In this document: piece by piece, positions 1 through 64,000 of the stretch
How positions within the stretch are numbered: position 1 is the stretch's first letter
Layout of the letters: every line of letters starts with the position of its first letter
Origin: Gammaproteobacteria bacterium
Lineage (GTDB): Bacteria; Pseudomonadota; Gammaproteobacteria; UBA4575
Direction: 5' to 3'
DNA length: 64,000 bases
Assembly: GCA_963662355.1 (NCBI GenBank)
Contig: OY759361.1
Coordinates: 1,386,265 to 1,450,264 of the forward strand
Translations under genes and position numbers: made by a program
The notes under the pieces: model-generated
Seen by the model: the letters and a program-made list of their open reading frames with translations, nothing else
Told to the model about the DNA's origin: nothing
The model's database searches: none

Positions 1-206
1 TTTTCTCATGGGTCGACGCGCTTAAGGAAGACCTGCTCGATATCTTGGATGAAACACGCTCGGATGTTTTGCGCAAATACCTCATTGGATCTCTTGGCGC
101 GGCTGTCACTGCAAGTCATCTTGATCTTATTGCACCCACTGAGGCGGGTGTGGTCAGTACACCGAGAATTCATATATCGGGGGCGGCCAAACCCTGGAGG
201 ACTTGA
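1..206 (+). CDS. 5'-truncated CDS (reading frame 3, stop TGA 204-206); C-terminal 68 aa ...LKEDLLDILDETRSDVLRKYLIGSLGAAVTASHLDLIAPTEAGVVSTPRIHISGAAKPWRT; function unknown
   Basis: Frame is open from the window edge and has protein-like composition. A GGAGG Shine-Dalgarno at 196-200 lies inside its 3' end and serves the GTG at 207, which implies translational coupling to the next gene. Confidence 0.45.
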   Translation, partial: FSWVDALKEDLLDILDETRSDVLRKYLIGSLGAAVTASHLDLIAPTEAGVVSTPRIHISGAAKPWRT

Positions 207-947
207 GTGAGCAATGATCTTGCTGTGCAGATTGCTGAGTTACAACAGGTTCACAGTGGGTTGGCTGAGGTGTCAGTAGATGGGAGCGATACTGTCCTAA
301 AAGGGTCATTGCGCTTCGAGGCGTCAGCCGATGGGTTTGATCCTATAACTGAATGTTTTGAGATCAAAATTGTCATTTCAGGATTGTATCCTGAAGAGCT
401 ACCACGTGTAACTGAAATCGGCGGCAAAATGGACGTCAATTACAGTCACGTATATGAATGCGGGACGTTATGCTTGGCTGTGCCAATAGAAGAGAGGCGT
501 GTATTTCTGGAGCAGCCGTCACTCTTGGGTTTTGTTGATAAGCTTGTCATTCCATATTTTTTCGGCTATTGCCATTGGAAAATGCATGATGTGTATCCTT
601 TTGGTGAATCAGAACATGGTCCGCAAGGGATTGTTCGCCACTACATGGATGTGCTTGGCCTGACTGATGAACTCAGCGTGTTATCCATTATTGCTTTTCT
701 ATATGAGCATGGTTATCAAGGACACCATCCCTGCCCATGCAGAAGTGGCAAGAGAGTCCGCAAGTGTCATGGTAAGGTGTTGCGTCACCTCCATAAGCAG
801 CACACTCAGGATACACTTAAGGCAGATTACTGTGCTGCCTTGGCTGTCTGCATGCCAACCATCAAATCAAACGGCACCAAGGTACCCAAATCACTTAGGC
901 GGCAGATCAGCAGACTATCCAGTCGCCTAAAAGTCAAATCCAAGTAA
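207..947 (+). CDS. UBC/E2-like protein (candidate ubiquitin-conjugating-type enzyme) with C-terminal SEC-C zinc-binding motif
   Basis: GTG start 6 nt after a GGAGG. The motif SHVYECGTLCLAVP resembles the UBC active-site block HPN-x-G-x-(I/L)-C-L-(D/A)-(I/V). The C-terminal HPCPCRSGKRVRKCHGK matches the SecA C-terminal SEC-C motif CPCGSGKKYKxCHG. Upstream gene stop at 206. Confidence 0.45.
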   Translation: MSNDLAVQIAELQQVHSGLAEVSVDGSDTVLKGSLRFEASADGFDPITECFEIKIVISGLYPEELPRVTEIGGKMDVNYSHVYECGTLCLAVPIEERRVFLEQPSLLGFVDKLVIPYFFGYCHWKMHDVYPFGESEHGPQGIVRHYMDVLGLTDELSVLSIIAFLYEHGYQGHHPCPCRSGKRVRKCHGKVLRHLHKQHTQDTLKADYCAALAVCMPTIKSNGTKVPKSLRRQISRLSSRLKVKSK

Positions 948-1246
948 CGAAAGCGCTCTTCATGCCAAGACTTAATTTGAACTGTGGTTATCTTCGTTAA
1001 GGGAGTGGGTTACAAGATGGCTGGATTTTTTTGAGATATCCAGCAATTCCTAACAGATTTCCAGAGTTATTACTCAGCCTAGGTTTTAGGGACTTGTTAT
1101 TGATAGTCTTCTCCCCAAAAGCTGATCCAGGCATAGTGCGAAAAATCTCGTTAAGATGTCTCTGAGAGGCAAAGGAGTATTTTGCATGAAGAATTTGCAG
1201 TTTCTCGAGGAGTAGATTACCTATATGCTGTTGAAGGAAGTCGACG

Positions 1247-2194
1247 ATGATTGCTGTATTTCTCGGTGCTGGATTTTCATCTGTAGGGGGTGTGCCGCTA
1301 GCTTCACAGTTGTTCGATAGACGTCCTCAGGCCGATATAATTTTGCGTGAAAATCTTATCGCACGCGTTTTGAACGGATGGGATTATTGGTATCATAAAA
1401 CTGGCGGAACACCGGAACAATACCTAACTCACCTTGAAACGTATACTGGCAGACAGTGGTATGACGCTGTGTGGTACGTTGCGCTAACAGTTGTTCTCCA
1501 GACTCCCAGGGTCCGCATCGCGGGTGTGAGACCTGCCGTCAGTCATCACACGCTAAATCTCACCAGCGGGGTAGATGTACACGAAGCGTTCTGGACAATC
1601 CTTTTCAAGGAGACTACTGATGTTGCCGTTCTGACAACTAACTACGATATTTTGGCTGAGCGGGGGCTCCGATTGACTTCTAGGCCACGTCTGCCAAGAC
1701 CTGGCTTCCATTACGGGAACGGACCTGAGGAGTTGAAAGGAAGGGGATATCCGGGTGTTTTCCGCAGTCGACTATCAAGGACCGAGGGCACTGTCCCCCT
1801 TATTAAGCTTCATGGCTCGGTGTCATGGGCTGTTGGAGCTGATGGAATCGATCACTATCATGATTGTCGACCAGCTATTCGTGGTGATGCGGCGATCATC
1901 GCCCCCGCTTCTGAGAAAAGTGTACCTCGTACATTTCGGTTGGTTTGGGATACTGCAGCGCTAGTACTTAGAAAATCTGATATTTGGATAATTGTCGGTT
2001 ATAGCTTCCCTACGTATGATGAAGCGATTAATGCTCTGTTTCGCTCAAACGCATCGCATCAGCCTATAGTACATGTTCTGAATTCCGATCCCTGCGTAGT
2101 CTCCCGGCTACAAATGATGCTTCCCAAGACAAGCATCCACGCTCATGAAGGCCTACCAAATTCTCTATGCGAATTACCAATGATGCTCCGTTAA
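1247..2194 (+). CDS. SIR2-family protein (SIR2_2 / stand-alone sirtuin-like NAD-binding or NADase domain)
   Basis: N-terminal VFLGAGFS (the GAGxS NAD-binding motif), LTTNYDILAE (TTNYD motif), LIKLHGSVSW (catalytic-His motif), and the C-terminal IIVGYSF...D block. RBS GAAGGAAG lies 6 nt upstream of the ATG. Confidence 0.75.
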   Translation: MIAVFLGAGFSSVGGVPLASQLFDRRPQADIILRENLIARVLNGWDYWYHKTGGTPEQYLTHLETYTGRQWYDAVWYVALTVVLQTPRVRIAGVRPAVSHHTLNLTSGVDVHEAFWTILFKETTDVAVLTTNYDILAERGLRLTSRPRLPRPGFHYGNGPEELKGRGYPGVFRSRLSRTEGTVPLIKLHGSVSWAVGADGIDHYHDCRPAIRGDAAIIAPASEKSVPRTFRLVWDTAALVLRKSDIWIIVGYSFPTYDEAINALFRSNASHQPIVHVLNSDPCVVSRLQMMLPKTSIHAHEGLPNSLCELPMMLR

Positions 2195-2423
2195 ACACCA
2201 GCATCACAACGTCTTCGTAGCTAGTAGCGTGAGCACTTGAAGCTGACTAGCACAGGTCTGGTCTAGCCCTAGGAGACCTGTGCCGAAAACTATCGTCCCA
2301 AGTTTCTCTCATAGCCTGGTACATACCCGGGGAGTTTGACACCTTGCTACCAGTTTTGTAAAACCAGCTGGAAGTATGCTGAACCAATTAGTCATTATCT
2401 TTTAACACAAAAATAATCAAACA

Positions 2424-3203
2424 ATGACCTATACCAAAGAGGATTGCGACCGGCTTGCTAAAGAACTAGAAGCTATTCAAGCAAACAGTAATAGGATAAT
2501 GTCGAGCTATGTGCTAAGGGATTTCAAAAATCCTAGAGCGCGAGAGTTTGCAACACACGGGTTTCCCCGTCGGATTAAACTTTTAGCACATTGCATTGAA
2601 TTAATTTTTGAGGACTTGCCTCCTGGTACGGATAAGCCACCGAACAGCGACGAGATTCTAGACGTAACAATCTATCTACAAGCATTTGTATTCAATGTTT
2701 TTGGCTGTACTGATAACTTAGCCCACATCTGGGCTAGAGAACAAGATCTGAAGAAGGAAGATGGAAAACTGCTTGAAAATATGGAGATAGGATTTTTTGG
2801 ACCAAGGTGCGGACTGGTCCTGGATTCTTTGCCAGGTGATTTCTCTGATTATTTGAAGGGACTTGAACCTTGGTTTGAATACCTCGGAAACTTCCGGCAT
2901 GCACTGGCTCATCGCATTCCTCCTTACATTCCGCCATTTTACGTTCCCAAGGACAAACTTCAGGAATACGAGGAAATTGGTAATCGCATCGGCGCGGCAA
3001 TTCAGCAAGAAAATTATGACGAAGTAGTTCGACTGGAGAATGAGCAAACGGGTATGGTTTTATTTTCCCCAATTGTAACGCACTCATTTGGCGAGAATGC
3101 CAAAAAGGTATTTTTCCATTCGCAGATGTTATCTGATTTTAATACTGTCGTAGAGATTGCTCAAAAGTTGCTTAAAGAATTAGGAAATACCAATGATGCA
3201 TGA
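2424..3203 (+). CDS. alpha-helical hypothetical protein with R-x4-H motif (candidate HEPN-like RNase domain)
   Basis: 259-aa ORF containing NFRHALAHR, which fits the HEPN Rx4-6H signature. Its stop lies 11 nt inside the next ORF (ATGATG at 3193). Confidence 0.55.
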   Translation: MTYTKEDCDRLAKELEAIQANSNRIMSSYVLRDFKNPRAREFATHGFPRRIKLLAHCIELIFEDLPPGTDKPPNSDEILDVTIYLQAFVFNVFGCTDNLAHIWAREQDLKKEDGKLLENMEIGFFGPRCGLVLDSLPGDFSDYLKGLEPWFEYLGNFRHALAHRIPPYIPPFYVPKDKLQEYEEIGNRIGAAIQQENYDEVVRLENEQTGMVLFSPIVTHSFGENAKKVFFHSQMLSDFNTVVEIAQKLLKELGNTNDA

Positions 3204-4086
3204 GAGGTATCTGTTTTCCGAATTAAATACAAAGGCCTGTCCTTCATTCAAAAATGTTTGCGAAGCAGCAGATGAGAATTGCAAAAGGGCGAAAGAACAT
3301 TGCGAAGACTTATGGGGTGATTTTGCCCCACATGCTGACAAGAATTTTCTTAATCAGTTTCAGCTTCATTTTCATCAGCGTTGGTTTGAAATGTATTTGA
3401 CCGTATCATTTTTACGGGCTGGTTTTGATGTTATTCTTCATAAGCACGGGCCGGATGTTTTACTGAATCTGTTTGGTCAGCGTGTGTGGATTGAAGCTGT
3501 TTGTGCGACTCCAGGCCAAGAGGGGCACGCAGATTCTGTGCCGCCAATTAATTTCGAGAGTGTCGAACCTGTTCCAATAGAGGGATATGTGAAGCGTATA
3601 TGTAGCTCGCTGCGTGAGAAAGAGCAAAAATTCAAGCAGTACATTGAAGATGGCATTGTCAGCCGTGGAGATCTAGCTGCGATAGCAATCAACATTCGCG
3701 ATGTTCCTTTTCTATATGCACACATGGATGACACCATGAAGAGGTCATTATATGGAGTTGGGGATCCAGTTGTGACTATGGATAAAGAATCCAAAAAACT
3801 AGTAAGTACTGATCACCAAACGATTCAAACTATAAGGAAGTCATCTGGTGCACCCATCGGAGTTCAACCGTTTGTTGATGAAAGTATGCCGCACATCTCG
3901 TCGGTTCTGGTTTCTTCGGCAAATGCTGTTGGCCGGCCACCAAGACTTGGGGATGACTATATCCTGTATCCTAATCTGACCTGTACGAACTGCTGGCCCA
4001 GGTGTTTGATTCCGTTAGGTAAAGAATGGTTATTTAAGGGAAATGAAAATGAATGGGTCGGGGAAAAGACTAATCATATTCTCTAA
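3193..4086 (+). CDS. hypothetical protein, translationally coupled partner of the 2424-3203 gene
   Basis: 297-aa ORF with a double ATG start that overlaps the upstream stop. No motif recognised. Confidence 0.55.
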   Translation: MMHERYLFSELNTKACPSFKNVCEAADENCKRAKEHCEDLWGDFAPHADKNFLNQFQLHFHQRWFEMYLTVSFLRAGFDVILHKHGPDVLLNLFGQRVWIEAVCATPGQEGHADSVPPINFESVEPVPIEGYVKRICSSLREKEQKFKQYIEDGIVSRGDLAAIAINIRDVPFLYAHMDDTMKRSLYGVGDPVVTMDKESKKLVSTDHQTIQTIRKSSGAPIGVQPFVDESMPHISSVLVSSANAVGRPPRLGDDYILYPNLTCTNCWPRCLIPLGKEWLFKGNENEWVGEKTNHIL

Positions 4087-4356
4087 TTATGTCTGCCTTT
4101 GAATCCCAGTAAAAGTGGGGTGGATCAGCAGTGCATGATGCATACTCTTCGGAGCTAGGGTTGGTCGTACCGCATTGGTCTCGCGGTAAGTATGACCAAG
4201 CTGCAAATAGCAACGGGCATCACACATCTGCGGTTCTGCCGGGAAGGTGGGCTGTAATTAGTCGGTGTACCAAGAGGTGTCACCTGCAAGCTAAGGCAAT
4301 TAACTACCAATGAAAACCAAGAGCTCAAAGTTGAAATTGCCCAAGTACTCCAATCA

Positions 4357-4716
4357 TTGGATAGACAGCGCGATAAGCTAGAAAACCAAAGAATCCCCAA
4401 TGCTGTTTTGACGCAACAAGTAAAGTCTGAGCAGAGCAACAGACTCACTCGCAACTTTGGCATTACCATAGGAACAATGCTTGCCAGCAACGGGCTTCTT
4501 CGTAGTCGCACCATCATTGACGAATTTTCCTTGGCATTGATTGTGGGAGGTGCACTACTGCTTTTGGTGTCGTGGTTTAGTCCAATCAAGCGCGGAAAAA
4601 ATAACTCCCACCACTGGGAACAAAGCTTGATAGTCAATAGCGTCACAGAGTTAACTATTACTGGAGTCCTAAATCGTGGAGTGGCAAACCAGAAATGCAT
4701 TACGCTCAAGGTTTAG
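4357..4716 (+). CDS. possible small membrane protein (one predicted TM helix); weak call
   Basis: 119-aa ORF with hydrophobic segment FSLALIVGGALLLLVSWF. It competes with an antisense 184-aa low-complexity ORF. The region from 4.1 to 5.3 kb otherwise lacks convincing genes. Confidence 0.2.
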   Translation: MDRQRDKLENQRIPNAVLTQQVKSEQSNRLTRNFGITIGTMLASNGLLRSRTIIDEFSLALIVGGALLLLVSWFSPIKRGKNNSHHWEQSLIVNSVTELTITGVLNRGVANQKCITLKV

Positions 4717-5547
4717 CAACCTGTGAATATGGGGTAGTTCGACCTGATTCTAGGCCGCTATGATCAAGGGAATAGTGCCATTCCCTATTTCGATAACCTA
4801 TTCTGGTTTGGTGATGGGATTATGAAGCCTGGAGAATGGCTATTCGTTTACACGGGGAGTGGGACAGCGAACAAGATTTCAGCGACAAACGGTGTAAACG
4901 AAAGTTTTCACCTGTTCTGGTGCAAACAGACTACACTTTTTGCAGAATCAATTATAGCTCCTATCCTTTTTCGTGTTGATGCAGTGGACGTGCTTGCGCC
5001 ACCCAGCAATCTACTGCAACACAACCAGCTTCAGAATTAATAGTAGGGTCATTCGATTTCTGTGTTCAACACTAGGCCCGAAGAGTGTCAAGCCCTAAAC
5101 AGCTGGTCAAAGTAGGCCTCGTACCCGAGGTGCTAGCTACTTTTATACAAGGCTACACATTGATTCAATATGGCTTAAATTGACAATTTTATTTTGCTTG
5201 CTCATGGGTTGTCTGCATTTAAAATGCCATTGCAATAGCAGGTAGTGAATGTGGTAGCCATCACAAGGTAGTACTCAAGCAAATGTCCAACAAAGGTCGC
5301 TAAACGGTCTTGAATACAAGTAAAAGGGACTGGAGGAGCACAATTATATTGGATGTCAAAGTGATGCTAAAACACAGTGAGCAGAGTAAGTTACGATTCT
5401 TCAGGAGGAGTTCTACGAACCAGGCAGTCGGGAATCTCAAACTTTTTTTTCGCACAATTTTCAATGCTTTCGTGCTACCTTCTTTCTCCTACGAGTTGGA
5501 GTTCGGTGGGCTTGAATTTCCAATGATCTACAACGCAGGGAGATACA

Positions 5548-6405
5548 ATGACAAAGCATAGCGGGCCTATCTGCATTTCAGTAATAAACATGAAAGGTGG
5601 TGTGGGTAAAACAACTATTGCTGCATTGCTGGGACGATATGCATCTCTGCAGCGAGAACTGGATGTTCTAGCAATAGATTTGGATCCTCAAGCGAATCTT
5701 ACCCAGGCCTTTATGCGTGATCGCTATAAGGAGTTTTTAGACAACAAGCTTCCATCGATTGTGGAGCTCTTCCAAGGCCACTTGCCACCTGGCTCAAGAG
5801 GATCGTCACCATCATCGGTAGATGTGGGCGATGTTCTTGTCCGAAATACTCCACTTGGCGGTCCTAACCTGGAACTTATTCCGTCCAGATTTGATTTTTC
5901 CGACAATCTGATAGGCTCCGTTAGGCCTGATCCGAGAGTTCTCGCAAGATTTATTGTGGATGAGTTTCAGGATAAAGATATCATTTTGATTGATTGTGCT
6001 CCCACCGAATCCATTTTTACGCAAGCGGCCTATCATGCATCCCGATATATATTGGTGCCCGTGAAACCAGAGTATTTTGCCACTATAGGCTTTCCCTTAT
6101 TAAAAGATTCTTTAGATATGTTCCAACGTCGCAATCCTACACACGTAATTGACGTGGCGGGAATTGTCGTAAACAATTCAACCTATCACTACAGTGGAAA
6201 TCAAGGCGGCCCAGAAAGGTCCAGGGCTTTGTCGGAACTTACTGTGGAGGCAAGCCAAAACGATTGGAGAGTATTCAGAAAACAGATTCCCCATTCCAGA
6301 GGATTTCCAAAGATGATGAGGGGGGATTTCCGTCATCTTGGTGACGCCCCGCTGTTTTACCACTTTGCAAAGGAATTTTTTGAAACAATCCTGGGTGATG
6401 TGTAG
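5548..6405 (+). CDS. ParA/Soj/MinD-family P-loop ATPase
   Basis: Deviant Walker A INMKGGVGKTT, then DLDPQANLT, and a conserved Walker B-like IILIDCAP. Confidence 0.85.
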   Translation: MTKHSGPICISVINMKGGVGKTTIAALLGRYASLQRELDVLAIDLDPQANLTQAFMRDRYKEFLDNKLPSIVELFQGHLPPGSRGSSPSSVDVGDVLVRNTPLGGPNLELIPSRFDFSDNLIGSVRPDPRVLARFIVDEFQDKDIILIDCAPTESIFTQAAYHASRYILVPVKPEYFATIGFPLLKDSLDMFQRRNPTHVIDVAGIVVNNSTYHYSGNQGGPERSRALSELTVEASQNDWRVFRKQIPHSRGFPKMMRGDFRHLGDAPLFYHFAKEFFETILGDV

Positions 6406-6419
6406 ATGAAGGAAGTCCT

Positions 6420-7034
6420 ATGACTGAAGAAAAGGGCCTGAGCAATGTGTTGCGTGCCATTGTCCTTGAGCATGGCATCGAAAATGTTGAGCGCACATTG
6501 GGTCAAATTCGAAAATCCACGGCACGCCGTAAAAGTCGTGGTAGCCAACTCGCCCCTTCAAATCAAATCCCCAAGTCTTGTACGGGGCAACCGAAAAAAA
6601 CGAAGATCACAGCACTTGAGTATGTTTCCAAGCTAGATGTAGACCATGAGATAAAGGTGCTACTTAAAGAAGCAGCTAGTGAGTACGAAAGCAAATCGTT
6701 CTTACCAACAGTTGGAGAAATTAAAAACTTCTGTGTAATACAAGGGATAAATGTTCCCGCTTCACATTCTCGGGCAACTGCTATTCCTCGGATTTTCAAA
6801 CATCTGTCACAGTTGTCTCCGCAAGAAATACGTTCGATGCTTCAGTCTAGGGTATTTTCAGGACCGACACGACTCGCACCTATCGCCGATGCAATTAGAC
6901 GTAGCTCTGAACAAAGAGTGAGTGAAGATACTGTCGACCGAAAGGTATGCGAGCCATTACCGAACAAGAAGGAGGTGAAAGAGAAAGAAAAGGAAAAAGA
7001 TATTTTAAAGCCCTCGTCCCCTAAAAACATATGA
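6420..7034 (+). CDS. hypothetical protein downstream of ParA (candidate partner); Lys/Glu-rich C-terminus
   Basis: 204-aa ORF starting 15 nt after the ParA stop, with RBS GAAGGAAG. C-terminal KKEVKEKEKEKD. No ParB motif seen. Confidence 0.5.
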   Translation: MTEEKGLSNVLRAIVLEHGIENVERTLGQIRKSTARRKSRGSQLAPSNQIPKSCTGQPKKTKITALEYVSKLDVDHEIKVLLKEAASEYESKSFLPTVGEIKNFCVIQGINVPASHSRATAIPRIFKHLSQLSPQEIRSMLQSRVFSGPTRLAPIADAIRRSSEQRVSEDTVDRKVCEPLPNKKEVKEKEKEKDILKPSSPKNI

Positions 7035-7274
7035 GGACTAAATGGGTGTAGTAGTGTAAAGATAAATATATTGTGTACCGATACTTCCTTCAGAATCCCC
7101 CATCTCTGTTAGACTTATCTAACATGTTGGATCACAAAAAACCCCGTTATCTGATTGTAGAGACTAGGATCAGCATGCAACTTGCCACACTGAAATAGTT
7201 GTCGGTACTTCTGTCGGTATTTTCTAAAATTGGCCCAATAAAAAAGTCATATGAATTAATACGTTAGGCCTAAT

Positions 7275-7300
7275 GTTCAAATCCGGTTATGTCTCATTTG
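7275..7300 (+). repeat. copy A of a degenerate direct repeat that resembles a tRNA 3' end (GTTCAAATCCGGTTATGTCTCATTTG)
   Basis: Shares about 21 of 23 positions with copy B, plus the following ATTTG. It contains a T-loop-like TTCAAAT and an acceptor-like 3' segment. Confidence 0.45.
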
Positions 7301-7965
7301 TACGTGCCGAAAAGCCAATCCCAGACGGGAACGATCGAGGAGTAGTTTTTGTCCATGTCGTTCCAGTGGTGCCGGTCGTGTCGAATCACCCATGAGTTCA
7401 TGATCCTGAATAGGGGGTGTGGAAACACCAGGCTGGTATGTATGACGATGTTGACCCACGAGTGAATGAACGCGATGGCAAGGAACGACACGATATGCAA
7501 CGGGGCGATCAGGTACATGCTCGCGAACAGGAGTGTGAGTGCTGCAAGGGATTCAACGGGGTTAATGTACAGCCCGTCCAGGGCTTCCGGATAGCGAACT
7601 TTGTGGTGGGTCCCATGGATCCAGCACATCAGTGTTGGATGATGGAGTGAGCGGTGCATAACGTAGTACAGCAGTTCGAACAGCAGCAGGCATGCTGCAA
7701 TCTGGATTGGTATGAGCCACGCGGCTACGGGTTGTATGAGCTGGTCTGAAAATACCCACAGAAATGTCAGGTAGTACCCGAGCGATACCGACCCGCTGAG
7801 TCCGATCAGAAGATACTGCCGCTTCAGTGGCGGATACCTGATCGTGCGGGGTCGAATATGATATCTGCCCAGTCGATCGGAGCGTACGGCAAGAATGGCG
7901 GCAGTCCCAAAGATCGAAATGAAGACAAAGATGGCAGAAATACCCACAATCAGCGTGTAATCCAT
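7294..7965 (-). CDS. fatty acid hydroxylase / sterol desaturase superfamily membrane protein
   Basis: Histidine boxes HRSLHH, HGTHH and HDRHH in a polytopic hydrophobic protein. Confidence 0.8.
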   Translation of the reverse strand: MDYTLIVGISAIFVFISIFGTAAILAVRSDRLGRYHIRPRTIRYPPLKRQYLLIGLSGSVSLGYYLTFLWVFSDQLIQPVAAWLIPIQIAACLLLFELLYYVMHRSLHHPTLMCWIHGTHHKVRYPEALDGLYINPVESLAALTLLFASMYLIAPLHIVSFLAIAFIHSWVNIVIHTSLVFPHPLFRIMNSWVIRHDRHHWNDMDKNYSSIVPVWDWLFGTYK

Positions 7966-8846
7966 TGTCCCCCCATACAGTGGTTCTAGCGTACAAACGT
8001 TGGAGGATCAGGAAAATGCAGCAAGCAATTTTCTCGAGCCTGTAGCCATAGCCATTATACTACATAAAGGCTGGCGATCCTGAATCTACTCATGGGATAC
8101 GTTGCATGTTCACTATATGGTCACCCCAATGATGAACCCTATTCAGCTCTTACCGCAAAGAGAAGGCCGGGTATTTGAGTTGACATTTCAGGCTGGGACG
8201 CAAGTCATGTCGCAGGGACACTTGACCGGTAAAATCTGGGAAAAACACAGGTGTCTGTGAATGAGGGGGAATTGGTACGCTTAATCTTCGATTTGCAACG
8301 AGGGGCACCCCGTTTATGGATCAAACTCGCCCTTAAACATCTATGGGCAAGTTCACATATATTTTTTGAAAATTTGGTATTTCCATTCGAACGGAATCTT
8401 TTTCGCAGAACGTCCGAGTGGACTCGGGAAGCAGGACAAATGTCTGTTAAGCAAAATTAGTAGACATGTGATCAACCGGTGCGGGGAGCTATGAGCAGTT
8501 GTAGCATGATGAGCTGCTAGGGTATGGGGATAGTACGCCTAATGTTCGAATTCCCAAAGGGGGGTACCCCACCATAAAAGGTACTCAGCCCTGTCCATGA
8601 CTAGGCAAGCAGACATACATCTCAAAAAAAATCTGACATTTTCTGTTCAACTAGGCTTTAAAAATTATCCGAAATTTTTCGTTTTGGAACTGGCCTCATA
8701 TTGACACGCAAGGCCTATTACCAAGCTTTTTCGTGCTATGACTGGATCAGTTTACGGTGAGAAGACCACATTTTTAAAGTCTGACATATAATATAGATCA
8801 AGTTTAAGGGGGCAGGGCCGGCTTGTTTATTTTCTAGGAGAAGAAT

Positions 8847-9602
8847 ATGCCAAAATCATTATCACTAAAGCTTACTCCTTACATATTTATTGTAGGTATG
8901 ATCTTTTTATTCTTTGGTGCAAAGATGCCACCTACTATGTCATGGATGGGAATTAATTGGAGTAGCTTTCTTACTGATCTCGGGCTTTACATTGCTGTAG
9001 TAGTAGTTTTGCAATTTTATTACGACAAGCACATGAAACATGAGTTAATTTCGGAAGTTGCTGAATCGGCGCTTTCGAATTCAAATGTGGCTACATCAGG
9101 AATAAGTGATTTTGTCAATAACACAAAAAGAATTAACTATGAAACCATGCTCACTCATAGTGAAGAAATTACCGTTGGATTTTTACACAGTACTAGGTTT
9201 ATTGACGATCATGTATCTGAGCTTCGCAATAGGGTAAAAGAGGGTAAGAAAACATCTATCCTACTAGTGAATCCTGACGGACGCGTAGTCAGTTATCTAA
9301 CCAAGATTGTGCACGACAGTGATCATATTAAACCAGAAATTAAAAAAAACATTAATAAGGTAGGACAAATAAATAATGAGTCAGGTGTAAAAGAGAAAAT
9401 TACAATGAAATACCATGATGCCATTTTAAGGTATTCATTTGTTCATTCTATGGAAGGCACTTGGATTAAGATGTATAGAAATAGTCTTGGAATAGCAACA
9501 ACCCCAGGCATCTACATCAGGAATGGGTCACCGATGTATGATTTCTATAAGAAGGACATTGAAAACCTAAGAGAGGGAGCCCAAGATGTCACGTTTGGAT
9601 GA
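8847..9602 (+). CDS. hypothetical membrane-anchored protein (two N-terminal TM helices), AT-rich gene
   Basis: 251-aa ORF with strong RBS AGGAGAAG. Low GC. Overlaps the next ORF by 17 nt. Confidence 0.6.
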   Translation: MPKSLSLKLTPYIFIVGMIFLFFGAKMPPTMSWMGINWSSFLTDLGLYIAVVVVLQFYYDKHMKHELISEVAESALSNSNVATSGISDFVNNTKRINYETMLTHSEEITVGFLHSTRFIDDHVSELRNRVKEGKKTSILLVNPDGRVVSYLTKIVHDSDHIKPEIKKNINKVGQINNESGVKEKITMKYHDAILRYSFVHSMEGTWIKMYRNSLGIATTPGIYIRNGSPMYDFYKKDIENLREGAQDVTFG

Positions 9603-10023
9603 TCTTGCAAGTCAACTTGGCTATAAAGAGGCATGTGAAATTCTGCAGCAACATGTATCCGGAACTAAAGTTACTCAAGACGTGCTTACGATTGTAGTAA
9701 ACGAAGGAGTTCATCACATGCCTGAAGAATATCTTTTTGGAGAAGTCTTCTATGCGAGTGCAGGAAATTTGAACTTTTCGTCTGAAATTACAGTGTATGA
9801 GGAATATCAAAATGTACTATCAAATGTTGCTCGCAAGCTCAAAAGCAAACCATGGAAACACATATACATTGTTCCATTTGGGCCTAGCACATTAAGTATG
9901 CAAATAAAGCTATTGGTTTATAGAATTACTAGAATCGACTCTATTGATTTATTTTATTTAGGTGATGGAGAGTATTTCACTTTAGAGTTGGATCAAAGAA
10001 ATATTATTGTTTCAGTAGATTGA
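9586..10023 (+). CDS. hypothetical protein, translationally coupled to the 8847-9602 gene
   Basis: 145-aa ORF. RBS GAGAGGGAG lies inside the upstream gene's 3' end. Confidence 0.5.
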   Translation: MSRLDDLASQLGYKEACEILQQHVSGTKVTQDVLTIVVNEGVHHMPEEYLFGEVFYASAGNLNFSSEITVYEEYQNVLSNVARKLKSKPWKHIYIVPFGPSTLSMQIKLLVYRITRIDSIDLFYLGDGEYFTLELDQRNIIVSVD

Positions 10024-10131
10024 GTCGGTCTTTTATACGTAAACTTGGCGCAATAGATTTGAAGCTCCATGAATCGAGAGAAAAGCGTTTCTTTTACTAG
10101 ACCCCAGTCGTGATTTTTCAATGGCTTATCA

Positions 10132-10171
10132 TTTTTGTTGCAAATTATTTGATCTTTATCTGCAACAAAAA
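10132..10171. repeat. inverted repeat TTTTTGTTGCA-N18-TGCAACAAAAA
   Basis: Perfect 11-bp arms. Located about 110 nt downstream of the 9586-10023 gene. Candidate terminator or operator. Confidence 0.4.
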
Positions 10172-10667
10172 GGCAAGCCGCAATACTAGGTGACAACATC
10201 ATAGGTAATCTCACCAGCCAGCTACATTAAATCAATAGATAACAATGCTAGCTTACATAATCGCAAGCATTCGATTTCTTTGGGTGTCATTATGGTGTGT
10301 CGTCATTCAAGCAAGAGGCAAAATACGTCTCATTTAACGAGTGTTTGGAGAACCGTCTTGTTATTTTCTTGCCAGCATAGAGGTGATCCACAGCATCTCA
10401 CTTAGATAGACTGAAGTCATCTGGAAGCCAGTATGTCGTATCTCTACATTCCAAGCAATGTATAGAATTCATACTATGCCGATGACTTTTGTTGCGGTGT
10501 CTGACAATCATTGCAAAGCTGGCGTGAATCCTGGTGGCTGAGTACTACGTAATAGGAATGTTTGAAAACTATTGTAGATGGCTATTCGTTTCAACATGAA
10601 AAGGTAATTTCTATGTTGTGCACATTTACGCGGTAAATGGTTTGTAACTCAAGTTACAGGATAAGAG

Positions 10668-11828
10668 ATGTCTTACAGATACACTAATATTCGAATTGTT
10701 AATCCAAGTTTGGGTTTGGACAAGATTGTGTATAGACGGTTTTGGTTATGGTGGGCAGCACATGCTGCAGCAGAAGAAACTCTGCAAGGGGGGCCAATAA
10801 TTTCGGCTTGGTTAAAGTTATTTCAAACACATTTGAGTGACTCAGATGTTAGGAATTTACGTTGGCGGGACAATCTTGCAGGAAGCTCGGAGATGAGGCG
10901 GGCGTACTCTGCAATGTATGGTCGTTACTTTGGCCGTGCTTTTATAGCCAGCATGTTAGGAATAACAGATTTCGTTCCTCTTAGCTCAAAAGTTACTTCT
11001 ATAACAGGGGGAGTAACTGTAAGCCGAAAAACTAAGGGAGACATTCCTGATTGGATAGCATGGGACTCGGTAGCCAAATCTTATATTCTTGCAGAGGCAA
11101 AAGGCAGGTTGACCGGAAATGAGAAGAGTTTTTTGTACGGCATGCCTGCTTGTATTAAATCAGGTAAGGCTCAATTTGGAAGGGTAGAAGTTAGGGATTC
11201 ACACGCAAGAAAGATCAAAACGTGCAATTGGGTAGTAGCGAATCTCTGGGCTACCGAGAATCGAGGTAGAAGATCAGTTTCATTATTGTGGGACCCGGTT
11301 GAGAACGGAGAAAAACTCTTCGCTGAAGAAATACCACAACATGCAATTGCGATTCGCAGGCACCGTATAAAAAATATTGCGATGGGACTTGGGCGATCGA
11401 AGTTATTGCAGCTAGGCGCAAAGGAGACGGGGCTGACCTTACGTATATCTATAGAGCCATCGAAAGCTGGAGTGCTAGATTCTTTCACAGATGACATGTT
11501 ACTGGGGCTTTCTGAAAAGTTCGAGAGTACCAACCTTCCAGCAATTGAGAAGTCGTCTCAGGAACGACATGAAGATGTATACGTTGCTGCACTTATCACG
11601 CCTCTTGGAGTTCGCCCAATACTTGATTTATTAGATCTTGAAGCTGCACGTAATGTTCAAAGGCAGGTACGTAAGGCTAACGAAGCCGCTATGATTTATG
11701 GTCTTTCAACTAATGCACTGACGACATTGGAATACAATCAAGCGCTATGGTTGTCAGATGGTGGGATAGTTTCATCTGACGGAGCTGGCTTGTTTAATAT
11801 AAAAGAGATCGAATTTGACGAGTCATGA
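10668..11828 (+). CDS. hypothetical protein with candidate PD-(D/E)xK nuclease core
   Basis: 386-aa ORF. The motif DIPDWIAWD is followed after 13 aa by ILAEAKG, giving the PD ... ExK spacing typical of the restriction-endonuclease fold. Confidence 0.5.
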   Translation: MSYRYTNIRIVNPSLGLDKIVYRRFWLWWAAHAAAEETLQGGPIISAWLKLFQTHLSDSDVRNLRWRDNLAGSSEMRRAYSAMYGRYFGRAFIASMLGITDFVPLSSKVTSITGGVTVSRKTKGDIPDWIAWDSVAKSYILAEAKGRLTGNEKSFLYGMPACIKSGKAQFGRVEVRDSHARKIKTCNWVVANLWATENRGRRSVSLLWDPVENGEKLFAEEIPQHAIAIRRHRIKNIAMGLGRSKLLQLGAKETGLTLRISIEPSKAGVLDSFTDDMLLGLSEKFESTNLPAIEKSSQERHEDVYVAALITPLGVRPILDLLDLEAARNVQRQVRKANEAAMIYGLSTNALTTLEYNQALWLSDGGIVSSDGAGLFNIKEIEFDES

Positions 11829-12350
11829 GGTAATTTGAGCGTAGTATCTGCAACAAATTACTGAGTTATGCCTAATATCAAGCCTTTAGGTATGTGAAAA
11901 AAGGAATTAGACAGGAAAGGAGTTTATTGAAGAGCACAGATATCAGATGAAATACAGGGAAATAAGTCAGAAGCTCGCATACAGCTTAATACTTTATTTG
12001 GGTAGGACTAAACAGGTTCTGCATTTTAAAGTTGGAAGATTGACCACCTTGGCCTGAAACCGTTGTTCAGTAATTTCATAAAGGTCTGCGTACACACTCA
12101 GATAACTTGACATGTAATGTGCGAATGAGACTGTATTATGATTACTCACAAATGTGCTGACTTAAGCCAAACTGGCAACTTAGGAATATCTCTGGGTTGT
12201 GTAATCCGTTACAAAGGAGGGTAAGCCAAATAGCAATTTGGTGTAGGTTCAATTCCCGAATTATGCCGAAAAATTCGACAGTGTTTTTAGCAGTATATTT
12301 GAAATAAATTAATCTATTAAGCATTTTAAATACGATAGATTATAAATATA

Positions 12351-12377
12351 GTTCAAGTCCGGTTATGGCTCCATTTG
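12351..12377 (+). repeat. copy B of the tRNA-3'-end-like direct repeat (GTTCAAGTCCGGTTATGGCTCCATTTG)
   Basis: T-loop-like TTCAAGT, followed by CCGGT and then TATGGCTCCA. Lacks a 5' half, so it is not a complete tRNA. Confidence 0.45.
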
Positions 12378-12616
12378 AACAGTCCGAGAACGTCCGAAGA
12401 AATCTGAAAATGCCCTGTAAAGGATGACTGATTGTTCAAGGAATTCGCTGCTAAGTTCTCTCTTGGAAGGTATGCACAATTTCACCGTTTGATTGTCCAA
12501 TGAATTTCAAGGGAGTTTAAGTTGTATTATTATCAAGGTAGAAGATAAAAGAATGTATCGCTTACACTGGAAATCCAGCTTTTGAAGCACCAACACAATG
12601 ATAAAAAAAGTCTTCA

Positions 12617-13144
12617 ATGATTGTTCGAGGGTATTTTAAAGACGACGAAGATATCGGCTCCCAATGGGAACAGCATGCAGTGTATGACGAGGCACTTAGT
12701 ATCATCGTATCGAGCTGTAACCGGCACACTAATTTTGCACGATCTCTTCTGGAAGATTCCCGCCATAAGACATGGGGAACAATCAATTGCTACGATCACA
12801 GGACGCTTCAGGATGCACACGACCTTCTCGCTGCAGCATGGCGATATCAGGATGGAGGGAGTTATCGGCAGGGTAAACTACCCTTTGAAGGCGGGGATCC
12901 TTTCGATGAGGTTGAGGTGCTCTGGCTCAACTGGCTTCGCCATGAGGTAGATGGATGGACCGCTAGGCCACACTTGATCCGTTCGGTTCAGATAATTTTG
13001 TCCAATCAAAATAAGCCACTGGGGTATATGACCGAGTCGAAACTCTGCCTGGATATCTTAGACCGGTTTTCAAATATGCCGTGGGACCGTAGATTATGTG
13101 AAGCACATGAACAGGACCTGTATCAGGAAAGTGCTGTAGAGTGA
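12617..13144 (+). CDS. hypothetical protein
   Basis: 175-aa ORF with no obvious RBS and no recognised motif. Confidence 0.35.
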   Translation: MIVRGYFKDDEDIGSQWEQHAVYDEALSIIVSSCNRHTNFARSLLEDSRHKTWGTINCYDHRTLQDAHDLLAAAWRYQDGGSYRQGKLPFEGGDPFDEVEVLWLNWLRHEVDGWTARPHLIRSVQIILSNQNKPLGYMTESKLCLDILDRFSNMPWDRRLCEAHEQDLYQESAVE

Positions 13145-13386
13145 TAAAGTCAGGCTAGTAAACACTCAAAGCACGCTCAAATGCTATGTCCCGTATTGTT
13201 CTGGTGCTCCAAGAGGACTTCGAAGCATTGGTAGCCCTGAGATAGAGCACAAACAACTCACGACAGGCCACATTGTCCGATTGTGAACAAATCCAGGCGG
13301 GAAGTGATCAAAAAGGATTGATAGGCGTACGTTACGAACACGGGTAAGCCAAAATCACAATTCAAAGTAAACTCAAGCACGGTTTC

Positions 13387-14544
13387 TTGTCCGGCGTCCT
13401 CTTTGCAGCGGTGCTCGTGGCTTACTTTTTCTTTTTCTACATGCCAAGAGATCAGGATGCAAAACGCAACTCGATCAACTTTGATCAGGTTGCAATCGAC
13501 CCCTATACGCACAAGCTCCACAATTCCCTGTTTATTGCTGACTTGCATGCAGACTCCTTGCTCTGGGCTCGTGATTTAAAAAAAGGGCACGGGTATGGTC
13601 ACGTCGATATCCCTCGCATGCTGCAAGGAAATCTTGGCCTGCAGGTTTTCTCCATTGTCACCAAGTCGCCAAAAAACCTGAATTTGTTTGAAAACGATGA
13701 CCGCACGGACAACATCAAGTTACTGTCCATTGCCCAGCGCTGGCCTGTGTACACATGGAACAGCCTGTACGGACGCGCCACATACCAGTCACAAAAACTC
13801 CATGATTTGCAGGCTGCAGTACCATCTTTTCGCATCATCAAATATAAAGAGGACTTGCAGCAGTTCATCGTAGACAAGCAATCACGGAATAGACTTGCTG
13901 CCGGGATACTGAGCCTGGAAGGTGGGCATGCCTTGGAAGGTGACTTGGAGAATGTTGAAAGACTGTTTGATGCGGGAGTCAGGATCATTGGCTTTGCTCA
14001 TTTTTTCGACAACCGCCTGGGCGGATCCGCACACGGCCTCAATAAAGGAGGCATCACGGATTTCGGGCTAAAGGTATTGAAGGAAATGGAGCGTTTAAAC
14101 ATTCTTGTCGATATCGCCCATGCATCACCCGCTTTAATTGATGACATATTCACACACACTGCCCGTCCTGTTATCGCCACTCATACGGGTGTTCAAGCCA
14201 TTTGCAATCGCTCTCCAAGAAACCTCACTGACGAGCAAATCAAGCAGATTGTCGACAGCAATGGAGTCGTTGGAATCGGGTTTTGGACAGATGCGATCTG
14301 TACCTCACAGGTCAAGGGTATAGTCGATACCATCCGCTACGTCACTGACCTGGTCGGCGAAGACTATGTAGCTCTGGGTTCAGACTTCGACGGTAATGTA
14401 CAGACACCGTTTGATGCGGCCCATATGATCGTGTTGACCCAGGCTTTGCTGGATGCAGGGTTCACAGAGTCACAAATAAAGAAAGTGATGGGAGATAACG
14501 TAAGGCGCCTTTTGCTGGAAAACTTGCCTGCGAGGATGCACTAA
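13387..14544 (+). CDS. membrane dipeptidase (peptidase M19 / renal dipeptidase family)
   Basis: N-terminal hydrophobic anchor, then IADLHADSL (similar to the DGHxD box), HVDIPR, DIAHAS, and the family hallmark LGSDFDG. The start could be TTG at 13387 or ATG at 13441. Confidence 0.65.
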   Translation: MSGVLFAAVLVAYFFFFYMPRDQDAKRNSINFDQVAIDPYTHKLHNSLFIADLHADSLLWARDLKKGHGYGHVDIPRMLQGNLGLQVFSIVTKSPKNLNLFENDDRTDNIKLLSIAQRWPVYTWNSLYGRATYQSQKLHDLQAAVPSFRIIKYKEDLQQFIVDKQSRNRLAAGILSLEGGHALEGDLENVERLFDAGVRIIGFAHFFDNRLGGSAHGLNKGGITDFGLKVLKEMERLNILVDIAHASPALIDDIFTHTARPVIATHTGVQAICNRSPRNLTDEQIKQIVDSNGVVGIGFWTDAICTSQVKGIVDTIRYVTDLVGEDYVALGSDFDGNVQTPFDAAHMIVLTQALLDAGFTESQIKKVMGDNVRRLLLENLPARMH

Positions 14545-14892
14545 TATTGAGTACAGTTGTCCTGTGTGCCAGCGAGCGGACATGCAGCACCTCGAGCTCG
14601 CTGTATGCTTGCTGGTGAACACTGAGGGAGACAATGGTGTCGGAAAATGTTGGGCATACATCCCTGAATAGGGAAGCAGGTAGCATCTCATAAAATCAGG
14701 ACAATTCAGTTGAAATTTGCTATGTATAGACCCGGGTGAAGGACAGGCGATGATGAAGACAAGGTACATTATGTCGATGTTGGGTATTGCGATAACATCG
14801 ATAGCCGCAGAAAGCTGATGCGTGCTGGCCTGTTTCACAGCGTAGTTCGGATCTATGTGCTTGAGAAATAAATATCGGGTTGGAGAAAACCA

Positions 14893-15162
14893 ATGAATTC
14901 CAGTGACGCTCAACCGGTCAAGGTGACAATCTATGTTGGCGACAAGCAGGTCGAAACCCTGTCCTATTACTCCGGTGGAGAATGGAATGAGGATTCACAA
15001 CTGGATAATACCCTCACTGAATTTATTGCATACCTGAAGTATCAGCTAAAGGATTCATTGCCCACCCAGGAAATGCAGCACAAGATCATAGACAGAAAAG
15101 AATACGATGCATTGGAACATCTCGCGGCAGACGTCTTGTATGTAGTCAGGGAAGGTGAATGA
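14893..15162 (+). CDS. hypothetical small protein
   Basis: 89-aa ORF with RBS-like GGAGAAAA. Confidence 0.35.
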   Translation: MNSSDAQPVKVTIYVGDKQVETLSYYSGGEWNEDSQLDNTLTEFIAYLKYQLKDSLPTQEMQHKIIDRKEYDALEHLAADVLYVVREGE

Positions 15163-15482
15163 GTGACAGCACCCACTGCTCAATGCAACCGGAATTGAGG
15201 GAAAGCACGTGAGCGGGACAATATTCCTGCACAGGGGAGAATATTCGGCCCTGCCGACGACTAGGGTGGCATACCCGTGATTGCCTGCAATAGGTAGTTT
15301 CCCACCGCCCAGGTGGAAGCAGTCTCTGCCGTGATGCAGGGAGTAGAGGCGATTGGCCCTGACAAAAAAGATATTCAAACTGGACCTTTCCAGGCTGATA
15401 TGTTGCAATCGCATGAAACAATCTGCAAAATCTTGACCAGCAATTGTGTTGACCTCTTAAGCATTCAATCATCAATAGGGAG

Positions 15483-18053
15483 GTGACCGGTTTGGACTCT
15501 AAGTTGATCACTTCAATCCTGTCCTGTGCGTCAGGAACACTGCTCGCAGCGTTGCTGTACATGCCGGTCGGCCTGCAAGCCGAGGAGCCTGCGGAACTGT
15601 CTGTCGAGCTTCCGGAAATCAGCGTGATCGGCTCGAGACGACCGGTCCGCGCAGCGGTGGATGCACCCTCGGCGGTGGACATCATCAGTTCGGAGGACCT
15701 CAGCAACCAGGGGACGAGCCAGGTGCCCGAACTGCTGCGCAAGCTGGTGCCGTCCTACAACGTAGGCACCCAGCCGATCAGCGACGCTGCAACCTTCATC
15801 CGTCCGGCCAATTTGCGCGGCCTCGCCTCAGACCAGACGCTGGTGCTGGTGAATGGCAAGCGCAGACATCGCGCGGCGGTCATCTCATGGCTTGGCAACG
15901 GCGTCTCGGAAGGTGCCCAGGGGCCCGACATCAGCGTCATCCCGGCGATCGCGCTGAAGCGGGTCGAAGTGCTGCGTGATACCGCCTCCGCACAATACGG
16001 TTCCGATGCGATTGCGGGCGTGATCAACTTCGTGCTCAAGGACCGCCCGCAAGGCGGTATCGTCGAGGCCCAATGGGGTCAGACCTACACCGGCGACGGC
16101 GATGAATATCGGGTTGCCGGCAACCTGGGCATACCGCTTGGTACCAACGGCTTCGCCAATATCAGCGCCCAGTGGCACGAGATGTGGCCGACGGTGCGCA
16201 GTGTGCAGCGTGGCGATGCACAGGGCCTGATCGACCATGGCAACCTCGTTGTTCGCCAGCCGTACGCCCAGGTCTGGGGACAGCCTGACGTCGATGATGA
16301 CTACACCGTTTTCCTGAATTCTGGTGTGGAAGTCAGCGAGCAGGCCGAGCTCTACGCCTTCGGCAACGCTTCAGAGCGCGAGACCGAAGGCGGGTTCTTC
16401 TTCCGCAATCCAAATACCCGCAGCGGCGTGTTCATTGTGGAAAATGATCAGGGAAACTACCGCCTGCCTCTTGCCCCGGGCTGCCCGGGGTATGATGATC
16501 CTCCAGGGCGCATCCTCGTGACGGATGACAACGAGCTGTTTGACTGGACGCCGTATCCGGGGTGTTTCTTCAACGAGCGCTTCCCGGGCGGTTTCACGCC
16601 CAAGTTCGGTGCCGAAGTCAGCGACGCTTCAGGTGTGGCGGGTCTTCGCGGGGAGTTTGATTCAGGCCTGACCTATGACGCCAGCTACTCGATCGGCGAG
16701 AGCGAGGCCGAATTCACTATTCGCAACACCATCAATGCGAGCCTGGGTCTGGCGACGCCGGCGGAATTCAGTCTTGGCAAGTACACGCAGACCGAGCAGA
16801 CCCTGAGCCTGGACATGACCCGTCCGATCGAGACGACGTCTTTTGCATCGCCCCTGTACGCTGCATTCGGGGTTGAATGGCGTGAGGAGGAGTTTGAGGT
16901 CAGCGCGGGCGAAGAGGCTTCATGGGTTGACGGACTGATTCCGGATGCCGGCGTCGGCGCCAACGGTTTCTCGGGGTTCTCCCCGGTCGCCGCCGCGGGC
17001 AAGTGGGACCGTTCCAACGTCGCTGCGTATGTCGAGTTCGAGGCGGACGTCACGGATGCGCTCACCCTGGCCGTGATGGGCCGCATCGAGGACCACGAGG
17101 ATTACGACACAACCGAGGATTTCAAGCTCGGTGCAATTTTCAGGGCCACGGACAATGTCAGCCTGCGTGGTTCGGCCAGCACTGGCTTTCGCGTCCCGAC
17201 CGTGGGGCAGGAGAATGTCGCAAACGTCACAACAGCGTTTATCCTGGATTCGCAAGGCAGGAATCAGTTGACGCAGCGGGGCACGATTCCCTCGAAATGT
17301 CCGGAGGCTGCGGCAGTGGGCGCGGAGAAACTCGAAGCTGAGGAGTCCGTTACGTACACGGCGGGCTTTGGTCTGGAAATGAATTCGGTCTCGTTCACCG
17401 TGGATGCGTACCAAATCGAAGTCGATGACCGTCTCGGCCTGTCCGCGGACAAGACGCTGACCGCTGCACAGAAAGCGGCGATCGGCAAAAGCGGATGCTT
17501 CCCCGCCACCGACGTAAGCAATTTTCGCTTCTTCGGCAACGGGTTCGACACGCGCACCCGCGGGATCGATCTGGTTACGAGCCTTGACATGACGGACCGG
17601 CTGCCGCTACTGCACGGCGGCAAGACGGAGCTTGTATTCGTGGGCAACTACAACGACACCGAAGTCACCAGCCACAATTCGGAGTTCATTGGTGAGCAAC
17701 GCATCAAGCAACTGGAGGACGCGCTGCCGAAGCTGCGTTTCAACGTGACGTTGCGACATGACAGGGAACGGTGGGGTGGCTTTGCGCGCGTGAATTTCTT
17801 TGGCAGCTATGAGGAGTTCCACGCCGACAGCGCAGATTTCTTCATTGAGCCGGACGAGGAATTCACGCTGGACGCCGAGGTAAGCTACCGTCCGGCAGAC
17901 GGATTCGAACTGAGCATCGGGGCGGAGAATATCTTCGACAACTTTCCGGACAGGAACGAGTTTGCCGATGTGCTCGGTTCCAAGTATCCCGAATCCTCGC
18001 CGATGGGATTCTCGGGCGGGTTCTACTACGCCCGCGCCCGCTACCACTGGTAG
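15483..18053 (+). CDS. TonB-dependent outer-membrane receptor
   Basis: Signal peptide ending ...GLQA/EEP. Plug-domain blocks NLRGLASDQTLVLVNGKRR and IALKRVEVLRDTASAQYGSDAIAGVINFVLK. C-terminal aromatic residue ...RYHW. About 62% GC. The start could be GTG at 15483 or TTG at 15492. Confidence 0.85.
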   Translation: MTGLDSKLITSILSCASGTLLAALLYMPVGLQAEEPAELSVELPEISVIGSRRPVRAAVDAPSAVDIISSEDLSNQGTSQVPELLRKLVPSYNVGTQPISDAATFIRPANLRGLASDQTLVLVNGKRRHRAAVISWLGNGVSEGAQGPDISVIPAIALKRVEVLRDTASAQYGSDAIAGVINFVLKDRPQGGIVEAQWGQTYTGDGDEYRVAGNLGIPLGTNGFANISAQWHEMWPTVRSVQRGDAQGLIDHGNLVVRQPYAQVWGQPDVDDDYTVFLNSGVEVSEQAELYAFGNASERETEGGFFFRNPNTRSGVFIVENDQGNYRLPLAPGCPGYDDPPGRILVTDDNELFDWTPYPGCFFNERFPGGFTPKFGAEVSDASGVAGLRGEFDSGLTYDASYSIGESEAEFTIRNTINASLGLATPAEFSLGKYTQTEQTLSLDMTRPIETTSFASPLYAAFGVEWREEEFEVSAGEEASWVDGLIPDAGVGANGFSGFSPVAAAGKWDRSNVAAYVEFEADVTDALTLAVMGRIEDHEDYDTTEDFKLGAIFRATDNVSLRGSASTGFRVPTVGQENVANVTTAFILDSQGRNQLTQRGTIPSKCPEAAAVGAEKLEAEESVTYTAGFGLEMNSVSFTVDAYQIEVDDRLGLSADKTLTAAQKAAIGKSGCFPATDVSNFRFFGNGFDTRTRGIDLVTSLDMTDRLPLLHGGKTELVFVGNYNDTEVTSHNSEFIGEQRIKQLEDALPKLRFNVTLRHDRERWGGFARVNFFGSYEEFHADSADFFIEPDEEFTLDAEVSYRPADGFELSIGAENIFDNFPDRNEFADVLGSKYPESSPMGFSGGFYYARARYHW

Positions 18054-18306
18054 GTGCGCGCTGAATGCATGACCGGGTGTGCGGGGGCCAAGCACCTGAA
18101 TGCCCTGCCTTTTGAACTGAACCGGTGATCAGATGTGAAACCCCCATGGCAGGTTTGTACCAGGGGGCCATCATGAGCAAGCGGTTCGTGAGTCGGAGAA
18201 TATCAGCCTGTTACGGGTGGTCGAGGTCATGCTCAGCGGTGGCATGGGAGTGGTATGGACCTGGCGCAGTTTTGTCTTGTGGACTGGTTACTCTATGGAC
18301 TACGCT

Positions 18307-18332
18307 GTTTCAAGCCCGGTTATTCCATTTAG
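18307..18332 (+). repeat. copy C of the tRNA-3'-end-like direct repeat (GTTTCAAGCCCGGTTATTCCATTTAG)
   Basis: Shares the TTCAAG-CCGGTTAT core and the CCATTT tail with copy B. Confidence 0.35.
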
Positions 18333-18353
18333 ATTAATTGATCAGGAGAGAGT

Positions 18354-18854
18354 ATGAAAATAAAACGAACCGGTTTCATGGTAGTTATTTTAGGGTGCAT
18401 GTTGCTCACACACGGCACCTATGCTGAAAAGCCAAGTGATGCGTATGCGCTCAAAGGAATAACTCAAGGCAATGTTGTATGGGACGTGACCATTGGAAGT
18501 CCAGGCAAGCTGTTATTCTTATTAAAAGTCATTGAGGAAACGTATGATGATCTTGAAAGGCAAGATGTAGAACCAGACATGGTGTTCTTGTTTCATGGTC
18601 CAGTAATGAAGTTGATTTCGACAAATCCATTGGATTTGCCTCTCGATGAGGAAGAAGCCCGTGAACAGGCACTGGAGTTGATCAAGAAGATGAGCAACCT
18701 GCCCGGAGTGAGGATGGAATCGTGTTCAGTATCCGCACGCATATTAGGCATCGGCAACGACACCATCATTTCAGGAATAAAACCGGTTGGAAATACCTTT
18801 GTGTCGCAAATTGGGTATCAGCAAAAAGGGTATGCAATGATTCCGATTCATTAG
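18354..18854 (+). CDS. secreted protein, possibly DsrE/DsrF-like (YchN-fold) family
   Basis: Signal peptide MKIKRTGFMVVILGCMLLTHGTYA. The pattern VVWDVT...DMVFLFHGPV resembles DsrE-like proteins. RBS AGGAGAGAG. Confidence 0.4.
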   Translation: MKIKRTGFMVVILGCMLLTHGTYAEKPSDAYALKGITQGNVVWDVTIGSPGKLLFLLKVIEETYDDLERQDVEPDMVFLFHGPVMKLISTNPLDLPLDEEEAREQALELIKKMSNLPGVRMESCSVSARILGIGNDTIISGIKPVGNTFVSQIGYQQKGYAMIPIH

Positions 18855-19074
18855 GCAGATGTCCTGCCAGATCAGTGCTCCTGTTGCGCCACCTTGGTCC
18901 AATGTGTGTAGAGGCGCGTGCAAAGGGCTTGAGCCAATACACAGTCCAGACACCGGTCGGTATTGTGCCTGCGCTTGTCCTGTACTGGGTGTGCTGCACG
19001 CCAGGCAGCCAGAACGGGCCGGATACGCAAACCGAATGCCAAGTGGGGTCTGCCCGGAAAGGGTGGTCTGAGTA

Positions 19075-19494
19075 ATGCGAGCCCTGCGCCTGATCTGTGC
19101 ACTCTACGCGCTGCTGCTGGCCCTGGTGGTGGCAGTGAACTACGTGATCACCCCGCTGTATGATGATGGCAGTACCGGCTACCCGGTGTGGAGCATACTG
19201 AACTGGTTCATGGCCGCGGGTGCGGGGCTGGCTCTGGTAGCTGGCACGGTCTGGAAAGTGCGCTATTCCAACACCGAGGATGTGAAGGAGTATTTCAGGG
19301 CGAGTGGCCTGTTTTATGCGTCAGTGGTCCTGTTTTTATGGTTTTTCTCGAACTGGTTTGCGGACATGATGTCACGCGAAGTGCCGCTGTTGTGGGAGCT
19401 CTGTGACCCGTTGTTCGTGGTGGTGCTGGGGGCCACAGGACTGCGCCTGCTGTCCGAAAGCTGCAATCAGGCGGACGCCAGTGACCGCGTCTGA
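19075..19494 (+). CDS. hypothetical integral membrane protein
   Basis: 139-aa ORF with 3-4 predicted hydrophobic helices. Confidence 0.45.
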   Translation: MRALRLICALYALLLALVVAVNYVITPLYDDGSTGYPVWSILNWFMAAGAGLALVAGTVWKVRYSNTEDVKEYFRASGLFYASVVLFLWFFSNWFADMMSREVPLLWELCDPLFVVVLGATGLRLLSESCNQADASDRV

Positions 19495-19588
19495 AGATTG
19501 ACGTACGCGATTTCCCTGAAATATTTGTTCCAAACTTTCCAAAATCACGTTAAAATGCTTTGTTTGGCAGTTGCAAGGTGCTGAGTTG

Positions 19589-19664
19589 AGGCCAGTAGCT
19601 CAATTGGCAGAGCGGCGGTCTCCAAAACCGCAGGTTGGGGGTTCGATTCCCTCCTGGCCTGCCA
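19589..19664 (+). tRNA. trpT: tRNA-Trp (anticodon CCA)
   Basis: Sequence AGGCCAGTAGCTCAATTGGCAGAGCGGCGGTCTCCAAAACCGCAGGTTGGGGGTTCGATTCCCTCCTGGCCTGCCA has a cloverleaf with anticodon loop CUCCAAAAC. It closely resembles E. coli tRNA-Trp and sits in the classic position upstream of secE. Confidence 0.9.
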
Positions 19665-19717
19665 GTATGGGCAAAATCACGAGCTACGTCTGCAAGTAGA
19701 ATTTTTGAAATCACGAT

Positions 19718-20086
19718 ATGGCAGGAAAAGCTGACGCTACGGCAAGTGGCATGGATACTGTCAAGCTGGCCGTATCTATCGGGATACTGGTTGCGAGTGT
19801 ACTCGCATTCTATGTGTTTGCAGACCAGCCTTTGCTATACCGTGTATTGGGTATCGTAGCAGCGATTGTACTGGCGGCCGTAATTGCATTGACGACCGAA
19901 CGGGGCCGTTCATTTGCCAGTTTCATGCAGGATGCACGCACTGAAGTGCGCAAAATGGTCTGGCCTACACGTGTAGAGACCCTGCAAACGACTGTTGTGG
20001 TTATCGTGGTGGTAGTGATTCTGGCATTGTTTTTATGGATTGTTGATCGTGGTTTGACGACTTTAATACAGTTCGTCATTAGGTGA
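19718..20086 (+). CDS. secE: preprotein translocase subunit SecE
   Basis: 122-aa protein with the typical three-TM SecE layout, located before nusG. Confidence 0.9.
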   Translation: MAGKADATASGMDTVKLAVSIGILVASVLAFYVFADQPLLYRVLGIVAAIVLAAVIALTTERGRSFASFMQDARTEVRKMVWPTRVETLQTTVVVIVVVVILALFLWIVDRGLTTLIQFVIR

Positions 20087-20094
20087 GAATTTAA

Positions 20095-20628
20095 ATGTCT
20101 ATGCGTTGGTATGTTGTGCATGCGTATTCTGGGTTTGAGCACCAGGTCAAGCGTTCGTTGGCAGAAAGAATTGAAAGATTCGGCATGCAGGATAGGTTTG
20201 GCGAAATCCTGGTTCCGGTAGAAGAAGTTGTCGAAATGCGCGAGGGACAGAAACGACGCAGTGAGCGCAAATTTTTCCCGGGATACGTGCTGATGAAGAT
20301 GGAGATGGATGATGATACCTGGCATCTGGTCAAGGATTGCCCGAAGGTACTCGGTTTCATAGGCGGCTCTACAGAGAAACCTGCACCGATTACTGAGAAG
20401 GAGGCCGATAATATCAAGGCACGCATGCAGGAAGGCGTGGACCAGCCCAAACCCAAGGTACTGTTTGAACCAGGTGAAGTGGTTCGCGTTACAGATGGCC
20501 CGTTCAACGACTTTAACGGCGTGGTTGAAGAAGTAAATTATGAAAAAAGCCGCATGCTCGTGGCAGTACAGATTTTCGGACGTTCAACCCCGGTAGAGCT
20601 TGGGTTTGGCCAGGTTGAAAAGGGTTGA
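20095..20628 (+). CDS. nusG: transcription termination/antitermination factor NusG
   Basis: N-terminal [15 protein letters not shown] and the KOW-domain region [11 protein letters not shown]. Confidence 0.95.
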
Positions 20629-20652
20629 GAATACTGAACGGAAAGGCAGGAA

Positions 20653-21084
20653 ATGGCAAAGAAAACTAGTGCGTACGTAAAGTTGCAGGTTCCAGCAGGC
20701 GATGCAAATCCAAGCCCGCCAGTGGGCCCTGCGCTTGGGCAGCATGGTGTGAACATCATGGATTTCTGTAAGGAATTCAATGCGAAGACACAGGGCCTGG
20801 AGAAAGGCATGCCCGTGCCGGTCGTGATTGAAATATTCAGTGACCGCAGTTTTACCTTTGTCACCAAGACGCCCCCTGCTTCGGTTTTGCTGAAAAAGGC
20901 AGCAAAACTGGATAAGGGGAGCGGCCGTCCAAATACTGAAAAAGTAGGCAAGGTAAACCGTGCTCAACTCGAAGACATTGCCAAAGCGAAAATGCCGGAT
21001 ATCACTGCTGCCGACATGGATGCAGCCGTGCGTACGATTGCAGGCAGTGCCCGCAGCATGGGCCTGGAAGTGGAAGGAGTGTAA
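20653..21084 (+). CDS. rplK: 50S ribosomal protein L11
   Basis: MAKK...[25 protein letters not shown]. Confidence 0.95.
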
Positions 21085-21088
21085 GGGT

Positions 21089-21781
21089 ATGGCAAAGTCC
21101 GGTAAGAAACTTCGTGCCGCACGTGAAAAGGCAGAGGCAGGCAAGGTGTATGCGCCCGGCGATGCCATGCAGCTGGTAAAGGATTGTGCAGCAGCAAACT
21201 TCAAAGAGTCCGTGGACGCATGCGTGAAGCTTGGTGTGGACCCCAGGAAATCAGACCAGGTAGTCAGGGGTTCCACGGTACTTCCGCATGGTACGGGAAA
21301 AACCGTGCGGGTTGCGGTATTTGCAGAGGGGCAGCAGGCAGAGGCGGCTAAGACTGCCGGAGCCGAGTTGGTGGGCCTCGCAGATCTTGCAGAACAGGTC
21401 AAGGAAGGGCAGATCGGATTTGATGTGGCCATCGCGACACCCGATGCGATGCGGGTTGTTGGACAACTGGGTCCGATTCTGGGTCCGCGTGGATTGATGC
21501 CGAACCCCAAAATGGGGACAGTGACTGCCAATGTTGAAAATGCTGTGAAAAATGCAAAAGCCGGCCAGGTGCGCTACAAGGCAGACAAGGGGGGACTCAT
21601 TCACTGTTCGATAGGCAGCGTCGAGTTTGAGACGCCTCAGCTTGAAGAAAACCTCCAGGCATTGGTAGCCGACCTGGTAAAAGCCAAGCCGGCTTCGGCC
21701 AAGGGTATCTACATAAAAAAGGTCACGGTTTCTTCTACCATGGGTACGGGAATACAGGTAGACCAGACCGTATGGGCATAA
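21089..21781 (+). CDS. rplA: 50S ribosomal protein L1
   Basis: The internal ATG giving [18 protein letters not shown] fits the L1 N-terminus. The longer ORF from 20960 is an upstream-frame artefact. Confidence 0.9.
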
Positions 21782-22018
21782 ACAGGTTTCGGGCCAGGCC
21801 TGAAGATTTGGCTTGCAGGTTTAGACTGACAGGCACTTGAGCCTCGCAGGTGCAGGCGCGGGTATTGGTGCTGGCATGAGGACCTGGCCTGCGTAGACGT
21901 GTTATCCGGACCAGGGCCGCTCCTGGCGGGTTACAGGGTAAGGGCATACATATGCTGACGGGCATTTGTATGATCGTTAAACAACACTTTATATGTGTGG
22001 AATTCAAAGGACTCTGCT
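21782..22018 (+). promoter_or_regulatory. GC-rich structured rplA-rplJ spacer; candidate L10 (rplJ) autoregulatory leader
   Basis: 237-nt spacer with local hairpins (for example CCAGGGCCGCTCCTGG). Corresponds in position to the L10 leader of enterobacteria. Confidence 0.3.
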
Positions 22019-22549
22019 GTGGCCTTACGACTGGAACAGAAGAAGGAAGTTGTATCTGAAGTAGCACAGGTTGCCGCTGGAGCATACTCTGCAATAGCCG
22101 CTGAATATCGCGGCTTGAACGTAGTCGATCTGACGGGGCTTCGTGCCCGGGCACGAGAGCAGGGGGTCTATCTGAGAGTAGTAAAAAACACGCTTGCCAA
22201 GCGAGCCCTGCAGGGCACCTCATACGAATGCATGAGCCAGGGTCTGGCTGGACCCCTCATGCTGATGTTTTCACGGGAAGACCCAGGGTCAGCCGCACGG
22301 CTGGTCAAGGAGTTTACTGAAGACAATGAACTGCTTGTGGTCAAGATGATTGCTGTGGACGGTCAGCTTCTGGAAGCAACTGCATTGGAGAGGCTTTCCA
22401 GTTTGCCAAACAAGGAGCAGGCGCTGGGCATGTTGATGGCCGTAATGAAGGCGCCGATAGAAAAACTCGTATGCACCTTGGCTGCGCCACATGCAACGCT
22501 GGTCAGAACAATTGCTGCCGTGCGCGATAAAAAGCAGGCAGGAGGGTAG
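22019..22549 (+). CDS. rplJ: 50S ribosomal protein L10
   Basis: GTG start giving MALRLEQKKEVVSEV (compare E. coli MALNLEDKK). AAGGA lies 7 nt upstream. Confidence 0.85.
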   Translation: MALRLEQKKEVVSEVAQVAAGAYSAIAAEYRGLNVVDLTGLRARAREQGVYLRVVKNTLAKRALQGTSYECMSQGLAGPLMLMFSREDPGSAARLVKEFTEDNELLVVKMIAVDGQLLEATALERLSSLPNKEQALGMLMAVMKAPIEKLVCTLAAPHATLVRTIAAVRDKKQAGG

Positions 22550-22634
22550 GAGAACTGTGCCTTGCTCGAGTAGCGGGCAATGATCGATTTTGGTTTCATG
22601 GTTTTTGGGATATTGATTTTACTAGGAGATAGAA

Positions 22635-23009
22635 ATGGCTGTTACGAAAGAAGATATTCTTGAGACAATCTCTGGAATGAGTGTGATGGAAGTGGTCGAT
22701 TTGATTTCGGACATGGAGGAAAGGTTCGGAGTCTCTGCGGCCCAGGTCGCCGTGCCTGCGGCAGTGGCCGACGGGGGCGGTGAAGCCGAAGCTGAAAAGG
22801 ATGAATTTGACGTGGTCATGAGCAGCTTTGGGAGTAACAAGATTGCTGTCATCAAGGTGGTGCGTACCATCACAGGTCTTGGCCTCAAGGAAGCGAAGGA
22901 TATGGTTGAAGGCGTCCCGTCGACCATCAAGGAAGCTGTTGCAAAGGATGGTGCAGAGGAAATCAAAAAGCAGTTGGAAGAAGCAGGCGCAACAGTAGAA
23001 CTCAAGTAA
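22635..23009 (+). CDS. rplL: 50S ribosomal protein L7/L12
   Basis: [24 protein letters not shown]...ELK. Confidence 0.95.
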
Positions 23010-23042
23010 TCGTTGTTCGATTTAACCCTGACACCGATCAGC

Positions 23043-23074
23043 CAGTGTTCATGAGAACGCTGCCGGACTTTTTT
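23043..23074 (+). terminator. possible partial attenuator/terminator between rplL and rpoB
   Basis: Stem CAGTGTTC-ATGA-GAACGCTG (8 bp with one G.T pair), followed 6 nt later by TTTTTT. Confidence 0.25.
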
Positions 23075-23105
23075 GTATGTGCATTTTGATAATGGGGTAA
23101 CCTCA

Positions 23106-26100
23106 ATGGCCTATAGCTACACCAGCAAGAAACGGATCCGGAAGGATTTTGGCAAGAGACCTGAAATCCTGGCGGTCCCTTACATGTTGCAGATTCAACT
23201 GGCTTCATACCGACGGTTTTTACAGGATGAAAAATTGAATGAAGGCCGTGAAGAATTCGGCCTGCAAGGCGTATTCAATTCAGTATTTCCAATCGTGAGT
23301 TATTCTGGAAACGTCGAGCTTGAATATGTAAGTTACCGATTGGAACAGCCTCCGTTTGAAGTCAAGGAATGCCAGTTAAGGAGCCTCACGTACCATGCTC
23401 CCCTGAAGGTACTCTTGCGCCTGGTTATCTATGACAAGGATGCACCTGCCGGCTCCAAGAAAGTCAAGGATGTCAAGGAGCAGGAAGTCTACATGGGCGA
23501 GTTGCCGCTGATGACCGATACCGGGGCATTTGTCATCAATGGTACGGAGCGTGTGATCGTGTCCCAGTTGCACCGTTCTCCAGGCGTGTTTTTCGACCAT
23601 GACAAAGGCAAAACGCATTCCTCAGGCAAGCTTTTGCATTCTGCCAGGGTCATCCCTTACCGCGGGTCATGGCTGGATTTTGAGTTTGATCATAAGGATT
23701 GTCTTTTTGTGCGTATTGATCGGCGCAGGAAACTGCCTGCAACCGTTTTATTGCGTGCATTAGGCTTTAGTGCTGAAGAGATTCTTGCCACATTTTTTGA
23801 TACCAATTCAGTACACATCACTGACACAGGCTTTATTCTGGATTTAATTCCGGAAAGGCTGCGGGGTGAAATTTCTCCGTTTGAGATCAAGGCAGGCAGC
23901 AAGGTAATCGTTGAGGCAGGTCGGCGTATTACAGTACGCCATGTGCGGCAAATAGAAAAAGCAGGCATCAAGAAACTTGATGTTCCGGTCGAGTACCTGT
24001 TTGGCAAGATCCTTGCCAAGGACTTGGTTGACGTCGATACAGGTGAAGTGGTTTGCAGTGCCAATGATGAGCTCACCGAGGAAAATATCGAGAAAATCCT
24101 CGAGTCTTCGGTGGATACGCTGGAGTTGCTCTATACAAATGACATTGATCGCCGCCCGTATGTCACGTCCACTCTCGCGATAGACGCAACCACCAACGAG
24201 CTGGAGGCCCAGGTAGAAATATACCGCATGATGCGCCCGGGTGAGCCGCCTACCAAGGATGCGGCCCAGAACTTGTTCCAGAATCTGTTTTTTGTGCCGG
24301 AACGCTATGACCTGTCACCGGTAGGACGGATGAAGTTTAACCGTCGCGTAGGAAGGGAGGAAACATCAGGTCCGGGTACCCTCAGCAAGGAAGATATTTT
24401 GGATGTCATGCGAACGCTCATTGATATTCCCAACGGAAAGGGCATGGTTGATGACATTGACCACTTGGGAAATCGCCGTGTGCGGTGTGTAGGTGAAATG
24501 GTCGAGAATGCTTTCCGGGTAGGCCTGGTCAGAGTCGAACGTGCTGTGAAGGAGCGGCTGACCTTGGCAGAATCCGAGGGATTGATGCCACAGGAAATGA
24601 TTAATGCAAAGCCGGTGGCTGCTGCGATAAAGGAGTTTTTCGGCTCGAGTCAGCTTTCACAATTCATGGACCAGAATAACCCGCTTTCTGAAATCACCCA
24701 CAAGCGCAGAATTTCTGCTTTGGGGCCAGGGGGCCTGACGCGTGAGCGTGCAGGATTTGAAGTTCGGGATGTACACCCTACCCACTATGGACGAGTTTGT
24801 CCGATCGAAACCCCTGAGGGTCCAAACATCGGGTTGATCAACTCGCTGGCGATATTTGCCCGCACTAATGAATACGGCTTCTTGGAGACTCCGTACAGGA
24901 AAGTCACCAATGGGAAGGTCACCGCCGAAATCGAGTATCTGTCAGCCATTGAGGAGAGTCAGTTTACGATTGCCCAGGCGAATGCACGTCTGGATGATAA
25001 GGGCCGGTTTCTGGACGGACTGGTGTCTGTCCGGCACAGGAACGAGTTTTCTCTTGTACCTTCCGAGGAAGTCGAATACATGGACGTGTCGCCAAAGCAA
25101 ATCGTATCGGTTGCAGCGTCACTTATCCCGTTCCTGGAACATGATGATGCCAACCGGGCGCTCATGGGTTCAAACATGCAGCGTCAGGCTGTACCTACCC
25201 TGATTTCTGAAAAACCACTGGTCGGGACAGGTATAGAGCGTGTTGTAGCCATCGATTCAGGTGCTGCGCTGGTTTCAAGGCGCAGTGGTGTCGTGGATAC
25301 CGTTGACGCCGGGCGGATCGTGGTACGGGTAAATGATGATGAAACTGAAGCAGGCGAGCCGGGCGTGGATATTTATAATCTGACCAAATACACGCGTTCC
25401 AATCAAAACACCTGTATCAACCAGAAGCCACTGGTGCGTCTTGGAGACGTCATTGCCAAGGGCGATGTGCTGGCAGACGGGCCTTCAACCGACCTGGGTG
25501 AACTGGCGCTGGGACAGAATGTACTGGTCGCATTCATGCCATGGAATGGATATAACTTTGAAGATTCGGTTTTAATTTCCGAGCGTGTCGTCGAGGAAGA
25601 CCGCTTTACTACCATACATATTGAAGAGCTCAGTTGTTTTGCCCGGGATACCAAGCTTGGTGCGGAAGAAATCACTGCAGATATACCCAATGTAAGCGAA
25701 AGCCTGTTGGCCAAGCTCGATGATTCCGGGGTTGTGTATGTAGGCGCTGAGGTCAAACCTGGTGACATCCTTGTAGGAAAAGTGACACCCAAGGGAGAAA
25801 CACAGCTTACGCCCGAGGAAAAATTGTTACGTGCGATTTTTGGTGAAAAGGCCTCCGATGTAAAAGACACGTCATTGCGTGTTCCGTCAGGAATGGAAGG
25901 CACAGTGATCGATGTGAGAGTGTTCACGCGTGACGGGGTAAGCAAGGACAAGCGTGCCTTGCAGATCGAGGAAGCTGAAATCGATCAGGTGCGCAAAGAC
26001 CTGAATGACCAGTTGCGCATTTATGAAGACGATATCTACAGCCGGGTAGAACGCCTGATTGCCAATGAGGTTGCAGAGGGCGGCCCGGATGGCCTGAAAG

Positions 26101-27188
26101 CGGGTGCCAAGATCAACAAGGCATATCTCGATAGCGTGGGGCGAGAACGCTGGTTTGAAATTCGAATCCGTGCCGAGCAAGTGCATTCGCAGCTGGAAAA
26201 GCTTTCCAACCAGCTGAGAGAACAGCGCGAATCTTTTGAACAGAGGCTGGAGGAAAAGAGGGAGAAAATTACGGCAGGCGATGATCTTGCTCCGGGTGTT
26301 TTGAAGATGGTCAAGGTGTACCTGGCCGTCAAACGCCGCATGCAGCCAGGTGACAAGGTGGCAGGCCGCCATGGAAACAAGGGGGTGGTTTCAATGATTG
26401 TGCCGGTCGAAGACATGCCCTATATGGAAAATGGGACGCCAGTCGATATCGTCTTGAATCCCCTGGGTGTTCCTTCGCGTATGAATGTTGGACAGGTACT
26501 TGAAACTCACCTGGGCTGGGCTGCAAAAGGCCTCGGTCTGAAAATTGGTCAAATACTCAGTAAAACAAATAAAGTCAATGGACTACGAGATATTCTGAAT
26601 GATATATATAATGAAGATAAAGGAATTCCGGTTGCGCTGAATGAATTCAGTGATGAAGAGATCCAGACGTTATCAAAGAATTTATGCCAGGGTGTGCCGG
26701 TGGCTACGCCTGTATTTGATGGAGCACAGGAGTTCGAGATCAAACGCATGCTGAAGCTTGCGGGCTTGCCAGAGGATGGGCAGACCTACCTGTGGGACGG
26801 GCGAACTGGCGAACGGTTTGATCGCAAGATCACGGTGGGCTACATGTACATGATGAAGCTCAATCATCTTGTTGATGACAAGATGCATGCACGTTCGACC
26901 GGACCTTACAGCCTAGTTACCCAGCAGCCATTGGGGGGTAAGGCTCAGTTTGGTGGTCAGCGCTTTGGCGAAATGGAGGTCTGGGCGCTTGAAGCGTACG
27001 GTGCTTCATACACCCTGCAGGAAATGCTGACGGTCAAGTCTGATGACGTCATGGGCCGTAACAAGATGTACAAGAATATTGTAGATAGCAATCACAGGAT
27101 AGATGCCAGCATGCCAGAGTCATTCAATGTGCTGATGAAAGAGATTCGTTCTCTCGGTTTGAACATAGACTTTGAACAGAAAGCCTGA
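23106..27188 (+). CDS. rpoB: DNA-directed RNA polymerase subunit beta
   Basis: [20 protein letters not shown]... Full-length conserved beta subunit. Confidence 0.97.
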
Positions 27189-27269
27189 TTCAGACTGTAC
27201 GGACATCTGTATAGGTTTAATGCTGCATATGCAACGAGCTTGCATTGCGGCAAACGGTACGAGGGAATC

Positions 27270-30200
27270 ATGAGAGACTTAATTAGTTTGTTGAAGCATA
27301 CGGGTGAGGTCGAGGACTTTGATGCGATACGTATCGGTTTGGCATCACCTGACATGATCCGGTCTTGGTCGTATGGTGAAGTCAAGAAGCCTGAAACCAT
27401 TAACTATCGCACGTTCAAGCCAGAGCGAGAGGGCTTGTTCTGTGCAAAGATTTTTGGGCCAAACAAGGACTACGAATGCCTGTGCGGGAAATACAAACGT
27501 CTGAAGCATCGTGGCGTCGTGTGCGAGAAATGTGGCGTTGAAGTAACACTGACTAAAGTGCGTCGTGAGCGAATGGGGCACATTGAGCTTGCCAGCCCTG
27601 TCGCCCATATCTGGTTTCTGAAATCGTTGCCTTCACGCATCGGGTTGCTGCTGGACATGACCTTGCGTGACGTGGAACGCATACTCTACTTTGAAGCATT
27701 TATCGTCATTGACCCTGGCATGACCGGGCTTGAACACAAGCAATTGCTTTCCGATGAAGCCTATCTGGAAGCAATCGAAGCCTATGGAGACGAGTTTGAT
27801 GCGCGCATGGGAGCTGAGGCAATTTACGAGCTGCTGAAGCAGGTTGACCTGGAACAGGAAATTACCGATTTGCGAGAGGATATCAAGGAGACACGCTCTG
27901 AAGCGAAGTTGAAACGGTTTTCCAAGCGCCTGAGGCTAGCTGAGTATTTCATCGAGTCGGGCAACAAGCCTGAATGGATGGTGTTGACTGTATTGCCTGT
28001 TTTACCGCCAGATCTTCGGCCCCTGGTACACCTGGATGGCGGACGTTTTGCAACCTCCGATCTGAATGACCTGTATCGACGGGTGATCAACCGTAACAAC
28101 CGGTTGAAGCGATTGCTGGAGCTGAATGCACCCGACATCATTGTTCGCAATGAGAAGCGCATGCTGCAAGAAGCAGTGGATGCCTTGCTGGATAATGGGC
28201 GCCGTGGTCGAGCAATCACCGGTACCAACCGGCGTGCACTCAAGTCCCTTGCAGACATGATCAAGGGCAAACAGGGGCGTTTTCGCCAGAATCTGCTGGG
28301 GAAACGGGTAGACTATTCAGGACGTTCGGTCATCGTAGTCGGGCCAACACTGAAACTGCACCAGTGCGGGTTACCCAAAAAGATGGCTCTGGAACTTTTC
28401 AAGCCATTCATATTCAGCAAGCTCCACATGCGTGGAATCGCGCCGACTATCAAGGCTTGTAAAAAAGTCGTTGAGAAAGAAGGCCCGGAAGTCTGGGATA
28501 TCCTTGAGGAAGTCATCCGGGAGCATCCTGTACTGTTGAATCGTGCGCCTACGCTGCACCGTCTGGGCATACAGGCGTTTGAACCCATTCTGATCGAAGG
28601 CAAGGCAATCCAGCTGCATCCTTTGGTGTGCACCGCGTTCAATGCCGATTTTGACGGAGACCAGATGGCCGTTCATGTGCCCCTGTCTGTTGAGGCACAG
28701 CTGGAAAGCCGTGCCCTGATTATGTCCACCAACAATGTATTGTCCCCTGCAAACGGCAGCCCCATTATCGTTCCATCCCAGGACATCGTCCTGGGCCTGT
28801 ATTACCTCACGCGTGAAAAAGTGGATGAACACGGTAACGGCATGTGTTTTTCCGATGTGGAAGAGGCGCAGCGAGCTTACGAGGGCGGTGCAGTCGGATT
28901 GCATGCCAAAGTAAAGATTCGGGTTGACGATGTGGATGAAGATCAGGATGGCAACGTGCAGAAGGTACGTCGTGTCATCGAAACCACTGTGGGACGTGCG
29001 ATCCTTTCAAAGGTGTTACCCGAAGGCTTGCCATTTGCACTGGTAAACCGTGATATGAACAAACGTGCGATTTCATCACTTATTGACGAGTCGTACCGCC
29101 GTACAGGGCTGAAAGATACGGTAATCCTTGCAGACAAGCTGATGTACACAGGGTTTCATCATGCAACCCGTGCAGGGATTTCATTCTGTGCAGATGACAT
29201 GGTAATCCCGGAAGAGAAACAAACCATTCTCGGTGATGCGGAAAAGGAAGTCGAAGAGATCGCTTCCCAGTATGCATCCGGACTTGTAACCAGAGAAGAG
29301 CGCTACAACAAGGTCATTGACATCTGGTCGCATACCAACGAGCAGGTGGCCAAGGCCATGATGAGTCGACTTGGCAATGAAAAAGTCAGGGATCCAGATG
29401 GCAAATCCATTACCCAGAAATCATTCAACTCCATCTACATGATGGCAGATTCAGGCGCCAGGGGCTCTGCAGCTCAAATTCGCCAGCTCGCAGGCATGCG
29501 GGGGCTGATGGCTAAACCAGACGGCTCGATTATTGAAACACCTATCACTGCAAATTTCCGTGAAGGTTTGAATGTACTGCAATACTTCATTTCTACACAC
29601 GGCGCACGCAAGGGTCTTGCCGATACCGCGTTGAAGACGGCCAACTCCGGCTATTTGACGCGTCGCTTGGTGGATGTTGCGCAGGACTTGGTTGTGACCG
29701 AGATTGACTGCGAAACTTCCAAAGGCATGATAATGAAACCTGTCATCGAAGGCGGTGATGTTGTGCAAACCCTGCAAAGCCGTGTACTGGGCAGAGTGGT
29801 TGCTGAAGATGTCCTGGATGTGAATGGGACTGATGTCCTGATTCCTGCAAGTACACTCCTGGATGAAGTGTGGTGCAAGAGGTTTGAGGATCTGGGTGTA
29901 GACGAGATAAAAGTTCGCACCCCTATCAATTGTGAAACCCGTTACGGGGTTTGCTCGAATTGCTATGGCCGAGATCTGGCACGTGGACACCTCGTCAACA
30001 TAGGTGAAGCTGTCGGAGTCATTGCGGCCCAGTCTATTGGTGAACCGGGCACACAGCTGACCATGCGGACGTTCCATATTGGGGGTGCTGCAAATCGTGC
30101 AGCTTCAACAAGTGGTATCACTGTGAAAACTTCAGGCACGATCCGCATGCACAATGTGAAGCTGGTACAGCATAGGGACGGGCATAATGTCGCGGTATCG

Positions 30201-31520
30201 CGTTCGGGTGAATTAAGTGTTGCCGACGAGCATGGGCGTGAAAAAGAACGTTATAAAATCAGTTATGGAGCTTCAATTGCAGTCGATGATGGGGATGCAG
30301 TGGAAGCAGGGCAGACTGTTGCGACCTGGGATCCGCACATACGTCCTATCGTCACTGAAGTGTCTGGCCGGATTCAACTGGTCGATTTTGCTGACGGTGT
30401 CACCGTCAGCATGTTTGCAGACAAGGTTACGGGTTTGAGTTCCGCAATCGTACTGGACCCGAAGAGTCGACCAGCTGCCGGCAAGGATTTGCGGCCTGCT
30501 GTGAATTTGCTCGACTCAAGCGGTGAACTTTTGAAATTTGCAGGAACTGAAAAACCGGCACATTACACCCTGCACCCGGGTGCCATCATCAGCTTGTCCG
30601 ATGGAGATACGGTAGACGTAGGTGATGTCATTGCACGTATTCCACAGGAGTCTTCCAAGACGCGTGATATCACTGGCGGCTTGCCGCGAGTTGCAGACCT
30701 GTTTGAGGCACGCAAGCCTAAAGAACCTGCAGTGCTAGCCGAACAGACTGGCACGGTAAGTTTCGGGAAAGACACGAAAGGAAAGGAGCGTCTCGTGATA
30801 ACCGATGAAGAGGGTGAGTCCAAGGAAGTGCTGATACCAAAATGGCGGCAGATCAATGTGTTCGAAGGGGAACACGTTGAAAGGGGCGAGGTCATTGTAG
30901 ATGGTGAACTCAACCTGCATGATATTCTGCGTTTACTGGGTATCAATCAGCTTGCAGGCTATCTGGTAAAGGAAATTCAGGACGTATACCGTTTGCAGGG
31001 TGTTGAAATTGATGACAAGCACATCGAAGTCATTATCAGGCAAATGCTACGTAAGGCAGAGATCACCGACCCAGGTGATACGAATTTCCTGATGGGTGAG
31101 CAGGTCGAGAAATCTCGGGTGCTCGAAGTGAATGAAAACATGGAAGCGGAGGACAAAGGGCCTGCAGAGTTTGGGCCCGTATTACTTGGCGTTACCAAGG
31201 CATCGCTGGTTACGGAATCTTTTATATCTGCAGCGTCATTCCAGGAGACCACGCGTGTATTGACAGAGGCCTCGGTAAGAGGGTCGAAGGATTCATTGCG
31301 CGGTTTGAAAGAAAATGTCATTGTTGGTCGCTTGATTCCCGCCGGTACAGGCCTGGCCTACCACGAAGAGCGGCGTCGCAATCTTCTGGCAGAGACTGCA
31401 GTCAGCGAGTCAAGCGAGGACAATGATCTGACTGAAGAGCTGGCTGAAGAAGCATTGGCAGAAGAGCTTTCAGCGGCAAATGGGGATACTCAAGCAACTG
31501 GAGTGGCCTCTGGTGCCTGA
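27270..31520 (+). CDS. rpoC: DNA-directed RNA polymerase subunit beta'
   Basis: MRDLISLLK...[50 protein letters not shown], with RBS GAGGGAA upstream. Confidence 0.97.
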
Positions 31521-31575
31521 TTGCTGCAAAACTTTCAAATCTCTCACTAAAAAAGAGAGTTTGCAACCTTCCAGC

Positions 31576-31604
31576 TTGACAGCATGACCAAGGGTTTCTA
31601 CAAT
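31576..31604 (+). promoter_or_regulatory. sigma70-type promoter upstream of rpsL (TTGACA-17-TACAAT)
   Basis: TTGACA at 31576-31581, a 17-nt spacer, and TACAAT at 31599-31604, about 65 nt upstream of the rpsL ATG. Confidence 0.5.
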
Positions 31605-31668
31605 TCCGCCGCTGACGCACAGGCCGATGTTTCATCGGCCTGTTGTTTATTTCAGGTATAGAAAATTT

Positions 31669-32043
31669 ATGGCAACTATCAACCAATTGGTGCGAAAACC
31701 ACGCAAACGCAAGGTGGAAAAGAGCAATGTTCCCGCCCTGGCTAGCTGTCCGCAAAAACGGGGAGTATGTACCCGTGTGTACACGACTACCCCCAAAAAG
31801 CCGAATTCAGCATTGCGCAAGGTTGCACGCGTGCGGCTGACCAATGGATTTGAAGTTACCAGCTATATTGGCGGTGAAGGGCACAACTTGCAGGAACACT
31901 CAGTAGTTCTCATACGAGGTGGTCGAGTAAAAGACCTGCCTGGTGTCCGCTACCATACGGTTCGGGGCAGCCTGGATACCCAGGGTGTGCAAGACCGTAT
32001 GCAGGCGCGCTCAAAATACGGCGCCAAGAAACCTAAGTCGTAG
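31669..32043 (+). CDS. rpsL: 30S ribosomal protein S12
   Basis: [13 protein letters not shown]... Confidence 0.95.
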
Positions 32044-32063
32044 ATCTGTATTTGTTGAAGTAG

Positions 32064-32540
<477 letters not shown>

Positions 32541-32562
32541 TGTCCAGTTCAGGGTCCTGATT

Positions 32563-34662
32563 GTGGCACGTAAGACTCCCATATCGCGTTACCGTAATGT
32601 TGGAATCATGGCACATATCGATGCCGGGAAAACCACTACTACGGAACGTATACTGTTTTATACCGGCATTTCACACAAAATTGGTGAGGTGCACGATGGT
32701 GCCGCAGTCATGGACTGGATGGAGCAAGAGCAGGAACGCGGTATCACCATTACCTCCGCTGCAACTACCTGTTTCTGGAATGGAATGGACAGCCAGTATG
32801 ACGATCACCGCATTAATATTATAGACACGCCTGGCCACGTTGACTTCACGATAGAAGTCGAGCGTTCATTACGCGTTCTGGATGGAGCCTGTGCCGTATT
32901 TTGTGCTGTAGGAGGTGTTGAGCCACAGTCAGAAACCGTATGGCGACAGGCAAACAAGTACCAGGTCCCACGTATGGCGTTTGTCAACAAGATGGATCGT
33001 ACGGGTGCAAATTTTCTGTACGTCGTGAATCAGATCAGGGAGCGGCTAGGCTCGCATGCTGTTCCCATACAACTTGCAATCGGCGCAGAAGACGGTTTCA
33101 AGGGCGTGGTCGACCTAATCGAAATGAAGGCGATTTACTGGAATGAGAGCGACATGGGCACAAGTTTTGAAAGGGGAGAAATCCCCCAGGATATGCAAGC
33201 CGAGTGCCAGAGGTGGCGGGACGAAATGATCGAGGCAGCTGCCGAGTCTTCTGAAGAAATTATGGACAGGTATCTGGAAACAGGGACGCTGTCTCAGGAG
33301 GACATTCGCAAGGGACTGCGCATGCGGACCTTGTCCAATGAAATCGTGCCTACCTTATGTGGCACGGCCTTCAAGAACAAGGGTGTGCAGGCCATGCTTG
33401 ATGCCATCATTGAGTTCATGCCTTCGCCGACTGATGTACCTGCAATTCAAGGCATCCTGGAAGACAAGGGCAATACCACTAGTGTGCGAAACTCCTCGGA
33501 TGACGAGCCGTTCGCATCCCTTGCGTTTAAAATCGCTACAGACCCGTATGTAGGCACACTTACTTTTTTCCGCGTGTATTCAGGTGTTCTGAATTCAGGC
33601 GACACGGTATATAACCCGGTTAAAGGGAAAAAGGAACGTATTGGTCGGATTCTGCAGATGCATTCAAATTCCCGTGAAGAAATCAAAGAAGTTCGTGCGG
33701 GCGACATTGCTGCTGCGGTCGGTTTAAAAGCTGTGACCACGGGTGAAACCTTATGTGATGTGAACAATGCCATTACCCTGGAGCGCATGGAATTCCCGGA
33801 GCCTGTGATTTCCGTTGCTGTTGAACCAAAAACGAAAACTGATCAGGAAAAGATGGGTATTGCCCTGCAGAAACTGGCTCGGGAAGATCCGTCATTTCGT
33901 GTGCGTACCGATGAGGAGTCTGGTCAGACAATCATTTCTGGTATGGGTGAGCTACACCTTGAAATTATTGTTGACCGTATGAAACGGGAATTCAGTGTGG
34001 CAGCCAATGTGGGTGCGCCACAGGTCTCTTATCGTGAAACCATTCGTAGAAGTATTAAACAGGAAGGCAAGTTTGTGCGTCAATCAGGTGGGCGTGGACA
34101 ATACGGGCATGTGTATCTGAGGATCGAACCACAACAACCCGGTGATGGGTTTAAATTTGCAAGTGAGATCGTAGGTGGAGTGATACCTAAAGAATATATT
34201 CCTGCCGTTGAAAAGGGGGTTAAAGAAGCCGTATACAATGGTGTAATCGCAGGCTACCCTGTTGTGGATGTTAAAGTTACTTTGTATGACGGTTCTTTTC
34301 ATGATGTGGATTCTTCCGAGATGGCATTCAAAATTGCTGGTTCCATGGCCTTTCGCGAAGGGGCCAAGCAGGCTGATCCAAAATTGCTGGAACCTGTCAT
34401 GAAAGTTGAGGTGGTAACTCCTGAAGAACACATGGGGGATGTAGTGGGTGACCTGAACCGTCGTCGCGGTATGGTAGGGGGAATGTCCGACAGTCCTTCG
34501 GGAAAGGTGATTTCTTCTGAAGTCCCGTTAGCTGAAATGTTTGGGTATGCCACTGACTTGCGTTCCGCCACACAGGGCCGGGCAACCTATTCGATGGAAT
34601 TTCATAAATACAAAGAGGTTCCGTCGAACCTGGCAGACGCAGTCATTAAAAAGAATAGCTAA
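32563..34662 (+). CDS. fusA: elongation factor G
   Basis: GTG start giving [35 protein letters not shown]. The longer ORF from 32428 overlaps the rpsG 3' end. Confidence 0.93.
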
Positions 34663-34704
34663 ACCAAGGTATTATCATTAAGATATTTTACGAGGTAGAG
34701 AACA

Positions 34705-35895
34705 ATGTCCAAAGAGAAGTTTGAGCGTACCAAGCCGCATGTGAATGTGGGAACGATTGGTCATGTAGATCATGGCAAGACTACTTTGACGGCAGCGTTG
34801 ACCAAGGTTATGGGTGAATCCCACGGGGGTGAGTACAGGACTTATGACCAGATTGACAATGCCCCGGAGGAACGTGAACGCGGTATTACCATTGCTACGG
34901 CTCACGTAGAATATGAAAGTATCAATCGCCACTATGCTCATGTTGACTGTCCAGGTCATGCCGACTATGTAAAAAACATGATCACAGGTGCAGCCCAGAT
35001 GGACGGTGCCATTCTTGTAGTGAGTGCAGCAGACGGTCCGATGCCCCAGACACGCGAGCATATACTGCTGGCCAGGCAGGTGGGTGTCCCCCATATTCTG
35101 GTATACATGAACAAGGCCGACCAGGTGGATGATCCAGAGCTGCTTGAACTGGTTGAAATGGAAGTAAGGGACCTTCTTTCCACCTACGAGTTTCCGGGTG
35201 ACGATACACCTATCATCGTCGGTTCTGCCCTTAAGGCCCTGGAGGGGGATACATCGGAGACAGGAATTCCCTCAGTAATTAAGCTCGTAGAGCAAATGGA
35301 TGCATTCGTCCCTGAGCCGGAACGTGCCATCGACGGAGACTTTATCATGCCTGTAGAAGATGTTTTCTCGATCTCCGGACGAGGAACCGTTGTTACGGGC
35401 AGGGTCGAGCGCGGGGTTGTCAAAGTCAGTGATGAGATAGAAATTGTCGGCATTCGTGAAACTGCCACCACTATCTGCACGGGTGTTGAAATGTTTCGCA
35501 AGCTGCTTGACCAAGGCCAGGCAGGTGATAATGTGGGTGTGCTGTTACGAGGTACCAAACGAGATGAAGTTGAGCGTGGGCAGGTATTGTGCAAGCCGGG
35601 CAGTATTACCCCGCATACAAAGTTTGAGGCTGAAGTCTACATCCTCAGCAAGGAAGAAGGTGGACGGCATACTCCGTTTTTCAACGGCTACCGCCCCCAG
35701 TTCTACTTCCGTACCACCGACGTTACAGGTGCAGTCGACCTTCCCAGTGGCACTGAGATGGTAATGCCGGGGGATAACATACATATGGTGGTTTCCTTGA
35801 TTGCCCCGATTGCTATGGAAAAGGGTCTGCGTTTCGCAATTCGCGAAGGCGGGCGTACCGTAGGGGCAGGGAAAGTATCAAAGATTATTGAGTAA
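34705..35895 (+). CDS. tuf: elongation factor Tu
   Basis: [32 protein letters not shown]... Confidence 0.97.
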
Positions 35896-35925
35896 CCGGA
35901 GGCTGGTCAAACAGTAATATTCAAG

Positions 35926-36240
35926 ATGGCTACAGGACAGACAATACGGATTCGCCTGAAGGCATTTGATCACCGTTTGATAGACCGCTCTGCAAGTGAA
36001 ATTGTAGAGACAGCTAAGCGAACCGGTGCAAGGGTAAAAGGTCCTATTCCATTGCCGACAAAGAAAGAGCGTTTTACCATACTGATTTCACCGCATGTTG
36101 ACAAGAATGCCCGCGATCAATACGAGATTCGAACGCACAAGCGAATCATGGACATTGTTGAGCCTACCGATAAAACAGTGGATGCCCTGATGAAGCTAGA
36201 CTTGGCGGCTGGTGTCGATGTGCAGATTAAGCTGAGTTGA
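35926..36240 (+). CDS. rpsJ: 30S ribosomal protein S10
   Basis: [28 protein letters not shown]... Confidence 0.95.
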
Positions 36241-36349
36241 CGGTTCTGCAGTTCAGGCGGGGGGTTAAAGCAAGCGAATCTGGTAAAGACTGAGTATAAA
36301 GAAAATACTTTCCTGAAACTTTGAAATTTGGGATAATGTGGAGTTTGCT

Positions 36350-36383
36350 GCGACCCGGCATGGGGGAACCCATGCCGGGTCGC
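36350..36383 (+). promoter_or_regulatory. perfect 15-bp GC-rich hairpin (GCGACCCGGCATGGG-GGAA-CCCATGCCGGGTCGC) in the rpsJ-rplC spacer
   Basis: Inverted repeat with a GGAA tetraloop read directly from the sequence. No downstream T-tract. Confidence 0.5.
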
Positions 36384-36437
36384 GGTTATCCGGAGAGGTA
36401 AAACTCTTGTTCACTTTGAATCGTATGTAGTGCAGAT

Positions 36438-37142
36438 ATGGCTTTAGGACTTGTTGGAAAAAAAGTTGGCATGACGCGTGTTTTCACGGAAGCGGGTGAG
36501 TCTGTTTCCGTTACAGTTCTGCACATGCCCTGCAACCGGGTCACACTGGTTCGTCGGCATGAAGTTGATGGCTATGATGCGATACAGGTGACCTACGGCG
36601 CCAAGAAAGCCTCAGGTATTAACAGGCCTGCATCTGGCCATTTTGCAAAGGCAGGCGTTCAGGCTGGAAGGGGTTTACGCGAATTCAGGTCAGAGAAGGA
36701 ACAGCTGGAAGCCTTTGATGTTGGATCGGAGCTAGGTGTTGGGTTGTTTTCTGTTGGTCAGAAAGTTTCTGTATCTGGTGTGTCAAAAGGCAAGGGTTTT
36801 GCAGGTTCTGTCAAGCGCCACAACTTTCGAATGCAAGATGCAACGCACGGGAACTCCATATCGCATCGTGCACTGGGTTCTACAGGACAGTGCCAGGATC
36901 CTGGCCATGTATTCAAGGGAAAGAAAATGGCAGGCCAAATGGGCGGAGTACGTGTGACAACGAAAAATTTAAAAATTGTACAGGTCGATGAAGGGAAAAA
37001 CCTGCTTTTGATAAAAGGTTCAGTACCAGGGGCCACAGGCGGGGATGTGGTAGTACGTCCTGCTCATGCCAGTGAAGTCAATATTCCTGATCAGGGGAAG
37101 CTTGCGGATTCTGCAGAAGAACCTGGTGCAAATGAAGCCTAG
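36438..37142 (+). CDS. rplC: 50S ribosomal protein L3 (about 25-aa C-terminal extension)
   Basis: [23 protein letters not shown]... Confidence 0.93.
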
Positions 37143-37155
37143 TGGTGATTGAAGC

Positions 37156-37761
37156 ATGGAACTCGCGGTATTCAATACAAAATCCACGGTAACGGTATCG
37201 GACGATATCTTTGCAAGGAGTTTCAATGAGCCTCTGGTCCATCAGGCCGTGACTGCATATCTTGCCGGTGCTCGCAGTGGAACCAAGGCAAATAAAAGCC
37301 GGAGTGACGTCAGGGGAGGTGGTGCCAAACCATGGCGACAAAAGGGAACAGGCCGTGCACGTGCAGGTACATCCAGCAGCCCCTTATGGCGTTCCGGTGG
37401 AGTGACCTTTGCGGCGAGACCACGCAAGCACAAACAAAAGCTGAACAAAAAAATGGTCCGTGCGGCCTATGCCAGCATGTTCTCAGAGTTGGTTCGCCAG
37501 AAATGCTTGCACGTTGTCGAAGCATTTACAGTAACCGAGCCTAGCACCAAGCAGGCCCTGGAGCAGTTGGAAAATCTAGAAGTTGTATCCGCATTGATTA
37601 TTACAGAAGAAGCCGATAAAAATTTGTATCTCTCTGTACGCAATCTTCCATATGTTGATGTTGCAGAGGTGGGTGGACTGGATCCTGTCAGCCTGTTTAA
37701 GTTCCGGCATGTGATCGTCACCAGGAGTGCGCTGCAGGCAATTGAAAAGTGGCTGCAATGA
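37156..37761 (+). CDS. rplD: 50S ribosomal protein L4
   Basis: [11 protein letters not shown]...[18 protein letters not shown]. Confidence 0.95.
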
Positions 37762-38054
37762 ATGAGGAACGTATCATGTCTGTTCTGTTGTCTCCTCATG
37801 TCTCTGAGAAGTCGGCTCTGAGTGCTGACAAGAACAACCAGCATGTGTTCCGTGTCATACGTGATGCCAAAAAAAGTGAAATCAAACAGGCTGTAGAGAA
37901 ACTGTTTGATGTGAAGGTGGCTGAGGTCAACACGATCAGCATGAAGGGCAAGCGCAAGAATTTTGGTAAACGACCAGGCAAGCGTTCTGATTGGAAAAAA
38001 GCGGTAGTCACCCTGGAATCAGGAAATGATATCAATTTTGGCGGGTTTAGCTAA
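37758..38054 (+). CDS. rplW: 50S ribosomal protein L23
   Basis: The ATG overlaps the rplD stop (ATGA). [18 protein letters not shown] aligns with the E. coli L23 N-terminus. Confidence 0.9.
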
Positions 38055-38069
38055 CAACATGAATTCGTT

Positions 38070-38897
38070 ATGGCAGTCGTAAAAGCAAAGCCCACATCAG
38101 CCGGTCGACGTTTCACTGTGCAGGTTACGACACCTGGTCTGCACAAGGGTGGGCCCTGTAAATCTCTATTGCGTGATAAAGGCAGTCGTGGCGGGCGCAA
38201 TAATGCTGGTCGTATCACTACACGGCATCGGGGTGGTGGGCACAAGCGGCGATATCGGGTAATCGATTTCAAACGTGATAAAGATGATATTTCTGCACAG
38301 GTGGAAAGAATTGAATATGACCCGAACCGCAGTGCGAATATAGCGTTACTCAAGTACTCTGATGGAGAACGGCGCTACATTATTGCACCCAGAAGCCTGG
38401 AGTCGTCCAGCCAGGTTATTTCAGGCAAGCAGGTGCCAATTAAAGTCGGTAATACACTACCGTTGCGAAGCATTCCAGTGGGAACTGTAGTGCACTGTAT
38501 AGAAATGAAGCCAGGAAAAGGGGCACAGATAGGGCGCAGTGCAGGCGCTGCAATTCAGATTGTTGCGCGCGAGGGCAATTATGCCACATTGCGTTTACGC
38601 TCGGGTGAAACACGCAAGGTGCTCCTGGACTGCCGTGCAACGATAGGGGAAGTTGGTAACAGTGAGCACAACTTGCGTAAGCTCGGAAAGGCTGGTGCAA
38701 AACGCTGGCGTGGCATCCGTCCAACGGTCCGAGGGGTGGCCATGAATCCAGTGGATCATCCGCATGGCGGTGGTGAGGGTCGTACTTCTGGTGGACGTCA
38801 TCCTGTATCACCATGGGCAATGCCAACCAAAGGGTTTAAAACCAGGAAGAATCATCGTACAGACCGACTGATTGTACGACGAAGAAACAAAAGATAA
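38070..38897 (+). CDS. rplB: 50S ribosomal protein L2
   Basis: [15 protein letters not shown]... Confidence 0.96.
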
Positions 38898-38929
38898 ATT
38901 GACGGTTTTTGATTAAGAGAGTTCTCCGA

Positions 38930-39202
38930 ATGCCAAGATCATTACGTAAGGGCCCGTTTGTCGATCACCATTTGATGAGAAAGGTGGAAAAGGCAGTGGC
39001 TAACAATGATCGCAAGCCCATCAAGACATGGTCTCGACGGTCTTTTGTTGTACCGGAGATGGTAGGTGTCACTATCGCTGTGCATAATGGCCGCCAACAC
39101 GTGCCCATACTAATCAATGAAAACATGGTAGGTCATAAGCTTGGAGAATTTGCTGTGACCCGGACTTTCAAGGGTCATTCGGGAGATCGAAAGGCAAGAT
39201 AG
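38930..39202 (+). CDS. rpsS: 30S ribosomal protein S19
   Basis: [22 protein letters not shown]... with RBS AAGAGAG about 7 nt upstream. The TTG at 38909 in the ORF track is probably not the start. Confidence 0.92.
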
Positions 39203-39204
39203 CG

Positions 39205-39537
39205 ATGCAGGTTTCGGCAAAACTCACTTTTATTCGCGTTACCCCGCGAAAGGCAAGACTTGTTGCGGACCAGATACGCGGCAAGGCTGTCGATAGGGCT
39301 CTGGAGATCTTGACGTTCAGCCCCAAGAAGGCAGCAAGAATTGTCAAGAGGGTATTGGAGTCTGCCATTGCAAATGCAGAGCATAATGAAGGTGCAGATA
39401 TCGATGAACTGAAGGTTGAAAAAATATTTGTTGATGATGGTGCGACACATCGCCGTTTTCGGGCTCGTGCAAAAGGCCGTGCTGCACCTATCTTGAAGCG
39501 TACAAGTCATATCACTGTAGTAGTCAGTGACAGTTAG
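39205..39537 (+). CDS. rplV: 50S ribosomal protein L22
   Basis: [27 protein letters not shown]... Confidence 0.95.
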
Positions 39538-39634
39538 CATGTACGTATGCTGCTAGAGTAAGGGCGGCTATTGGTTGTGAAATACATGTATAGAATCATT
39601 TAATCTGAATTGAATAGGAACTGACTAACAGATC

Positions 39635-40309
39635 ATGGGGCAAAAAGTACATCCGACGGGACTGCGTTTGGGAATTTCTACTGACTGGACTTCCAAGTGG
39701 TATGCCGATGGCCGCGATTATGCAGAATTTCTGAGCAGCGACTTGGAGATTCGGGACTATTTAAAGAAAAAACTTTCGCAGGCTTCAGTTAGCAGGATAC
39801 AGATTAACCGACCTGCGCGTGCAGCATTCATCACGATACACACTGCGCGTCCAGGAATAGTGATTGGTAAAAAGGGAGAAGATATTGAGGCTCTGCGTCA
39901 GGAAGTTGCACGGCGAACTGGATTGAGTGTGAACAATGTAAAAATTAATATTGAAGAGATACGCAAGCCGGAAATTGATTCACAGCTTGTTGCAGAGAGT
40001 ATTGCGCAACAACTGGAGCGACGCATTACATTTCGCCGTGCCATGAAACGGGCGGTTGGCAATGCAATGCGTTTGGGAGCGTTAGGTGTGAAAGTAAATG
40101 TTGCAGGTCGTCTGAATGGTGCAGAAATTGCCCGCAGTGAGTGGTACCGTGAAGGAAGGGTACCTCTGCATACATTACGCGCCAATATAGACTACGGCTT
40201 TGCTGAGGCAAAAACCACCTATGGAATCATTGGTGTCAAGACCTGGATTTACAAGGGTGATGTATTCGGTCTCGGTTCGAAGGCAACAGAAGACGCATCG
40301 GAACGTTAG
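39635..40309 (+). CDS. rpsC: 30S ribosomal protein S3
   Basis: [14 protein letters not shown]... Confidence 0.96.
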
Positions 40310-40344
40310 GCCGTGTCAATTTAAAATCTTTATTGTAAATCAAT

Positions 40345-40758
40345 ATGTTACAGCCAAGACGTACTAAGTTCCGTAAGCAGCATAAGGGTCGCAATCGCGG
40401 GCTGGCGTTAAATGGCAATAAGGTCAGTTTCGGTGAATATGGGCTGAAAGCTGTAACCAGAGGACGTATAACAGCTCGACAGATTGAAGCTGCACGTCGA
40501 GCCATGACACGTCATGTGAAACGAGGGGGAAAAATTTGGATTCGCATGTTCCCTGATGTGCCGGTTACCAAAAAACCTCTGGAAGTGCGGCAGGGTAAGG
40601 GTAAAGGTAATGTTGAATACTGGGTTGCTAAGGTGCAACCAGGCAAGGTGCTATACGAGATGGAGGGTGTGGATGAGAAAATTGCCCGAGAAGCATTTCG
40701 TCTGGCAGATGCCAAATTGCCTATCCGAACCGCTTTCGTTTCCCGCAGTGTAATGTAA
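40345..40758 (+). CDS. rplP: 50S ribosomal protein L16
   Basis: [19 protein letters not shown]... Confidence 0.96.
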
Positions 40759-40766
40759 TTCAGATT

Positions 40767-40982
40767 ATGACGACAGAAGAGCTACGCAGCAAAACCATTG
40801 AAGAGCTCAATCAGGAACTGCTTGATTTGCGTAAAGAGCAATTTAACCTGCGCATGCAGTCAGGTGTAGGCCAGATGACTCGGGTGCATCAGTTTAAAGT
40901 GAACAAGAGAAATATTGCCCGGGTTAAGACGATTATGAATGAAAGGTTGGCACAGAGTTCCATAGGGGGTTCGGATGACTGA
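40767..40982 (+). CDS. rpmC: 50S ribosomal protein L29
   Basis: [31 protein letters not shown]... Its C-terminal tail overlaps the rpsQ start by 8 nt. Confidence 0.9.
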
Positions 40983-41247
40983 GATCGATAAGAAAGTTCG
41001 TACCCTGTATGGCAAGGTAGTAAGCGACAAGATGGACAAGACTGCGGTTGTAATGCTGGAACGTCTGGTTAAGCACCCGCTGTATGAAAAGTACATCCGG
41101 CGTTCTACAAAATTACACGTGCATGATGAACATAATGAGTGCGCAGTTGGCGATAAAGTATCGATTCAGGAGTGTCGCCCTGTTTCTAAAATGAAATCAT
41201 GGCGGTTGGTTGAAGTTATCAAACGTGGCGTAGAGACCCAGGTTTAA
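40975..41247 (+). CDS. rpsQ: 30S ribosomal protein S17
   Basis: [26 protein letters not shown]... Confidence 0.95.
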
Positions 41248-41257
41248 TGAGGCCCCT

Positions 41258-41626
41258 ATGATTCAGATGCAAACCATGCTGGGAGTAGCAGATAACAGCG
41301 GAGCACGCAAGTTGCAGTGCATCAAGGTGCTGGGCGGGTCACAGCGTCGCTATGCTGGGATAGGTGACATAATCAAGGTGAGCGTTAAAGATGCAATTCC
41401 ACGAGGCAAGGTTAAGAAAGGCGAAGTGTATAACGCGGTGGTAGTACGAACGGCCAAGGGTATACGGCGTCCTGACGGGTCCCTGATTCGATTCGATAGC
41501 AATGCTGCAGTATTGCTGAATAGCCAGTTGCAGCCTGTGGGTACCCGTATATTTGGGCCTGTGACACGTGAACTGCGTACAGAACGTTTTATGAAAATCA
41601 TATCCTTGGCACCGGAAGTATTGTAA
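41258..41626 (+). CDS. rplN: 50S ribosomal protein L14
   Basis: [27 protein letters not shown]... Confidence 0.96.
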
Positions 41627-41686
41627 TCCGGAAATTTATTTGGGGGCGATCTGACAAAGCAAGAAAGCTTGCTCGATCTGATAGAA

Positions 41687-42004
41687 ATGCAAAGAATCCG
41701 CAGAGGTGATGACGTGATAGTGACTGCTGGCAAGGACAAGGGCCGGCGAGGAACGGTATTGAAAGTGGTTGATGATGAGCGCGTGGTGGTTGAAAGCATA
41801 AACATTGTAAAAAAACATCAGAAGCCCAACCCGAATGCAGGAGTTTCAGGGGGAATCAATGAGCAGGAGATGCCAATTCATGTTTCCAATGTGATGCTTT
41901 TCAATCCTGCTACGAACAAGGGAGACAGGGTCGGGTTTAAAACTCTGGAAGACAACAAAAAGGTCCGTTACTTCAAGTCCAATGGTGAAGTGATAGATAT
42001 TTAA
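41687..42004 (+). CDS. rplX: 50S ribosomal protein L24
   Basis: The ATG giving [22 protein letters not shown] aligns with the E. coli L24 N-terminus. The TTG at 41669 is an upstream alternative. Confidence 0.88.
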
Positions 42005-42013
42005 GAGAATCAT

Positions 42014-42553
42014 ATGCCGCGGCTCCAAGATTATTATTTGAACACCGTTCGCAAGCAACTTATGGAAAAGCTTGGGTACAGGAATACCATGCAGGTGCCG
42101 TGCATTGAAAAGATCACGCTGAATATTGGCGTTGGTGAGGCAGCGCGTGATAAGAAAACCATCAAGGAAGTGGTTGCGGATATGGAGAAAATTGCAGGGC
42201 AAAAGGTCATTGTGACCAATGCAAGAAAGTCAATAGCCGGGTTCAGCATCCGTGAGAATTTTCCCATTGGCTGTAAAGTGACACTTCGCAGAACACGCAT
42301 GTATGAATTCCTAGATCGTTTGATCAATATTGCCATCCCGCGTATACGGGATTTTCGCGGCATGAATCCTAAGTCGTTCGATGGGCGTGGTAACTACAGT
42401 CTGGGAATTACTGAACAGATTATTTTCCCAGAAATTGACTACGACAAAATTGATGCTATTCGTGGAATGGATATCGCGATTACTACGTCGGCTAGAACAG
42501 ATCCGGAGGCCAATGCTTTGCTGGAAGCCTTCAGTTTCCCATTCAAGAAGTAG
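42014..42553 (+). CDS. rplE: 50S ribosomal protein L5
   Basis: [22 protein letters not shown]... Confidence 0.95.
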
Positions 42554-42567
42554 AGAGTAGGCAGTAC

Positions 42568-42873
42568 ATGGCAAAGTTATCGATGATTGAGAAGGAAAAA
42601 AAACGCAATAAGGTTGTGCGCCGCTGTCTGGACAAGCGGTCCAGGCTAAAGGCCGTTATCAAGAGTCCAACAACCAGTTACGAAGAAAAACAGGAAGCCA
42701 TGCTGCAATTACAGAAATTACCAAGGAATGCCAGCCCCGTGCGGCTGCGCAACCGATGCAGTATCACGGGTCGCCCGAAGGGGTATTACCGCAAATTTGG
42801 CCTGGGGCGAAATAAATTGCGTGAGGCAGCGATGCGGGGCGATATTCCTGGTCTGGTAAAAGCCAGTTGGTAA
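42568..42873 (+). CDS. rpsN: 30S ribosomal protein S14
   Basis: [13 protein letters not shown]...W. 101-aa S14. Confidence 0.95.
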
Positions 42874-42909
42874 TGGCCGTACTGAAAACTAAGAGAATCA
42901 GGCAAACCC

Positions 42910-43305
42910 ATGAGTATGAATGACCCAATTTCCGATATGCTGACACGTATTCGTAACGGCCAGAGTGCCAGGAAAGTAACCGTTACAATGCCTTCTTCCA
43001 GTCTGAAAGTTGCGATTGCAGGAGTGCTCAAGGAAGAGGGCTTTATTGAGGATTGTACTGTGAACAAAGCGCAGTCCAAAGTGGAACTTACAATACGACT
43101 GAAATACTACATGGGCAAGCCAGTTATTACCCGGCTCAACCGGGTAAGCAGACCCGGCTTACGCAAGTACAAAGGTGTGGATGATTTGCCGAAGGTTATT
43201 GGCGGTATGGGCATTGCAGTGATTTCAACGTCAAAAGGTGTCATGACTGATCGGGCTGCCCGGGCTGCTGGTCATGGCGGTGAAGTGTTATGCACAATTG
43301 AATAA
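42910..43305 (+). CDS. rpsH: 30S ribosomal protein S8
   Basis: [20 protein letters not shown]... Confidence 0.96.
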
Positions 43306-43328
43306 GCATCAATATATTTGAGTACAGT

Positions 43329-43856
43329 ATGTCGCGTATCGCAAGACAACCAGTTGAAATTCCATCAGGTGTAGATGTGGAGCTAAATGGCTGCCATCTC
43401 GTAGCAAAAGGACCTGTTGGGGAAATGGCTATGGACATTCACCGTGATGTCAGTGTCGAGCAGAAAGACAACCAGGTTCGTGTCTTGTTAAATAGGACTG
43501 GAAATATTGCTATGGCAGGTACCATGCGTGCATTGATCCAGAATCTGGTTACGGGTGTGAACAAGGGGTTTGAGCGCAGGTTGGAACTTGTGGGAGTAGG
43601 CTATCGTGCTCAATCAAAAGGCAGGGTGCTTAAGCTGACCTTGGGATTTTCTCATGCGATTAATTACCCCGTGCCTGAAGGGATTAATGTAGAAACACCT
43701 AGCCAGACTGAAGTGGTGATAAAGGGAATTGATAAACAAAAAGTAGGGCAGGTTGCCGCGGAAATTCGTGCTTTTCGCCCGCCTGAGCCTTATAAGGGAA
43801 AGGGCGTTAGATATGCAGATGAAAGAGTTATTCGTAAAGAAGCAAAGAAAAAATAA
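43329..43856 (+). CDS. rplF: 50S ribosomal protein L6
   Basis: MSRIARQPVEIPSGVDVELNG... Confidence 0.95.
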   Translation: MSRIARQPVEIPSGVDVELNGCHLVAKGPVGEMAMDIHRDVSVEQKDNQVRVLLNRTGNIAMAGTMRALIQNLVTGVNKGFERRLELVGVGYRAQSKGRVLKLTLGFSHAINYPVPEGINVETPSQTEVVIKGIDKQKVGQVAAEIRAFRPPEPYKGKGVRYADERVIRKEAKKK

Positions 43857-43869
43857 TTGATTTGCAGAT

Positions 43870-44223
43870 ATGGGCAATACAACATCAAGGGTGCGGCGGG
43901 CACGTAAGACACGCAGCAAAATTGCTGAGTTGAAAGCGCATCGTTTATGCGTACACCGCACGCTCAGACACACCTATGCACAGATTATTTCACCCGGTGC
44001 AGGGGTAACCGTAGCACATGCTTCTTCACTGGAGCCCGAAGTACGCAAGATGGTGAAGTATACCGGTAATGTTGAGGCTGCCAAAGAAGTTGGGAAAGTT
44101 GTGGCAGTGCGTGCACAGGAGAGAGGTGTGACAAAGGTAGCCTTCGACCGTTCAGGGTTTAAGTATCATGGGCGAGTCAAGGCATTGGCCGATGCTGCTC
44201 GCGAAGCAGGATTGAAATTTTAA
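43870..44223 (+). CDS. rplR: 50S ribosomal protein L18
   Basis: ...[26 protein letters not shown]. Confidence 0.95.
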
Positions 44224-44243
44224 CAGCAGGTAGTCAAATTCCG

Positions 44244-44750
44244 ATGGCAGCAAAAGAACCCGCAAGAATATCCGATGGTCTTGAAGAGAGACTGGTTGCA
44301 GTAAATCGGGTTGCAAAGGTAGTAAAGGGCGGACGTCAGTTTGGGTTTACCGCATTGACCGTTGTTGGAGACGGCAATGGCAAAGTCGGTATCGGCTATG
44401 GTAAAGCCCGTGAAGTACCCCTGGCAATACGAAAAGCCATGGAAAAGGCACGTAAGGATTTGCAGTATGTGCCACTCAAAGACGGGACATTATTTTACCC
44501 GGTCATTGGGCGCCACGGGGCTGCAAAAATCTTCATGCAGCCGGCATCCGTTGGTACAGGTATCATCGCAGGGGGTGCCATGCGAGCTGTATTTGAAGTC
44601 GTTGGCATTAAAAATATATTGTCCAAGTGCATTGGTTCAAAGAACCCGATCAACGTTGTACAGGCTACTGTAAATACACTTTGCTCCATGCAGGACCCTG
44701 ATTACATAGCTGCAAAACGTGGCAAGACCATAGAAGAAATCCTGTCATAA
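44244..44750 (+). CDS. rpsE: 30S ribosomal protein S5
   Basis: ...[36 protein letters not shown]... Confidence 0.96.
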
Positions 44751-44771
44751 CTGAATCGCACGGTCTGGACT

Positions 44772-44954
44772 ATGAGTAAACAGTTGAAAGTTACACTGAT
44801 CAAAAGCCTGAATGGAAGGCTTGCTGCGCACAAGGCGTGTGCGCGTGGCTTGGGTATTAGGCGAATTCATAACCAGGTAACGGTTACTGATACACCGGAA
44901 AATCGTGGCATGATCAGGAAAATAGATTACATGTTAAAAGTTGAGGAAGCGTGA
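44772..44954 (+). CDS. rpmD: 50S ribosomal protein L30
   Basis: [17 protein letters not shown]... 60-aa protein. Confidence 0.93.
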
Positions 44955-44959
44955 CGGTC

Positions 44960-45403
44960 ATGAAAAGCATGAGCCTGAATAACCTGAAACCGGCCCAGGG
45001 CAGCCGCACCGTGCGCAAGCGTGCAGGACGTGGAATAGGTTCTGGATATGGCAAGACCTGTGGTCGTGGTCATAAAGGTCAGCGCTCGCGTACAGGCGGT
45101 TATCACAAGGTGGGTTTTGAAGGCGGTCAAATGCCGCTGCAAAGGCGTCTGCCCAAGGTAGGGTTTCGTTCACGTAAAACCGGGGATACGGCAGAACTTC
45201 GTGTGTATGAATTGGCTAAGGTGGGCAGTGAACTGGTGGATATTGATGTATTGAAAGACGCTGGACTGGTTCATGCTGAGGCCAAACGTGTCAAGGTTAT
45301 ACTGTCCGGGAAAATTGATGCTGCTGTACATTCCAAAGGCTTGTTGTTTACGGCGGGTGCCAAGAAGGCAGTTGAAGCCGCAGGCGGGAGCATACAGACC
45401 TGA
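44960..45403 (+). CDS. rplO: 50S ribosomal protein L15 (start ambiguous: GTG 44951, ATG 44960 or ATG 44969)
   Basis: ...[36 protein letters not shown]... GAGGAAG lies 9 nt upstream of the ATG at 44960. Confidence 0.9.
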
Positions 45404-46746
45404 TGGTGCGTGCAAGCGCAAATGCTGTCGGTACTCTTGCAGGGCTGGGAAAGGTAACCGAGCTGCGCAAGCGACTGGTGTTTGTGCTGATTGCATTAAT
45501 AGTGTATCGAATCGGCACATTTATCCCGGTGCCTGGGATAGACCCGGGTGCCATGGCAAGATTCTTTGAACAGCAAAGCAGCACCATTCTTGGGATGTTC
45601 AATATGTTTTCGGGTGGGGCGCTTGAGCGCTTGAGCATATTTGCCCTGGGAATCATGCCGTATATCTCTGCATCCATCATCATGCAATTGATGAGCGCTG
45701 TGATGCCTTCCCTCAAGGAGCTTAAAAAAGAAGGGGAAGCAGGGCGACGCAAGATCACTCAATACACACGTTACGGAACTGTTTTTCTTGCGACTTTTCA
45801 GGCCATTGGTGTCTCCATAGCCTTGCAGAATCAGCAGGTTGCGCTGAACCCGGGAATTGGATTTGTTTTTACTGTAGCAGTGAGTCTGGTAACCGGGACA
45901 ATGTTTTTGATGTGGCTGGGTGAGCAGATTACTGAACGAGGCATAGGGAATGGCATTTCCATCATCATTTTTGCCGGGATTGTTGCGGGGCTGCCTGCGG
46001 CCATCGGTGGCACTCTCGACCTCGTGGCACAGGGTGCAATTGGTGAGGCATTTGCATTGTTCCTATTCCTGATGGCCATTGCTGTTACGGCTATAGTAAT
46101 TTTTGCAGAAAGAGCACAGCGACGGATAACAGTGAACTATGCGCGACGACAACAAGGCAGGAAGATGTATGCAGCACAATCCAGCCATTTACCGCTGAAG
46201 CTCAATATGTCAGGTGTTATTCCTCCTATTTTCGCATCCAGCATTATTCTGTTTCCTGCAACATTATTGCAGTGGTCCAGCAGCTCGACTGGCAGTTTTT
46301 CCTGGTTGCAGAATGTGGCAAATGCAATTTCACCTGGACAGCCGTTATACGTTATGATGTACGCGCTGGCAATTGTGTTCTTTTGCTTCTTTTATACTGC
46401 GATAGTTTTCGATTCACGGGAAACAGCGGATAACCTGAAACGTTCGGGCGCATTTATTCCAGGTATTCGACCTGGAGAGCAGACTGCACGTTACATTGAT
46501 GCTGTGCTTACCCGTTTAACAGCGGTTGGGGCAATCTACATCACGTTAGTCTGCCTGCTACCCGAGTTCCTTATTTTGAAATACAGTGTGCCATTCTATT
46601 TTGGTGGAACTTCATTGCTAATCATTGTTGTCGTTGTGATGGATTTCATGTCACAGGTGCAGGCACATCTGATGTCTCACCAATATGAAGGGCTGATGAA
46701 AAAAGCAAATCTAAAGGGCTATGGGCGGGCCGGAAATATTCGTTGA
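45403..46746 (+). CDS. secY: preprotein translocase subunit SecY
   Basis: The ATG overlaps the rplO stop (TGATG). ...[27 protein letters not shown]...[29 protein letters not shown]. Confidence 0.96.
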
Positions 46747-46762
46747 TCGAAGGGAGATGATG

Positions 46763-46876
46763 ATGAAAGTACGGGCATCAGTAAAAAAAATGTGCAGGAA
46801 CTGCAGGATCATACGCCGTAACAGGGTAGTACGTGTGATATGCACTGATCCCAGGCACAAGCAGCGCCAAGGCTGA
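46763..46876 (+). CDS. rpmJ: 50S ribosomal protein L36 (37 aa; absent from the ORF track because it is under 60 aa)
   Basis: [43 protein letters not shown] lies 6 nt upstream. Three consecutive in-frame ATGs at 46757-46765. Confidence 0.88.
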
Positions 46877-46977
46877 ATACCTGGATTTGTGGGATTAGGT
46901 ATGTATTTAACTGGCTTGACTGTTAGAATCCGCTGTCGGCAAAAGGCTGCGGATACTATTTTTTCAAGGATATTCTG

Positions 46978-47334
46978 ATGGCTCGTATTTCTGGAATAAA
47001 TGTACCGGTGCACAAGCATGCAGAAATAGCTTTGACTGCAATATTTGGCATCGGGCGCTCAAGATCGCGCAAAATTTGTGCTGCGGCAGGCGTTTCGACA
47101 GGCGCCAAGATCAAGGATCTAAGTGAGGATGAGGTCAGCCGTTTACGCACTGAAGTAGCCAAATATCGTGTGGAAGGAGATTTGCGACGTGAAGTTACTG
47201 TAAATATCAAAAGGCTTATGGACCTTGGAACTTACCGGGGGATACGGCATCGTCGCGGATTACCTTTGCATGGACAGCGTACACGTACCAATGCACGTAC
47301 TCGTAAAGGTCCAAGGCGGCCGATCAAACGGTAA
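46978..47334 (+). CDS. rpsM: 30S ribosomal protein S13
   Basis: [14 protein letters not shown]... with RBS CAAGGA. Confidence 0.95.
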
Positions 47335-47356
47335 AACAAACGGGCAAATAGTATCT

Positions 47357-47746
47357 ATGGCAAAAACATCGACACGTACTCGAAAGAAAGTAAAGCGCAC
47401 TGTTACAGATGGCGTGGCGCACATTCATGCGTCGTTTAATAACACCATCGTGACCATTACAGACCGTCAGGGTAATGCTTTGGCATGGGCAACCTCGGGT
47501 GGCTCAGGCTTTCGCGGGTCACGCAAAAGCACTCCATTCGCTGCACAGACTGCTGCACAACGTGCAGGCGAGGAAGCATTGGAGTATGGCCTGAAATACC
47601 TGGAGATAAGAATCAAGGGGCCGGGTCCTGGGCGAGAATCAGCAGTACGTGCACTAAATGCGATAGGCTACAAGATTACCAATATAAATGATGTAACCCC
47701 GATTCCGCACAACGGGTGCCGTCCCCCCAAACGTCGCCGAGTATAA
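47357..47746 (+). CDS. rpsK: 30S ribosomal protein S11
   Basis: The internal ATG giving [16 protein letters not shown] fits S11 at 129 aa. The longer track ORF from 47225 overlaps the rpsM 3' end. Confidence 0.92.
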
Positions 47747-47757
47747 GGTACAGCAAC

Positions 47758-48378
47758 ATGGCACGTTATTTGGGACCCAAGTGTAAAGTCAGCAGACGTG
47801 AAGGTACGGACTTATTCTTAAAGAGCAGGGCACGTCCGCTTGATTCAAAATGTAAAATTGACAAGCTGCCAGGTCAGCATGGTGACAAGCGCAGCCGAAC
47901 ATCCAACTATGGGATGCAATTGCGTGAAAAACAGAAGTTACGCCGTATCTATGGCATCCTGGAGCGTCAATTCCGAAACTATTACAAGAAGGCTTCTCGT
48001 CTAAAAGGCTCTACTGGCGAGAATTTGTTAAAGCTTCTTGAATGCAGACTGGATAATGTTGCTTACCGCATGGGCTTTGGTGTCACGCGAGCGGAGTGCA
48101 GACAACTTGTTTGTCATAAGGCAATAGAAGTAAACGGAGTCGTTGTAAACATACCTTCCTACCAAGTGTCTCCGGATGATGAAGTAACTGTTGTTGAGAA
48201 ATCCAGAAAACAGCTGCGAATACAGGAAGCATTGAATGCAGCGGATCAAATAGGATTGCCTGACTGGGTTGAAGTAGATATCAAGAAGATGCAGGGCAAG
48301 TTCAAGTCAGTTCCGGAACGTGATGATTTACCGCCAGATATCAATGAGTCTCTCGTAGTTGAGTTGTATTCGAAGTAA
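47758..48378 (+). CDS. rpsD: 30S ribosomal protein S4
   Basis: [23 protein letters not shown]... 206 aa, the same length as E. coli S4. Confidence 0.95.
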
Positions 48379-48401
48379 TTAGTGTTAAGGGGTTATTGTA
48401 G

Positions 48402-49391
48402 ATGGGTGCAAATGAGTTGCTGAAACCAAGAGTCGTTGATGTCCAGGTAACAGACGAGTGCCATGCCAAAGTTGTACTGGAGCCCCTGGACCGTGGTTTT
48501 GGGCATACGCTTGGCAATGCGTTGAGACGGATACTGCTATCGTCCATACCCGGTTGTGCAGTAGTAGAGGCTCAAATTGACGGCGTGCTGCATGAATACA
48601 CGGCAATTGAAGGTGTGCAGGAAGATGTAGTCGATGTACTGTTGAACCTGAAAGGGATTGCAGTCGTCATGCACGAAAGATCAGAAGCCACACTAACTTT
48701 ATATAAAAAGGGACCGGGGATTGCCACTGCTGGAGATATTGAAGTTGACCATGACGTCGAAATCATCAATAAGGACCATGTCATCGCACATTTGACCGAA
48801 AGGGGTTCACTGAACATGACCCTGAAAGTTGCCAAAGGTCGAGGGTATCAGCCTGCAGCACAACGCAGGAATGATGAAGACCGTGCTATTGGTTCATTGC
48901 TTCTTGATGCAAGCTTCAGCCCGGTGCGCCGGGTCGCATATTCGGTAGAAAGTGCACGTGTAGAACAGCGCACAGATTTGGATAAACTGATTTTTGACCT
49001 GGAGACAAACGGTACGGTCAATCCAGAGAAAACTATTCGCAAGGCAGCGGGCGTGCTGCAGCAACAGTTATCTGTATTTGTGGATTTGCAAGGAGATGAA
49101 CAGGTGGAACCAGATGATGCAGAGCCTGAAATTGATCCAATCCTGATACGTCCGGTCGACGATCTGGAACTCACGGTTCGTTCTGCTAACTGCTTGAAAG
49201 CGGAGAAAATATACTATATCGGTGATCTTATTCAACGTACCGAAGTGGAATTGCTGAGAACTCCTAATCTGGGCAAAAAGTCCTTAACGGAAATTAAGGA
49301 TGTGCTGGGTACGCACGGCCTGTCACTTGGGATGCGCCTGGAAAACTGGCCTCCTGTCAATTTGCGAGAAGACCGGAAGGTATTCGTTTAA
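48402..49391 (+). CDS. rpoA: DNA-directed RNA polymerase subunit alpha
   Basis: ...LKPRVVDVQ...[29 protein letters not shown]... Confidence 0.96.
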
Positions 49392-49412
49392 CTGGATGGA
49401 CCGGATAGAAAC

Positions 49413-49784
49413 ATGAGACATCGTCAGTCAGGACGTCGGTTAAACAGGAATAGCCCTCATCGCAAGGCGATGATGAGCAACATGACGAATTCACTATTCT
49501 CGCATGAAGCCATCCGAACAACCTTGCCCAAGGCAAAGGAACTGCGCCGTTATGCAGAACCTCTGATCACACTGGCAAAAGAAGACAGTGTTGCACGACG
49601 CCGTCAGGCATTTTCCAGGTTGCGCGATAAAGCAAGTGTTGGGAAACTGTTTTCAGAACTTGGGCCTCGCTACAAGGAAAGGCCAGGCGGGTATACCCGT
49701 ATTTTGAAATGTGGATTTCGCCCAGGTGACAATGCACCTATGGCACTGGTAGAGCTTGTAGACCGCCCGGTTGAAGAAGAATAG
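49413..49784 (+). CDS. rplQ: 50S ribosomal protein L17
   Basis: [24 protein letters not shown]... Confidence 0.95.
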
Positions 49785-49806
49785 CAGGTCGATTGATAAT
49801 GTATCC

Positions 49807-49832
49807 AAGCCAGGTGAGACCTGGCTTTTTTG
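49807..49832 (+). terminator. rho-independent terminator after rplQ
   Basis: AAGCCAGGT-GAG-ACCTGGCTT (9-bp stem) followed by TTTTT(G). Confidence 0.8.
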
Positions 49833-49868
49833 TCTGCGCTAATAAAAGGCTCCCAGCTCCGTACAGCC

Positions 49869-50600
49869 ATGCGACCGATAGTTTTAGCAACAGACTACGG
49901 GCCATCAGGTGCCTATGTCGGCCAGCTCAAATCAGCCATTTACAGCATTGCACCTGAGGCAAAAGTGATCGACCTGGTTCACGAATTGCCAGCAATGAAC
50001 CCCAGGGCTTCTGCATATGTGCTCGCAAGCCTTCTGGAGCATATCCCTGAACGATCCGTTGTTGTGGGTGTAGTGGACCCCGGAGTCGGGTCCGACCGGG
50101 CTCCAGTTGTACTGGAAGGAGACGGGTATACCTTTACAGGACCTGATAATGGCCTGTTTTCCATCGTGTCCAGAAAGCTGTCTGAAATTGGGTTGTTTGA
50201 AATCCTTTTATCAAAAGAACCTATATCCAAAACGTTTCATGGGCGAGATATTTTTGCACCTGTTGCTGCACAAATTGTTTCCGGCTCGAACCCAGAATTG
50301 AAATCCGTGTCTGCTGAAGCACTTGTCGGAGTCGAATGGCCGGATAATCTCTATGAAATTATACAGATTGACCACTTTGGCAATGGGTTGACAGGGGTTA
50401 CCTTTCATTCATCTAATGTCGAGCAGGTATTGGAAGTCAATGGTCAGGCCATCAGGTATGCCGAGGCTTTCTATTGCGTGGAAAAGGGAGAGGGTTTCTG
50501 GTACTGCAATTCAAACAATCTTGTTGAAATAGCGGTTAATGGTGGATCGGCCGCAGAAAAATTTCAACTGTCAATCGGGGACAAGATTATTCTAAATTAG
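49869..50600 (+). CDS. SAM hydroxide adenosyltransferase-family protein (DUF62 / SalL-fluorinase-like fold)
   Basis: ATG start giving MRPIVLATDYGPSGAYVGQLK (the family's N-terminal TD(F/Y)G...YVG block). The ORF-track start at 49830 lies inside the terminator. Confidence 0.7.
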   Translation: MRPIVLATDYGPSGAYVGQLKSAIYSIAPEAKVIDLVHELPAMNPRASAYVLASLLEHIPERSVVVGVVDPGVGSDRAPVVLEGDGYTFTGPDNGLFSIVSRKLSEIGLFEILLSKEPISKTFHGRDIFAPVAAQIVSGSNPELKSVSAEALVGVEWPDNLYEIIQIDHFGNGLTGVTFHSSNVEQVLEVNGQAIRYAEAFYCVEKGEGFWYCNSNNLVEIAVNGGSAAEKFQLSIGDKIILN

Positions 50601-50682
50601 GCTATCAAATGTGTCGCGGGGCATGAGTAGGCGGCTGTTTTTGTAATCATGAATAAGGATAAATCGAAGTTGTATGCATGCG

Positions 50683-53553
50683 CTACGAGGCTATGGTCAA
50701 ATCTGGTGTACTGTCACTGCTTGGAAAGTGATTGGAAAAAATCTGTTTCAAGTATTGGCCGGTAAATGATTTTTTTGAAAAGGCGACTTTTTCCGGTGGC
50801 CCAACTGCGATAACTTGGCCACCCCGGTTACCTCCTTCAGGACCCAAATCGATAATCCAGTCAGCAGTTTTGACAATATCAAGGTTATGTTCGATGACTA
50901 TGATTGTATTTCCCTGGTCTCGCAAATAATGCAATACATTCAATAGCTGTTCGACGTCATGAAAATGAAGACCTGTAGTGGGCTCGTCCAGTAAATAAAG
51001 TGTTTTTCCAGTACTGCGCTTGGATAATTCTCGTGACAGTTTCACGCGCTGGGCTTCCCCACCTGACAATGTTGTAGCACTTTGCCCCAATGTGATGTAC
51101 GAGAGGCCAACGTCCATCAATGTTTGCAATCTGCGTTTGACAACAGGAATTGCTTCAAAAAAAATGAAAGCATCTTCAACGGTCATTTCCAGTACTTGGT
51201 GGATATTTTTGCCTTTGTAACGTATTTCCAGTGTTTCACGATTGTAGCGTTTTCCTTGACATACATCGCACGGAACAAAAATATCCGGCAGAAAGTGCAT
51301 TTCCACTTTGATTACACCGTCCCCACGGCATGCTTCACAGCGGCCACCTTTAACATTGAAGCTGAAGCGGCCTGGTGCATAGCCGCGTGACCGCGCTTCA
51401 GGGATGTTTGCAAACAGTTCACGTATGGGGGTGAACAGACCTGTGTACGTGGCAGGGTTGGAGCGAGGAGTGCGTCCGATTGGGTTCTGGTCAATGTCCA
51501 CCACCTTGTCAATTTGTTCCAGTCCCTGAATTTCAGTGCATGCTGCAGGAAGAGTGCCAGAGTTGTGTAGATAGCGCATGCAATACCTGTACAAAGTGTC
51601 ATTCACCAAAGTCGATTTTCCTGAACCGGAAACGCCCGTTACTACTGTCATTAATCCCAAAGGAATACTTACTGTAATATCCTGCAGGTTGTTGCCGTGT
51701 GCCTGAATGACCCTGATGGCTTTATTCTTTTGGAATGGCAGGCGAATCTTCGGTAGCGGAATCGTGCGTTTTCCAGACAGGTATTGTCCGGTCAGTGAGG
51801 CTGGATTTTTTTCAATCTCAGTCGGCGTGCCTTGAGCTACAAGCCTGCCACCATGAATGCCTGCCCCTGGTCCCATGTCAACAACATGGTCAGCACTTCG
51901 TATCGCTTCTTCGTCATGCTCAACCACAATCACGGTATTACCGAGGTCCCGCAGGTAGTACAGAGTTTTGATAAGGCGTCTGTTGTCACGCTGGTGCAGA
52001 CCTATTGAGGGTTCATCCAGTATGTACATGACACCTGTCAGTCCCGAGCCAATCTGGCTGGCAAGTCGGATACGTTGTAATTCTCCGCCCGATAATGTAT
52101 CTGCTGTACGATCGAGAGCCAGATAGTCTAGGCCGACATTCACAAGAAACCCAAGGCGTTGCATGATTTCATGGATGATTTTTTCACCAACCGTGACAAG
52201 ATGGCCGGAAAGGCTGAGGCTGCTAAAGAAGTCAAGCGCATCTTCCGTAGACCATGAAGTGACTGTCGGGAGATTGTAGTTATTGATGAATACGTGGCGT
52301 GCTTCGGTGTTTAACCGGTCGCCGTTGCATGCCTGGCAAACCTGTGTTGTAAGGAATTTGCTTAGTTCTTCACGAACAGCACTTGATCCGGTTTCATGGA
52401 AACGCCGTTCCATGTTGGGAATAATGCCTTCGAATGTGTGCAGGCGCAGATAGGACTTTCCTTTTTCATTCGTGTATTTGAACTGAATCACTTCATCTTC
52501 GCTGCCGTACAAAATGATGTCCCTGATTTTTTTATCCAGTTCGCCCCAGGGGATCTCGATTTCAAATCCGTAATGCCTTGCAAGTGATTGAATTAAATTA
52601 AAGTAATATGGATTTCTCCGGTCCCAGCCACGAATTGCACCTCCAGCCAAGCTGATTTTTTGATTCATGATCACGAGCTCAGGGTCAAAAAACTCCTCCA
52701 CACCCAGACCATCACACGCTGAGCATGCGCCCATCGGGTTATTGAAAGAAAAAAGTCGAGGCTCCAGTTCACTCAAGCTGTAACCGCATTTTGGGCATGC
52801 AAATTTTGCCGAGAACACCAGTTCAACTTCACCAGGGTTGTCCATTGACTGGACAATGGCTATACCGTCGGCAAGTTTGAGTGCTGTCTCAAAAGATTCC
52901 GCCAGCCGAAGCCTCATATCTTCCCTCACTTTAAATCTGTCCACGATGACTTCAATCGTGTGCTTGCGCCTCAGCCCAAGCTTGGGTACCACGTCCAGTT
53001 CGTATACTTCGTTGTCAATGCGTGCACGGGAAAAGCCTTGGGCTTGTAGCCTTGCTAAAACCTGTGCATGTTCACCTTTGCGGTTTTGTATGATAGGTGC
53101 CAGAAGCATCAGTTTTTTTCCGTTTTCCAATGACAAGACTTTGTCCACCATCTGACTGATAGTTTGTGTATGCAGGTCGATGTGATGGGTTGGACAGCGT
53201 GGTATACCGGCACGTGCATAAAGCAGGCGGAGATAGTCATTGATTTCAGTGATGGTCCCGACCGTTGACCGCGGATTGTGCGAGCTTGATTTTTGTTCGA
53301 TGGAAATGGAAGGTGACAATCCGTCAATGGAATCTATGTCTGGCTTTTCCATGCGTGCCAGGAACTGACGCGCATAGGCCGACAGAGATTCGACGTATCT
53401 GCGCTGGCCTTCCGCAAAAATCGTATCAAAAGCTAGTGATGACTTCCCTGAGCCTGATAGGCCTGTAATGACAATAAGTTCATCGCGAGGAATGTCAATA
53501 TCGATATTTTGAAGATTATGTGTCCGTGCACCCCGGATGCTGATTTGTTTCAT
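50683..53553 (-). CDS. uvrA: excinuclease ABC subunit UvrA
   Basis: [65 protein letters not shown], duplicated ABC ATPase modules, and zinc-finger cysteines. A GTG 21 nt upstream (53574) is an alternative start. Confidence 0.96.
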
Positions 53554-53946
53554 AATTTCAATTGTGGCCGACACAATAAATCAATGCACGTGTTTGCTCA
53601 CCCGGGATGCAAAGCATGAGTATTCTAAGCTTCAGAAATAACTTGTTACACGCTGGATTATATATGATTGTGCCGGTACGAGAGTGTGTTGAACGTTTTT
53701 GACATCGTGTCGTGATGTAATAGATGTGATTACAAACACGGGTGTGGGCAAGGATACTAGCCATAGTATATTGCACAAACGAATGTTACAGGTCTGTATG
53801 CCAGTATGATGCGTAACTTGGTCACGTGAAGCTGAACGTTTGAGACTTTTGAGCTAATCGGGATAACTGCCCTTGCAGCACTGTTTTTGCTGCTTGTGTA
53901 CTGGGAAGGCTCCCGCAGGCTTGAAGTTGAAGGTCACATAAGCAGG

Positions 53947-54840
53947 CTACACAGCACGCATGGAAGGATGGAAAACCTGTTTCAGCACGGAATTGATGCG
54001 TTTGCGCACACTGAATCCGCCTGAACTCCAAAAGCTCAATACATACCACCAGTACGCTTTGTATTCTTCTCCCAGGTATAGCTGCAGCAGCTTTTGTCGT
54101 GAGAGTCCGCACACGCTCAATCTGACCAAACATTTCAGATCAAAAAACCGTTTCAAAGCTTTCGGCAAGGTGCGGGCAGATGTACAACGGTCATTGTCGA
54201 TCAAAGTGAATCTTGCGTTATTGATGTTCTCTGTACCGAGTTCGGTTACATCTTGATAGTTCAAGTTGGTCAAAATGTTTCCGCCATGCGGGTCATCGTG
54301 ACGGATGTTGGCTGCATGAATTTTCTTGACGATTTCAACGCATCGAATAGCGATTGTGTTGACCAGTTCATCCTTGTTGGGCCCGTTGGATTGGTCGATG
54401 TTGTTGCACAGTTCAGATACGGTAAGCTTATCCTCAACTTTTTGATATAGGATGTAACTTTTACGATTTAGCCATGACCGCTTGAAGGTCCAGTAGGCAA
54501 TCGGTTTGATTGTGTCGACGTTGGCATGGTGCAGACGCATGCTGCCAATATAGCTTCTATAGTTATAATCCTTGAACAAGCTTGTAATGAAAAGATTTAC
54601 TTTTCTTCGAAACCTGTAGTCCTCACTGATCTGGGAAACCTTCATGATCACATTGCAGCCAGTCGGCAAATAGTAGAAGCAATACAGCTTGTTTCGTTTT
54701 CTACTTTTCTTGCCAAGCAGCAATTCGGTTGTTTCGCATTTGAGGAAGTGTTTGTCCTGTATCCATTGCTCCGTCAATTTATGTGACGGAAAGGCCTTGC
54801 TAGTCAGGAGTTTTCCATGTGAATAGGTCTGCTTATTCAC
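53947..54840 (-). CDS. lipopolysaccharide kinase (Kdo/WaaP/InaA) family protein kinase-fold protein
   Basis: The motif KIHAANIRHDDPHGGNIL matches the family's catalytic loop (H.GD..GN(I/L)). GTG start. Confidence 0.65.
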   Translation of the reverse strand: MNKQTYSHGKLLTSKAFPSHKLTEQWIQDKHFLKCETTELLLGKKSRKRNKLYCFYYLPTGCNVIMKVSQISEDYRFRRKVNLFITSLFKDYNYRSYIGSMRLHHANVDTIKPIAYWTFKRSWLNRKSYILYQKVEDKLTVSELCNNIDQSNGPNKDELVNTIAIRCVEIVKKIHAANIRHDDPHGGNILTNLNYQDVTELGTENINNARFTLIDNDRCTSARTLPKALKRFFDLKCLVRLSVCGLSRQKLLQLYLGEEYKAYWWYVLSFWSSGGFSVRKRINSVLKQVFHPSMRAV

Positions 54841-54841
54841 T

Positions 54842-54872
54842 TTGTAGGCTGCTTTTCCAGGTGGGCTATAAT
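54842..54872 (+). promoter_or_regulatory. candidate sigma70 promoter (TTGTAG-19-TATAAT) in the divergent kinase-kinase spacer
   Basis: TTGTAG at 54842-54847 and TATAAT at 54867-54872. The 19-nt spacing is sub-optimal. Confidence 0.25.
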
Positions 54873-54949
54873 GGCGTAATAGGTGCTGGGGGATACGAGT
54901 TGAATTTTACAGCTTTGCCTGTACGAGTTCAAAAAATGCCTATTTTGCT

Positions 54950-55636
54950 ATGGTCATATTCAAGAACATGAACACTTTAAAGGCACTTGAGATTGAGTTG
55001 CAACAGGATCTTATTTTGCCGGATGAAGTACAGGTAACAGGCTTTCTTGGGAGAGGCAGACGCTCTTTTTCCTACAAGGGTGAATACAACAGAAAGGATG
55101 TCGTTATCAAGGTATATCGAAAAGAGTTTATCGAAAAGTATCGCAGAAAATGCAATATTGACATTGCTGAATTTGAGTTTGAACGCAATTCTATTTTGTA
55201 TGCCATTGATGCGATAAGACCCTACATTGCTATTCCGTACAAGAAATTTCCACACGGCAGCGGCTTTACACATTCGTTTGTACAAGAGTATGTGGATGGC
55301 ATCACGCTCAAGCAGTTGATTTTCAGGTCAGGGTATCTCCCTGAGGAAGTTTTAGCGGCCGGCTATGAGATTGTCAGGTCTGCTGAAGCATATGGAGTAC
55401 ATGATATAGATATCAGTATGGCAAACATTATAGTGATTCAAAGGAAGGGAGTTTGGATGCCCAGGCTGTATGATTTCAATATACTGCCACAGCATATGAG
55501 CCCCCCCAATCCGTTTATAGCATTCGGTATCAAAGCGGGCTTGTGCAAAAAGTCGCGCAGGGACTATAGGAGTCTGAGGAGCTGGAAACGGGCAGGAGAA
55601 CAGCAACAACTGTCTGGAACAGCTGTGAGGGACTAG
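54950..55636 (+). CDS. small protein-kinase-fold protein (Kdo/WaaP- or RIO-like)
   Basis: Gly-rich loop GRGRRSFSYKG plus VVIKVYRK (candidate ATP-binding Lys), VHDIDISMANIIV (an HxD...N catalytic loop), and LYDFN (DFG-like). Confidence 0.6.
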   Translation: MVIFKNMNTLKALEIELQQDLILPDEVQVTGFLGRGRRSFSYKGEYNRKDVVIKVYRKEFIEKYRRKCNIDIAEFEFERNSILYAIDAIRPYIAIPYKKFPHGSGFTHSFVQEYVDGITLKQLIFRSGYLPEEVLAAGYEIVRSAEAYGVHDIDISMANIIVIQRKGVWMPRLYDFNILPQHMSPPNPFIAFGIKAGLCKKSRRDYRSLRSWKRAGEQQQLSGTAVRD

Positions 55637-55792
55637 TTGCCATAGACCTTGGTTGTCCTGTCGTTCATAACTGACTGCATTTGTATATTATTTGTTCAAA
55701 ATTTGTGGGGAATCCAATTTTAAATATGCTCTGCTTGATATTTTCGTAAAATACAACGGAGCCCTTATAAATACATCCAACAGGACATTGAA

Positions 55793-56227
55793 ATGGCAAG
55801 AGGCATAAACAAAGCGATATTGATTGGTCATCTTGGGCAGAACCCCGAGGTGAAGTACACGCCAAGCGGCCAGGCCGTATGCAATATTAGCGTGGCTACG
55901 ACTGAATCTTGGAATGATAAGAATACAGGTGAAAAAGTAGAGAGAACTGAGTGGCACCGTGTAGTGTTTTTTCGCAGGTTGGCAGAAATTGCAGGTGAGT
56001 ACCTGAGAAAAGGTTCACAGGTCTATGTGGAAGGAAGATTACAAACCCGCAAATGGCAGGACCAAGGCGGTAATGAACGCTACACTACTGAAATTGTTGC
56101 CAACGATATGCAGATGCTGGGCAGCAAGGGGAGTACAACGACAATGCAAGAGGTCCCGAAATCAGATTCGGGACAAGCCACTGCCAACTCACCAGCTGAT
56201 GATTTTGACGACGATATTCCTTTCTAG
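55793..56227 (+). CDS. ssb: single-stranded DNA-binding protein
   Basis: [29 protein letters not shown]...TEWHRVVFF... and an acidic C-terminal tail ending DDDIPF. Confidence 0.96.
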
Positions 56228-56451
56228 ACAGTGGCCAGATACATAAAGAAGAAATTTAATCGCACTTGATTTAGCCTGACTTGCTTAAGCCTGGGCCTAG
56301 GCTCTTAGTTCTGGCTGGAATCTGCTTGGAAATTCCAGACATGATACCCAGTGATGCATTGGGCTGCAGTTTTGGGGTTGTTACAGGCTTGGCTCGTGAG
56401 AAAAATTACAAGCACTGAATGTGCTTTGGGTGGAGATAGATTGACCGGCGA

Positions 56452-57276
56452 CTATATTGCTTCACCTGGTCTGCACAAAATATCGTAGTGCTGCCACTCA
56501 TCAAGGTTTTCTTCGGTTACAAGAGGTCCTGTACCAATTGGTTCTTCGGTTATCTTGTATACACGGTAGCCAAGGTCCAGAAAGAAAGAGAGCAGATTTT
56601 TGCGGTATGTACTGTCAGTATTTTTGAAGACTTCGGCCTTGATAATCGGTTTGTAGGCCCTGATTATGTCGTGGATAGACTCCAAAACATGCAGGTCATA
56701 GCCTTCTGTATCCACCTTGATGAATTTCAATCGTGGCAGCATTTCGGAGTAATCTTCAAACAGCTCTTTTTTCAAATTCACACAGAATACTTCTAATTTA
56801 AATGGGTGCCCATGCTTGATAGTAGGAATTCCTTCGTGGCGACCACCGTTGCAAAAGCCGGCATCGGAATACTCGAATTCCATGAATCCTTCAGTGGAAG
56901 TTGCTGCAGCCATCATTGTATTTATGTTGACAATATGAGTATTTGTTCGAGCATTTTTCTCTAGAACATGGTAAACGAATGGGTTGGGCTCAAGTGCTAA
57001 AACGCAGCCGCTATTCCCTACGGCAAGGGCCATGGGCATCGTTGAGTCTCCTGTATGTGCACCTATATCAATGCAGAAATCTCCTTCCTCTAGAATTTTT
57101 TGATATGTCTCGACCTCTTGGGCCGTCACTGTTTTTTTTGCTTCATTGCGATGTGGGTGTAACCATCGTGCGAAATGAACAGTTGTATCTCCTAAATGCA
57201 CATCACGGATTTGGTAAGCATAGTGGCTGGATTTCCCACGAAAACCCAAAAATTGAAACATGTTTTTGATTTTCAT
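56452..57276 (-). CDS. FkbM-family methyltransferase
   Basis: IDIGAHTGDSTMPMALAV...ALEPNP...IKVDTEGYDLHVLES, the typical FkbM-domain blocks. Confidence 0.7.
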   Translation of the reverse strand: MKIKNMFQFLGFRGKSSHYAYQIRDVHLGDTTVHFARWLHPHRNEAKKTVTAQEVETYQKILEEGDFCIDIGAHTGDSTMPMALAVGNSGCVLALEPNPFVYHVLEKNARTNTHIVNINTMMAAATSTEGFMEFEYSDAGFCNGGRHEGIPTIKHGHPFKLEVFCVNLKKELFEDYSEMLPRLKFIKVDTEGYDLHVLESIHDIIRAYKPIIKAEVFKNTDSTYRKNLLSFFLDLGYRVYKITEEPIGTGPLVTEENLDEWQHYDILCRPGEAI

Positions 57277-57657
57277 GATTTTTTGCGTTCAGAATCTGGT
57301 CCGGATGGATCCATGGATACCTCAGGTTAACTATTTTAGCAGGCTATCGAAACGGGAGTATATCCCGTGAAGCGGAACTCGGTTGATGATTAGCTTGATA
57401 CGGAATCAGCAACGGTTCAGAGGACTTGTTGGCAATCGTAGGGCAATGGCATGGTTTCAGCTTTGAGTTTTACCTCATTTTTGAAAAGCTCGTAATCATG
57501 ATCCAATCAAATTATACGAATGTAGATCTCATTTTTTTGATGACTAAGGTCAATTAACTGCTTGCAATGATCATCCCGACTGGCTTCAAGGTGCAGTCAG
57601 GAATTATACTGAGAATCCCGTACACTGAAGATGTAGATCTTACTTAACAAAATCTCG

Positions 57658-58992
57658 ATGTCGAAGAAAGTATTTGTCAAAACACAGGGCTGCCAGATGA
57701 ACGAGTATGATTCTGCGAGGATGCTTGACGTACTGCGCAGCGAATGCGGTTTTGATGTCACCGCCGATTTGTCCAAGGCTGATGTGTTATTGCTCAACAC
57801 ATGCTCAATTCGTGAAAAGGCACAGGAAAAGGTGTTTTCACAGTTAGGGCAATGGCGGCCATTGAAAGAAAAAAACCCAGGTGTCTTGATCGGTGTAGGG
57901 GGTTGTGTAGCCAGCCAAGAAGGCGATGCCTTGGCTGCACGCGCGAAACACGTGGATGTGGTATTTGGCCCCCAGACGATTCACCGGCTGCCGGAGCTAT
58001 TGAGGCAGGCGGCAGAAGACAAGGAAGTGGTCGTCGATATCTCTTTTCCGGAAATGGAAAAGTTTGACTGTTTACCCGAGCCTCGACACAGTGGCCCGGT
58101 CGCCCTTGTTTCAATAATGGAGGGCTGCAGCAAATATTGCACGTATTGCGTAGTGCCTTATACCCGTGGAGAGGAGTTCAGCAGACCGCTGGAGAATGTA
58201 CTGGATGAAATCGGGTTGCTGGCTCAAAAAGGTGTGCGTGAGGTTACGTTGCTGGGGCAGAATGTGAACGGGTACCGCGGGCTTGACCGGCAGGGGGAGA
58301 TAGCGGATTTTTCCCTGTTACTTTACTATGTAAGCAATATCGAAGGCATCGAGCGTATCCGGTATACTAGCTCTCACCCCGTAGAATTTTCGGACAACCT
58401 GATTAATGCGTATGCGGAGGTTCCTGAGCTGGTGAACCACGTGCATTTGCCGGTGCAAAGTGGCTCAGACAGGGTATTGTCTGCTATGAAGCGTGGGTAC
58501 ACGGCACTGGAGTATAAGTCCATAATAAAAAAATTGCGCAAGCACCGACCTGATATCAGCATTTCATCAGATTTCATCGTCGGGTTTCCTGGTGAAACGG
58601 ATCAGGATTTTGAGGAGACAGTGAATTTTGTGAAAGAGGTTGGTTTTGATCAGTCTTTCAGTTTCATCTACAGCACAAGGCCCGGAACTCCTGCTGCATT
58701 CCTAGAAGATCTTGTTACACAGGACGTGAAAAAATACAGGCTGCAGCGTCTGCAGGAAATCATTCGCGATGCATCCAGCACTCATTCACAAGCGATGCTG
58801 GGGACCGATCAGGTGGTGCTGGTCGAAGGGCACTCAAAGAAGTCGTCCCTTGAGTATTCAGGAAGAACCGAAAATAATCGTGTAGTCAATTTTGAGGCAC
58901 CTGGTAATGTGATCGGTAAGTTCGTTCGTCTCGGGATTACTGATGTGTTTTCAAATTCGTTGCGAGGCGTTTATCATGAAACACTCTCCTAG
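57658..58992 (+). CDS. miaB: tRNA-2-methylthio-N6-dimethylallyladenosine synthase MiaB
   Basis: [22 protein letters not shown]..., radical-SAM CxxxCxxC (CSKYCTYC), and a TRAM domain. Confidence 0.95.
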
Positions 58993-59006
58993 AGGAAGCA
59001 GCACTT

Positions 59007-59969
59007 TTGCCAACTGAAGTCTATTCCGTCAATATTTTTCTGGAGCCTGCCGACAATCCTCGTCTGGCCAATCTGTGCGGGCCACTCAACGGACATCTGC
59101 ATCAGCTTGAAAAACGGCTGGGTGTGGAAATCAATAACCGTGGTAATGCGTTTTCCATTAGCGGTGAAGCCAAGGCAACGAATGCAGCGGTAGAGGTCCT
59201 GAAAGAGCTTTACGATACGACCAAAAGTCAGGTGCTGTCTTCTTCGGATGTCCACCTGCACTTGCAGGAGTCTGAACTTGCCAATATAGCTGAACAGAAA
59301 CTCAGATTCTCAAGTCGGACAGTCTACACGAAGCGTGGTGTGGTCAAACCCCGTGGTGCAAACCAGCAACGGTATGTCCAATGCATTGAAGAACGTGATC
59401 TGGTATTTGGCATTGGACCGGCAGGTACCGGGAAAACCTATCTTGCTGTTGCCTGTGCAGTTGGAGCGCTTGAACGGGACAGGATTCGCAAACTCGTCCT
59501 GGTAAGACCAGCCGTAGAGGCGGGTGAAAGACTGGGATTCCTGCCGGGCGATCTTGCCCAAAAGATTGACCCGTATCTGCGACCCATGTACGACGCGCTG
59601 TACGAGATGCTGGGGTATGAAAAAGTGAGCAAGCTCATTGACAGGAATGTCATCGAAATTGCTCCTCTGGCTTATATGCGCGGGCGTACCCTGAATGATG
59701 CCTACATTATCTTGGATGAAGCACAAAACACTACTGTAGAACAGATGAAAATGTTCCTGACACGCATTGGATTCGGTTCCAAAGCCATCGTAACCGGTGA
59801 CATCACGCAAATTGACTTGCCCAGCATCAAGGAATCAGGCTTGAAACACGTCAGGCGTATTCTGAAAAATACCGAAGGTGTTTCAATTTGTGAATTCAAT
59901 TCCAGGGATGTCGTGCGTCATTCGCTGGTCAAGAAAATCATCAAGGCGTACGACGGTGATTCAAGCTAA
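59007..59969 (+). CDS. ybeZ: PhoH-like ATPase (YbeZ)
   Basis: Walker A GPAGTGKTYLAV, located immediately after miaB. TTG start with AGAGGAAG 8 nt upstream. Confidence 0.9.
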   Translation: MPTEVYSVNIFLEPADNPRLANLCGPLNGHLHQLEKRLGVEINNRGNAFSISGEAKATNAAVEVLKELYDTTKSQVLSSSDVHLHLQESELANIAEQKLRFSSRTVYTKRGVVKPRGANQQRYVQCIEERDLVFGIGPAGTGKTYLAVACAVGALERDRIRKLVLVRPAVEAGERLGFLPGDLAQKIDPYLRPMYDALYEMLGYEKVSKLIDRNVIEIAPLAYMRGRTLNDAYIILDEAQNTTVEQMKMFLTRIGFGSKAIVTGDITQIDLPSIKESGLKHVRRILKNTEGVSICEFNSRDVVRHSLVKKIIKAYDGDSS

Positions 59970-59984
59970 CTGGGTTTCCTAAAT

Positions 59985-60428
59985 GTGGCCATCCAGCTAG
60001 ACGTCCAGATTGCAACTGAAGATAGTCACATACCTTCTGAGTCGGAATTCAGGGGATGGGCAGGAGATATTCAATCCTCTGGTGCTGCCGACAATGCTTG
60101 TTTGCGTATTGTCGGCATGGACGAAGGAAAACACCTGAACAGCACGTACCGCAAGAAGGATGAAGCTACAAATGTCCTGTCTTTTCCTGCCTCGGTCCCT
60201 GAAGAACTTGGAACTGGTTTTCTTGGAGATATTGTGATTTGTGCGCCGGTGGTTATTGAGGAAGCTGTCACACAGGGGAAAGACATCCGGTCACACTGGG
60301 CGCATCTTCTGGTACATGGTATTTTGCATTTGCAGGGTCATGTCCACGATAATGACCAGCAGGCACAGGAAATGGAAGCACTGGAAATCGCAATTTTGCA
60401 CAGACTGGGAGTTGAGAATCCGTATTAA
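59985..60428 (+). CDS. ybeY: endoribonuclease YbeY (rRNA maturation factor)
   Basis: H..HGILHLQGHVHDND, matching the family's HxxxHLxGxxH metal-binding motif. Confidence 0.92.
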   Translation: MAIQLDVQIATEDSHIPSESEFRGWAGDIQSSGAADNACLRIVGMDEGKHLNSTYRKKDEATNVLSFPASVPEELGTGFLGDIVICAPVVIEEAVTQGKDIRSHWAHLLVHGILHLQGHVHDNDQQAQEMEALEIAILHRLGVENPY

Positions 60429-60434
60429 GCCATA

Positions 60435-61283
60435 ATGTCAAAAACACGTGATACAACTACGCAGTGGCTTCGCATGCCTGCCTTTTTCAAGATGTTTTTT
60501 GACAGGATCCCTGAAGACCGTGCAGAGATCATTCAACTGCTGCACCGGGCCGAAGCCAATGGCGTGATCAAAAGCGACATACTGGAAATGATTAAAGGTG
60601 CCATCCAGGTATCAGAAATCCAGGTGAAAAATATCATGATCCCACGTTCGCAGATGATCGTGTTCCGCAGGGGCGGAAACTTGCAGGACATGCTGCCCGT
60701 GATAATAGACTCCGCACATTCCAGATTCCCGGTCGTGGGAGATAGTAAGGATGAAGTGCTGGGTATTTTGCTCGCCAAGGATTTGCTACGCTATTTCATG
60801 GACAGTAAGCAGGGGCATTTCAGCCTGGAAGACGTGCTGCGCCCTGCTGTTGTGGTTCCAGAATCCAAACGGGTCAATACCCTGTTGAATGAGTTCAAGG
60901 ATAGCCGTAACCACATGGCAATAGTCGTGGATGAATACAGTGGTGTATCAGGGCTGGTGACGATCGAGGATGTTCTGGAACAGATCGTTGGAGATATTAC
61001 GGATGAACATGATGCAACAGAAGACCAGTACATATTCGAGCATTCTGAAGGACACTACGGAGTGAAGGCCTTGACTCCGATCGAGGAATTCAATGATTTT
61101 TTTTCCACTCGGTACAGTGATGCGGACTTCGAAACTTTCGGAGGGCTGGTTCTCAGCAAGTTTGGACATCTGCCCAAAAAAGGCGAGAGCATTGAATTTG
61201 ATCGCTTTACTGTAGAGGTATTACGTTCTGACCGGCGAAGACTTCATTTGCTGAATGTTTCCAGCAGCCCTGATCATTCGTAG
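60435..61283 (+). CDS. corC: HlyC/CorC-family transporter-associated protein (CBS pair plus CorC_HlyC), CorC/YbeX
   Basis: Conserved position after ybeY, with CBS-domain and C-terminal CorC blocks. Confidence 0.9.
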   Translation: MSKTRDTTTQWLRMPAFFKMFFDRIPEDRAEIIQLLHRAEANGVIKSDILEMIKGAIQVSEIQVKNIMIPRSQMIVFRRGGNLQDMLPVIIDSAHSRFPVVGDSKDEVLGILLAKDLLRYFMDSKQGHFSLEDVLRPAVVVPESKRVNTLLNEFKDSRNHMAIVVDEYSGVSGLVTIEDVLEQIVGDITDEHDATEDQYIFEHSEGHYGVKALTPIEEFNDFFSTRYSDADFETFGGLVLSKFGHLPKKGESIEFDRFTVEVLRSDRRRLHLLNVSSSPDHS

Positions 61284-61340
61284 TCAGGGCAGCACCTATC
61301 CATCCGTCCTGAGACCTGGCAACACGCTTTTCGCAGATAC

Positions 61341-62879
61341 ATGTCTTTTGTTCCCAATTATGTTGCAGTCCTGATTGCAGCGGTGAGCGGGGCCGTACTG
61401 GTTTGCGGTTTCGCACCGCTCTCCTGGTGGTGGCTGACACTTGTTTGCCCGGCTGTTTTATACATGTCTCTCATCGGCCGCACACCCGGAAACGCATTTT
61501 TGATTGGGCTTGTTTTCGGGCTGGTGTTTTTTGGGCTAGGTGTGTCCTGGACATTCAACAGTATCCACGAGTTCGGCCATGCGCCCGTATGGCTGAGTGT
61601 ATTCCTTGTAGCATTGTTGGTGATAGTACTTGCGCTGTTTCCGGCCTTTTCTGCATTCCTGTTTTCAAGGGTGTGCCGTAACAGTTTGTTTGGCATATCC
61701 AGCATACTTGCATTTTCTGTACTCTGGACGCTGTTTGAATGGGTTCGGGGCTGGATATTTACAGGATTTCCATGGCTGCTAATGGGGCATGCCCATCATT
61801 CCAGTCCGCTACAGGGGGTTCTCCCTGTTTTGGGCACTTACGGAGCGACCTGGGTTGCAGTACTCCTGGGTTGCCTTGCCACGGTGCTGATTTTCGGAAT
61901 GGCAAGGCAAAGAATCGCTGCCGGTATATCGCTGGTACTGGTCGCATCTGCGCTGCTTGTCGGCAATCAGGTCACCTGGACGAGCCCGGACAATAATCCT
62001 CTCAGTGTCGTCCTGATCCAGGGGAACATCTCCCAGGAAATGAAATGGGATCGTGCGCAGCATCCGCATATTTTTCGAAGATACCTTCAGCTCAGCGAAG
62101 CGCATCTGGATGCAGATATCATCATCTGGCCGGAATCTGCCATCCCCACCTATTATTTTGAGGTCAAAGACTCATTCATACTGGAGCTGGAAGAAATTGC
62201 ATTGGCGGAAAATGTCGACTTCCTGGTGGGGTTGTTTACCTATGATCAGGACAGCAAGGAGATATACAACTCGGTGATGACTATTGGTGAGGAGAAAACT
62301 GTCTATACCAAGCGTCATCTTGTTCCGTTTGGGGAATATATTCCATTTCGCAACATCGTACCGTTTCTGACACGCCAGATTGAGCTTCCGATGTCCGATA
62401 TTTCTAGTGGTAGCGGACGGCCTCTGGTCAAGCTGAAAGGTTATTTCGCGGGCGCATCCATCTGTTATGAAGTGGCGTACGGTAACGAAATGATTGAGGC
62501 CATGCCCGAGGCAAAATTTCTCTTCAATGTCAGTAACGATGCCTGGTTTGGTGATTCATTTGCACCGCACCAGCATCTGGAGATTGCACGTTCCAGGGCT
62601 GTCGAATCGGGACGGTATCTGTTGCGTGCAACCAGCACAGGAATCTCGGCCATTGTCGATCCCCATGGTACTGTCGTGGAACGTTCTGCACAGTTCCAGG
62701 AAGACATAATCAGGGCAAATATCCAGCCGCACACGGGTCTAACGCCGTATTCACGTTGGGGAAACTGGACAATAATTACTACCCTTTCCGGTATTTTCCT
62801 TATAATCTGTTTGTATCGATGGCGCAGGATGCGATCCAAAGCTCCACTCTTGAATCAGTCAGATCCCGGATTTAGATAA
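61341..62879 (+). CDS. lnt: apolipoprotein N-acyltransferase
   Basis: N-terminal multi-TM region plus a C-terminal nitrilase-like domain (IIWPESAIP..., CYE). Confidence 0.93.
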   Translation: MSFVPNYVAVLIAAVSGAVLVCGFAPLSWWWLTLVCPAVLYMSLIGRTPGNAFLIGLVFGLVFFGLGVSWTFNSIHEFGHAPVWLSVFLVALLVIVLALFPAFSAFLFSRVCRNSLFGISSILAFSVLWTLFEWVRGWIFTGFPWLLMGHAHHSSPLQGVLPVLGTYGATWVAVLLGCLATVLIFGMARQRIAAGISLVLVASALLVGNQVTWTSPDNNPLSVVLIQGNISQEMKWDRAQHPHIFRRYLQLSEAHLDADIIIWPESAIPTYYFEVKDSFILELEEIALAENVDFLVGLFTYDQDSKEIYNSVMTIGEEKTVYTKRHLVPFGEYIPFRNIVPFLTRQIELPMSDISSGSGRPLVKLKGYFAGASICYEVAYGNEMIEAMPEAKFLFNVSNDAWFGDSFAPHQHLEIARSRAVESGRYLLRATSTGISAIVDPHGTVVERSAQFQEDIIRANIQPHTGLTPYSRWGNWTIITTLSGIFLIICLYRWRRMRSKAPLLNQSDPGFR

Positions 62880-62881
62880 TC

Positions 62882-64000
62882 ATGACGCCTCCCCTCATAC
62901 CAGTAGTATTGTCCGGTGGTTCCGGTACGCGCCTGTGGCCGCTATCCAGAAAGCTTTATCCCAAGCAGTTTATTCCGCTAAGGGGAGATAAAAGCCTGTT
63001 TCAGGCCACAGTAGAACGCGTTCAGTGCCTGGATCATCCAAGAGGGATTTTGGTGATTTGCAACGATGAACATCGGTTTATGGCGGCAGAGCAGTTACGC
63101 TGGTCTGGACTGGAACATTCGGCAATTATCCTGGAGCCAGTGGGACGGAATACAGCACCTGCCATTGCCATAGCCGCAATGCATGCGCTGGACCAGGATG
63201 CTGATGCGCACTTGCTGGTAGTTCCTGCCGATCACTTGGTGAAGGATTTGCCTCAGTTTCAACTGGCAGTATCCGTTGCCGAACAGGTTGCCGCCGACAG
63301 ACTGGTGACTTTTGGTGTTGTGCCCGATCGTGTTGAAACCGGATTCGGATACATTGAATTCAGCAAGGCAGTTTCCTTGCAATCCGCAGCAGGTGTAGCG
63401 TACGACGTTGACAAGTTTGTAGAAAAACCGGATTTCGAAACTGCCCGTGCCTACCTGGAAAGCGGTAATTATCTCTGGAACAGCGGGATGTTCCTGTTCT
63501 CAGCCAAGATGTATCTGGATGAACTCAAGCGATTGCAACCGGATATCTGTGAAGCATGCCGCCAGGCGCATGCAGGCCGCAAACAGGATCTGGATTTTAT
63601 CCGTTTGGATAAACAGGCATTTTCAAAAGCTCCTGACATTTCTGTTGACTATGCAGTCATGGAGAAGACCGACAAGGCTGCTGTCGTCCCGTTGAACAGT
63701 GGCTGGAACGATATCGGATCCTGGCATGCATTATGGGAATCGTCTCAACGGGACCGCAACGGCAATGCGACATCCGGGGACGTCATTGCAACTGATTGTG
63801 AAGGGTGCTATATCCATTCCAACCATCGGCTGGTAACGGCGGTCGGGATCAGGGATCAGGTGATGGTCGAGACCGCGGATGCGATCCTTGTGGTCCCTCG
63901 TGATCGGGTACAGGAAGTCAGGGATATTGTGGTCAGGCTTCAGCAGGCCGGGCGAGGTGAAGTGGAGATTCATCCCAGAGTCCACCGTCCCTGGGGTACC
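62882..64000 (+). CDS. manC: mannose-1-phosphate guanylyltransferase / mannose-6-phosphate isomerase (3'-truncated by the window end)
   Basis: MTPPLIPVVLSGGSGTRLWPLSRKLYPKQF... followed by a cupin-like C-terminal part. No stop codon before the window end. Confidence 0.85.
   Translation, partial: MTPPLIPVVLSGGSGTRLWPLSRKLYPKQFIPLRGDKSLFQATVERVQCLDHPRGILVICNDEHRFMAAEQLRWSGLEHSAIILEPVGRNTAPAIAIAAMHALDQDADAHLLVVPADHLVKDLPQFQLAVSVAEQVAADRLVTFGVVPDRVETGFGYIEFSKAVSLQSAAGVAYDVDKFVEKPDFETARAYLESGNYLWNSGMFLFSAKMYLDELKRLQPDICEACRQAHAGRKQDLDFIRLDKQAFSKAPDISVDYAVMEKTDKAAVVPLNSGWNDIGSWHALWESSQRDRNGNATSGDVIATDCEGCYIHSNHRLVTAVGIRDQVMVETADAILVVPRDRVQEVRDIVVRLQQAGRGEVEIHPRVHRPWGT

What the first reader, a model, noticed from the sequence alone, without database searches (positions are those of the whole stretch)
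7275..18332. Three degenerate direct repeats resembling a tRNA 3' end partition the accessory region into compositional blocks
Seen in the sequence: copy A at 7275-7300 (GTTCAAATCCGGTTATGTCTCATTTG), copy B at 12351-12377 (GTTCAAGTCCGGTTATGGCTCCATTTG), and copy C at 18307-18332 (GTTTCAAGCCCGGTTATTCCATTTAG) share a T-loop-like TTCAAGT, a CCGGT, and an acceptor-like 3' segment plus ATTTG. None has a 5' half, so they are not genes. All are in the same orientation. A to B brackets a roughly 5-kb low-GC block (hydroxylase, AT-rich gene pair, PD-(D/E)xK-like gene). B to C brackets the block containing the roughly 60% GC TonB receptor. From established knowledge, integrases that target the 3' ends of tRNA or tmRNA genes duplicate the 3' gene segment at each insertion, and tandem insertions leave arrays of such partial copies. 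Inference: the left 19 kb is an accretion of several integrated elements, now lacking integrases, next to a tRNA or tmRNA gene that lies beyond the left window edge.
Basis: partly seen in the sequence, partly recalled or inferred. Interest (0 to 1): 0.6.

Follow-up and report, generated by a model that had tools for sequence, protein, structure and literature searches.

The report
Leftover tRNA-Thr ends bounding inserted islands
The repeats are leftover copies of the 3' end of a threonine tRNA gene that mark where foreign DNA, mostly anti-phage defence genes, was spliced in one piece after another; this is a well-known way for bacterial genomes to grow, seen here in an uncultured sponge-associated bacterium.

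Summary
All three copies are at the stated coordinates. A and B are far beyond chance. C is borderline: 3 of 300 simulated windows match B as well.

The source gene is tRNA-Thr(GGT). In related uncultured Gammaproteobacteria this tRNA ends GGTTCAAGTCCGGTTATGGGCTCCA and is followed directly by the sequence found right of copy B. So B is a displaced 3' end of that gene (one G lost), together with the gene's usual downstream sequence.

Six genomes about 97% identical to the window lose or gain similarity exactly at A and B. At least five different left-hand sequences join one constant right half, TTATGGCTCCATTTGAAC. This points to site-specific recombination within CCGGTTATGG.

DNA left of A encodes defence proteins (E2, SIR2, PD-T7-5-like). 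It ends in a paired TGTCGGTA arm also seen on an unrelated island at this site in another genome.

No integrase lies in window 1-19,588, and the intact tRNA was not reached.

Nothing varies at C: the dipeptidase-TonB block is fixed in all six relatives. B-C as an island is therefore unproven.

Verdict: a new member of a known kind, a tandem array of tRNA-targeted islands.

The parts
1..7164 (+). Island 1, truncated by the window edge. It carries defence cargo: E2-like protein (207-947), SIR2-like (1247-2194), PD-T7-5-like (3193-4086), a ParA-like ATPase (5548-6405) and several unknowns. No integrase.
   Evidence: PADLOC: E2 3e-75, SIR2 3e-10, PD-T7-5 3e-21. Pfam: AAA_31/CbiA for the ParA-like protein. 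The whole stretch left of copy A (1-7274, arm included) is 44.8% GC, with tetranucleotide correlation to core 0.67 against at least 0.85 for 5-kb core pieces. No similarity to any of the six close relatives.
7165..7274 (+). Right-end arm of island 1 (attR P-arm candidate), with two TGTCGGTA repeats at 7200-7207 and 7212-7219, about 75 nt left of the core.
   Evidence: The same GTCGGTACTTnTGTCGGTAT lies 72 nt left of the core in L005, on an island with unrelated cargo.
7275..7300 (+). Copy A: tRNA-Thr(GGT) 3'-end fragment, an internal junction of the array. Its last bases supply the final two codons and the stop of the FA-hydroxylase gene on the minus strand.
   Evidence: Similarity to L031, L033 and the L005 contig begins at 7275/7276. 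The left 12 nt vary with the left-hand element, and the right half GTTATGTCTCATTTGTAC is constant.
7276..8183 (-). FA-hydroxylase (sterol desaturase family) segment; gene at 7294-7965 on the minus strand. It is shared with relatives, always attached to an A-type core.
   Evidence: Pfam FA_hydroxylase 7.6e-23. 95% identical in L031 and L033, 92% in the L005 contig. The cluster at 90% identity has 19 members, including ones on the contigs of L028, L029, L030 and L005.
8184..12350 (+). Strain-specific 4.17-kb low-GC cargo: overlapping gene pair 8847-9602 / 9586-10023, a 386-aa gene at 10668-11828, and an IS3-type end remnant at 8711-8766. It ends in a degenerate arm (about 12255-12350).
   Evidence: Absent from L031 and L033, where a 93-nt arm replaces it. 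39.6% GC, tetranucleotide correlation 0.43. No Pfam or PADLOC assignment. The arm aligns in register with the TGTCGGTA arm.
12351..12377 (+). Copy B: displaced 3' end of tRNA-Thr(GGT), T-loop to CCA plus TTTG, lacking one G of the acceptor strand.
   Evidence: B plus its right flank (window 12351-12415) is 57/66 identical to the end of the intact tRNA plus its downstream sequence in L020. Similarity with L028, L029, L031 and L033 starts at 12349-12359.
12378..12422 (+). Trailer: the sequence that directly follows tRNA-Thr(GGT), or its pseudo-copy, in related genomes. It contains GTCCGAG-AAC-GTCCGAA.
   Evidence: Conserved in L003, L005, L007, L020, L021, L022, L028, L029, L031 and L033.
12411..13221 (+). 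Presence/absence segment carrying the 175-aa gene (12617-13144).
   Evidence: Present in the window, L029 and L033. Replaced by about 190 nt in L028 and L031.
13222..18255 (+). M19 dipeptidase (13387-14544), 89-aa ORF, and high-GC TonB-dependent receptor (15483-18053). Conserved in all six close relatives.
   Evidence: Pfam. About 97% nucleotide identity and the same gene order in L028-L033. GC and tetranucleotide values.
18256..18300 (+). Three direct TGGAC repeats (18256, 18280, 18296) just left of copy C: a possible degenerate arm.
   Evidence: Arm 1 of L033 and L036 has TGGAC at -36 and -15 from its core. This is a post-hoc observation, and the overall alignment to arm 1 is not significant.
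18307..18332 (+). Copy C: the most degenerate candidate fragment, directly upstream of the DsrE-like gene (18354-18854). Its status is uncertain.
   Evidence: 3/300. Present with only point substitutions in all six relatives. Absent upstream of DsrE-like orthologues in other genera.
19589..19664 (+). tRNA-Trp(CCA), followed by secE, nusG and rplK: the conserved right-hand neighbour of the variable interval. It is not the source of the repeats.

Best explanation
Copies A and B are att-site cores: fragments of the 3' part of tRNA-Thr(GGT), from the T-loop to just past CCA. They were duplicated when integrative elements inserted one after another at this gene, or at a dead duplicate of its 3' end.

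Each insertion by a tyrosine-type integrase recombines an element-borne core with the chromosomal core, somewhere within CCGGTTATGG (tRNA positions about 61-71). Each junction therefore carries an element-specific left part (arm plus the first ~12 nt of the core) and an inherited right part.

Repeated insertions built a tandem array. From left to right it reads: an intact tRNA off-window (inferred), island 1 (defence genes), copy A, the FA-hydroxylase segment plus a 4.17-kb cargo, copy B, then the tRNA's usual downstream sequence.

The elements in the window have no integrase. They are either decayed or depend on one encoded elsewhere.

Shown: the identity of the fragments, the junction behaviour in near-identical strains, the shared arm, and the foreign defence-rich content.

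Inferred: the recombinase, the position of the intact tRNA, and the order of events.

Copy C may be the oldest, most decayed junction of the same array (I put this at roughly even odds), but nothing varies there today.
For: 1. Source gene. A scan of 185,579 species genomes for GTTCAANTCCGGTTATGNCTC gave 7 loci.
- Three loci (L001, L003, L007) have the motif 10-17 nt behind an intact tRNA-Thr(GGT), as a head-to-tail pseudo-copy.
- One (L005) is an island end.
- Three are unrelated chance hits.
- In L020 and L021 the intact gene ends ...GGTTCAAGTCCGGTTATGGGCTCCA and runs straight into TTTGAACAGTCC..GAACGTCC, the flank of copy B (57/66 identity).

2. Junction behaviour. Six relatives are about 97% identical over window 12.35-22 kb.
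- Similarity starts at 12349-12359 in L028, L029, L031 and L033.
- A second block, 7276-8183, starts at the first T of copy A in L031 and L033.
- At least five different left-hand sequences (window, L005, L033/L036, L028, L034) meet the same TTATGGCTCCA(T/C)TTGAAC plus trailer.
- In L034 an 0.85-kb MPAB_Lcp_cat block is flanked by an 11-nt CCGGTTATGGC duplication.

3. Arms. The left side of copy A has the same paired (T)GTCGGTA sites, at the same distance, as the L005 island with different cargo. Both also share the core variant TTCAAAT. L033, L036 and L034 share another ~93-nt arm.

4. Content. Window island 1 carries E2, SIR2 and PD-T7-5-like genes. Relatives carry CBASS-type SMODS/HORMA, TIR, GmrSD, Mrr, type I RM, KAP NTPase, PIN-TPR-GreABC and SIR2 at the same site. 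Composition is atypical.

5. Not dispersed. There are no other copies in the window. Metagenome and viral scans gave only chance hits.

6. Precedent. Displaced tDNA fragments mark island ends, and tandem arrays are catalogued (PMC4383910). Partial tRNAs between successive and degenerated elements are described in Prochlorococcus islands (bioRxiv 10.1101/2020.12.28.424599).
Against: No integrase is present. Pfam on all large ORFs from 1 to 19.5 kb found none. tblastn with three integrases taken from related loci gave no significant match anywhere in the window.

The intact tRNA-Thr(GGT) was not observed in the window's own lineage. 10 kb left of copy A in L042 holds only more defence genes.

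In the L005 contig the trailer-bearing copy lies to the left of the FA-hydroxylase copy, the opposite order to the window. A simple 'newest next to the tRNA, native flank last' model is therefore incomplete. Either blocks move between cores, or the trailer is carried by elements rather than being native.

Relatives L020 and L021 have variable defence genes after the trailer with no further tRNA fragment within 9.5 kb. Some of the variability at this site therefore does not need the repeats.

Copy C shows no structural variation.
Confidence: 0.85

Rival explanations
1. The repeats are relics of old integrations. Present-day differences between strains arise by homologous recombination or deletion between conserved flanks (FA-hydroxylase segment, trailer, M19 block), as in integrase-free 'core defence hotspots', not by ongoing site-specific recombination.
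For: No integrase is present in the window. Defence genes vary after the trailer in L020 and L021 without extra repeats. The 175-aa segment is a plain indel with no core at its ends. IS3-type remnants lie inside the islands.
Against: Breakpoints fall within the same ~12 nt of the core for at least five unrelated left-hand sequences. The left-hand core halves are tRNA-like but element-specific. The same arm is found on islands with unrelated cargo. An 11-nt core duplication flanks the MPAB block.
Confidence: 0.25
2. Copy C is a chance resemblance, so the array ends at B. The trailer is the native flank, and the dipeptidase-TonB-DsrE region is ordinary chromosome in which the TonB gene is an old, separate acquisition.
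For: Only 1% significance. There is no structural variation at C in six relatives. The trailer directly follows the intact tRNA in L020 and L021. 13.2-15.5 kb is compositionally core-like. No flank similarity extends beyond the core.
Against: C is on the same strand and intergenic, and it lies inside the expected tRNA-Thr to tRNA-Trp interval. It is absent upstream of DsrE-like orthologues in other genera. Three TGGAC repeats sit just left of it, like the arm of L033 and L036. In L005 the trailer is followed by another island that ends at a core, so the trailer need not be terminal.
Confidence: 0.4
3. The repeats are a dispersed REP- or MITE-like element, or a regulatory motif, unrelated to tRNA integration.
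For: The repeats are short, intergenic and in one orientation. Copy B can form an 8-bp stem (GTTCAAGT/ATTTGAAC, read from the sequence).
Against: There are only three copies in 64 kb, all within the variable interval. Across 185,579 species genomes the 21-mer occurs only at the tRNA-Thr(GGT) site of this clade, plus about as many chance hits as expected (my estimate of the expectation is about 4). There are no Rfam hits. The sequence is collinear with the real tRNA gene end.
Confidence: 0.02

Closest known systems
tRNA/tmRNA-targeted genomic islands and their tandem arrays, as catalogued by Islander (PMC4383910; sublocation classes of Williams 2002, cited there)
   Same: A displaced 3' tDNA fragment, in the orientation of the gene, marks island ends. 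The core lies in the T-stem/acceptor region. The cargo is foreign. Several elements are stacked at one tDNA.
   Different: Islander accepts a tandem member only if it has its own integrase, and here no member in view has one. The intact tDNA is outside the window. In some relatives the target appears to be, or to include, a dead head-to-tail duplicate of the tRNA 3' end.
Island building by tycheposons in Prochlorococcus (bioRxiv 10.1101/2020.12.28.424599)
   Same: Islands are seeded at a tRNA. Successive elements are separated only by partial tRNA copies. Degenerate elements and extra partial tRNAs are scattered in the island. Cargo includes defence genes. Older material is pushed away from the tRNA.
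   Different: The host (a sponge-associated gammaproteobacterium) and the tRNA differ. No tycheposon-type recombinase or replication module was seen. The only recombinase near such arrays in relatives is a 288-aa PF12835/PF12834 protein.
CIMEs and accretion of integrative elements in streptococci (review PMC5704250)
   Same: Blocks are flanked by att sites but lack recombination genes, and they sit in tandem with other elements at one site. Mobilisation in trans is plausible.
   Different: No conjugation or mobilisation genes were seen. The phylum and the target differ. Mobility was not tested.
Defence-island hotspots between core genes (PMC10121019, PMC10250203)
   Same: One chromosomal position holds different defence systems in different strains.
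   Different: Here the junctions are tRNA-derived cores with element-specific arms, rather than only conserved flanking genes.
Integron cassette arrays (own knowledge)
   Same: In L033, L036 and L034, single-gene blocks (FA hydroxylase, MPAB) are each followed by a ~120-nt repeat unit in one orientation.
   Different: The core is not GTTRRRY/RYYYAAC. No IntI, attI or Pc is present. The repeat is tRNA-derived.

Membership tests
tDNA-integrated genomic island array (Islander definition) | A fragment of the target tDNA's 3' part, in the same orientation as the gene, at the distal island end | tested here: met
   Copy B plus its right flank (window 12351-12415) is 57/66 identical to the tRNA-Thr(GGT) 3' end plus downstream sequence of L020. 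All copies are on the + strand.
tDNA-integrated genomic island array (Islander definition) | An intact, regenerated tDNA at the proximal end | not testable with these tools
   No tRNA-Thr lies in the window. It is not reached within 10 kb left of copy A in L042. It is seen only in a sister clade.
tDNA-integrated genomic island array (Islander definition) | A tyrosine integrase gene in each island | tested here: not met
   There is no integrase domain in ORFs from 1 to 19.5 kb and no tblastn match. The left part of island 1 is off-window.
tDNA-integrated genomic island array (Islander definition) | Presence/absence between strains, with breakpoints at the fragment | tested here: met
   Met for A and B. 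Not met for C.
tDNA-integrated genomic island array (Islander definition) | Foreign composition or cargo | tested here: met
CIME-type integrase-less element | Flanked by two att cores, with no recombinase of its own | tested here: met
   Block 7275-12377 lies between A and B and has no integrase.
CIME-type integrase-less element | Excision or mobilisation by an integrase supplied in trans | not testable with these tools
   This needs reads or PCR for circle and empty-site junctions. As indirect support, the FA-hydroxylase block occupies a different array position in L005.
Integron cassette array | attC sites with R''/R' cores (RYYYAAC ... GTTRRRY), plus IntI and attI | tested here: not met
   The core GTTCAAG... 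does not fit GTTRRRY (read from the sequence). There is no integron integrase.
REP/MITE-like dispersed repeat | Many copies at unrelated loci | tested here: not met
tmRNA-targeted island | The fragment matches the ssrA 3' end | tested here: not met
   The fragment is collinear with tRNA-Thr(GGT). ARAGORN finds no tmRNA in the window or in the loci scanned.

The most novel reading that the evidence does not exclude
The locus is not just a graveyard of islands. It could be a working, integron-like exchange platform anchored on a dead duplicate of the tRNA-Thr(GGT) 3' end. Short arm-plus-core units (~120 nt) would let a small trans-acting tyrosine recombinase excise and re-insert single-gene and multi-gene defence cassettes at any core of the array. 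A candidate recombinase is the 288-aa PF12835/PF12834 protein found inside these arrays in L005, L021 and L022. This would explain three things: the different cassette order in L005, the single-gene FA-hydroxylase and MPAB blocks, and the many arm types on one constant right half.
Probability: 0.15. Interest if true: 0.65.

Novelty: new member of a known kind. Interest (0 to 1): 0.33.

Why it matters
The finding pins down the variable region upstream of the secE-rpoBC cluster in an uncultured sponge-associated gammaproteobacterium. Contig MKWU01008685 of the Aplysina aerophoba metagenome carries the same 139-aa protein (PMC5099237, PMC5649159).

That region is a tRNA-Thr(GGT)-seeded defence-island array. 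It gives exact junction sequences with which island gain and loss can be tracked in metagenomes. It also adds a concrete mechanism to the known enrichment of defence genes in sponge symbionts.

It does not reveal a new kind of element. It does flag several uncharacterised genes (8847-10023, 10668-11828) as candidate defence cargo.

Tried and rejected
1. Rfam on 1-22 kb found only tRNA-Trp.

2. Exact look-ups of the window's SIR2-like and FA-hydroxylase proteins found nothing, so the source genome itself is not in the collection.

3. The metagenome scan with the 21-mer gave 8 loci, none related. Viral scans with the arm, the core and the trailer gave chance coding hits or nothing.

4. I tested whether copy C is a conserved 5' element of the DsrE-like gene. 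Orthologue upstream regions (L008-L011) are not significantly similar once the RBS and ATG are removed (191/500 shuffles reach the score), and they do not match the core. Rejected.

5. I tested whether the similarity of A, B and C extends into their right flanks. It does not (455-800 of 1000 shuffles reach the score).

6. A 12-nt core match inside the L022 integrase gene looked like an attP. The L021 orthologue differs there, so it is coding-sequence coincidence.

7. Aligning C's left flank to arm 1 gave nothing significant. Only the TGGAC repeats are shared.

8. I tried to reach the intact tRNA in the window's lineage through relatives. All 12 look-ups are used, and it is still at least 10 kb away.

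9. The tmRNA origin was considered from the GCTCCA ending. It is rejected by collinearity with tRNA-Thr.

Full report
**1. Observation**

The three sequences are exactly as reported, all on the + strand: A 7275-7300, B 12351-12377 and C 18307-18332.

- A and B align over 27 columns with two mismatches and one gap (local score 37). B and C score 30.
- In 300 simulated 64-kb sequences with the window's dinucleotide transitions, the best match to B on either strand averaged 22.4 (SD 2.1). None exceeded 30 and three reached 30.
- A and B are therefore real repeats. C is only about 1% significant.
- The next best real hits (24 and 22) lie in the core-gene region beyond 19.6 kb.
- The window's single tRNA, tRNA-Trp at 19589-19664, has a different 3' end. 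Rfam finds nothing at the copies.

**2. Which gene the fragments come from**

I scanned one genome from each of 185,579 species for GTTCAANTCCGGTTATGNCTC. This returned seven loci.

- Three are unrelated (L002, L004, L006). My own estimate is that about four chance hits are expected for a pattern of this length.
- In L001, L003 and L007 (uncultured Thiotrichales/Gammaproteobacteria) the motif sits 10-17 nt behind an intact tRNA-Thr(GGT). That gene is the last of a Thr-Tyr-Gly-Thr cluster. The motif forms a head-to-tail pseudo-copy of the gene's last 34-41 nt.
- I fetched more members of this clade through a small protein encoded inside the tRNA cluster. In L020 and L021 the intact gene reads GCCCATA...GGTTCAAGTCCGGTTATGGGCTCCA. 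It is followed at once by TTTGAACAGTCC..GAACGTCC.AA.
- Window 12351-12415 is 57/66 identical to that stretch of L020.
- Copy B is therefore the 3' end of tRNA-Thr(GGT), from G53 to CCA, with one G of the acceptor strand deleted. It is still attached to the sequence that normally trails the gene.
- The same one-base deletion marks the pseudo-copies of L001, L003 and L007 and the L005 copy.
- The origin is not tmRNA.

**3. Strain comparison**

The ribosomal protein L11 and the 139-aa protein of the window are identical in several public assemblies. This gave six loci that are about 97% identical to window 12.35-22 kb (L028-L033, extended as L034-L036 and L042). One of these contigs comes from the Aplysina aerophoba sponge metagenome (PMC5099237).

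*Where similarity starts*
- Similarity to the window starts at 12352 (L033, L031), 12359 (L029) and 12349 (L028), that is, at or within copy B.
- In L031 and L033 a second block, 7276-8183, starts at the first T of copy A. The L005 contig has the same block starting at 7275.

*What lies left of the cores*
- Window B has an AT-rich degenerate arm preceded by 4.17 kb of strain-specific cargo.
- L033 and L036 have a 93-nt arm and no cargo.
- L028 has a GC-rich hairpin and ATTCGAATCCTA.
- L034 has an 0.85-kb MPAB_Lcp_cat block flanked by an 11-nt CCGGTTATGGC duplication.
- L005 has a 12-kb-plus island with NERD, HEPN and methylase genes.

*What stays constant*
- All these left sides join the same TTATGGCTCCA(T/C)TTGAAC plus trailer.
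- Likewise, four different left sides join GTTATGTC(TC)ATTT... of copy A plus the FA-hydroxylase gene.
- Variation inside the core is confined to its first ~12 nt, which travel with the left-hand element.
- This is the pattern expected from site-specific recombination, with strand exchange in or just before CCGGTTATGG (T-stem 3' strand and acceptor 3' strand).

**4. Arms**

- About 75 nt left of copy A lie two TGTCGGTA repeats, 12 nt apart (7200-7219). This 8-mer occurs only once more in the window.
- L005 has GTCGGTACTTtTGTCGGTAT 72 nt left of its core, on an island with unrelated genes. It also shares the T-loop variant TTCAAAT with copy A.
- I read these repeats as arm-type binding sites of one element family. 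This is inference.
- The left side of B aligns in register with a degraded version of the same arm.
- L033, L036 and L034 share a different arm.

**5. Content and composition**

- Left of A the window encodes an E2-like protein (PADLOC 3e-75), a SIR2-like protein, a PD-T7-5-like protein and a ParA-like ATPase.
- At the same site relatives carry SMODS/HORMA/AAA (CBASS-like), TIR, GmrSD, Mrr, type I RM, KAP NTPase, PIN-TPR-GreABC, SIR2 and a DUF6361/PLD/helicase set.
- Island 1 and the 4.17-kb cargo are compositionally atypical (44.8% and 39.6% GC; tetranucleotide correlation 0.67 and 0.43). Same-sized core pieces give 0.82-0.89.
- No integrase is present in 1-19.5 kb.
- Two fragments of an IS3-type end lie inside the islands at 1106-1224 and 8711-8766.

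**6. Copy C and the B-C block**

*Against C as a boundary*
- The dipeptidase, 89-aa ORF, TonB receptor, DsrE-like gene, 139-aa gene, tRNA-Trp and secE stretch is syntenic and about 97% identical in all six relatives.
- C differs among them only by point substitutions. There is therefore no evidence that B-C behaves as a unit that comes and goes.
- The block is not compositionally uniform. 13.2-15.5 kb is core-like (0.79). The TonB gene is 60.8% GC and very atypical (0.20).

*For C as an old junction*
- C is on the right strand and intergenic.
- It is absent upstream of DsrE-like orthologues in other genera.
- It is preceded by three TGGAC repeats that resemble the two in the L033/L036 arm (post hoc).
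- In the L005 contig the trailer-bearing core is followed by an 11-kb defence island that ends at an A-type core plus FA hydroxylase. This is the reverse of the window's order.

That last arrangement shows that blocks can sit at different cores. It leaves open whether the 'trailer' is the native flank (C would then be chance) or an element-borne arm (C would then be the oldest junction). I cannot decide between these.

**7. Where the tRNA is**

- The fragments are 3' parts on the + strand, so the intact gene should lie to the left.
- The window's right side (tRNA-Trp, secE, nusG, rplKAJL, rpoBC) is the classical neighbour of thrU-tyrU-glyT-thrT-tufB in E. coli (established knowledge).
- L020 and L021 show birA and coaX upstream of the tRNA cluster.
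- The whole stretch of at least 19.5 kb is therefore most simply the expanded thrT-to-tRNA-Trp interval.
- The gene itself was not reached. 10 kb left of copy A in L042 holds only more defence genes.

**8. Comparison with known systems**

- Displaced tDNA fragments as island ends, T-stem-region att sites and tandem arrays are standard. Islander lists 3,919 islands, with 125 tandems of two or more and 4 of three or more (PMC4383910).
- Partial tRNAs between successive and degenerate elements, with older material pushed outward, are described for Prochlorococcus islands.
- Integrase-less att-flanked elements in accretion are known as CIMEs (PMC5704250).
- The locus fails the integron and REP definitions.
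- It is a new member of a known kind.
- The B-C claim is unproven, and the tRNA's position is still inferred.

Noticed in passing
window 1106-1224 (+) and 8711-8766 (-): A 56-nt inverted repeat (77% complementary; the repeat finder I1). One arm (window 1106-1224) is 78% identical over 121 nt to a piece of the L005 contig that runs into a truncated IS3-type orfA start (HTH_Tnp_1, 2e-7). These look like solo IS-end remnants inside the islands.
   Followed up: partly
window 15483-18053: The TonB-dependent receptor gene is 60.8% GC, against 48.8% for the core, with tetranucleotide correlation 0.20. Yet it is fixed and about 97% identical in six relatives. It is an old foreign gene whose composition has not drifted toward the host's.
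   Followed up: partly
window 12411-13221: The 175-aa gene of unknown function is a presence/absence polymorphism. It is present in the window, L029 and L033, and replaced by about 190 nt in L028 and L031. No tRNA-like core sits at its ends.
   Followed up: partly
window 8847-10023 and 10668-11828: An overlapping AT-rich gene pair (251 aa, with predicted N-terminal membrane segments judged by eye, plus 145 aa) and a 386-aa gene have no Pfam or PADLOC hits. They sit in the strain-specific cargo of a defence hotspot and are candidate uncharacterised defence genes.
   Followed up: no
window 18256-18300: Three direct TGGAC repeats lie immediately left of copy C. The 93-nt arm of L033 and L036 has two TGGAC in the same orientation at a similar distance from its core.
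   Followed up: partly
L001 4451-4494; L003 5288-5324 (-); L007 5037-5073; L022 11247-11290: An intact tRNA-Thr(GGT) is followed head-to-tail, with no spacer, by a pseudo-copy of its last 34-41 nt. L001, L003 and L007 also changed acceptor pair 6:67 from T-A to C-G in the live gene, while the pseudo-copy keeps the old A. The origin of this exact tandem duplication is unexplained.
   Followed up: partly
L043 8305-9171 (-); L021 16270-17136; L022 14204-15070: A 288-aa tyrosine recombinase (PF12835/PF12834; the L021 and L022 copies are 82% identical) lies inside the defence arrays of three genomes. It is preceded by a conserved ~500-nt region with palindromic CTGTCCAyCTTCAA...CAGG motifs. In L005 it interrupts the arm next to the FA-hydroxylase block.
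   Followed up: no
L028 about 2330-2375; L030 about 2630-2660: A GC-rich hairpin, GTCAAGCCCC-N14-GGGGCTTGAC, is seen whole in L028 just left of the junction; its 3' half (CCTGGTACATAC...GGGGCTTGACA) recurs in L030. It may be a terminator or a REP-like end of another element.
   Followed up: no
L022 1-5845: A P4-type integrase, VapE-like primase, HNH and capsid genes (satellite-like element) lie upstream of the tRNA cluster. ARAGORN finds no tRNA-Thr(TGT) in L022, although L020, L021, L001 and L007 have one upstream of tRNA-Tyr.
   Followed up: no
window 1-947: The window opens inside a gene whose last ~68 codons end at about 204, directly followed by the E2-like gene (207-947). This is probably a ubiquitin-like-conjugation type defence operon cut by the window edge.
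   Followed up: no

Follow-up and report, generated by a model that had tools for sequence, protein, structure and literature searches.

A solo gene with a predicted PD-(D/E)xK nuclease fold in a gammaproteobacterial low-GC island: a candidate single-gene defence nuclease

Shedu is a single-protein immune nuclease in which variable sensor domains gate a common PD-(D/E)xK core (10.1101/2023.08.10.552793; 10.1101/2023.08.10.552762). Another documented defence layout associates an ABC ATPase with a separate nuclease; in HEC-02, this nuclease is a NERD-type PD-(D/E)xK protein (10.1101/2024.01.29.577857).

The present work concerns a 386-aa protein encoded in a 64,000-nt stretch of DNA (the whole of which is called the window hereafter) from an uncultured gammaproteobacterial lineage with ~2-Mb genomes. 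New PD-(D/E)xK defence nucleases are reported often, and such candidates are common. With a probability of roughly 0.55, the protein is a solo divalent-metal-dependent phosphodiesterase of the PD-(D/E)xK type, most likely serving as a single-gene anti-phage or anti-plasmid nuclease. Direct support covers the gene and its family, the conservation of residues, the fold as predicted and the genomic settings; the nuclease activity, DNA as substrate, the role in defence and that of the C-terminal module are what we infer.

The gene and its low-GC surroundings

The ORF list contains the gene exactly where the preliminary description had placed it:

10668..11828, + strand: complete gene, 386-aa protein (ORF list, homologues)
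10658..10661, + strand: Shine-Dalgarno-like AGGA (direct reading of the sequence)

The gene starts with ATG, 6 nt downstream of the AGGA motif, and ends with a TGA stop codon at 11826-11828. The ATG start is confirmed by the homologues, which begin at the same residue (MPYRYT in the target, MSYRYT in homologues). A perfect 5+5 palindrome, GTAAC-TCAA-GTTAC, lies directly 5' of the AGGA at 10644-10657, perhaps as an operator or a small hairpin. The intergenic flanks extend from 10024 to 10667 upstream and from 11829 to 12616 downstream. A promoter scan gave fewer promoter-like sites than shuffled sequences, and the sole terminator-like site falls within the target gene itself. In an Rfam scan of 8000-13500, the only match was to mir-153; it was below threshold and was put down to chance.

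The low-GC block noted in the preliminary description is real: the GC content is 40.2% at 8001-12000 versus 48.3% over the whole window, and the GC3 of the target gene is 0.37 versus ~0.53 for rpoB/rpoC. As had also been observed, the target is the largest ORF of this block and lies 3' of a pair of genes coding for 251-aa and 145-aa proteins. More broadly, the first ~12.5 kb of the window form a horizontally acquired, low-GC island of defence genes, and rpoB, rpoC, fusA and tuf are found downstream. Other genes of the island include the following:

207-944: CBASS-type E2 (PADLOC, E 3e-75)
1247-2194: SIR2-domain protein (3e-10)
3193-4086: PD-T7-5/PD-T7-1-like protein (3e-21)
5548-6405: ParA ATPase

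Since the E2 gene is near the window start, the other genes of a CBASS operon may be located immediately beyond that boundary. Imperfect direct repeats with the core GTTCAAaTCCGGTTATG occur at 7265-7310, 8534-8551 and 12347-12387, the copies at 7271 and 12347 being alike over ~40 nt with one indel. The repeats look like the 3' part of a tRNA (T-loop-like TTCAAGT ... GGCTCCA); the tRNA-Trp at 19589-19664 does not match them. Statistical support is marginal, 1 of 300 shuffles having scored as high as the 17-nt core. These repeats could be relic att sites bracketing the 7.3-12.4 kb segment.

Two other ORFs of the window deserve mention. A TonB-dependent-receptor-like ORF of 856 aa (15483-18053) has a GC content of 61% and a GC3 of 0.75, versus ~50% and ~0.53 for rpoB/rpoC/tuf; it also looks foreign, from a high-GC donor. 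The EF-G ORF (32428-34662) begins with TTG and codes for 744 aa, against 699 aa in homologues; given these ~45 extra residues, the true start is probably internal.

Predicted fold and conserved residues

AlphaFold modelled the whole protein with confidence (pLDDT 86.4, pTM 0.88). The features of the protein, placed on the DNA, are as follows:

10674..10745, + strand: N-terminal beta-hairpin, aa 3-26 (AlphaFold strands 3-12 and 17-26; pLDDT ~87)
10746..11402, + strand: predicted PD-(D/E)xK nuclease-fold core domain, aa 27-245
10887..10958, + strand: helix alpha1 of the model, aa 74-97, with E75 and a basic/serine track R77, R78, S81, G85, R86, R90
11037..11111, + strand: motif GDxPDW...x14...EAKG, aa 124-148, with D128 at the start of beta2 and E143 and K145 in beta3
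11148..11177, + strand: helix alpha2 of the model, aa 161-170, with K167 and Q169
11472..11543, + strand: low-confidence, length-variable linker, aa 269-292 (pLDDT <50; many indels in the alignment)
11565..11825, + strand: family-specific C-terminal alpha/beta module, aa 300-386

In the model, the hairpin 3-26 is followed by two helices, the long helix 74-97, strands 116-120, 129-133 and 138-147, helices 152-157 and 161-170, strand 173-177, two more strands and helix 222-240. The disordered linker 269-292 then leads to the alpha/beta module 300-386. D128 directly precedes strand 129-133, and E143 and K145 belong to strand 138-147 of the same hairpin. Judging from the register of this hairpin, D128 would face E143, as in the canonical arrangement. 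The restriction-endonuclease (PD-(D/E)xK) fold suggested in the preliminary description is therefore supported by the predicted structure, which displays an alpha-beta-beta-beta-alpha-beta core with D128, E143 and K145 at the active-site positions, the aspartate at the start of beta2 and the (D/E)-x-K in beta3.

The peptide from which this suggestion arose, GDIPDWIAWDSVAKSYILAEAKGRL, corresponds to residues 124-148 (nt 11037-11111). It does contain a PD followed by E-A-K; however, the residues are P127-D128, E143 and K145, and not D126, E147 and K149 as first numbered, and 14 residues, instead of 13, separate D128 from E143. By itself, the D/E/K motif is not beyond chance and proves little: D-x(10-20)-[DE]-x-K is found in 63% of composition-preserving shuffles of the target protein, and PD-x(10-20)-[DE]-x-K in 3.2% of them. 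What makes the motif significant is its conservation among relatives having just 19-63% identity. Among the retrieved relatives covering the site, D128 and E143 are each kept in 234/234, K145 in 231/234 and W129 in 233/234, and the D/E/K set thus passed the conservation check. Outside the motif, an acidic residue (E or D) occupies position 75 in 230/230 relatives, S81 is kept in 235/235, R86 in 236/236, R90 in 234/236 and Q169 in 234/237. An alignment of 71 sequences, with a mean column identity of 16%, contains only seven invariant columns: S81, G85, R86, R90, D128, E143 and K145. R4 and R9 are almost invariant within the close family.

The best structural matches are LHK-Exo and a YqaJ-like phage exonuclease; MspJI, McrC and HsdR are also among the fold matches. 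For the full model, the top Foldseek match is HindIII (E 0.4), and the fold matches include no SRA, EVE, YTH or other known modified-base reader. Helix alpha2, which carries Q169, may be the equivalent of motif IV, the Q-containing motif of RecB/lambda-exo/Cas4-type nucleases. Together with the best structural matches, the signature E/D75...D128...E143-x-K145...Q169 resembles the RecB/lambda-exo/Cas4 branch. Membership in families of this branch was tested and rejected. The N-terminal hairpin and the C-terminal module gave only weak small-beta-barrel matches. Both are conserved in the close family and divergent or unmatched in distant relatives; the C-terminal module is a candidate regulatory or specificity domain.

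The family, its genomic contexts and the alternative readings

A large protein database contains ~197 homologues of the target, most of them full length (38-63% identity), and every one bearing a name is called "hypothetical". An exhaustive profile search retrieved 405 representative clusters at E<=1e-3 (the ~400 family clusters are counted at 50% identity), the more distant of which match the N-terminal ~250 residues only. Genome matches belong mainly to Alpha- and Gammaproteobacteria, plus one Spirochaetia MAG. The target matches no family in Pfam, NCBIfam, PADLOC and PHROGs (Pfam and PADLOC at E<=1), including all known anti-phage defence families of PADLOC-DB v2.0.0, and none of 71 diverse superfamily members matches any Pfam family. 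Searching the PDB by sequence, with the single sequence and with the profile, yielded nothing meaningful; a match to a ClpB-homologue stretch (E 0.047) was treated as chance. Matches restricted to the C-terminal domain (P0173, P0190, P0223 and others), considered as alternative architectures, proved to come from the same family, as fragments that are truncated or mis-called. The family is new, unmodelled in libraries dated up to 2026, inside a very well known superfamily. It has no member in 50,697 phage genomes or in 2.9 million viral contigs, and phage carriage was rejected.

The 90%-identity cluster of the target has a single member and the next homologue is only 63% identical, although genomes with 99-100% identical EF-G exist. 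This suggests that the target is a strain-specific accessory gene. In a Thalassobaculaceae MAG (L024, 7880-9027), the family gene is split into overlapping ORFs (7880-8698 and 8542-9027), which suggests a frameshift, either a pseudogene or an assembly error. On the opposite strand, this gene adjoins one coding for a 1361-aa AAA_23/SMC_N + S24-peptidase protein.

Defence or mobile-element hallmark genes occur within ~8 kb in 15/17 inspected distinct loci (a descriptive count). The contexts, characteristic of defence islands or of mobile elements, comprise NACHT/nSTAND, Type ISP, AbiEii and an integrase; ICE TraG/TrwC, AAA + S8 peptidase, DUF3800 and a reverse transcriptase; a DndH/HerA-like ATPase with TrwC/TraG; HipA with IS elements; DarT-Macro, an MmeI-type enzyme and an integrase; LmuB_C, CHAT and pP_pnuc; and DruA, SNF2, DEAD/ResIII and Upf1-like helicases with a C5 methylase. 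Distant relatives matching in the N-terminal domain only are found on alphaproteobacterial plasmids, some of them conjugative, and are annotated hypothetical; one lies directly 3' of an "abortive infection family protein" gene. An AAA ATPase + S8-family peptidase pair is near the family member of L003 (4336-7803) and also near a distant relative on an unrelated replicon, plasmid pRL8 (L037, 11223-12642). DUF3800 genes adjoin the family gene, upstream in L002 and downstream in L003.

All-against-all clustering of the ORFs of 27 loci revealed no conserved partner, except for an ATPase in one lineage. In this gammaproteobacterial lineage, an SMC_N/AAA_21 ATPase of 987-991 aa ends 33-49 bp 5' of the family gene, on the same strand:

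L002/L004, 4981-7956: ~990-aa ABC-type ATPase
L005, 4978-7953: ~990-aa ABC-type ATPase
L025, 4981-7956: ~990-aa ABC-type ATPase
L029, 2989-5952: ~990-aa ABC-type ATPase

This ATPase matches the PADLOC models Ppl (best, 1e-27, C-terminal part only), AriA, mad3, AbiLi, HEC-01A, PtuA and GajA, and its first ~300 residues are without annotation. With the family gene, it may constitute an undescribed ATPase + PD-(D/E)xK two-gene system. In one ATPase-coupled protein, P0022 (L002/L004, 8001-9176), which represents a 6-member cluster, AEANG is found instead of AEAKG, the catalytic lysine being replaced by asparagine (K145N).

Among the alternatives to a solo defence nuclease, the one that survives best, though still unlikely, is a solitary restriction endonuclease, either modification-dependent and Type IV-like, with modified bases read by the C-terminal module, or of Type II with its methyltransferase encoded elsewhere. 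The PD-(D/E)xK core with an extra domain, the lack of a partner gene and the defence-island setting would all suit such an enzyme, as would the presence of HindIII, MspJI, McrC and HsdR among the fold matches. Moreover, in L021, a C5-cytosine methylase gene lies 47 bp downstream of the family gene. It should, however, be noted that L021 is the only one of ~17 inspected loci with a methylase beside the family gene. In the window, no adjacent cognate methyltransferase was found among the tested ORFs between 207 and 15159, none of which (207-4709, 5548-7965, 8847-10023, 12617-15159) carries a methyltransferase domain. Modified-base readers are also missing from the fold matches of the full model, and specificity cannot be deduced from the sequence.

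Two further readings are less probable, to a similar degree. According to the first, the target is the nuclease half of an ABC ATPase + nuclease system whose ATPase was lost, the orphan being perhaps inactive or unregulated. The co-oriented ATPases described above, their matches to models of defence ATPases and the documented ATPase + nuclease layout (10.1101/2024.01.29.577857) speak for it. However, the coupled ATPases are 84-89% identical to each other, so the pairing is that of one narrow lineage. P0039, which belongs to the same sequence clade, has an IS transposase upstream in place of the expected ATPase, and its family gene is nevertheless intact. An adjacent co-oriented ATPase is found only at the loci listed above; in the window, tblastn gave no trace of one (best E 0.55), P0005 and P0011 of the window's own clade are also solo, and the window protein keeps every catalytic residue. 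Since the ATPase is limited to one lineage and absent from P0039 and from the window, the nuclease is basically a solo unit that one lineage coupled to an ATPase.

According to the second, the target is a toxin or an addiction or competition nuclease serving a mobile element and not host immunity. Several homologues are indeed cargo of ICEs or plasmids, near TrwC/TraG, ParB, RepC, integrases and IS elements, and the window has its ParA gene. On the other hand, clustering of the ORFs of the 27 loci gave no conserved small neighbour that might be an antitoxin, and many loci of the family correspond to chromosomal defence islands that lack conjugation genes.

A recombination exonuclease of the lambda-exonuclease/YqaJ type, or a DNA-repair nuclease, is far less credible. 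In its favour, LHK-Exo and the YqaJ-like exonuclease are the best structural matches, and a conserved Q is found on the helix after beta3. However, the YqaJ profile (PF09588), like all of Pfam at E<=1 and every other profile, is silent. When the 71-sequence family profile was compared using hhalign with a template profile made of lambda-exo and LHK-Exo (2 sequences only; the lambda-exo sequence is 100% identical to PDB 6m9k/1avq), the probability was 0.08%. In addition, no gene for a single-strand annealing protein adjoins the family gene in any inspected locus, the family is absent from phages, and the target is larger than lambda-exo-type enzymes, with extra domains.

The reading of the target as the effector of the AT-rich module upstream, hence as part of a three-gene system, is just as improbable. 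The two genes of this module, at 8847-10023, overlap by 17 nt and gave no profile match; the 251-aa protein has two N-terminal hydrophobic stretches. They adjoin the target on the same strand, in the shared low-GC block. However, the GC content of the module is 35% versus 44% for the target, and a 644-bp spacer (10024-10667) lies between them. The same overlapping pair is found in three unrelated loci (L034, L035, L036, ~6001-7186; 48-87% identity), where the genes 3' of the pair are unrelated and tblastn gives no match to the target. Outside the window, the pair adjoins genes for a Type I HsdR and a DEAD helicase, is near a HigB toxin, or adjoins an integrase and a methyltransferase-like gene. 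Conversely, no homologue of either module gene is encoded in 33 loci (492 kb) around family members. The module recurs without the target and the target without the module, which argues against the effector role proposed in the preliminary description. The two genes may themselves be a candidate defence or toxin pair, separate from the target. That first interpretation is partly supported: the nuclease fold is supported, on the basis of conservation and of the model, and the effector role was rejected; the stand-alone Abi-like or restriction-like nuclease that it also envisaged is plausible.

Finally, inactive PD-(D/E)xK domains exist and the P0022 cluster carries K145N, but a non-catalytic DNA-binding or scaffold protein can practically be dismissed because 234 relatives show essentially no variation in the full catalytic set, as expected of an active enzyme.

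Proposed mechanism and comparison with known systems

A stand-alone defence or restriction-like role is plausible for the target, and it is reasonable to regard the gene as a candidate new one-gene defence system. By analogy with established PD-(D/E)xK chemistry, D128 at the start of beta2 and E143 in beta3 would coordinate Mg2+ and K145 would activate or position the attacking water. E75 of alpha1 and Q169 of alpha2 may complete the active site, and the S81/R86/R90 face of alpha1 may contact backbone phosphates of the nucleic acid. The gene is an accessory unit that moves horizontally, with defence islands, ICEs and plasmids as its carriers, and the nuclease would cut invading or cellular DNA after activation. 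By analogy with the sensor domains of Shedu, the N-terminal hairpin and the C-terminal module may regulate the nuclease or direct it to its substrate, a step that is speculation. A more detailed proposal can be put forward only tentatively, its chances being well below those of the general reading: the family would be a new single-gene anti-phage or anti-plasmid system, a hitherto undescribed C-terminal sensor module and the N-terminal hairpin would gate the nuclease, and in one lineage the nuclease would have become the effector of a Ppl-like ABC ATPase.

If the prediction of a defence nuclease holds true, a compact one-gene nuclease family would be added to the catalogue of bacterial immune systems, and several hundred "hypothetical proteins" from defence islands, ICEs and plasmids of Proteobacteria would gain a name and an active site. 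Recruitment by the Ppl-like ATPase would represent modular exchange between solo and ATPase-coupled forms, and the existence of both forms offers a natural test of how sensing modules exchange immune effectors. In practical terms, the gain is modest and consists of an annotation model, a candidate to include in defence screens and perhaps a new nuclease specificity. For the specialist, the result is useful and unsurprising, with nothing mechanistically surprising.

Restriction enzymes typically have no sequence similarity to each other. Type II and Type IV enzymes (HindIII, MspI, MspJI, PaqCI, SfiI) have the same fold as the target, with statistically non-significant similarity; they differ from it in that the window has no adjacent methyltransferase and the target no recognisable DNA-recognition or modified-base reader domain. 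Hachiman HamA (DUF1837), Cap4, McrC and the Type I HsdR nuclease domain gave very low scores and no profile match. These effectors rely on a helicase, GTPase or translocase as partner, and the target has none; in particular, the target neither matches DUF1837 nor adjoins a HamB helicase. Lambda exonuclease, YqaJ and LHK-Exo (PF09588; PDB 3syy, 3k93, 3slp) are proteins of ~200-226 aa, whereas the target has 386 aa and adds the N-terminal hairpin, extra strands and the C-terminal domain; moreover, no annealing protein partners its family, which does not occur in phages. The likeness to HEC-02, Septu PtuAB and PARIS AriAB comes from the single subclade located 33-49 bp 3' of a ~990-aa ABC-type ATPase, and the HEC-02 NERD protein belongs, like the target family, to the PD-(D/E)xK superfamily. 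However, an ATPase is lacking beside the window gene and beside most members of the family, and the nuclease matches none of the effector models of these systems. As for Shedu (SduA, DUF4263), the DUF4263/SduA profiles do not match the target (Pfam and PADLOC at E<=1). Nevertheless, Shedu is the closest functional analogy, both being single-gene units of defence islands in which an accessory domain that is less conserved, and that might control activity, is combined with a PD-(D/E)xK catalytic core.

Follow-up and report, generated by a model that had tools for sequence, protein, structure and literature searches.

What does a perfect palindrome do between two genes of a ribosomal supercluster, rpsJ and rplC, and does it belong to the transcription unit upstream of it or to the one downstream? 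The window, i.e. the whole 64-kb stretch of DNA that was analyzed, carries on its + strand a supercluster in the order tRNA-secE-nusG-rplKAJL-rpoBC-rpsLG-fusA-tuf-S10-spc-alpha, and the palindrome lies in the spacer of 197 nt (36241-36437, + strand) that separates rpsJ from rplC.

Gene order around rpsJ and the host clade

From their ORFs and translations, tuf (EF-Tu; 34705-35895, + strand) and rpsJ (S10/NusE; 35926-36240, + strand) were assigned as neighbors. The former is the last large gene of the str unit and is followed by a gap (35896-35925, + strand) of exactly the 30 nt given in the initial annotation, in which neither a hairpin nor a promoter call was found. Downstream of the spacer, rplC (36438-37142, + strand) encodes an L3 protein of 234 amino acids with a C-terminal extension. 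A clear Shine-Dalgarno sequence is absent before this gene in the window, and a recognizable one is often missing before the rplC AUG in the family of related loci described below. The tuf gene shares 92-96% identity with its counterparts in the relatives L001-L010, while the rpsJ product is 96-99% identical to those of L001-L011 and 100% identical to that of L081.

The tuf-rpsJ gap measures 19-80 nt across the 18 family loci that have both genes (19 nt in L093, 80 nt in L091) and 2-8 nt in Sedimenticola and Thiodiazotropha. In archaea and cyanobacteria, close tuf-rpsJ linkage is generally found as well. It is common in the relatives sampled, and that half of the finding is ordinary. The initial annotation had placed rpsJ on the tuf transcript, and the evidence that backs this proposal is the spacing at the 18 loci and the absence of a terminator from the spacers examined; from the 30-nt gap and the missing terminator, rpsJ appears to have been captured by the str/tuf transcription unit. 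It had also been stated that rpsJ and rplC are normally adjacent and that 198 nt lie between them here. The adjacency holds for E. coli (32 nt) as well as for Sedimenticola and Thiodiazotropha (10-12 nt), but not for several other gammaproteobacterial lineages, which have structured rpsJ-rplC spacers of 160-255 nt; the spacer of the window is indeed long, though one nucleotide shorter than was noted.

The top matches of the L3 protein (76-82% identity) came from MAGs of uncultured Gammaproteobacteria or 'Thiotrichales' with chromosomes of about 1.85-2.1 Mb. Furthermore, the marine-sponge metagenome MKWU, a Mediterranean sponge data set (PMC5099237, PMC5649159), was found to contain a contig nearly identical to the window (S10 100%, L3 99%). 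The clade that bears the element described here consists of uncultured, sponge-associated bacteria.

The hairpin and the conserved module around it

The palindrome, GCGACCCGGCATGGG-GGAA-CCCATGCCGGGTCGC at 36350-36383, has arms that are 100% complementary and form a core of 15 bp. It is the sole perfect inverted repeat of such length in the 64-kb window, and it was recovered in none of 100 shuffles. As + strand RNA, the core is extended to 18 bp via U.G, C-G and G.U pairs, which gives a hairpin at 36347-36386 (+ strand) with its GGAA loop at 36365-36368 that is supported by both folding and covariation. The + strand fold reaches -40.4 kcal/mol (z = -8.0), while that of the opposite strand, at -34.9 kcal/mol, is 5.5 kcal/mol weaker. 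No T-run follows the hairpin on its 3' side in the window (GGTTATCCGG), and the terminator scan did not flag the site; of the two hallmarks of an intrinsic terminator, the GC-rich stem-loop (18 bp, -40.4 kcal/mol) is present and the U-run directly 3' of it is not. The palindrome search and the terminator scan thus bore out the perfect 15-bp stem with a GNRA-type loop and no T-tract that had been annotated from the start.

Comparing the spacer among relatives, as the initial annotation had proposed, we found the hairpin to be kept within a larger, clade-wide module. This module spans 36296-36437 (+ strand; the match of our covariance model R1 covers 36296-36438 and scores 149 bits), measures about 140 nt, and occurs in the window and in 21 related loci (L001-L008, L010, L011, L081, L085, L088-L096) at an L3 identity of 68-99%, always between rpsJ and rplC and once in each. 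L003 carries just the 3' 87 nt of it because its contig begins inside the hairpin. The module is absent from L097 (L3 identity 66%), which has a 97-nt spacer. Within the family, a good alignment is obtained for the final ~140 nt of the spacer and none for the 20-240 nt before them; in the window this variable 5' part, in which no terminator-like site was found, corresponds to 36241-36295 (+ strand). Read from 5' to 3', the module starts with an A-tract, a T-tract (TTTCCT in the window), CTCTGA-like bases, TTTG-n-GATAAT, and a 10-nt stretch that is fixed in length but free in sequence apart from an RRYT pattern, and it continues with the hairpin, GUUAUCCGG, a small hairpin, about 30 weakly conserved A/U-rich nt, and the rplC AUG. 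The small hairpin is AGAG-GUAAAA-CUCU in the window (36394-36407, + strand), with an A-rich loop; a comparable one is present in most relatives, albeit in a shifting register, and the consensus fold does not recover it. In fact, the consensus fold of 19 leaders, taken from the proposed transcription start (see below), contains the main hairpin only, about 55 nt before the AUG, followed by an unstructured A/U-rich leader. The first reading of the locus had missed this larger conserved module, its invariant -10-like box, and the covariation that points to a sense RNA.

Rfam searches, at the gathering threshold over the whole window and at E <= 10 over 34500-37500, returned no relevant match; the single sub-threshold match was mraW, on the wrong strand and with 20.5 bits against a threshold of 50. 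An Rfam scan had been proposed as a way of recognizing an S10 leader, and in this respect the lack of a match is uninformative, since the E. coli leader itself goes undetected by Rfam. No published description of the module was found in the literature on the rpsJ-rplC region, on r-leader candidates, or on the str operon. The module is new: it belongs to no Rfam family, and no description of it was found. R1 gave no match in the spacer hairpins of L073 and L077 or in the Pseudohongiella-type leader discussed below, and homology with these elements was rejected on that account.

Selection on the stem was assessed in a 20-sequence MAFFT alignment. Standard pairs were formed by 96.5% of the stem cells, as compared with 31-40% when the partners were slid, and the covariation score was above those of 500 of 500 shuffles. 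Double changes were seen at four pairs (16 cells): one covarying pair is A-U in ten sequences, G-C in nine and G.U in one, and a second is G-C in 11, A-U in five and G.U in four. The same picture had emerged from an earlier set of 11 sequences. One-sided variants were of the G.U type (+ strand) at eight pairs and of the A.C type at the terminal pair only. This asymmetry and the additional G.U pairs of the stem, which exist on the + strand only, argue for a hairpin that acts as sense-strand RNA, with the same reading direction as the ribosomal genes, and speak against an operator in DNA. The sequence of the stem is nearly invariant, 11 of the 17 pairs counted being identical in 18 or more of the 20 sequences, and the loops are mostly of the GNRA type (GGAA, GAGA, GAAA, GGGA) and not conserved in sequence.

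After the stem, all 20 sequences continue with GGUUAUCC or AGUUAUCC and thus lack a U-tract. In the window the conserved 3' flank reads TTATCCGG (36386-36393, + strand), and its TTATCC is complementary to the GGATAA of the -10-like box (36331-36336). The corresponding outer helix, GGAUAA/UUAUCC, is 95.8% paired across the 20 sequences, shows zero covariation, and is partly broken in L008, L010, L088, and L096. It could form solely on RNA that reads through from upstream, where a 10-nt internal loop would separate the 18 bp of the stem from the possible 6 bp of the outer helix.

A putative internal promoter and the favored explanation

The AT-rich promoter-like hexamers that the initial annotation had placed at about 36290-36340 are present, among them an extended -10-like element, TG-n-GATAAT (TGGGATAAT, 36329-36337, + strand). 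In the family, TTTG-n-GATAAT (36327-36337) is invariant in 20 of 20 sequences except at n (G in 18, A in L010, T in L096), which is both the only varying position and the only one that the extended -10 consensus leaves free. When TG-n-GATAAT is set against TGnTATAAT, all but one of the eight specified positions match, the exception being G at -12, and TGn directly precedes a TATAAT-like hexamer, as in the extended -10 class. A weak -35-like hexamer, TTTCCT (36309-36314, + strand; 3/6), lies 17 nt from the -10; its TTT and its last T are invariant, and the family as a whole has TTTCCT or TTTTCT (3/6) with the same 17-nt spacer. The -35 hexamer is dispensable in promoters of the extended -10 class. 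Further upstream, the A-tract AAAGAAAAT (36298-36306, + strand) is nearly invariant (alignment columns 13-21) and, by textbook promoter geometry, would occupy positions -46 to -38 from the proposed start, which is the register of the proximal subsite of an UP element. This putative transcription start is a purine pair (36342-36343, + strand), 5-6 nt after the -10 and within the conserved RRYT pattern (alignment columns 57-60). For a sigma-70 extended -10 promoter the primary 5' end is expected about 6-8 nt after the -10, a distance at which the RRYT pattern is found. In every member the -10 and the stem are exactly 10 nt apart, and no indels occur there.

Several further observations bear on this block. 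Words resembling TGNTATAAT are depleted in the window (25 found vs 47 expected), which makes it unlikely that the -10-like box is merely tolerated noise. A generic sigma-70 scan made no call at 36329-36337, as could be expected from a -35 that matches at only 3/6 positions and a -10 with G at -12. The organism evidently uses E. coli-like signals, since a classical promoter (TTGACA-17-TACAAT, invariant across the clade) precedes rpsL and a classical U-tract terminator (49807-49827) follows rplQ. As no terminator-like site was detected between rpsJ and the module in the 19 spacers scanned, read-through is expected, and a promoter would not be strictly required. Other readings of the block were rejected. 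For sigma-54 there is no GG-N10-GC, and for sigma-E the TCTGA is present but a convincing GGAACTT at -35 is missing. A leader peptide starting at the ATG in GATAATG (a 21-codon ORF in the window) was dismissed because L004, L005, L090, and L091 lack this ATG and the reading frame is shifted by indels. The CTCTGA conserved inside the promoter spacer has no explanation in the promoter model.

These findings led us to favor, with a probability of about 45%, the hypothesis that the spacer holds an internal promoter followed by a 5' stem-loop that serves as a stability or processing determinant, the two forming a clade-specific intercistronic module. According to this hypothesis, rpsJ would be expressed from the str/tuf unit, and a sigma-70 extended -10 promoter about 100 nt before rplC, made up of the A-tract, the weak -35 TTTCCT, and TG-n-GATAAT, would give rise to a new transcript that covers rplC-rplD-rplW-rplB and the genes beyond, perhaps up to rplQ, where the first canonical terminator is found. 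Transcription would start about 4-5 nt before the 18-bp, -40 kcal/mol stem-loop with its GNRA-type loop. On the promoter-initiated RNA, the stem-loop would thus be 5'-terminal and might protect the long mRNA against 5'-end-dependent decay; on the tuf-rpsJ read-through RNA, the same hairpin would act as an intercistronic barrier or a segment boundary, with its base extended by the pairing of the -10 GGAUAA with the conserved UUAUCC. The transcription start, the activity of the promoter, and the effect on mRNA half-life are all features that we infer from sequence and conservation. An RNase processing or stability element was among the possibilities raised in the initial annotation; it is consistent with all the observations and is the one that we favor, to which the putative internal promoter has now been added.

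The free loop sequence and a leader with a single hairpin fit a generic stability element. In this the module is akin to the ompA-type 5' stem-loops, with which it shares a highly stable hairpin that begins within a few nucleotides of the presumed 5' end, a loop whose sequence is unimportant, and the absence of a terminator tail. The 5' UTR of ompA is reportedly the type case of 5'-terminal stabilizing stem-loops, described by Emory, Bouvet and Belasco in 1992. The module differs in that its 5' end is predicted, its stem is far more conserved than the structure requires, and its hairpin is also internal to read-through transcripts. In addition, work on E. coli ompA is said to have set 5 nt as the upper limit of the 5' tail for protection by a 5' hairpin; the tail of 5 nt proposed here is at that limit, which counts against the favored model. 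As an intercistronic element, the module can be likened to the REP/BIME stabilizers, such as the one in malE-malF mRNA, which are GC-rich palindromes of about 35 nt between cistrons and can block 3' exonucleases, whereas the hairpin studied here is single-copy and orthologous. Finally, neither the CTCTGA, nor the near-invariant sequence of the stem, nor the UUAUCCGG flank is explained by a plain promoter with a generic hairpin, and together they hint that the module may be recognized in a sequence-specific manner by a protein or a nuclease.

The module is real, conserved, and well delimited, and it may be regarded as a candidate control element whose function is predicted from the sequence. 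Should the favored explanation be true, a clade of sponge symbionts with small genomes would have redrawn a classical operon boundary, such that S10/NusE is expressed with EF-Tu and a dedicated promoter with a 5' hairpin drives the block of ribosomal proteins from L3 to L17. A well-supported, Rfam-absent cis-element, backed by covariation and by 21 orthologous loci, joins as a candidate the few control RNAs of ribosomal operons known outside model organisms, and it offers a compact and easily tested example of a putative promoter with a -10 box whose complement lies in the leader that follows. No general principle is changed by this: each of the kinds involved, whether internal promoter, 5' stem-loop, or lineage-specific r-leader, has been described before.

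Alternative explanations for the hairpin

A rather doubtful alternative, though one that deserves to be considered first, is an autoregulatory leader in which the hairpin and its flanks bind a protein encoded downstream, with L4 suggested by the E. coli precedent and L3, L23, and L2 as further candidates. The module stands at the head of rplC-rplD, and its stem and flanks are conserved well beyond the needs of pairing. Moreover, r-leaders are typically lineage-restricted (PMC3616713), and other gammaproteobacterial lineages have a different covarying leader at this place, next to the rplC Shine-Dalgarno sequence: in Pseudohongiella and related MAGs, rpsJ is followed by a terminator and then by an unrelated, covarying leader of the junction type that abuts it. 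From this the rpsJ-rplC spacer emerges as a place where regulation recurs. It is conceivable, at fairly long odds, that the module is an undescribed leader of this kind and that the feedback point of the S10 operon was shifted from before rpsJ to before rplC as rpsJ joined str/tuf.

The comparison with the E. coli S10 leader (Zengel & Lindahl; PMC3616713) does little for such a relocation. Both are structured non-coding RNAs that head a unit containing rplD (L4) and are restricted to a lineage. However, in E. coli the leader precedes rpsJ and comprises five hairpins (HA-HG), with HD-HG conserved, HG overlapping the S10 start codon, and an attenuator with a U-run (PMC3616713), whereas in the window only 30 nt precede rpsJ, and the element is found downstream of it as one regular hairpin about 55 nt from the AUG and without a U-run. 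blastn-short against the E. coli S10 leader returned 7-mers only (E = 1.8), and R1 had no match above 10.8 bits (E at least 2) on the E. coli loci. The lack of likeness in sequence, covariance model, and architecture thus speaks against an operator for a ribosomal protein, as do the perfectly regular stem and the loop free in sequence, which are unlike typical r-protein sites, and the distance of ~55 nt to the AUG, bridged by weakly conserved sequence, which makes it unlikely that the start site is occluded. Words identical to E. coli 23S/16S rRNA reached 8 nt at most, below the shuffle mode of 9, and mimicry of rRNA was rejected on this basis, in what is a weak test because the rRNA of E. coli is not that of the clade. 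The relocated L4-responsive structure considered in the initial annotation thus gains no support from the comparison with the E. coli S10 leader and keeps a low probability. Two further binding sites were discarded as well: a BoxA/BoxB (Nus antitermination) likeness of the hairpin and CUCUUG, because the segment after the hairpin varies within the family, and a CsrA site with GGA in the loop, because L006, L007, L092, and L096 have loops without GGA.

A published parallel to an autoregulatory leader is the candidate L4 r-leader of Archaeoglobi, which is likewise a non-coding element directly upstream of rplC, in front of rplC-rplD-rplW-rplB, and which was rated uncertain by its authors (Eckert & Weinberg 2020, PMC7247131). 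It belongs to another domain of life and has no demonstrated homology with the module. If the autoregulatory reading were true, the clade would provide a bacterial parallel to the archaeal split between tuf-S10 and the L3 operon, as S10 in archaea is linked to the EF-1alpha/tuf unit and not to the L3 operon; together with the Pseudohongiella-type leader, it would mark the rpsJ-rplC spacer as a recurrent and overlooked site of r-protein regulation outside enterics.

It also seems decidedly unlikely that the hairpin is primarily an RNase III site, at which the duplex of about 24 bp on the read-through RNA would be cleaved, separating the tuf-rpsJ and rplC segments for independent decay. In E. 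coli, RNase III sites occur in rplL-rpoB and rpsO-pnp, and a substrate of this enzyme is expected to offer roughly two turns of regular dsRNA. The duplex is long and regular, the read-through RNA should exist given that there is no terminator upstream, and without such a role it would be unexplained why the -10 box and the flank are complementary, with 95.8% pairing in the 20 sequences. On the other hand, the outer helix does not covary and is partly lost in L008, L010, L088, and L096, 18 bp are short for efficient cleavage, and the conserved 40-nt upstream block would be left unexplained. Cleavage by RNase III would be compatible with the promoter model, and the two are not mutually exclusive.

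A role as terminator or attenuator, by which less transcription would pass from the highly expressed tuf-rpsJ into the genes for ribosomal proteins, is very improbable. EF-Tu is needed in excess over the ribosomal proteins, which was counted in its favor together with the position of a very stable, GC-rich hairpin just after rpsJ. In Salmonella, terminator-promoter overlaps link operons of the same supercluster (2019, PMC6735719), and these junctions likewise have a hairpin and a promoter within about 50 nt in the same ancient gene cluster. Such packing would imply a coupling of upstream read-through and downstream initiation. The Salmonella elements are, however, true terminators that overlap a promoter and 'concatenate' operons of the supercluster (PMC6735719), whereas the hairpin of the module has no U-tract and is located downstream of the -10, and rpsJ/rplC is not a canonical operon boundary. 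Placed after the promoter-like box, a terminator would moreover cut short the very transcripts that are meant to pass. As the U-tract is found in 0 of 20 sequences, while the same genome has canonical U-tract terminators, this explanation was rejected; the hairpin is neither a terminator nor a repeat element.

Scarcely plausible is a palindrome that acts at the DNA level, as the operator of a dimeric repressor just downstream of the promoter. In favor of it are a perfect 15 + 15 inverted repeat beside a -10-like box and the strong conservation of the half-site sequence, but the one-sided substitutions are biased toward G.U on the + strand (eight pairs, against one terminal A.C pair), and the stem is extended only as G.U pairs on that strand.

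The REP-like insertion that the initial annotation had listed is effectively refuted, despite the REP-like size and palindromic form of the element, because what was found in the window, in about 1.25 Mb of related loci, and in metagenomes is the orthologous site alone, kept with compensatory changes down to 68% L3 identity. REPs occur in hundreds of copies, dispersed over the intergenic regions of a genome. The search for further copies of the 34-nt palindrome, which had been put forward as a check, was run on all three sets and yielded none beyond the orthologous site. Both the 34-mer and its single arm (up to three mismatches) are single-copy in the 64-kb window. On the related loci, about 290 kb of which come from the clade, R1 found one + strand match per clade locus, always in the rpsJ-rplC spacer, and none elsewhere in the ~1.25 Mb. 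A degenerate pattern built from ten relatives had five matches in a metagenome collection of 241 million records, of which three were unrelated GC-rich hairpins and two were rpsJ-rplC spacers of the clade (L081, L085); the orthologous sites in this collection include that of the sponge metagenome with a near-identical strain. R1 also produced weaker matches on the - strand, which correspond to the same palindrome.

A distinct element between rpsJ and rplC in Pseudohongiella-type loci

Outside the clade of uncultured, sponge-associated relatives that share the promoter-like box and hairpin between rpsJ and rplC, a distinct conserved element was seen to occupy the same spacer position (e.g. L047, 9810-10000). 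It was present in the fetched homologous loci L012, L013, L015, L016, L019, L026, L031, L038, L047, L051-L054, L061, L063, L066, L067, L069, L070, L075, L076, and L080. These Pseudohongiella-type loci carry a canonical terminator immediately 3' of rpsJ (e.g. GGTAGCGAG..CTCGCTACC followed by T6), after which comes an approximately 70-nt leader, GUGYAAYRCGU-CAG-YGGCCAKAGCGGGUUYRAGCCCCKUGCAC, that lies 5-6 nt upstream of the rplC Shine-Dalgarno sequence. The leader hairpin covaries (UGC/GCA, CGC/GCG, and CAC/GUG), its GGGUUYRAGCCCC segment is T-loop-like, and a scan of four of these loci gave no Rfam match at the gathering threshold. The leader looks like an undescribed candidate rplC r-leader of Pseudohongiella and related Pseudomonadales.

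Promoter-like signals and the rplC transcription unit

In the window, the first canonical terminator downstream of rplC is the one 3' of rplQ (49807-49827), and a transcription unit of about 13 kb is therefore possible. The gap between rpsQ and rplN is just 10 nt (41247-41258), and the S10 and spc operons are therefore fused.

A second site with a promoter-like box directly 5' of a hairpin was noted in the rpmJ-rpsM spacer (46921-46965), where the extended -10-like word TGTTAGAAT is followed by ATCCGC...GCGGAT and a T6 run. This arrangement was found in the window and in the clade loci L001, L004, L005, and L008. L002 and L007, whose spacers are shorter, lack it, so its conservation does not extend to the whole clade. 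The rpsL promoter (TTGACA-17-TACAAT, ~31577-31605) is invariant across the clade. Over the whole window, words within one mismatch of TGNTATAAT were rarer than expected (25 observed versus 47 ± 7 in shuffles), a depletion that fits counter-selection of spurious extended -10 promoters.

Neighboring genes, spacers, and contig ends

The rplA-rplJ spacer (21782-21994), which is 213 nt long, GC-rich, and located at the position expected for an L10 leader, gave no Rfam L10-leader match at the gathering threshold. The rpsL entry in the ORF list begins at an upstream in-frame ATG (31627-31668), and the conserved N-terminus of S12, MATINQL, starts at 31669.

Comparison of the window L3 (36438-37142) with its homologues (P0001-P0083) revealed that L3 is 232-263 aa long in the clade versus 209-216 aa in other Gammaproteobacteria, two called products being longer still (~305 aa). 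The extra length seems to come from a C-terminal extension that is acidic and of low complexity, as exemplified by the window protein.

Finally, one MAG contig begins within the 5' arm of the rpsJ-rplC hairpin (L003, 1-45), another begins 30 nt inside rplC (L009, 1-3), and many others end near tuf, 0.3-1.5 kb 5' of rplC, which suggests that the palindrome and the duplicated tuf gene are assembly break points.

What the first reader, a model, noticed from the sequence alone, without database searches (positions are those of the whole stretch)
53554..55792. Two paralogous Kdo/WaaP-like kinase-fold genes inserted divergently between uvrA and ssb
From established knowledge, uvrA and ssb are usually directly divergent and share an SOS-regulated intergenic region. 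Here about 2.2 kb is inserted, carrying a minus-strand LPS-kinase-family gene (HAANIRHDDPHGGNIL) and a plus-strand small kinase-fold gene (GRGRRSFSYKG, VVIKVYRK, HDIDISMANI, YDFN). The two face away from each other over a 109-nt spacer with a TATAAT box. Both are moderately AT-rich. Their substrate (LPS core phosphorylation versus protein or small-molecule kinase) is unknown. Their position within the uvrA-ssb control region raises the possibility of SOS-linked expression.
Basis: partly seen in the sequence, partly recalled or inferred. Interest (0 to 1): 0.5.

Follow-up and report, generated by a model that had tools for sequence, protein, structure and literature searches.

The report
Relocated LPS-core kinase gene pair
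Two unrelated kinase genes that sit in the lipopolysaccharide-core gene cluster in related marine bacteria have moved, with their own promoters, into the gap between the DNA-repair genes uvrA and ssb in this sponge-associated bacterium; this looks like an ordinary rearrangement, not a DNA-damage-controlled system.

Summary
Intact genes lie at 53947-54840 (-) and 54950-55636 (+) between uvrA and ssb, with the quoted motifs and a 109-nt spacer holding TATAAT.

Two parts of the interpretation fail:
- The genes are not paralogues (BLASTP E 0.17; profile-profile probability 1.3%).
- No SOS link is visible.

What the genes are:
- Gene B belongs to a small family with no Pfam model. It has a minimal protein-kinase-like fold with invariant catalytic residues.

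Where they came from:
- Of 49 related genomes, none has uvrA or ssb nearby.
- 38 of the 49 hold the genes among LPS inner-core genes (WaaA, KdkA, heptosyltransferase, WaaL, HldE).
- A close relative has uvrA and ssb 174 nt apart.

So the pair moved here. It brought its conserved back-to-back promoter spacer and landed between the uvrA and ssb promoters. A linked FkbM methyltransferase sits just beyond ssb.

The genes are under purifying selection (dN/dS 0.09-0.16). They most likely phosphorylate core sugars of LPS; this is inferred from context and fold and was not tested. Interest is modest. The one new item is the gene B family and its repeated link with methyltransferases.

The parts
50683..53553 (-). 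uvrA (956 aa from the ATG at 53553; an alternative GTG lies at 53574)
   Evidence: Pfam UvrA_inter, UvrA_DNA-bind. Homologues are 99-70% identical.
53554..53633 (.). uvrA-proximal part of the old uvrA|ssb spacer, presumed to hold uvrA's own promoter
   Evidence: It aligns with the uvrA-proximal spacer of L077, L076 and L078, with invariant AAT..ACGTG and GCAAA blocks.
53634..53946 (.). Junction DNA between the uvrA promoter region and the gene A stop codon; no homology found
   Evidence: blastn homology to L074 and L075 stops at about 53955-53978. No LexA-like site with 1 mismatch or fewer. No minus-strand terminator-like site.
53947..54840 (-). Gene A: divergent Kdo/WaaP-family kinase, a putative LPS core sugar kinase
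54841..54949 (.). Divergent promoter spacer that travels with the pair. TATAAT at 54867-54872 (+) for gene B; TTGAAC-17-TAAAAT at 54932-54904 (-) for gene A
   Evidence: The spacer and both -10-like boxes are conserved in L074, L075, L009, L014 and other loci, whatever the genomic location.
54950..55636 (+). Gene B: minimal protein-kinase-like enzyme of a small unnamed family, a putative glycan/LPS kinase
55658..55673 (+). Single LexA-box-like site, CTGTCGTTCATAACTG, with 1 mismatch; probably a chance match
   Evidence: Not conserved in the L077 or L076 spacers. The window-wide count equals chance expectation.
55725..55792 (+). ssb-proximal part of the old spacer, presumed to hold ssb's own promoter (-10 TAAAAT)
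   Evidence: It aligns with the L077 and L076 ssb-proximal spacer, block TTCTGCTTCATTATTTCGTAGAATA.
55793..56227 (+). ssb
   Evidence: Pfam SSB. The block 55616-56471 is absent between gene B and FkbM in L074 and L075.
56452..57276 (-). FkbM-family methyltransferase, third gene of the relocated module
   Evidence: Pfam Methyltransf_21, TIGR01444. It lies directly next to gene B in L074, L075 and L013. It is 74% identical to FkbM genes inside the waa clusters of L009, L011, L012, L015 and L016. dN/dS 0.11-0.12.
57658..58992 (+). miaB, the ancestral neighbour of ssb
   Evidence: ssb-miaB adjacency is seen in L077.

Best explanation
Genes A and B are two non-paralogous ATP-dependent kinases of lipopolysaccharide inner-core assembly.

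In most related uncultured marine Gammaproteobacteria they sit back to back inside the core (waa) cluster. The order there is HldE - [WaaL] - A(-) | B(+) - conserved membrane protein - [FkbM methyltransferase(s)] - DUF6165 - heptosyltransferase - KdkA - WaaA.

In the lineage of this sponge (Aplysina aerophoba)-associated bacterium, a three-gene piece (A, B, FkbM) left that cluster. It now occupies the uvrA-ssb-miaB region, with A and B between uvrA and ssb and FkbM between ssb and miaB.

The pair brought its own 109-nt divergent promoter region. The uvrA and ssb core promoters remain at the outer edges and point away from the kinases.

Inferred mechanism: at the cytoplasmic face of the inner membrane, gene A (WaaP-like) transfers phosphate from ATP to a core heptose of nascent lipid A-core. 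Gene B adds a second phosphate to a core or other glycan sugar. The FkbM enzyme methylates a sugar or a phosphate. The added negative charge would stabilise the outer membrane through divalent-cation bridges.

Shown: gene integrity, kinase folds, conserved catalytic residues, synteny, relocation, purifying selection.
Inferred: substrates, phosphorylated positions, and promoter use.
For: Fold and family:

Context:
- Of 49 species-level loci with gene B at 40% identity or more, 38 hold waa genes within 8 kb and 36 hold KdkA. In 24, gene A is adjacent and divergent; in 10 it lies farther away. None has uvrA or ssb.
- KdkA is confirmed as an NCBIfam equivalog, 238 bits against a cut-off of 142. 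WaaA, GT9, Wzy_C and HldE are confirmed by Pfam.

Relocation:
- The ancestral arrangement rplQ-SAM hydrolase-uvrA|ssb-miaB has a 174-nt spacer in L077.
- Both spacer ends are conserved in the window.
- The A-B spacer is conserved across locations.
- The A-B-FkbM module is seen in L074 and L075.

Selection: dN/dS is 0.08-0.16.

Precedent: P. aeruginosa has several core kinases in one waa cluster, waaP, wapP, wapQ and PA5006 (PMC3147165).
Against: - No biochemical evidence exists for either protein.
- Gene A scores far below the RfaP (30 against 170 bits) and KdkA (19 against 142 bits) equivalog cut-offs, so its substrate may differ from heptose I.
- In some loci (L030, L037) gene B sits among GT2/GT4 glycosyltransferases and methyltransferases, not inner-core genes. 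It may therefore act on outer core or O-polysaccharide.
- I could not check whether the rest of the waa cluster exists in this organism.
- The order of events that put ssb between B and FkbM is unresolved.
Confidence: 0.68

Rival explanations
1. Gene B and the neighbouring FkbM methyltransferase form a split kinase/methyltransferase pair that works like WbdD. Gene B phosphorylates a terminal sugar and the methyltransferase methylates that phosphate or sugar. This would cap or terminate a glycan, not decorate the inner core.
For: - Distant gene B homologues in Acidobacteriota and in some Gammaproteobacteria are the C-terminal domain of 440-509-aa proteins. These carry an N-terminal class I SAM methyltransferase domain (L058, L059, P0148, P0170).
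- Gene B lies next to a methyltransferase gene in L074, L075, L013, L030 and L037, and near one or two in L009-L016.
- WbdD has the same domain order, MTase 1-210 then kinase 211-459, and makes a methyl-phosphate cap (PMC3482155).
Against: - WbdD matches the fusion proteins only weakly and only in the SAM-binding part (E about 1e-4). The kinase domains show no specific similarity.
- The window's methyltransferase is FkbM-type (Methyltransf_21), not the Methyltransf_11/25 type of the fusions.
- In most gammaproteobacterial loci gene B is flanked by inner-core genes.
- In the window, ssb separates B from FkbM.
Confidence: 0.15
2. Gene B (and possibly gene A) is a protein Ser/Thr kinase used in signalling, or a eukaryote-like effector of a sponge symbiont, and is unrelated to LPS.
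For: - 20 of 27 family members give weak Pfam Pkinase hits, best E 9.8e-9.
- The top structural neighbours are RIO and Hanks-type protein kinases.
- The organism is sponge-associated: the exact gene is in the Aplysina aerophoba metagenome MKWU01.
- One distant homologue carries a response-regulator receiver domain (P0161).
Against: - The fold is truncated after the DFG-equivalent, with no activation segment and no αF-αI substrate-binding lobe, as in small-molecule and minimal kinases.
- The neighbourhood is LPS or glycan genes in 38 of 49 loci, from sediment and seawater as well as sponges.
- No secretion signal or secretion-system context was seen.
Confidence: 0.1
3. One reading: placement within the uvrA-ssb control region puts the kinases under LexA/SOS control.
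For: - The genes do lie between two classically SOS-regulated genes.
- One 1-mismatch CTGT-N8-ACAG site lies at 55658-55673.
- Transcription of gene A could read through into uvrA, and transcription of gene B into ssb.
Against: - The site is downstream of gene B, is not conserved in relatives, and such sites occur at chance frequency.
- No site lies in the A-B spacer or the uvrA-A spacer.
- The kinases are transcribed away from each other, from a spacer that is conserved in waa-cluster copies.
- The repair genes' promoters face away from the kinases.
- Only the E. coli-type box was tested; the LexA motif of this clade is unknown.
Confidence: 0.04
4. The genes are decaying remnants of a broken waa cluster with no current function.
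For: - They are detached from the rest of the cluster.
- The lineage shows many rearrangements and mobile elements (L075 has integrase and IS21 genes nearby).
- An extra copy of gene A in L013 appears frameshifted.
Against: - Both reading frames are full length with all catalytic residues.
- dN/dS is 0.09-0.16 between the three lineages that carry the relocated module.
- Identical genes were recovered from five independent assemblies.
Confidence: 0.03

Closest known systems
WaaP (RfaP) LPS core heptose(I) kinase, e.g. P. aeruginosa WaaP, PDB 6DFL
   Different: Only about 15% identity. It scores 30 bits against the RfaP equivalog cut-off of 170. It has a 48-residue N-terminal extension and extra C-terminal helices. 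Substrate and position are unknown.
Multi-kinase inner-core clusters: P. aeruginosa waaP-wapP-wapQ-PA5006 and E. coli/Salmonella WaaP + WaaY
   Same: Several distinct kinase genes sit in one core-biosynthesis cluster. Here these are KdkA, gene A and gene B. The presumed role is the same: adding phosphates that stabilise the outer membrane (PMC3147165).
   Different: Gene B is not a Kdo/WaaP or WaaY family member by sequence. The genes are arranged back to back, not in one operon. In this organism two of them are detached from the cluster.
WbdD, the bifunctional methyltransferase-kinase of E. coli O9a (PDB 4AZS)
   Same: Distant gene B homologues have the same domain order, an N-terminal SAM methyltransferase followed by a protein-kinase-like domain. 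Gene B is repeatedly linked to methyltransferase genes in glycan clusters.
   Different: No specific sequence similarity in the kinase domain. There is no coiled-coil tail. In the window the two activities are separate genes and the methyltransferase is FkbM-type.
RIO, Bud32, and OspG/NleH minimal kinases
   Different: The biological context is different (ribosome maturation, tRNA modification, host effectors). The resemblance is at fold level only.

Membership tests
Pfam PF06293 Kdo/WaaP lipopolysaccharide kinase family (gene A) | Score above the curated gathering threshold | tested here: met
   30.6 bits against 21.3; residues 102-240 match profile positions 67-188 of 207.
Pfam PF06293 Kdo/WaaP lipopolysaccharide kinase family (gene A) | Conserved ATP-binding Lys, catalytic HxDxxxxN loop and metal-binding Asp | tested here: met
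   K67, H181, D183, N188, D215 and D217 are invariant or nearly so in 28 homologues.
Pfam PF06293 Kdo/WaaP lipopolysaccharide kinase family (gene A) | WaaP-like three-dimensional fold | tested here: met
WaaP/RfaP equivalog (NCBIfam NF011703), heptose(I) 4-O-kinase | Score above the equivalog cut-off | tested here: not met
   30.4 bits against 170.
KdkA equivalog (NCBIfam NF002475), Kdo kinase | Score above the equivalog cut-off | tested here: not met
   Gene A scores 19.2 bits against 142. A separate true KdkA (238 bits) exists in the relatives' clusters.
LPS core kinase (functional class), genes A and B | ATP-dependent phosphorylation of a core sugar on lipid A-core | not testable with these tools
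   Only gene context is available: 38 of 49 loci lie in waa clusters.
Pfam PF06293 Kdo/WaaP or PF06176 WaaY (gene B) | Any match to the family model | tested here: not met
   No Pfam hit at E<=1. The KdkA profile against the gene B profile gives 21% probability.
Protein-kinase-like superfamily (gene B) | Bilobal kinase fold with Lys, Glu, catalytic Asp/Asn and a DFG-like Asp | tested here: met
Pfam PF00069 Pkinase (gene B) | Score above the gathering threshold | tested here: inconclusive
   The window protein has no hit. 20 of 27 homologues give weak hits, best E 9.8e-9.
WbdD-type methyltransferase-kinase | N-terminal SAM methyltransferase fused to a kinase domain | tested here: not met
   This is not the case in the window, where the genes are separate. 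It holds only for distant homologues L058, L059, P0148 and P0170.
WbdD-type methyltransferase-kinase | Specific sequence similarity to the WbdD kinase domain | tested here: not met
   WbdD matches only the methyltransferase part, at E about 1e-4. It is absent from the kinase-domain matches.
SOS (LexA) regulon | LexA box in the promoter region of the gene | tested here: not met
   No site with 1 mismatch or fewer in the A-B or uvrA-A spacers. One non-conserved 1-mismatch site lies downstream of gene B. Only the E. coli-type motif was tested.
Paralogous gene pair (A and B) | Significant pairwise or profile similarity | tested here: not met
   BLASTP E 0.17. hhalign probability 1.3%.
Mobile element or genomic island | Flanking repeats, integrase or transposase | tested here: not met
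   Only short, chance-level repeats in 53400-57700. No integrase in the window's region. L075 has integrase and IS21 genes near its copy.

The most novel reading that the evidence does not exclude
Gene B represents an unrecognised family of minimal glycan kinases. These would work together with a methyltransferase, fused in Acidobacteriota and split in these Gammaproteobacteria, to install a methyl-phosphate or similar cap on LPS core or another surface glycan. That would extend WbdD-type chemistry to a structurally distinct kinase and to core oligosaccharide.
Probability: 0.15. Interest if true: 0.55.

Novelty: new variant of a known kind. Interest (0 to 1): 0.3.

Why it matters
It turns a puzzling pair of 'kinases in the SOS control region' into a case of gene-cluster fragmentation. 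This warns against reading regulation from position alone.

It also gives a small, unannotated kinase family (gene B) a testable role in LPS or surface-glycan modification, together with a recurrent methyltransferase partner.

The uvrA|ssb spacer holds different cargo in three of four related genomes. That makes it a candidate insertion hot spot in this clade of small-genome marine and sponge-associated Gammaproteobacteria. LPS decoration may matter for recognition of symbionts by sponges, but nothing here tests that.

Tried and rejected
- Paralogy of A and B: rejected.
- SOS control: the LexA-box scan is at chance level, and the one site is neither conserved nor upstream of the kinases.
- Mobile-element signature: no meaningful direct or inverted repeats flank the insertion. 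No Rfam RNA lies in the region.
- The 239-aa gene that follows gene B in waa clusters as a third kinase: rejected. It has no similarity to the kinase profiles, and its sequence looks membrane-like.
- Sequence searches of PDB with both family profiles gave only weak, generic kinase hits. Structure prediction was needed.
- WbdD orthology of the fused homologues: not supported beyond the SAM-binding motif.
- The AFDB fold library was unavailable.
- I could not locate the remaining waa genes of this organism. The window's 5' half holds unrelated genes (TonB receptor, M19 dipeptidase, ParA-like ATPase, several ORFs with no family).
Full report
**What is in the sequence**

- uvrA is on the minus strand and ends at 53553 (ATG start) or 53574 (alternative GTG).
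- Gene A is a 297-aa ORF at 53947-54840 (-).
- A 109-nt spacer follows (54841-54949), with TATAAT at 54867-54872.
- Gene B is a 228-aa ORF at 54950-55636 (+).
- ssb starts at 55793, then comes an FkbM-family methyltransferase (56452-57276, -) and miaB.

All quoted peptide motifs are present. G+C is slightly lower over the two genes (0.40-0.46) than over uvrA (0.47-0.50).

The exact gene A product is encoded on five independent assemblies with the same neighbours. These include GCA_026713925.1 and GCA_001753035.1. The latter has accession prefix MKWU01, which two papers give as the Aplysina aerophoba sponge metagenome. The host is therefore an uncultured sponge-associated gammaproteobacterium.

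**The two proteins**

*Gene A*
- It passes the Pfam Kdo/WaaP threshold (30.6 against 21.3 bits).
- It falls far below the NCBIfam equivalog cut-offs for RfaP (30 against 170) and KdkA (19 against 142).
- In 28 homologues, K67, H181, D183, D215 and D217 are invariant.
- A model built from that alignment is confident (pLDDT 89.4).

*Gene B*
- It matches no Pfam or NCBIfam family.
- Its alignment shows an invariant Gly-rich loop, K54, E76, D154-x4-N159 and D175 in the YDFN motif.
- Its model (pLDDT 87.3) is a truncated protein-kinase-like fold.
- The family is small. In 1.84 billion cluster representatives, 322 match at E<=1e-3, 76 at E<=1e-10 and 34 at E<=1e-30.

*Relationship between A and B*
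- BLASTP gives E 0.17, and profile against profile gives 1.3% probability.
- A KdkA profile, by contrast, matches gene A at 86% probability.
- 'Paralogous' is therefore not supported. The two share only the superfamily fold.

**Where the genes normally live**

A scan of one genome per species with the gene B alignment returned 65 loci. I then ran tblastn on them with reference proteins. Among the 49 loci with gene B at 40% identity or more:
- 38 contain LPS inner-core genes within 8 kb, and 36 contain KdkA.
- 24 have gene A adjacent and divergent; 10 have it a few kb away.
- None has uvrA or ssb.

The usual order is HldE - [WaaL] - A(-) | B(+) - a conserved 239-aa protein - DUF6165 - GT9 heptosyltransferase - KdkA - WaaA.

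KdkA is a true equivalog, at 238 bits against a cut-off of 142. The 239-aa protein is not a kinase. In the relatives closest to the window (L009, L011, L012, L015, L016), one or two FkbM methyltransferase genes lie in the same cluster. One of them is 74% identical to the window's FkbM.

**How the pair came to lie between uvrA and ssb**

I looked at the neighbourhoods of UvrA homologues.
- In L077 (85% identity) the clade's plain arrangement is rplQ - SAM hydrolase - uvrA | ssb - miaB - phoH - ybeY. uvrA and ssb are divergent and 174 nt apart.
- The window has the same backbone, plus A and B between uvrA and ssb, and FkbM between ssb and miaB.
- The first ~60 nt next to uvrA and the last ~65 nt next to ssb align with the L077 and L076 spacers. 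The insertion therefore sits between the two genes' own promoter-proximal regions.
- Closer relatives of the kinases carry FkbM-B-A as a compact three-gene module. L074 is 75% identical and has the module next to miaB. L075 is 73% identical and has it among integrase and IS21 genes. Neither has ssb in between.
- blastn homology to these loci covers 53955-55615 and 56472-57283 and skips the ssb block.

The exact order of events is unresolved. It could be two insertions, or one insertion followed by movement of ssb. No flanking repeats or integrase mark the window's insertion.

The same spacer holds other cargo in related genomes. L076 has a 6-kb stretch with two Fic-domain genes and a DUF4238 gene. 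L078 has two small ORFs. The site therefore seems prone to insertions in this clade.

**Regulation**

The 109-nt A-B spacer aligns across relatives, whether the pair is in a waa cluster or relocated. This includes the plus-strand TATAAT and a minus-strand TTGAAC-17-TAAAAT. The pair therefore carries its own back-to-back promoter candidates.

E. coli-type LexA boxes (CTGT-N8-ACAG, up to 1 mismatch) occur 24 times in the window, against 23.2 expected. None lies in the uvrA-A or A-B spacers. The one site at 55658-55673 is downstream of gene B, lies outside the conserved ssb-proximal block, and is absent from the relatives' spacers.

The geometry also argues against SOS control of the kinases. The uvrA and ssb promoters point away from them. 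Read-through from the kinases into the repair genes is possible but untested. One caveat: the LexA motif of this clade is unknown.

**Are the genes still functional?**

Both reading frames are full length and keep all catalytic residues. Between the window, L074 and L075, dN/dS is 0.09-0.16 for A, B and FkbM. Decay is unlikely.

**Most likely function**

The inference rests on fold, catalytic residues and conserved neighbourhood. Gene A is a WaaP-like core-sugar kinase. Gene B is a second glycan or LPS kinase of a new sequence family. [quoted passage not shown] P. aeruginosa offers a precedent for several kinases in one core cluster: waaP, wapP, wapQ and PA5006 (PMC3147165). Substrates and positions were not shown here.

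**A less ordinary possibility**

Gene B is repeatedly linked to methyltransferases.
- It is adjacent to FkbM genes in L074, L075 and L013.
- It is adjacent to Methyltransf_11 genes in L030 and L037, among GT2 and GT4 glycosyltransferases.
- In distant homologues (L058, L059, P0148, P0170) it is fused behind an N-terminal class I SAM methyltransferase domain.

This is the domain order of WbdD, which phosphorylates and then methylates the terminal mannose of the E. coli O9a O-antigen (PMC3482155). However, WbdD matches these fusions only weakly and only in the SAM-binding part. The resemblance is architectural, and orthology is not shown. I give this reading about 15%.

**Verdict**

The insertion is real. 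The SOS idea is not supported. The substrate question is pushed toward LPS or surface glycan. This is a relocated fragment of an LPS core cluster. The only new element is the unannotated gene B kinase family and its link with methyltransferases.

Noticed in passing
L076:857-7000, L078:6204-7000 and L078:4501-5499: In related genomes the uvrA|ssb spacer holds other cargo. L076 has about 6 kb with two Fic-domain genes, a DUF4238 gene and several unnamed ORFs. L078 has two small ORFs of 87 and 89 aa, plus an epimerase gene between ssb and miaB. The spacer looks like an insertion hot spot in this clade.
   Followed up: partly
L058:7176-8705, L059:7218-8618; proteins P0148, P0170: Distant gene B homologues (30-34% identity; Acidobacteriota such as Sulfomarinibacter, and some Gammaproteobacteria) form the C-terminal domain of 440-509-aa proteins. 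These have an N-terminal Methyltransf_25/11 domain. In L059 the neighbours are a PfkB sugar kinase gene and a GH2 glycoside hydrolase gene.
   Followed up: partly
L009:8675-9382, L006:4465-5184 (about 40 loci): A conserved protein of about 235 aa directly follows gene B in waa clusters. It has no Pfam or NCBIfam match and carries a strongly conserved AGEEISWGQH...NDQGETNLHN motif. Its sequence looks membrane-like. It is missing from the relocated module in the window, L074 and L075.
   Followed up: partly
L006:4079-4468 and equivalents: A DUF6165 gene is conserved next to the GT9 heptosyltransferase in these waa clusters (36 loci). This suggests an unrecognised role in core assembly.
   Followed up: no
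L056:7368-7946: In a Pseudomonadales MAG, a YrbL/PhoP-regulatory-network gene (PF10707, 156 bits) lies directly upstream of the gene B homologue.
   Followed up: no
L013, L015, L053 (genome CBDBDH01): One MAG carries two to three copies of the pair. One copy is in the waa cluster (L015). One lies elsewhere, next to FkbM and GT2 genes, and its gene A appears frameshifted (L013). One is a partial gene B (L053).
   Followed up: no
proteins P0161 and P0125: Two odd fusions occur in the gene B family. P0161 (263 aa) has a response-regulator receiver domain in front of the kinase domain. P0125 (492 aa) has an N-terminal part with a sub-threshold MFS match and may be a gene-calling artefact.
   Followed up: no
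window:1247-4086, 8847-9602, 10668-11828; 5548-6405: Several sizeable ORFs in the 5' part of the window have no Pfam family. They lie near a ParA/AAA_31-type ATPase gene (5548-6405).
   Followed up: no
window:49830-50600: A SAM hydroxide adenosyltransferase/SAM hydrolase family gene (SAM_HAT_N and SAM_HAT_C domains) lies between rplQ and uvrA. It holds this position in all four related genomes examined.
   Followed up: no
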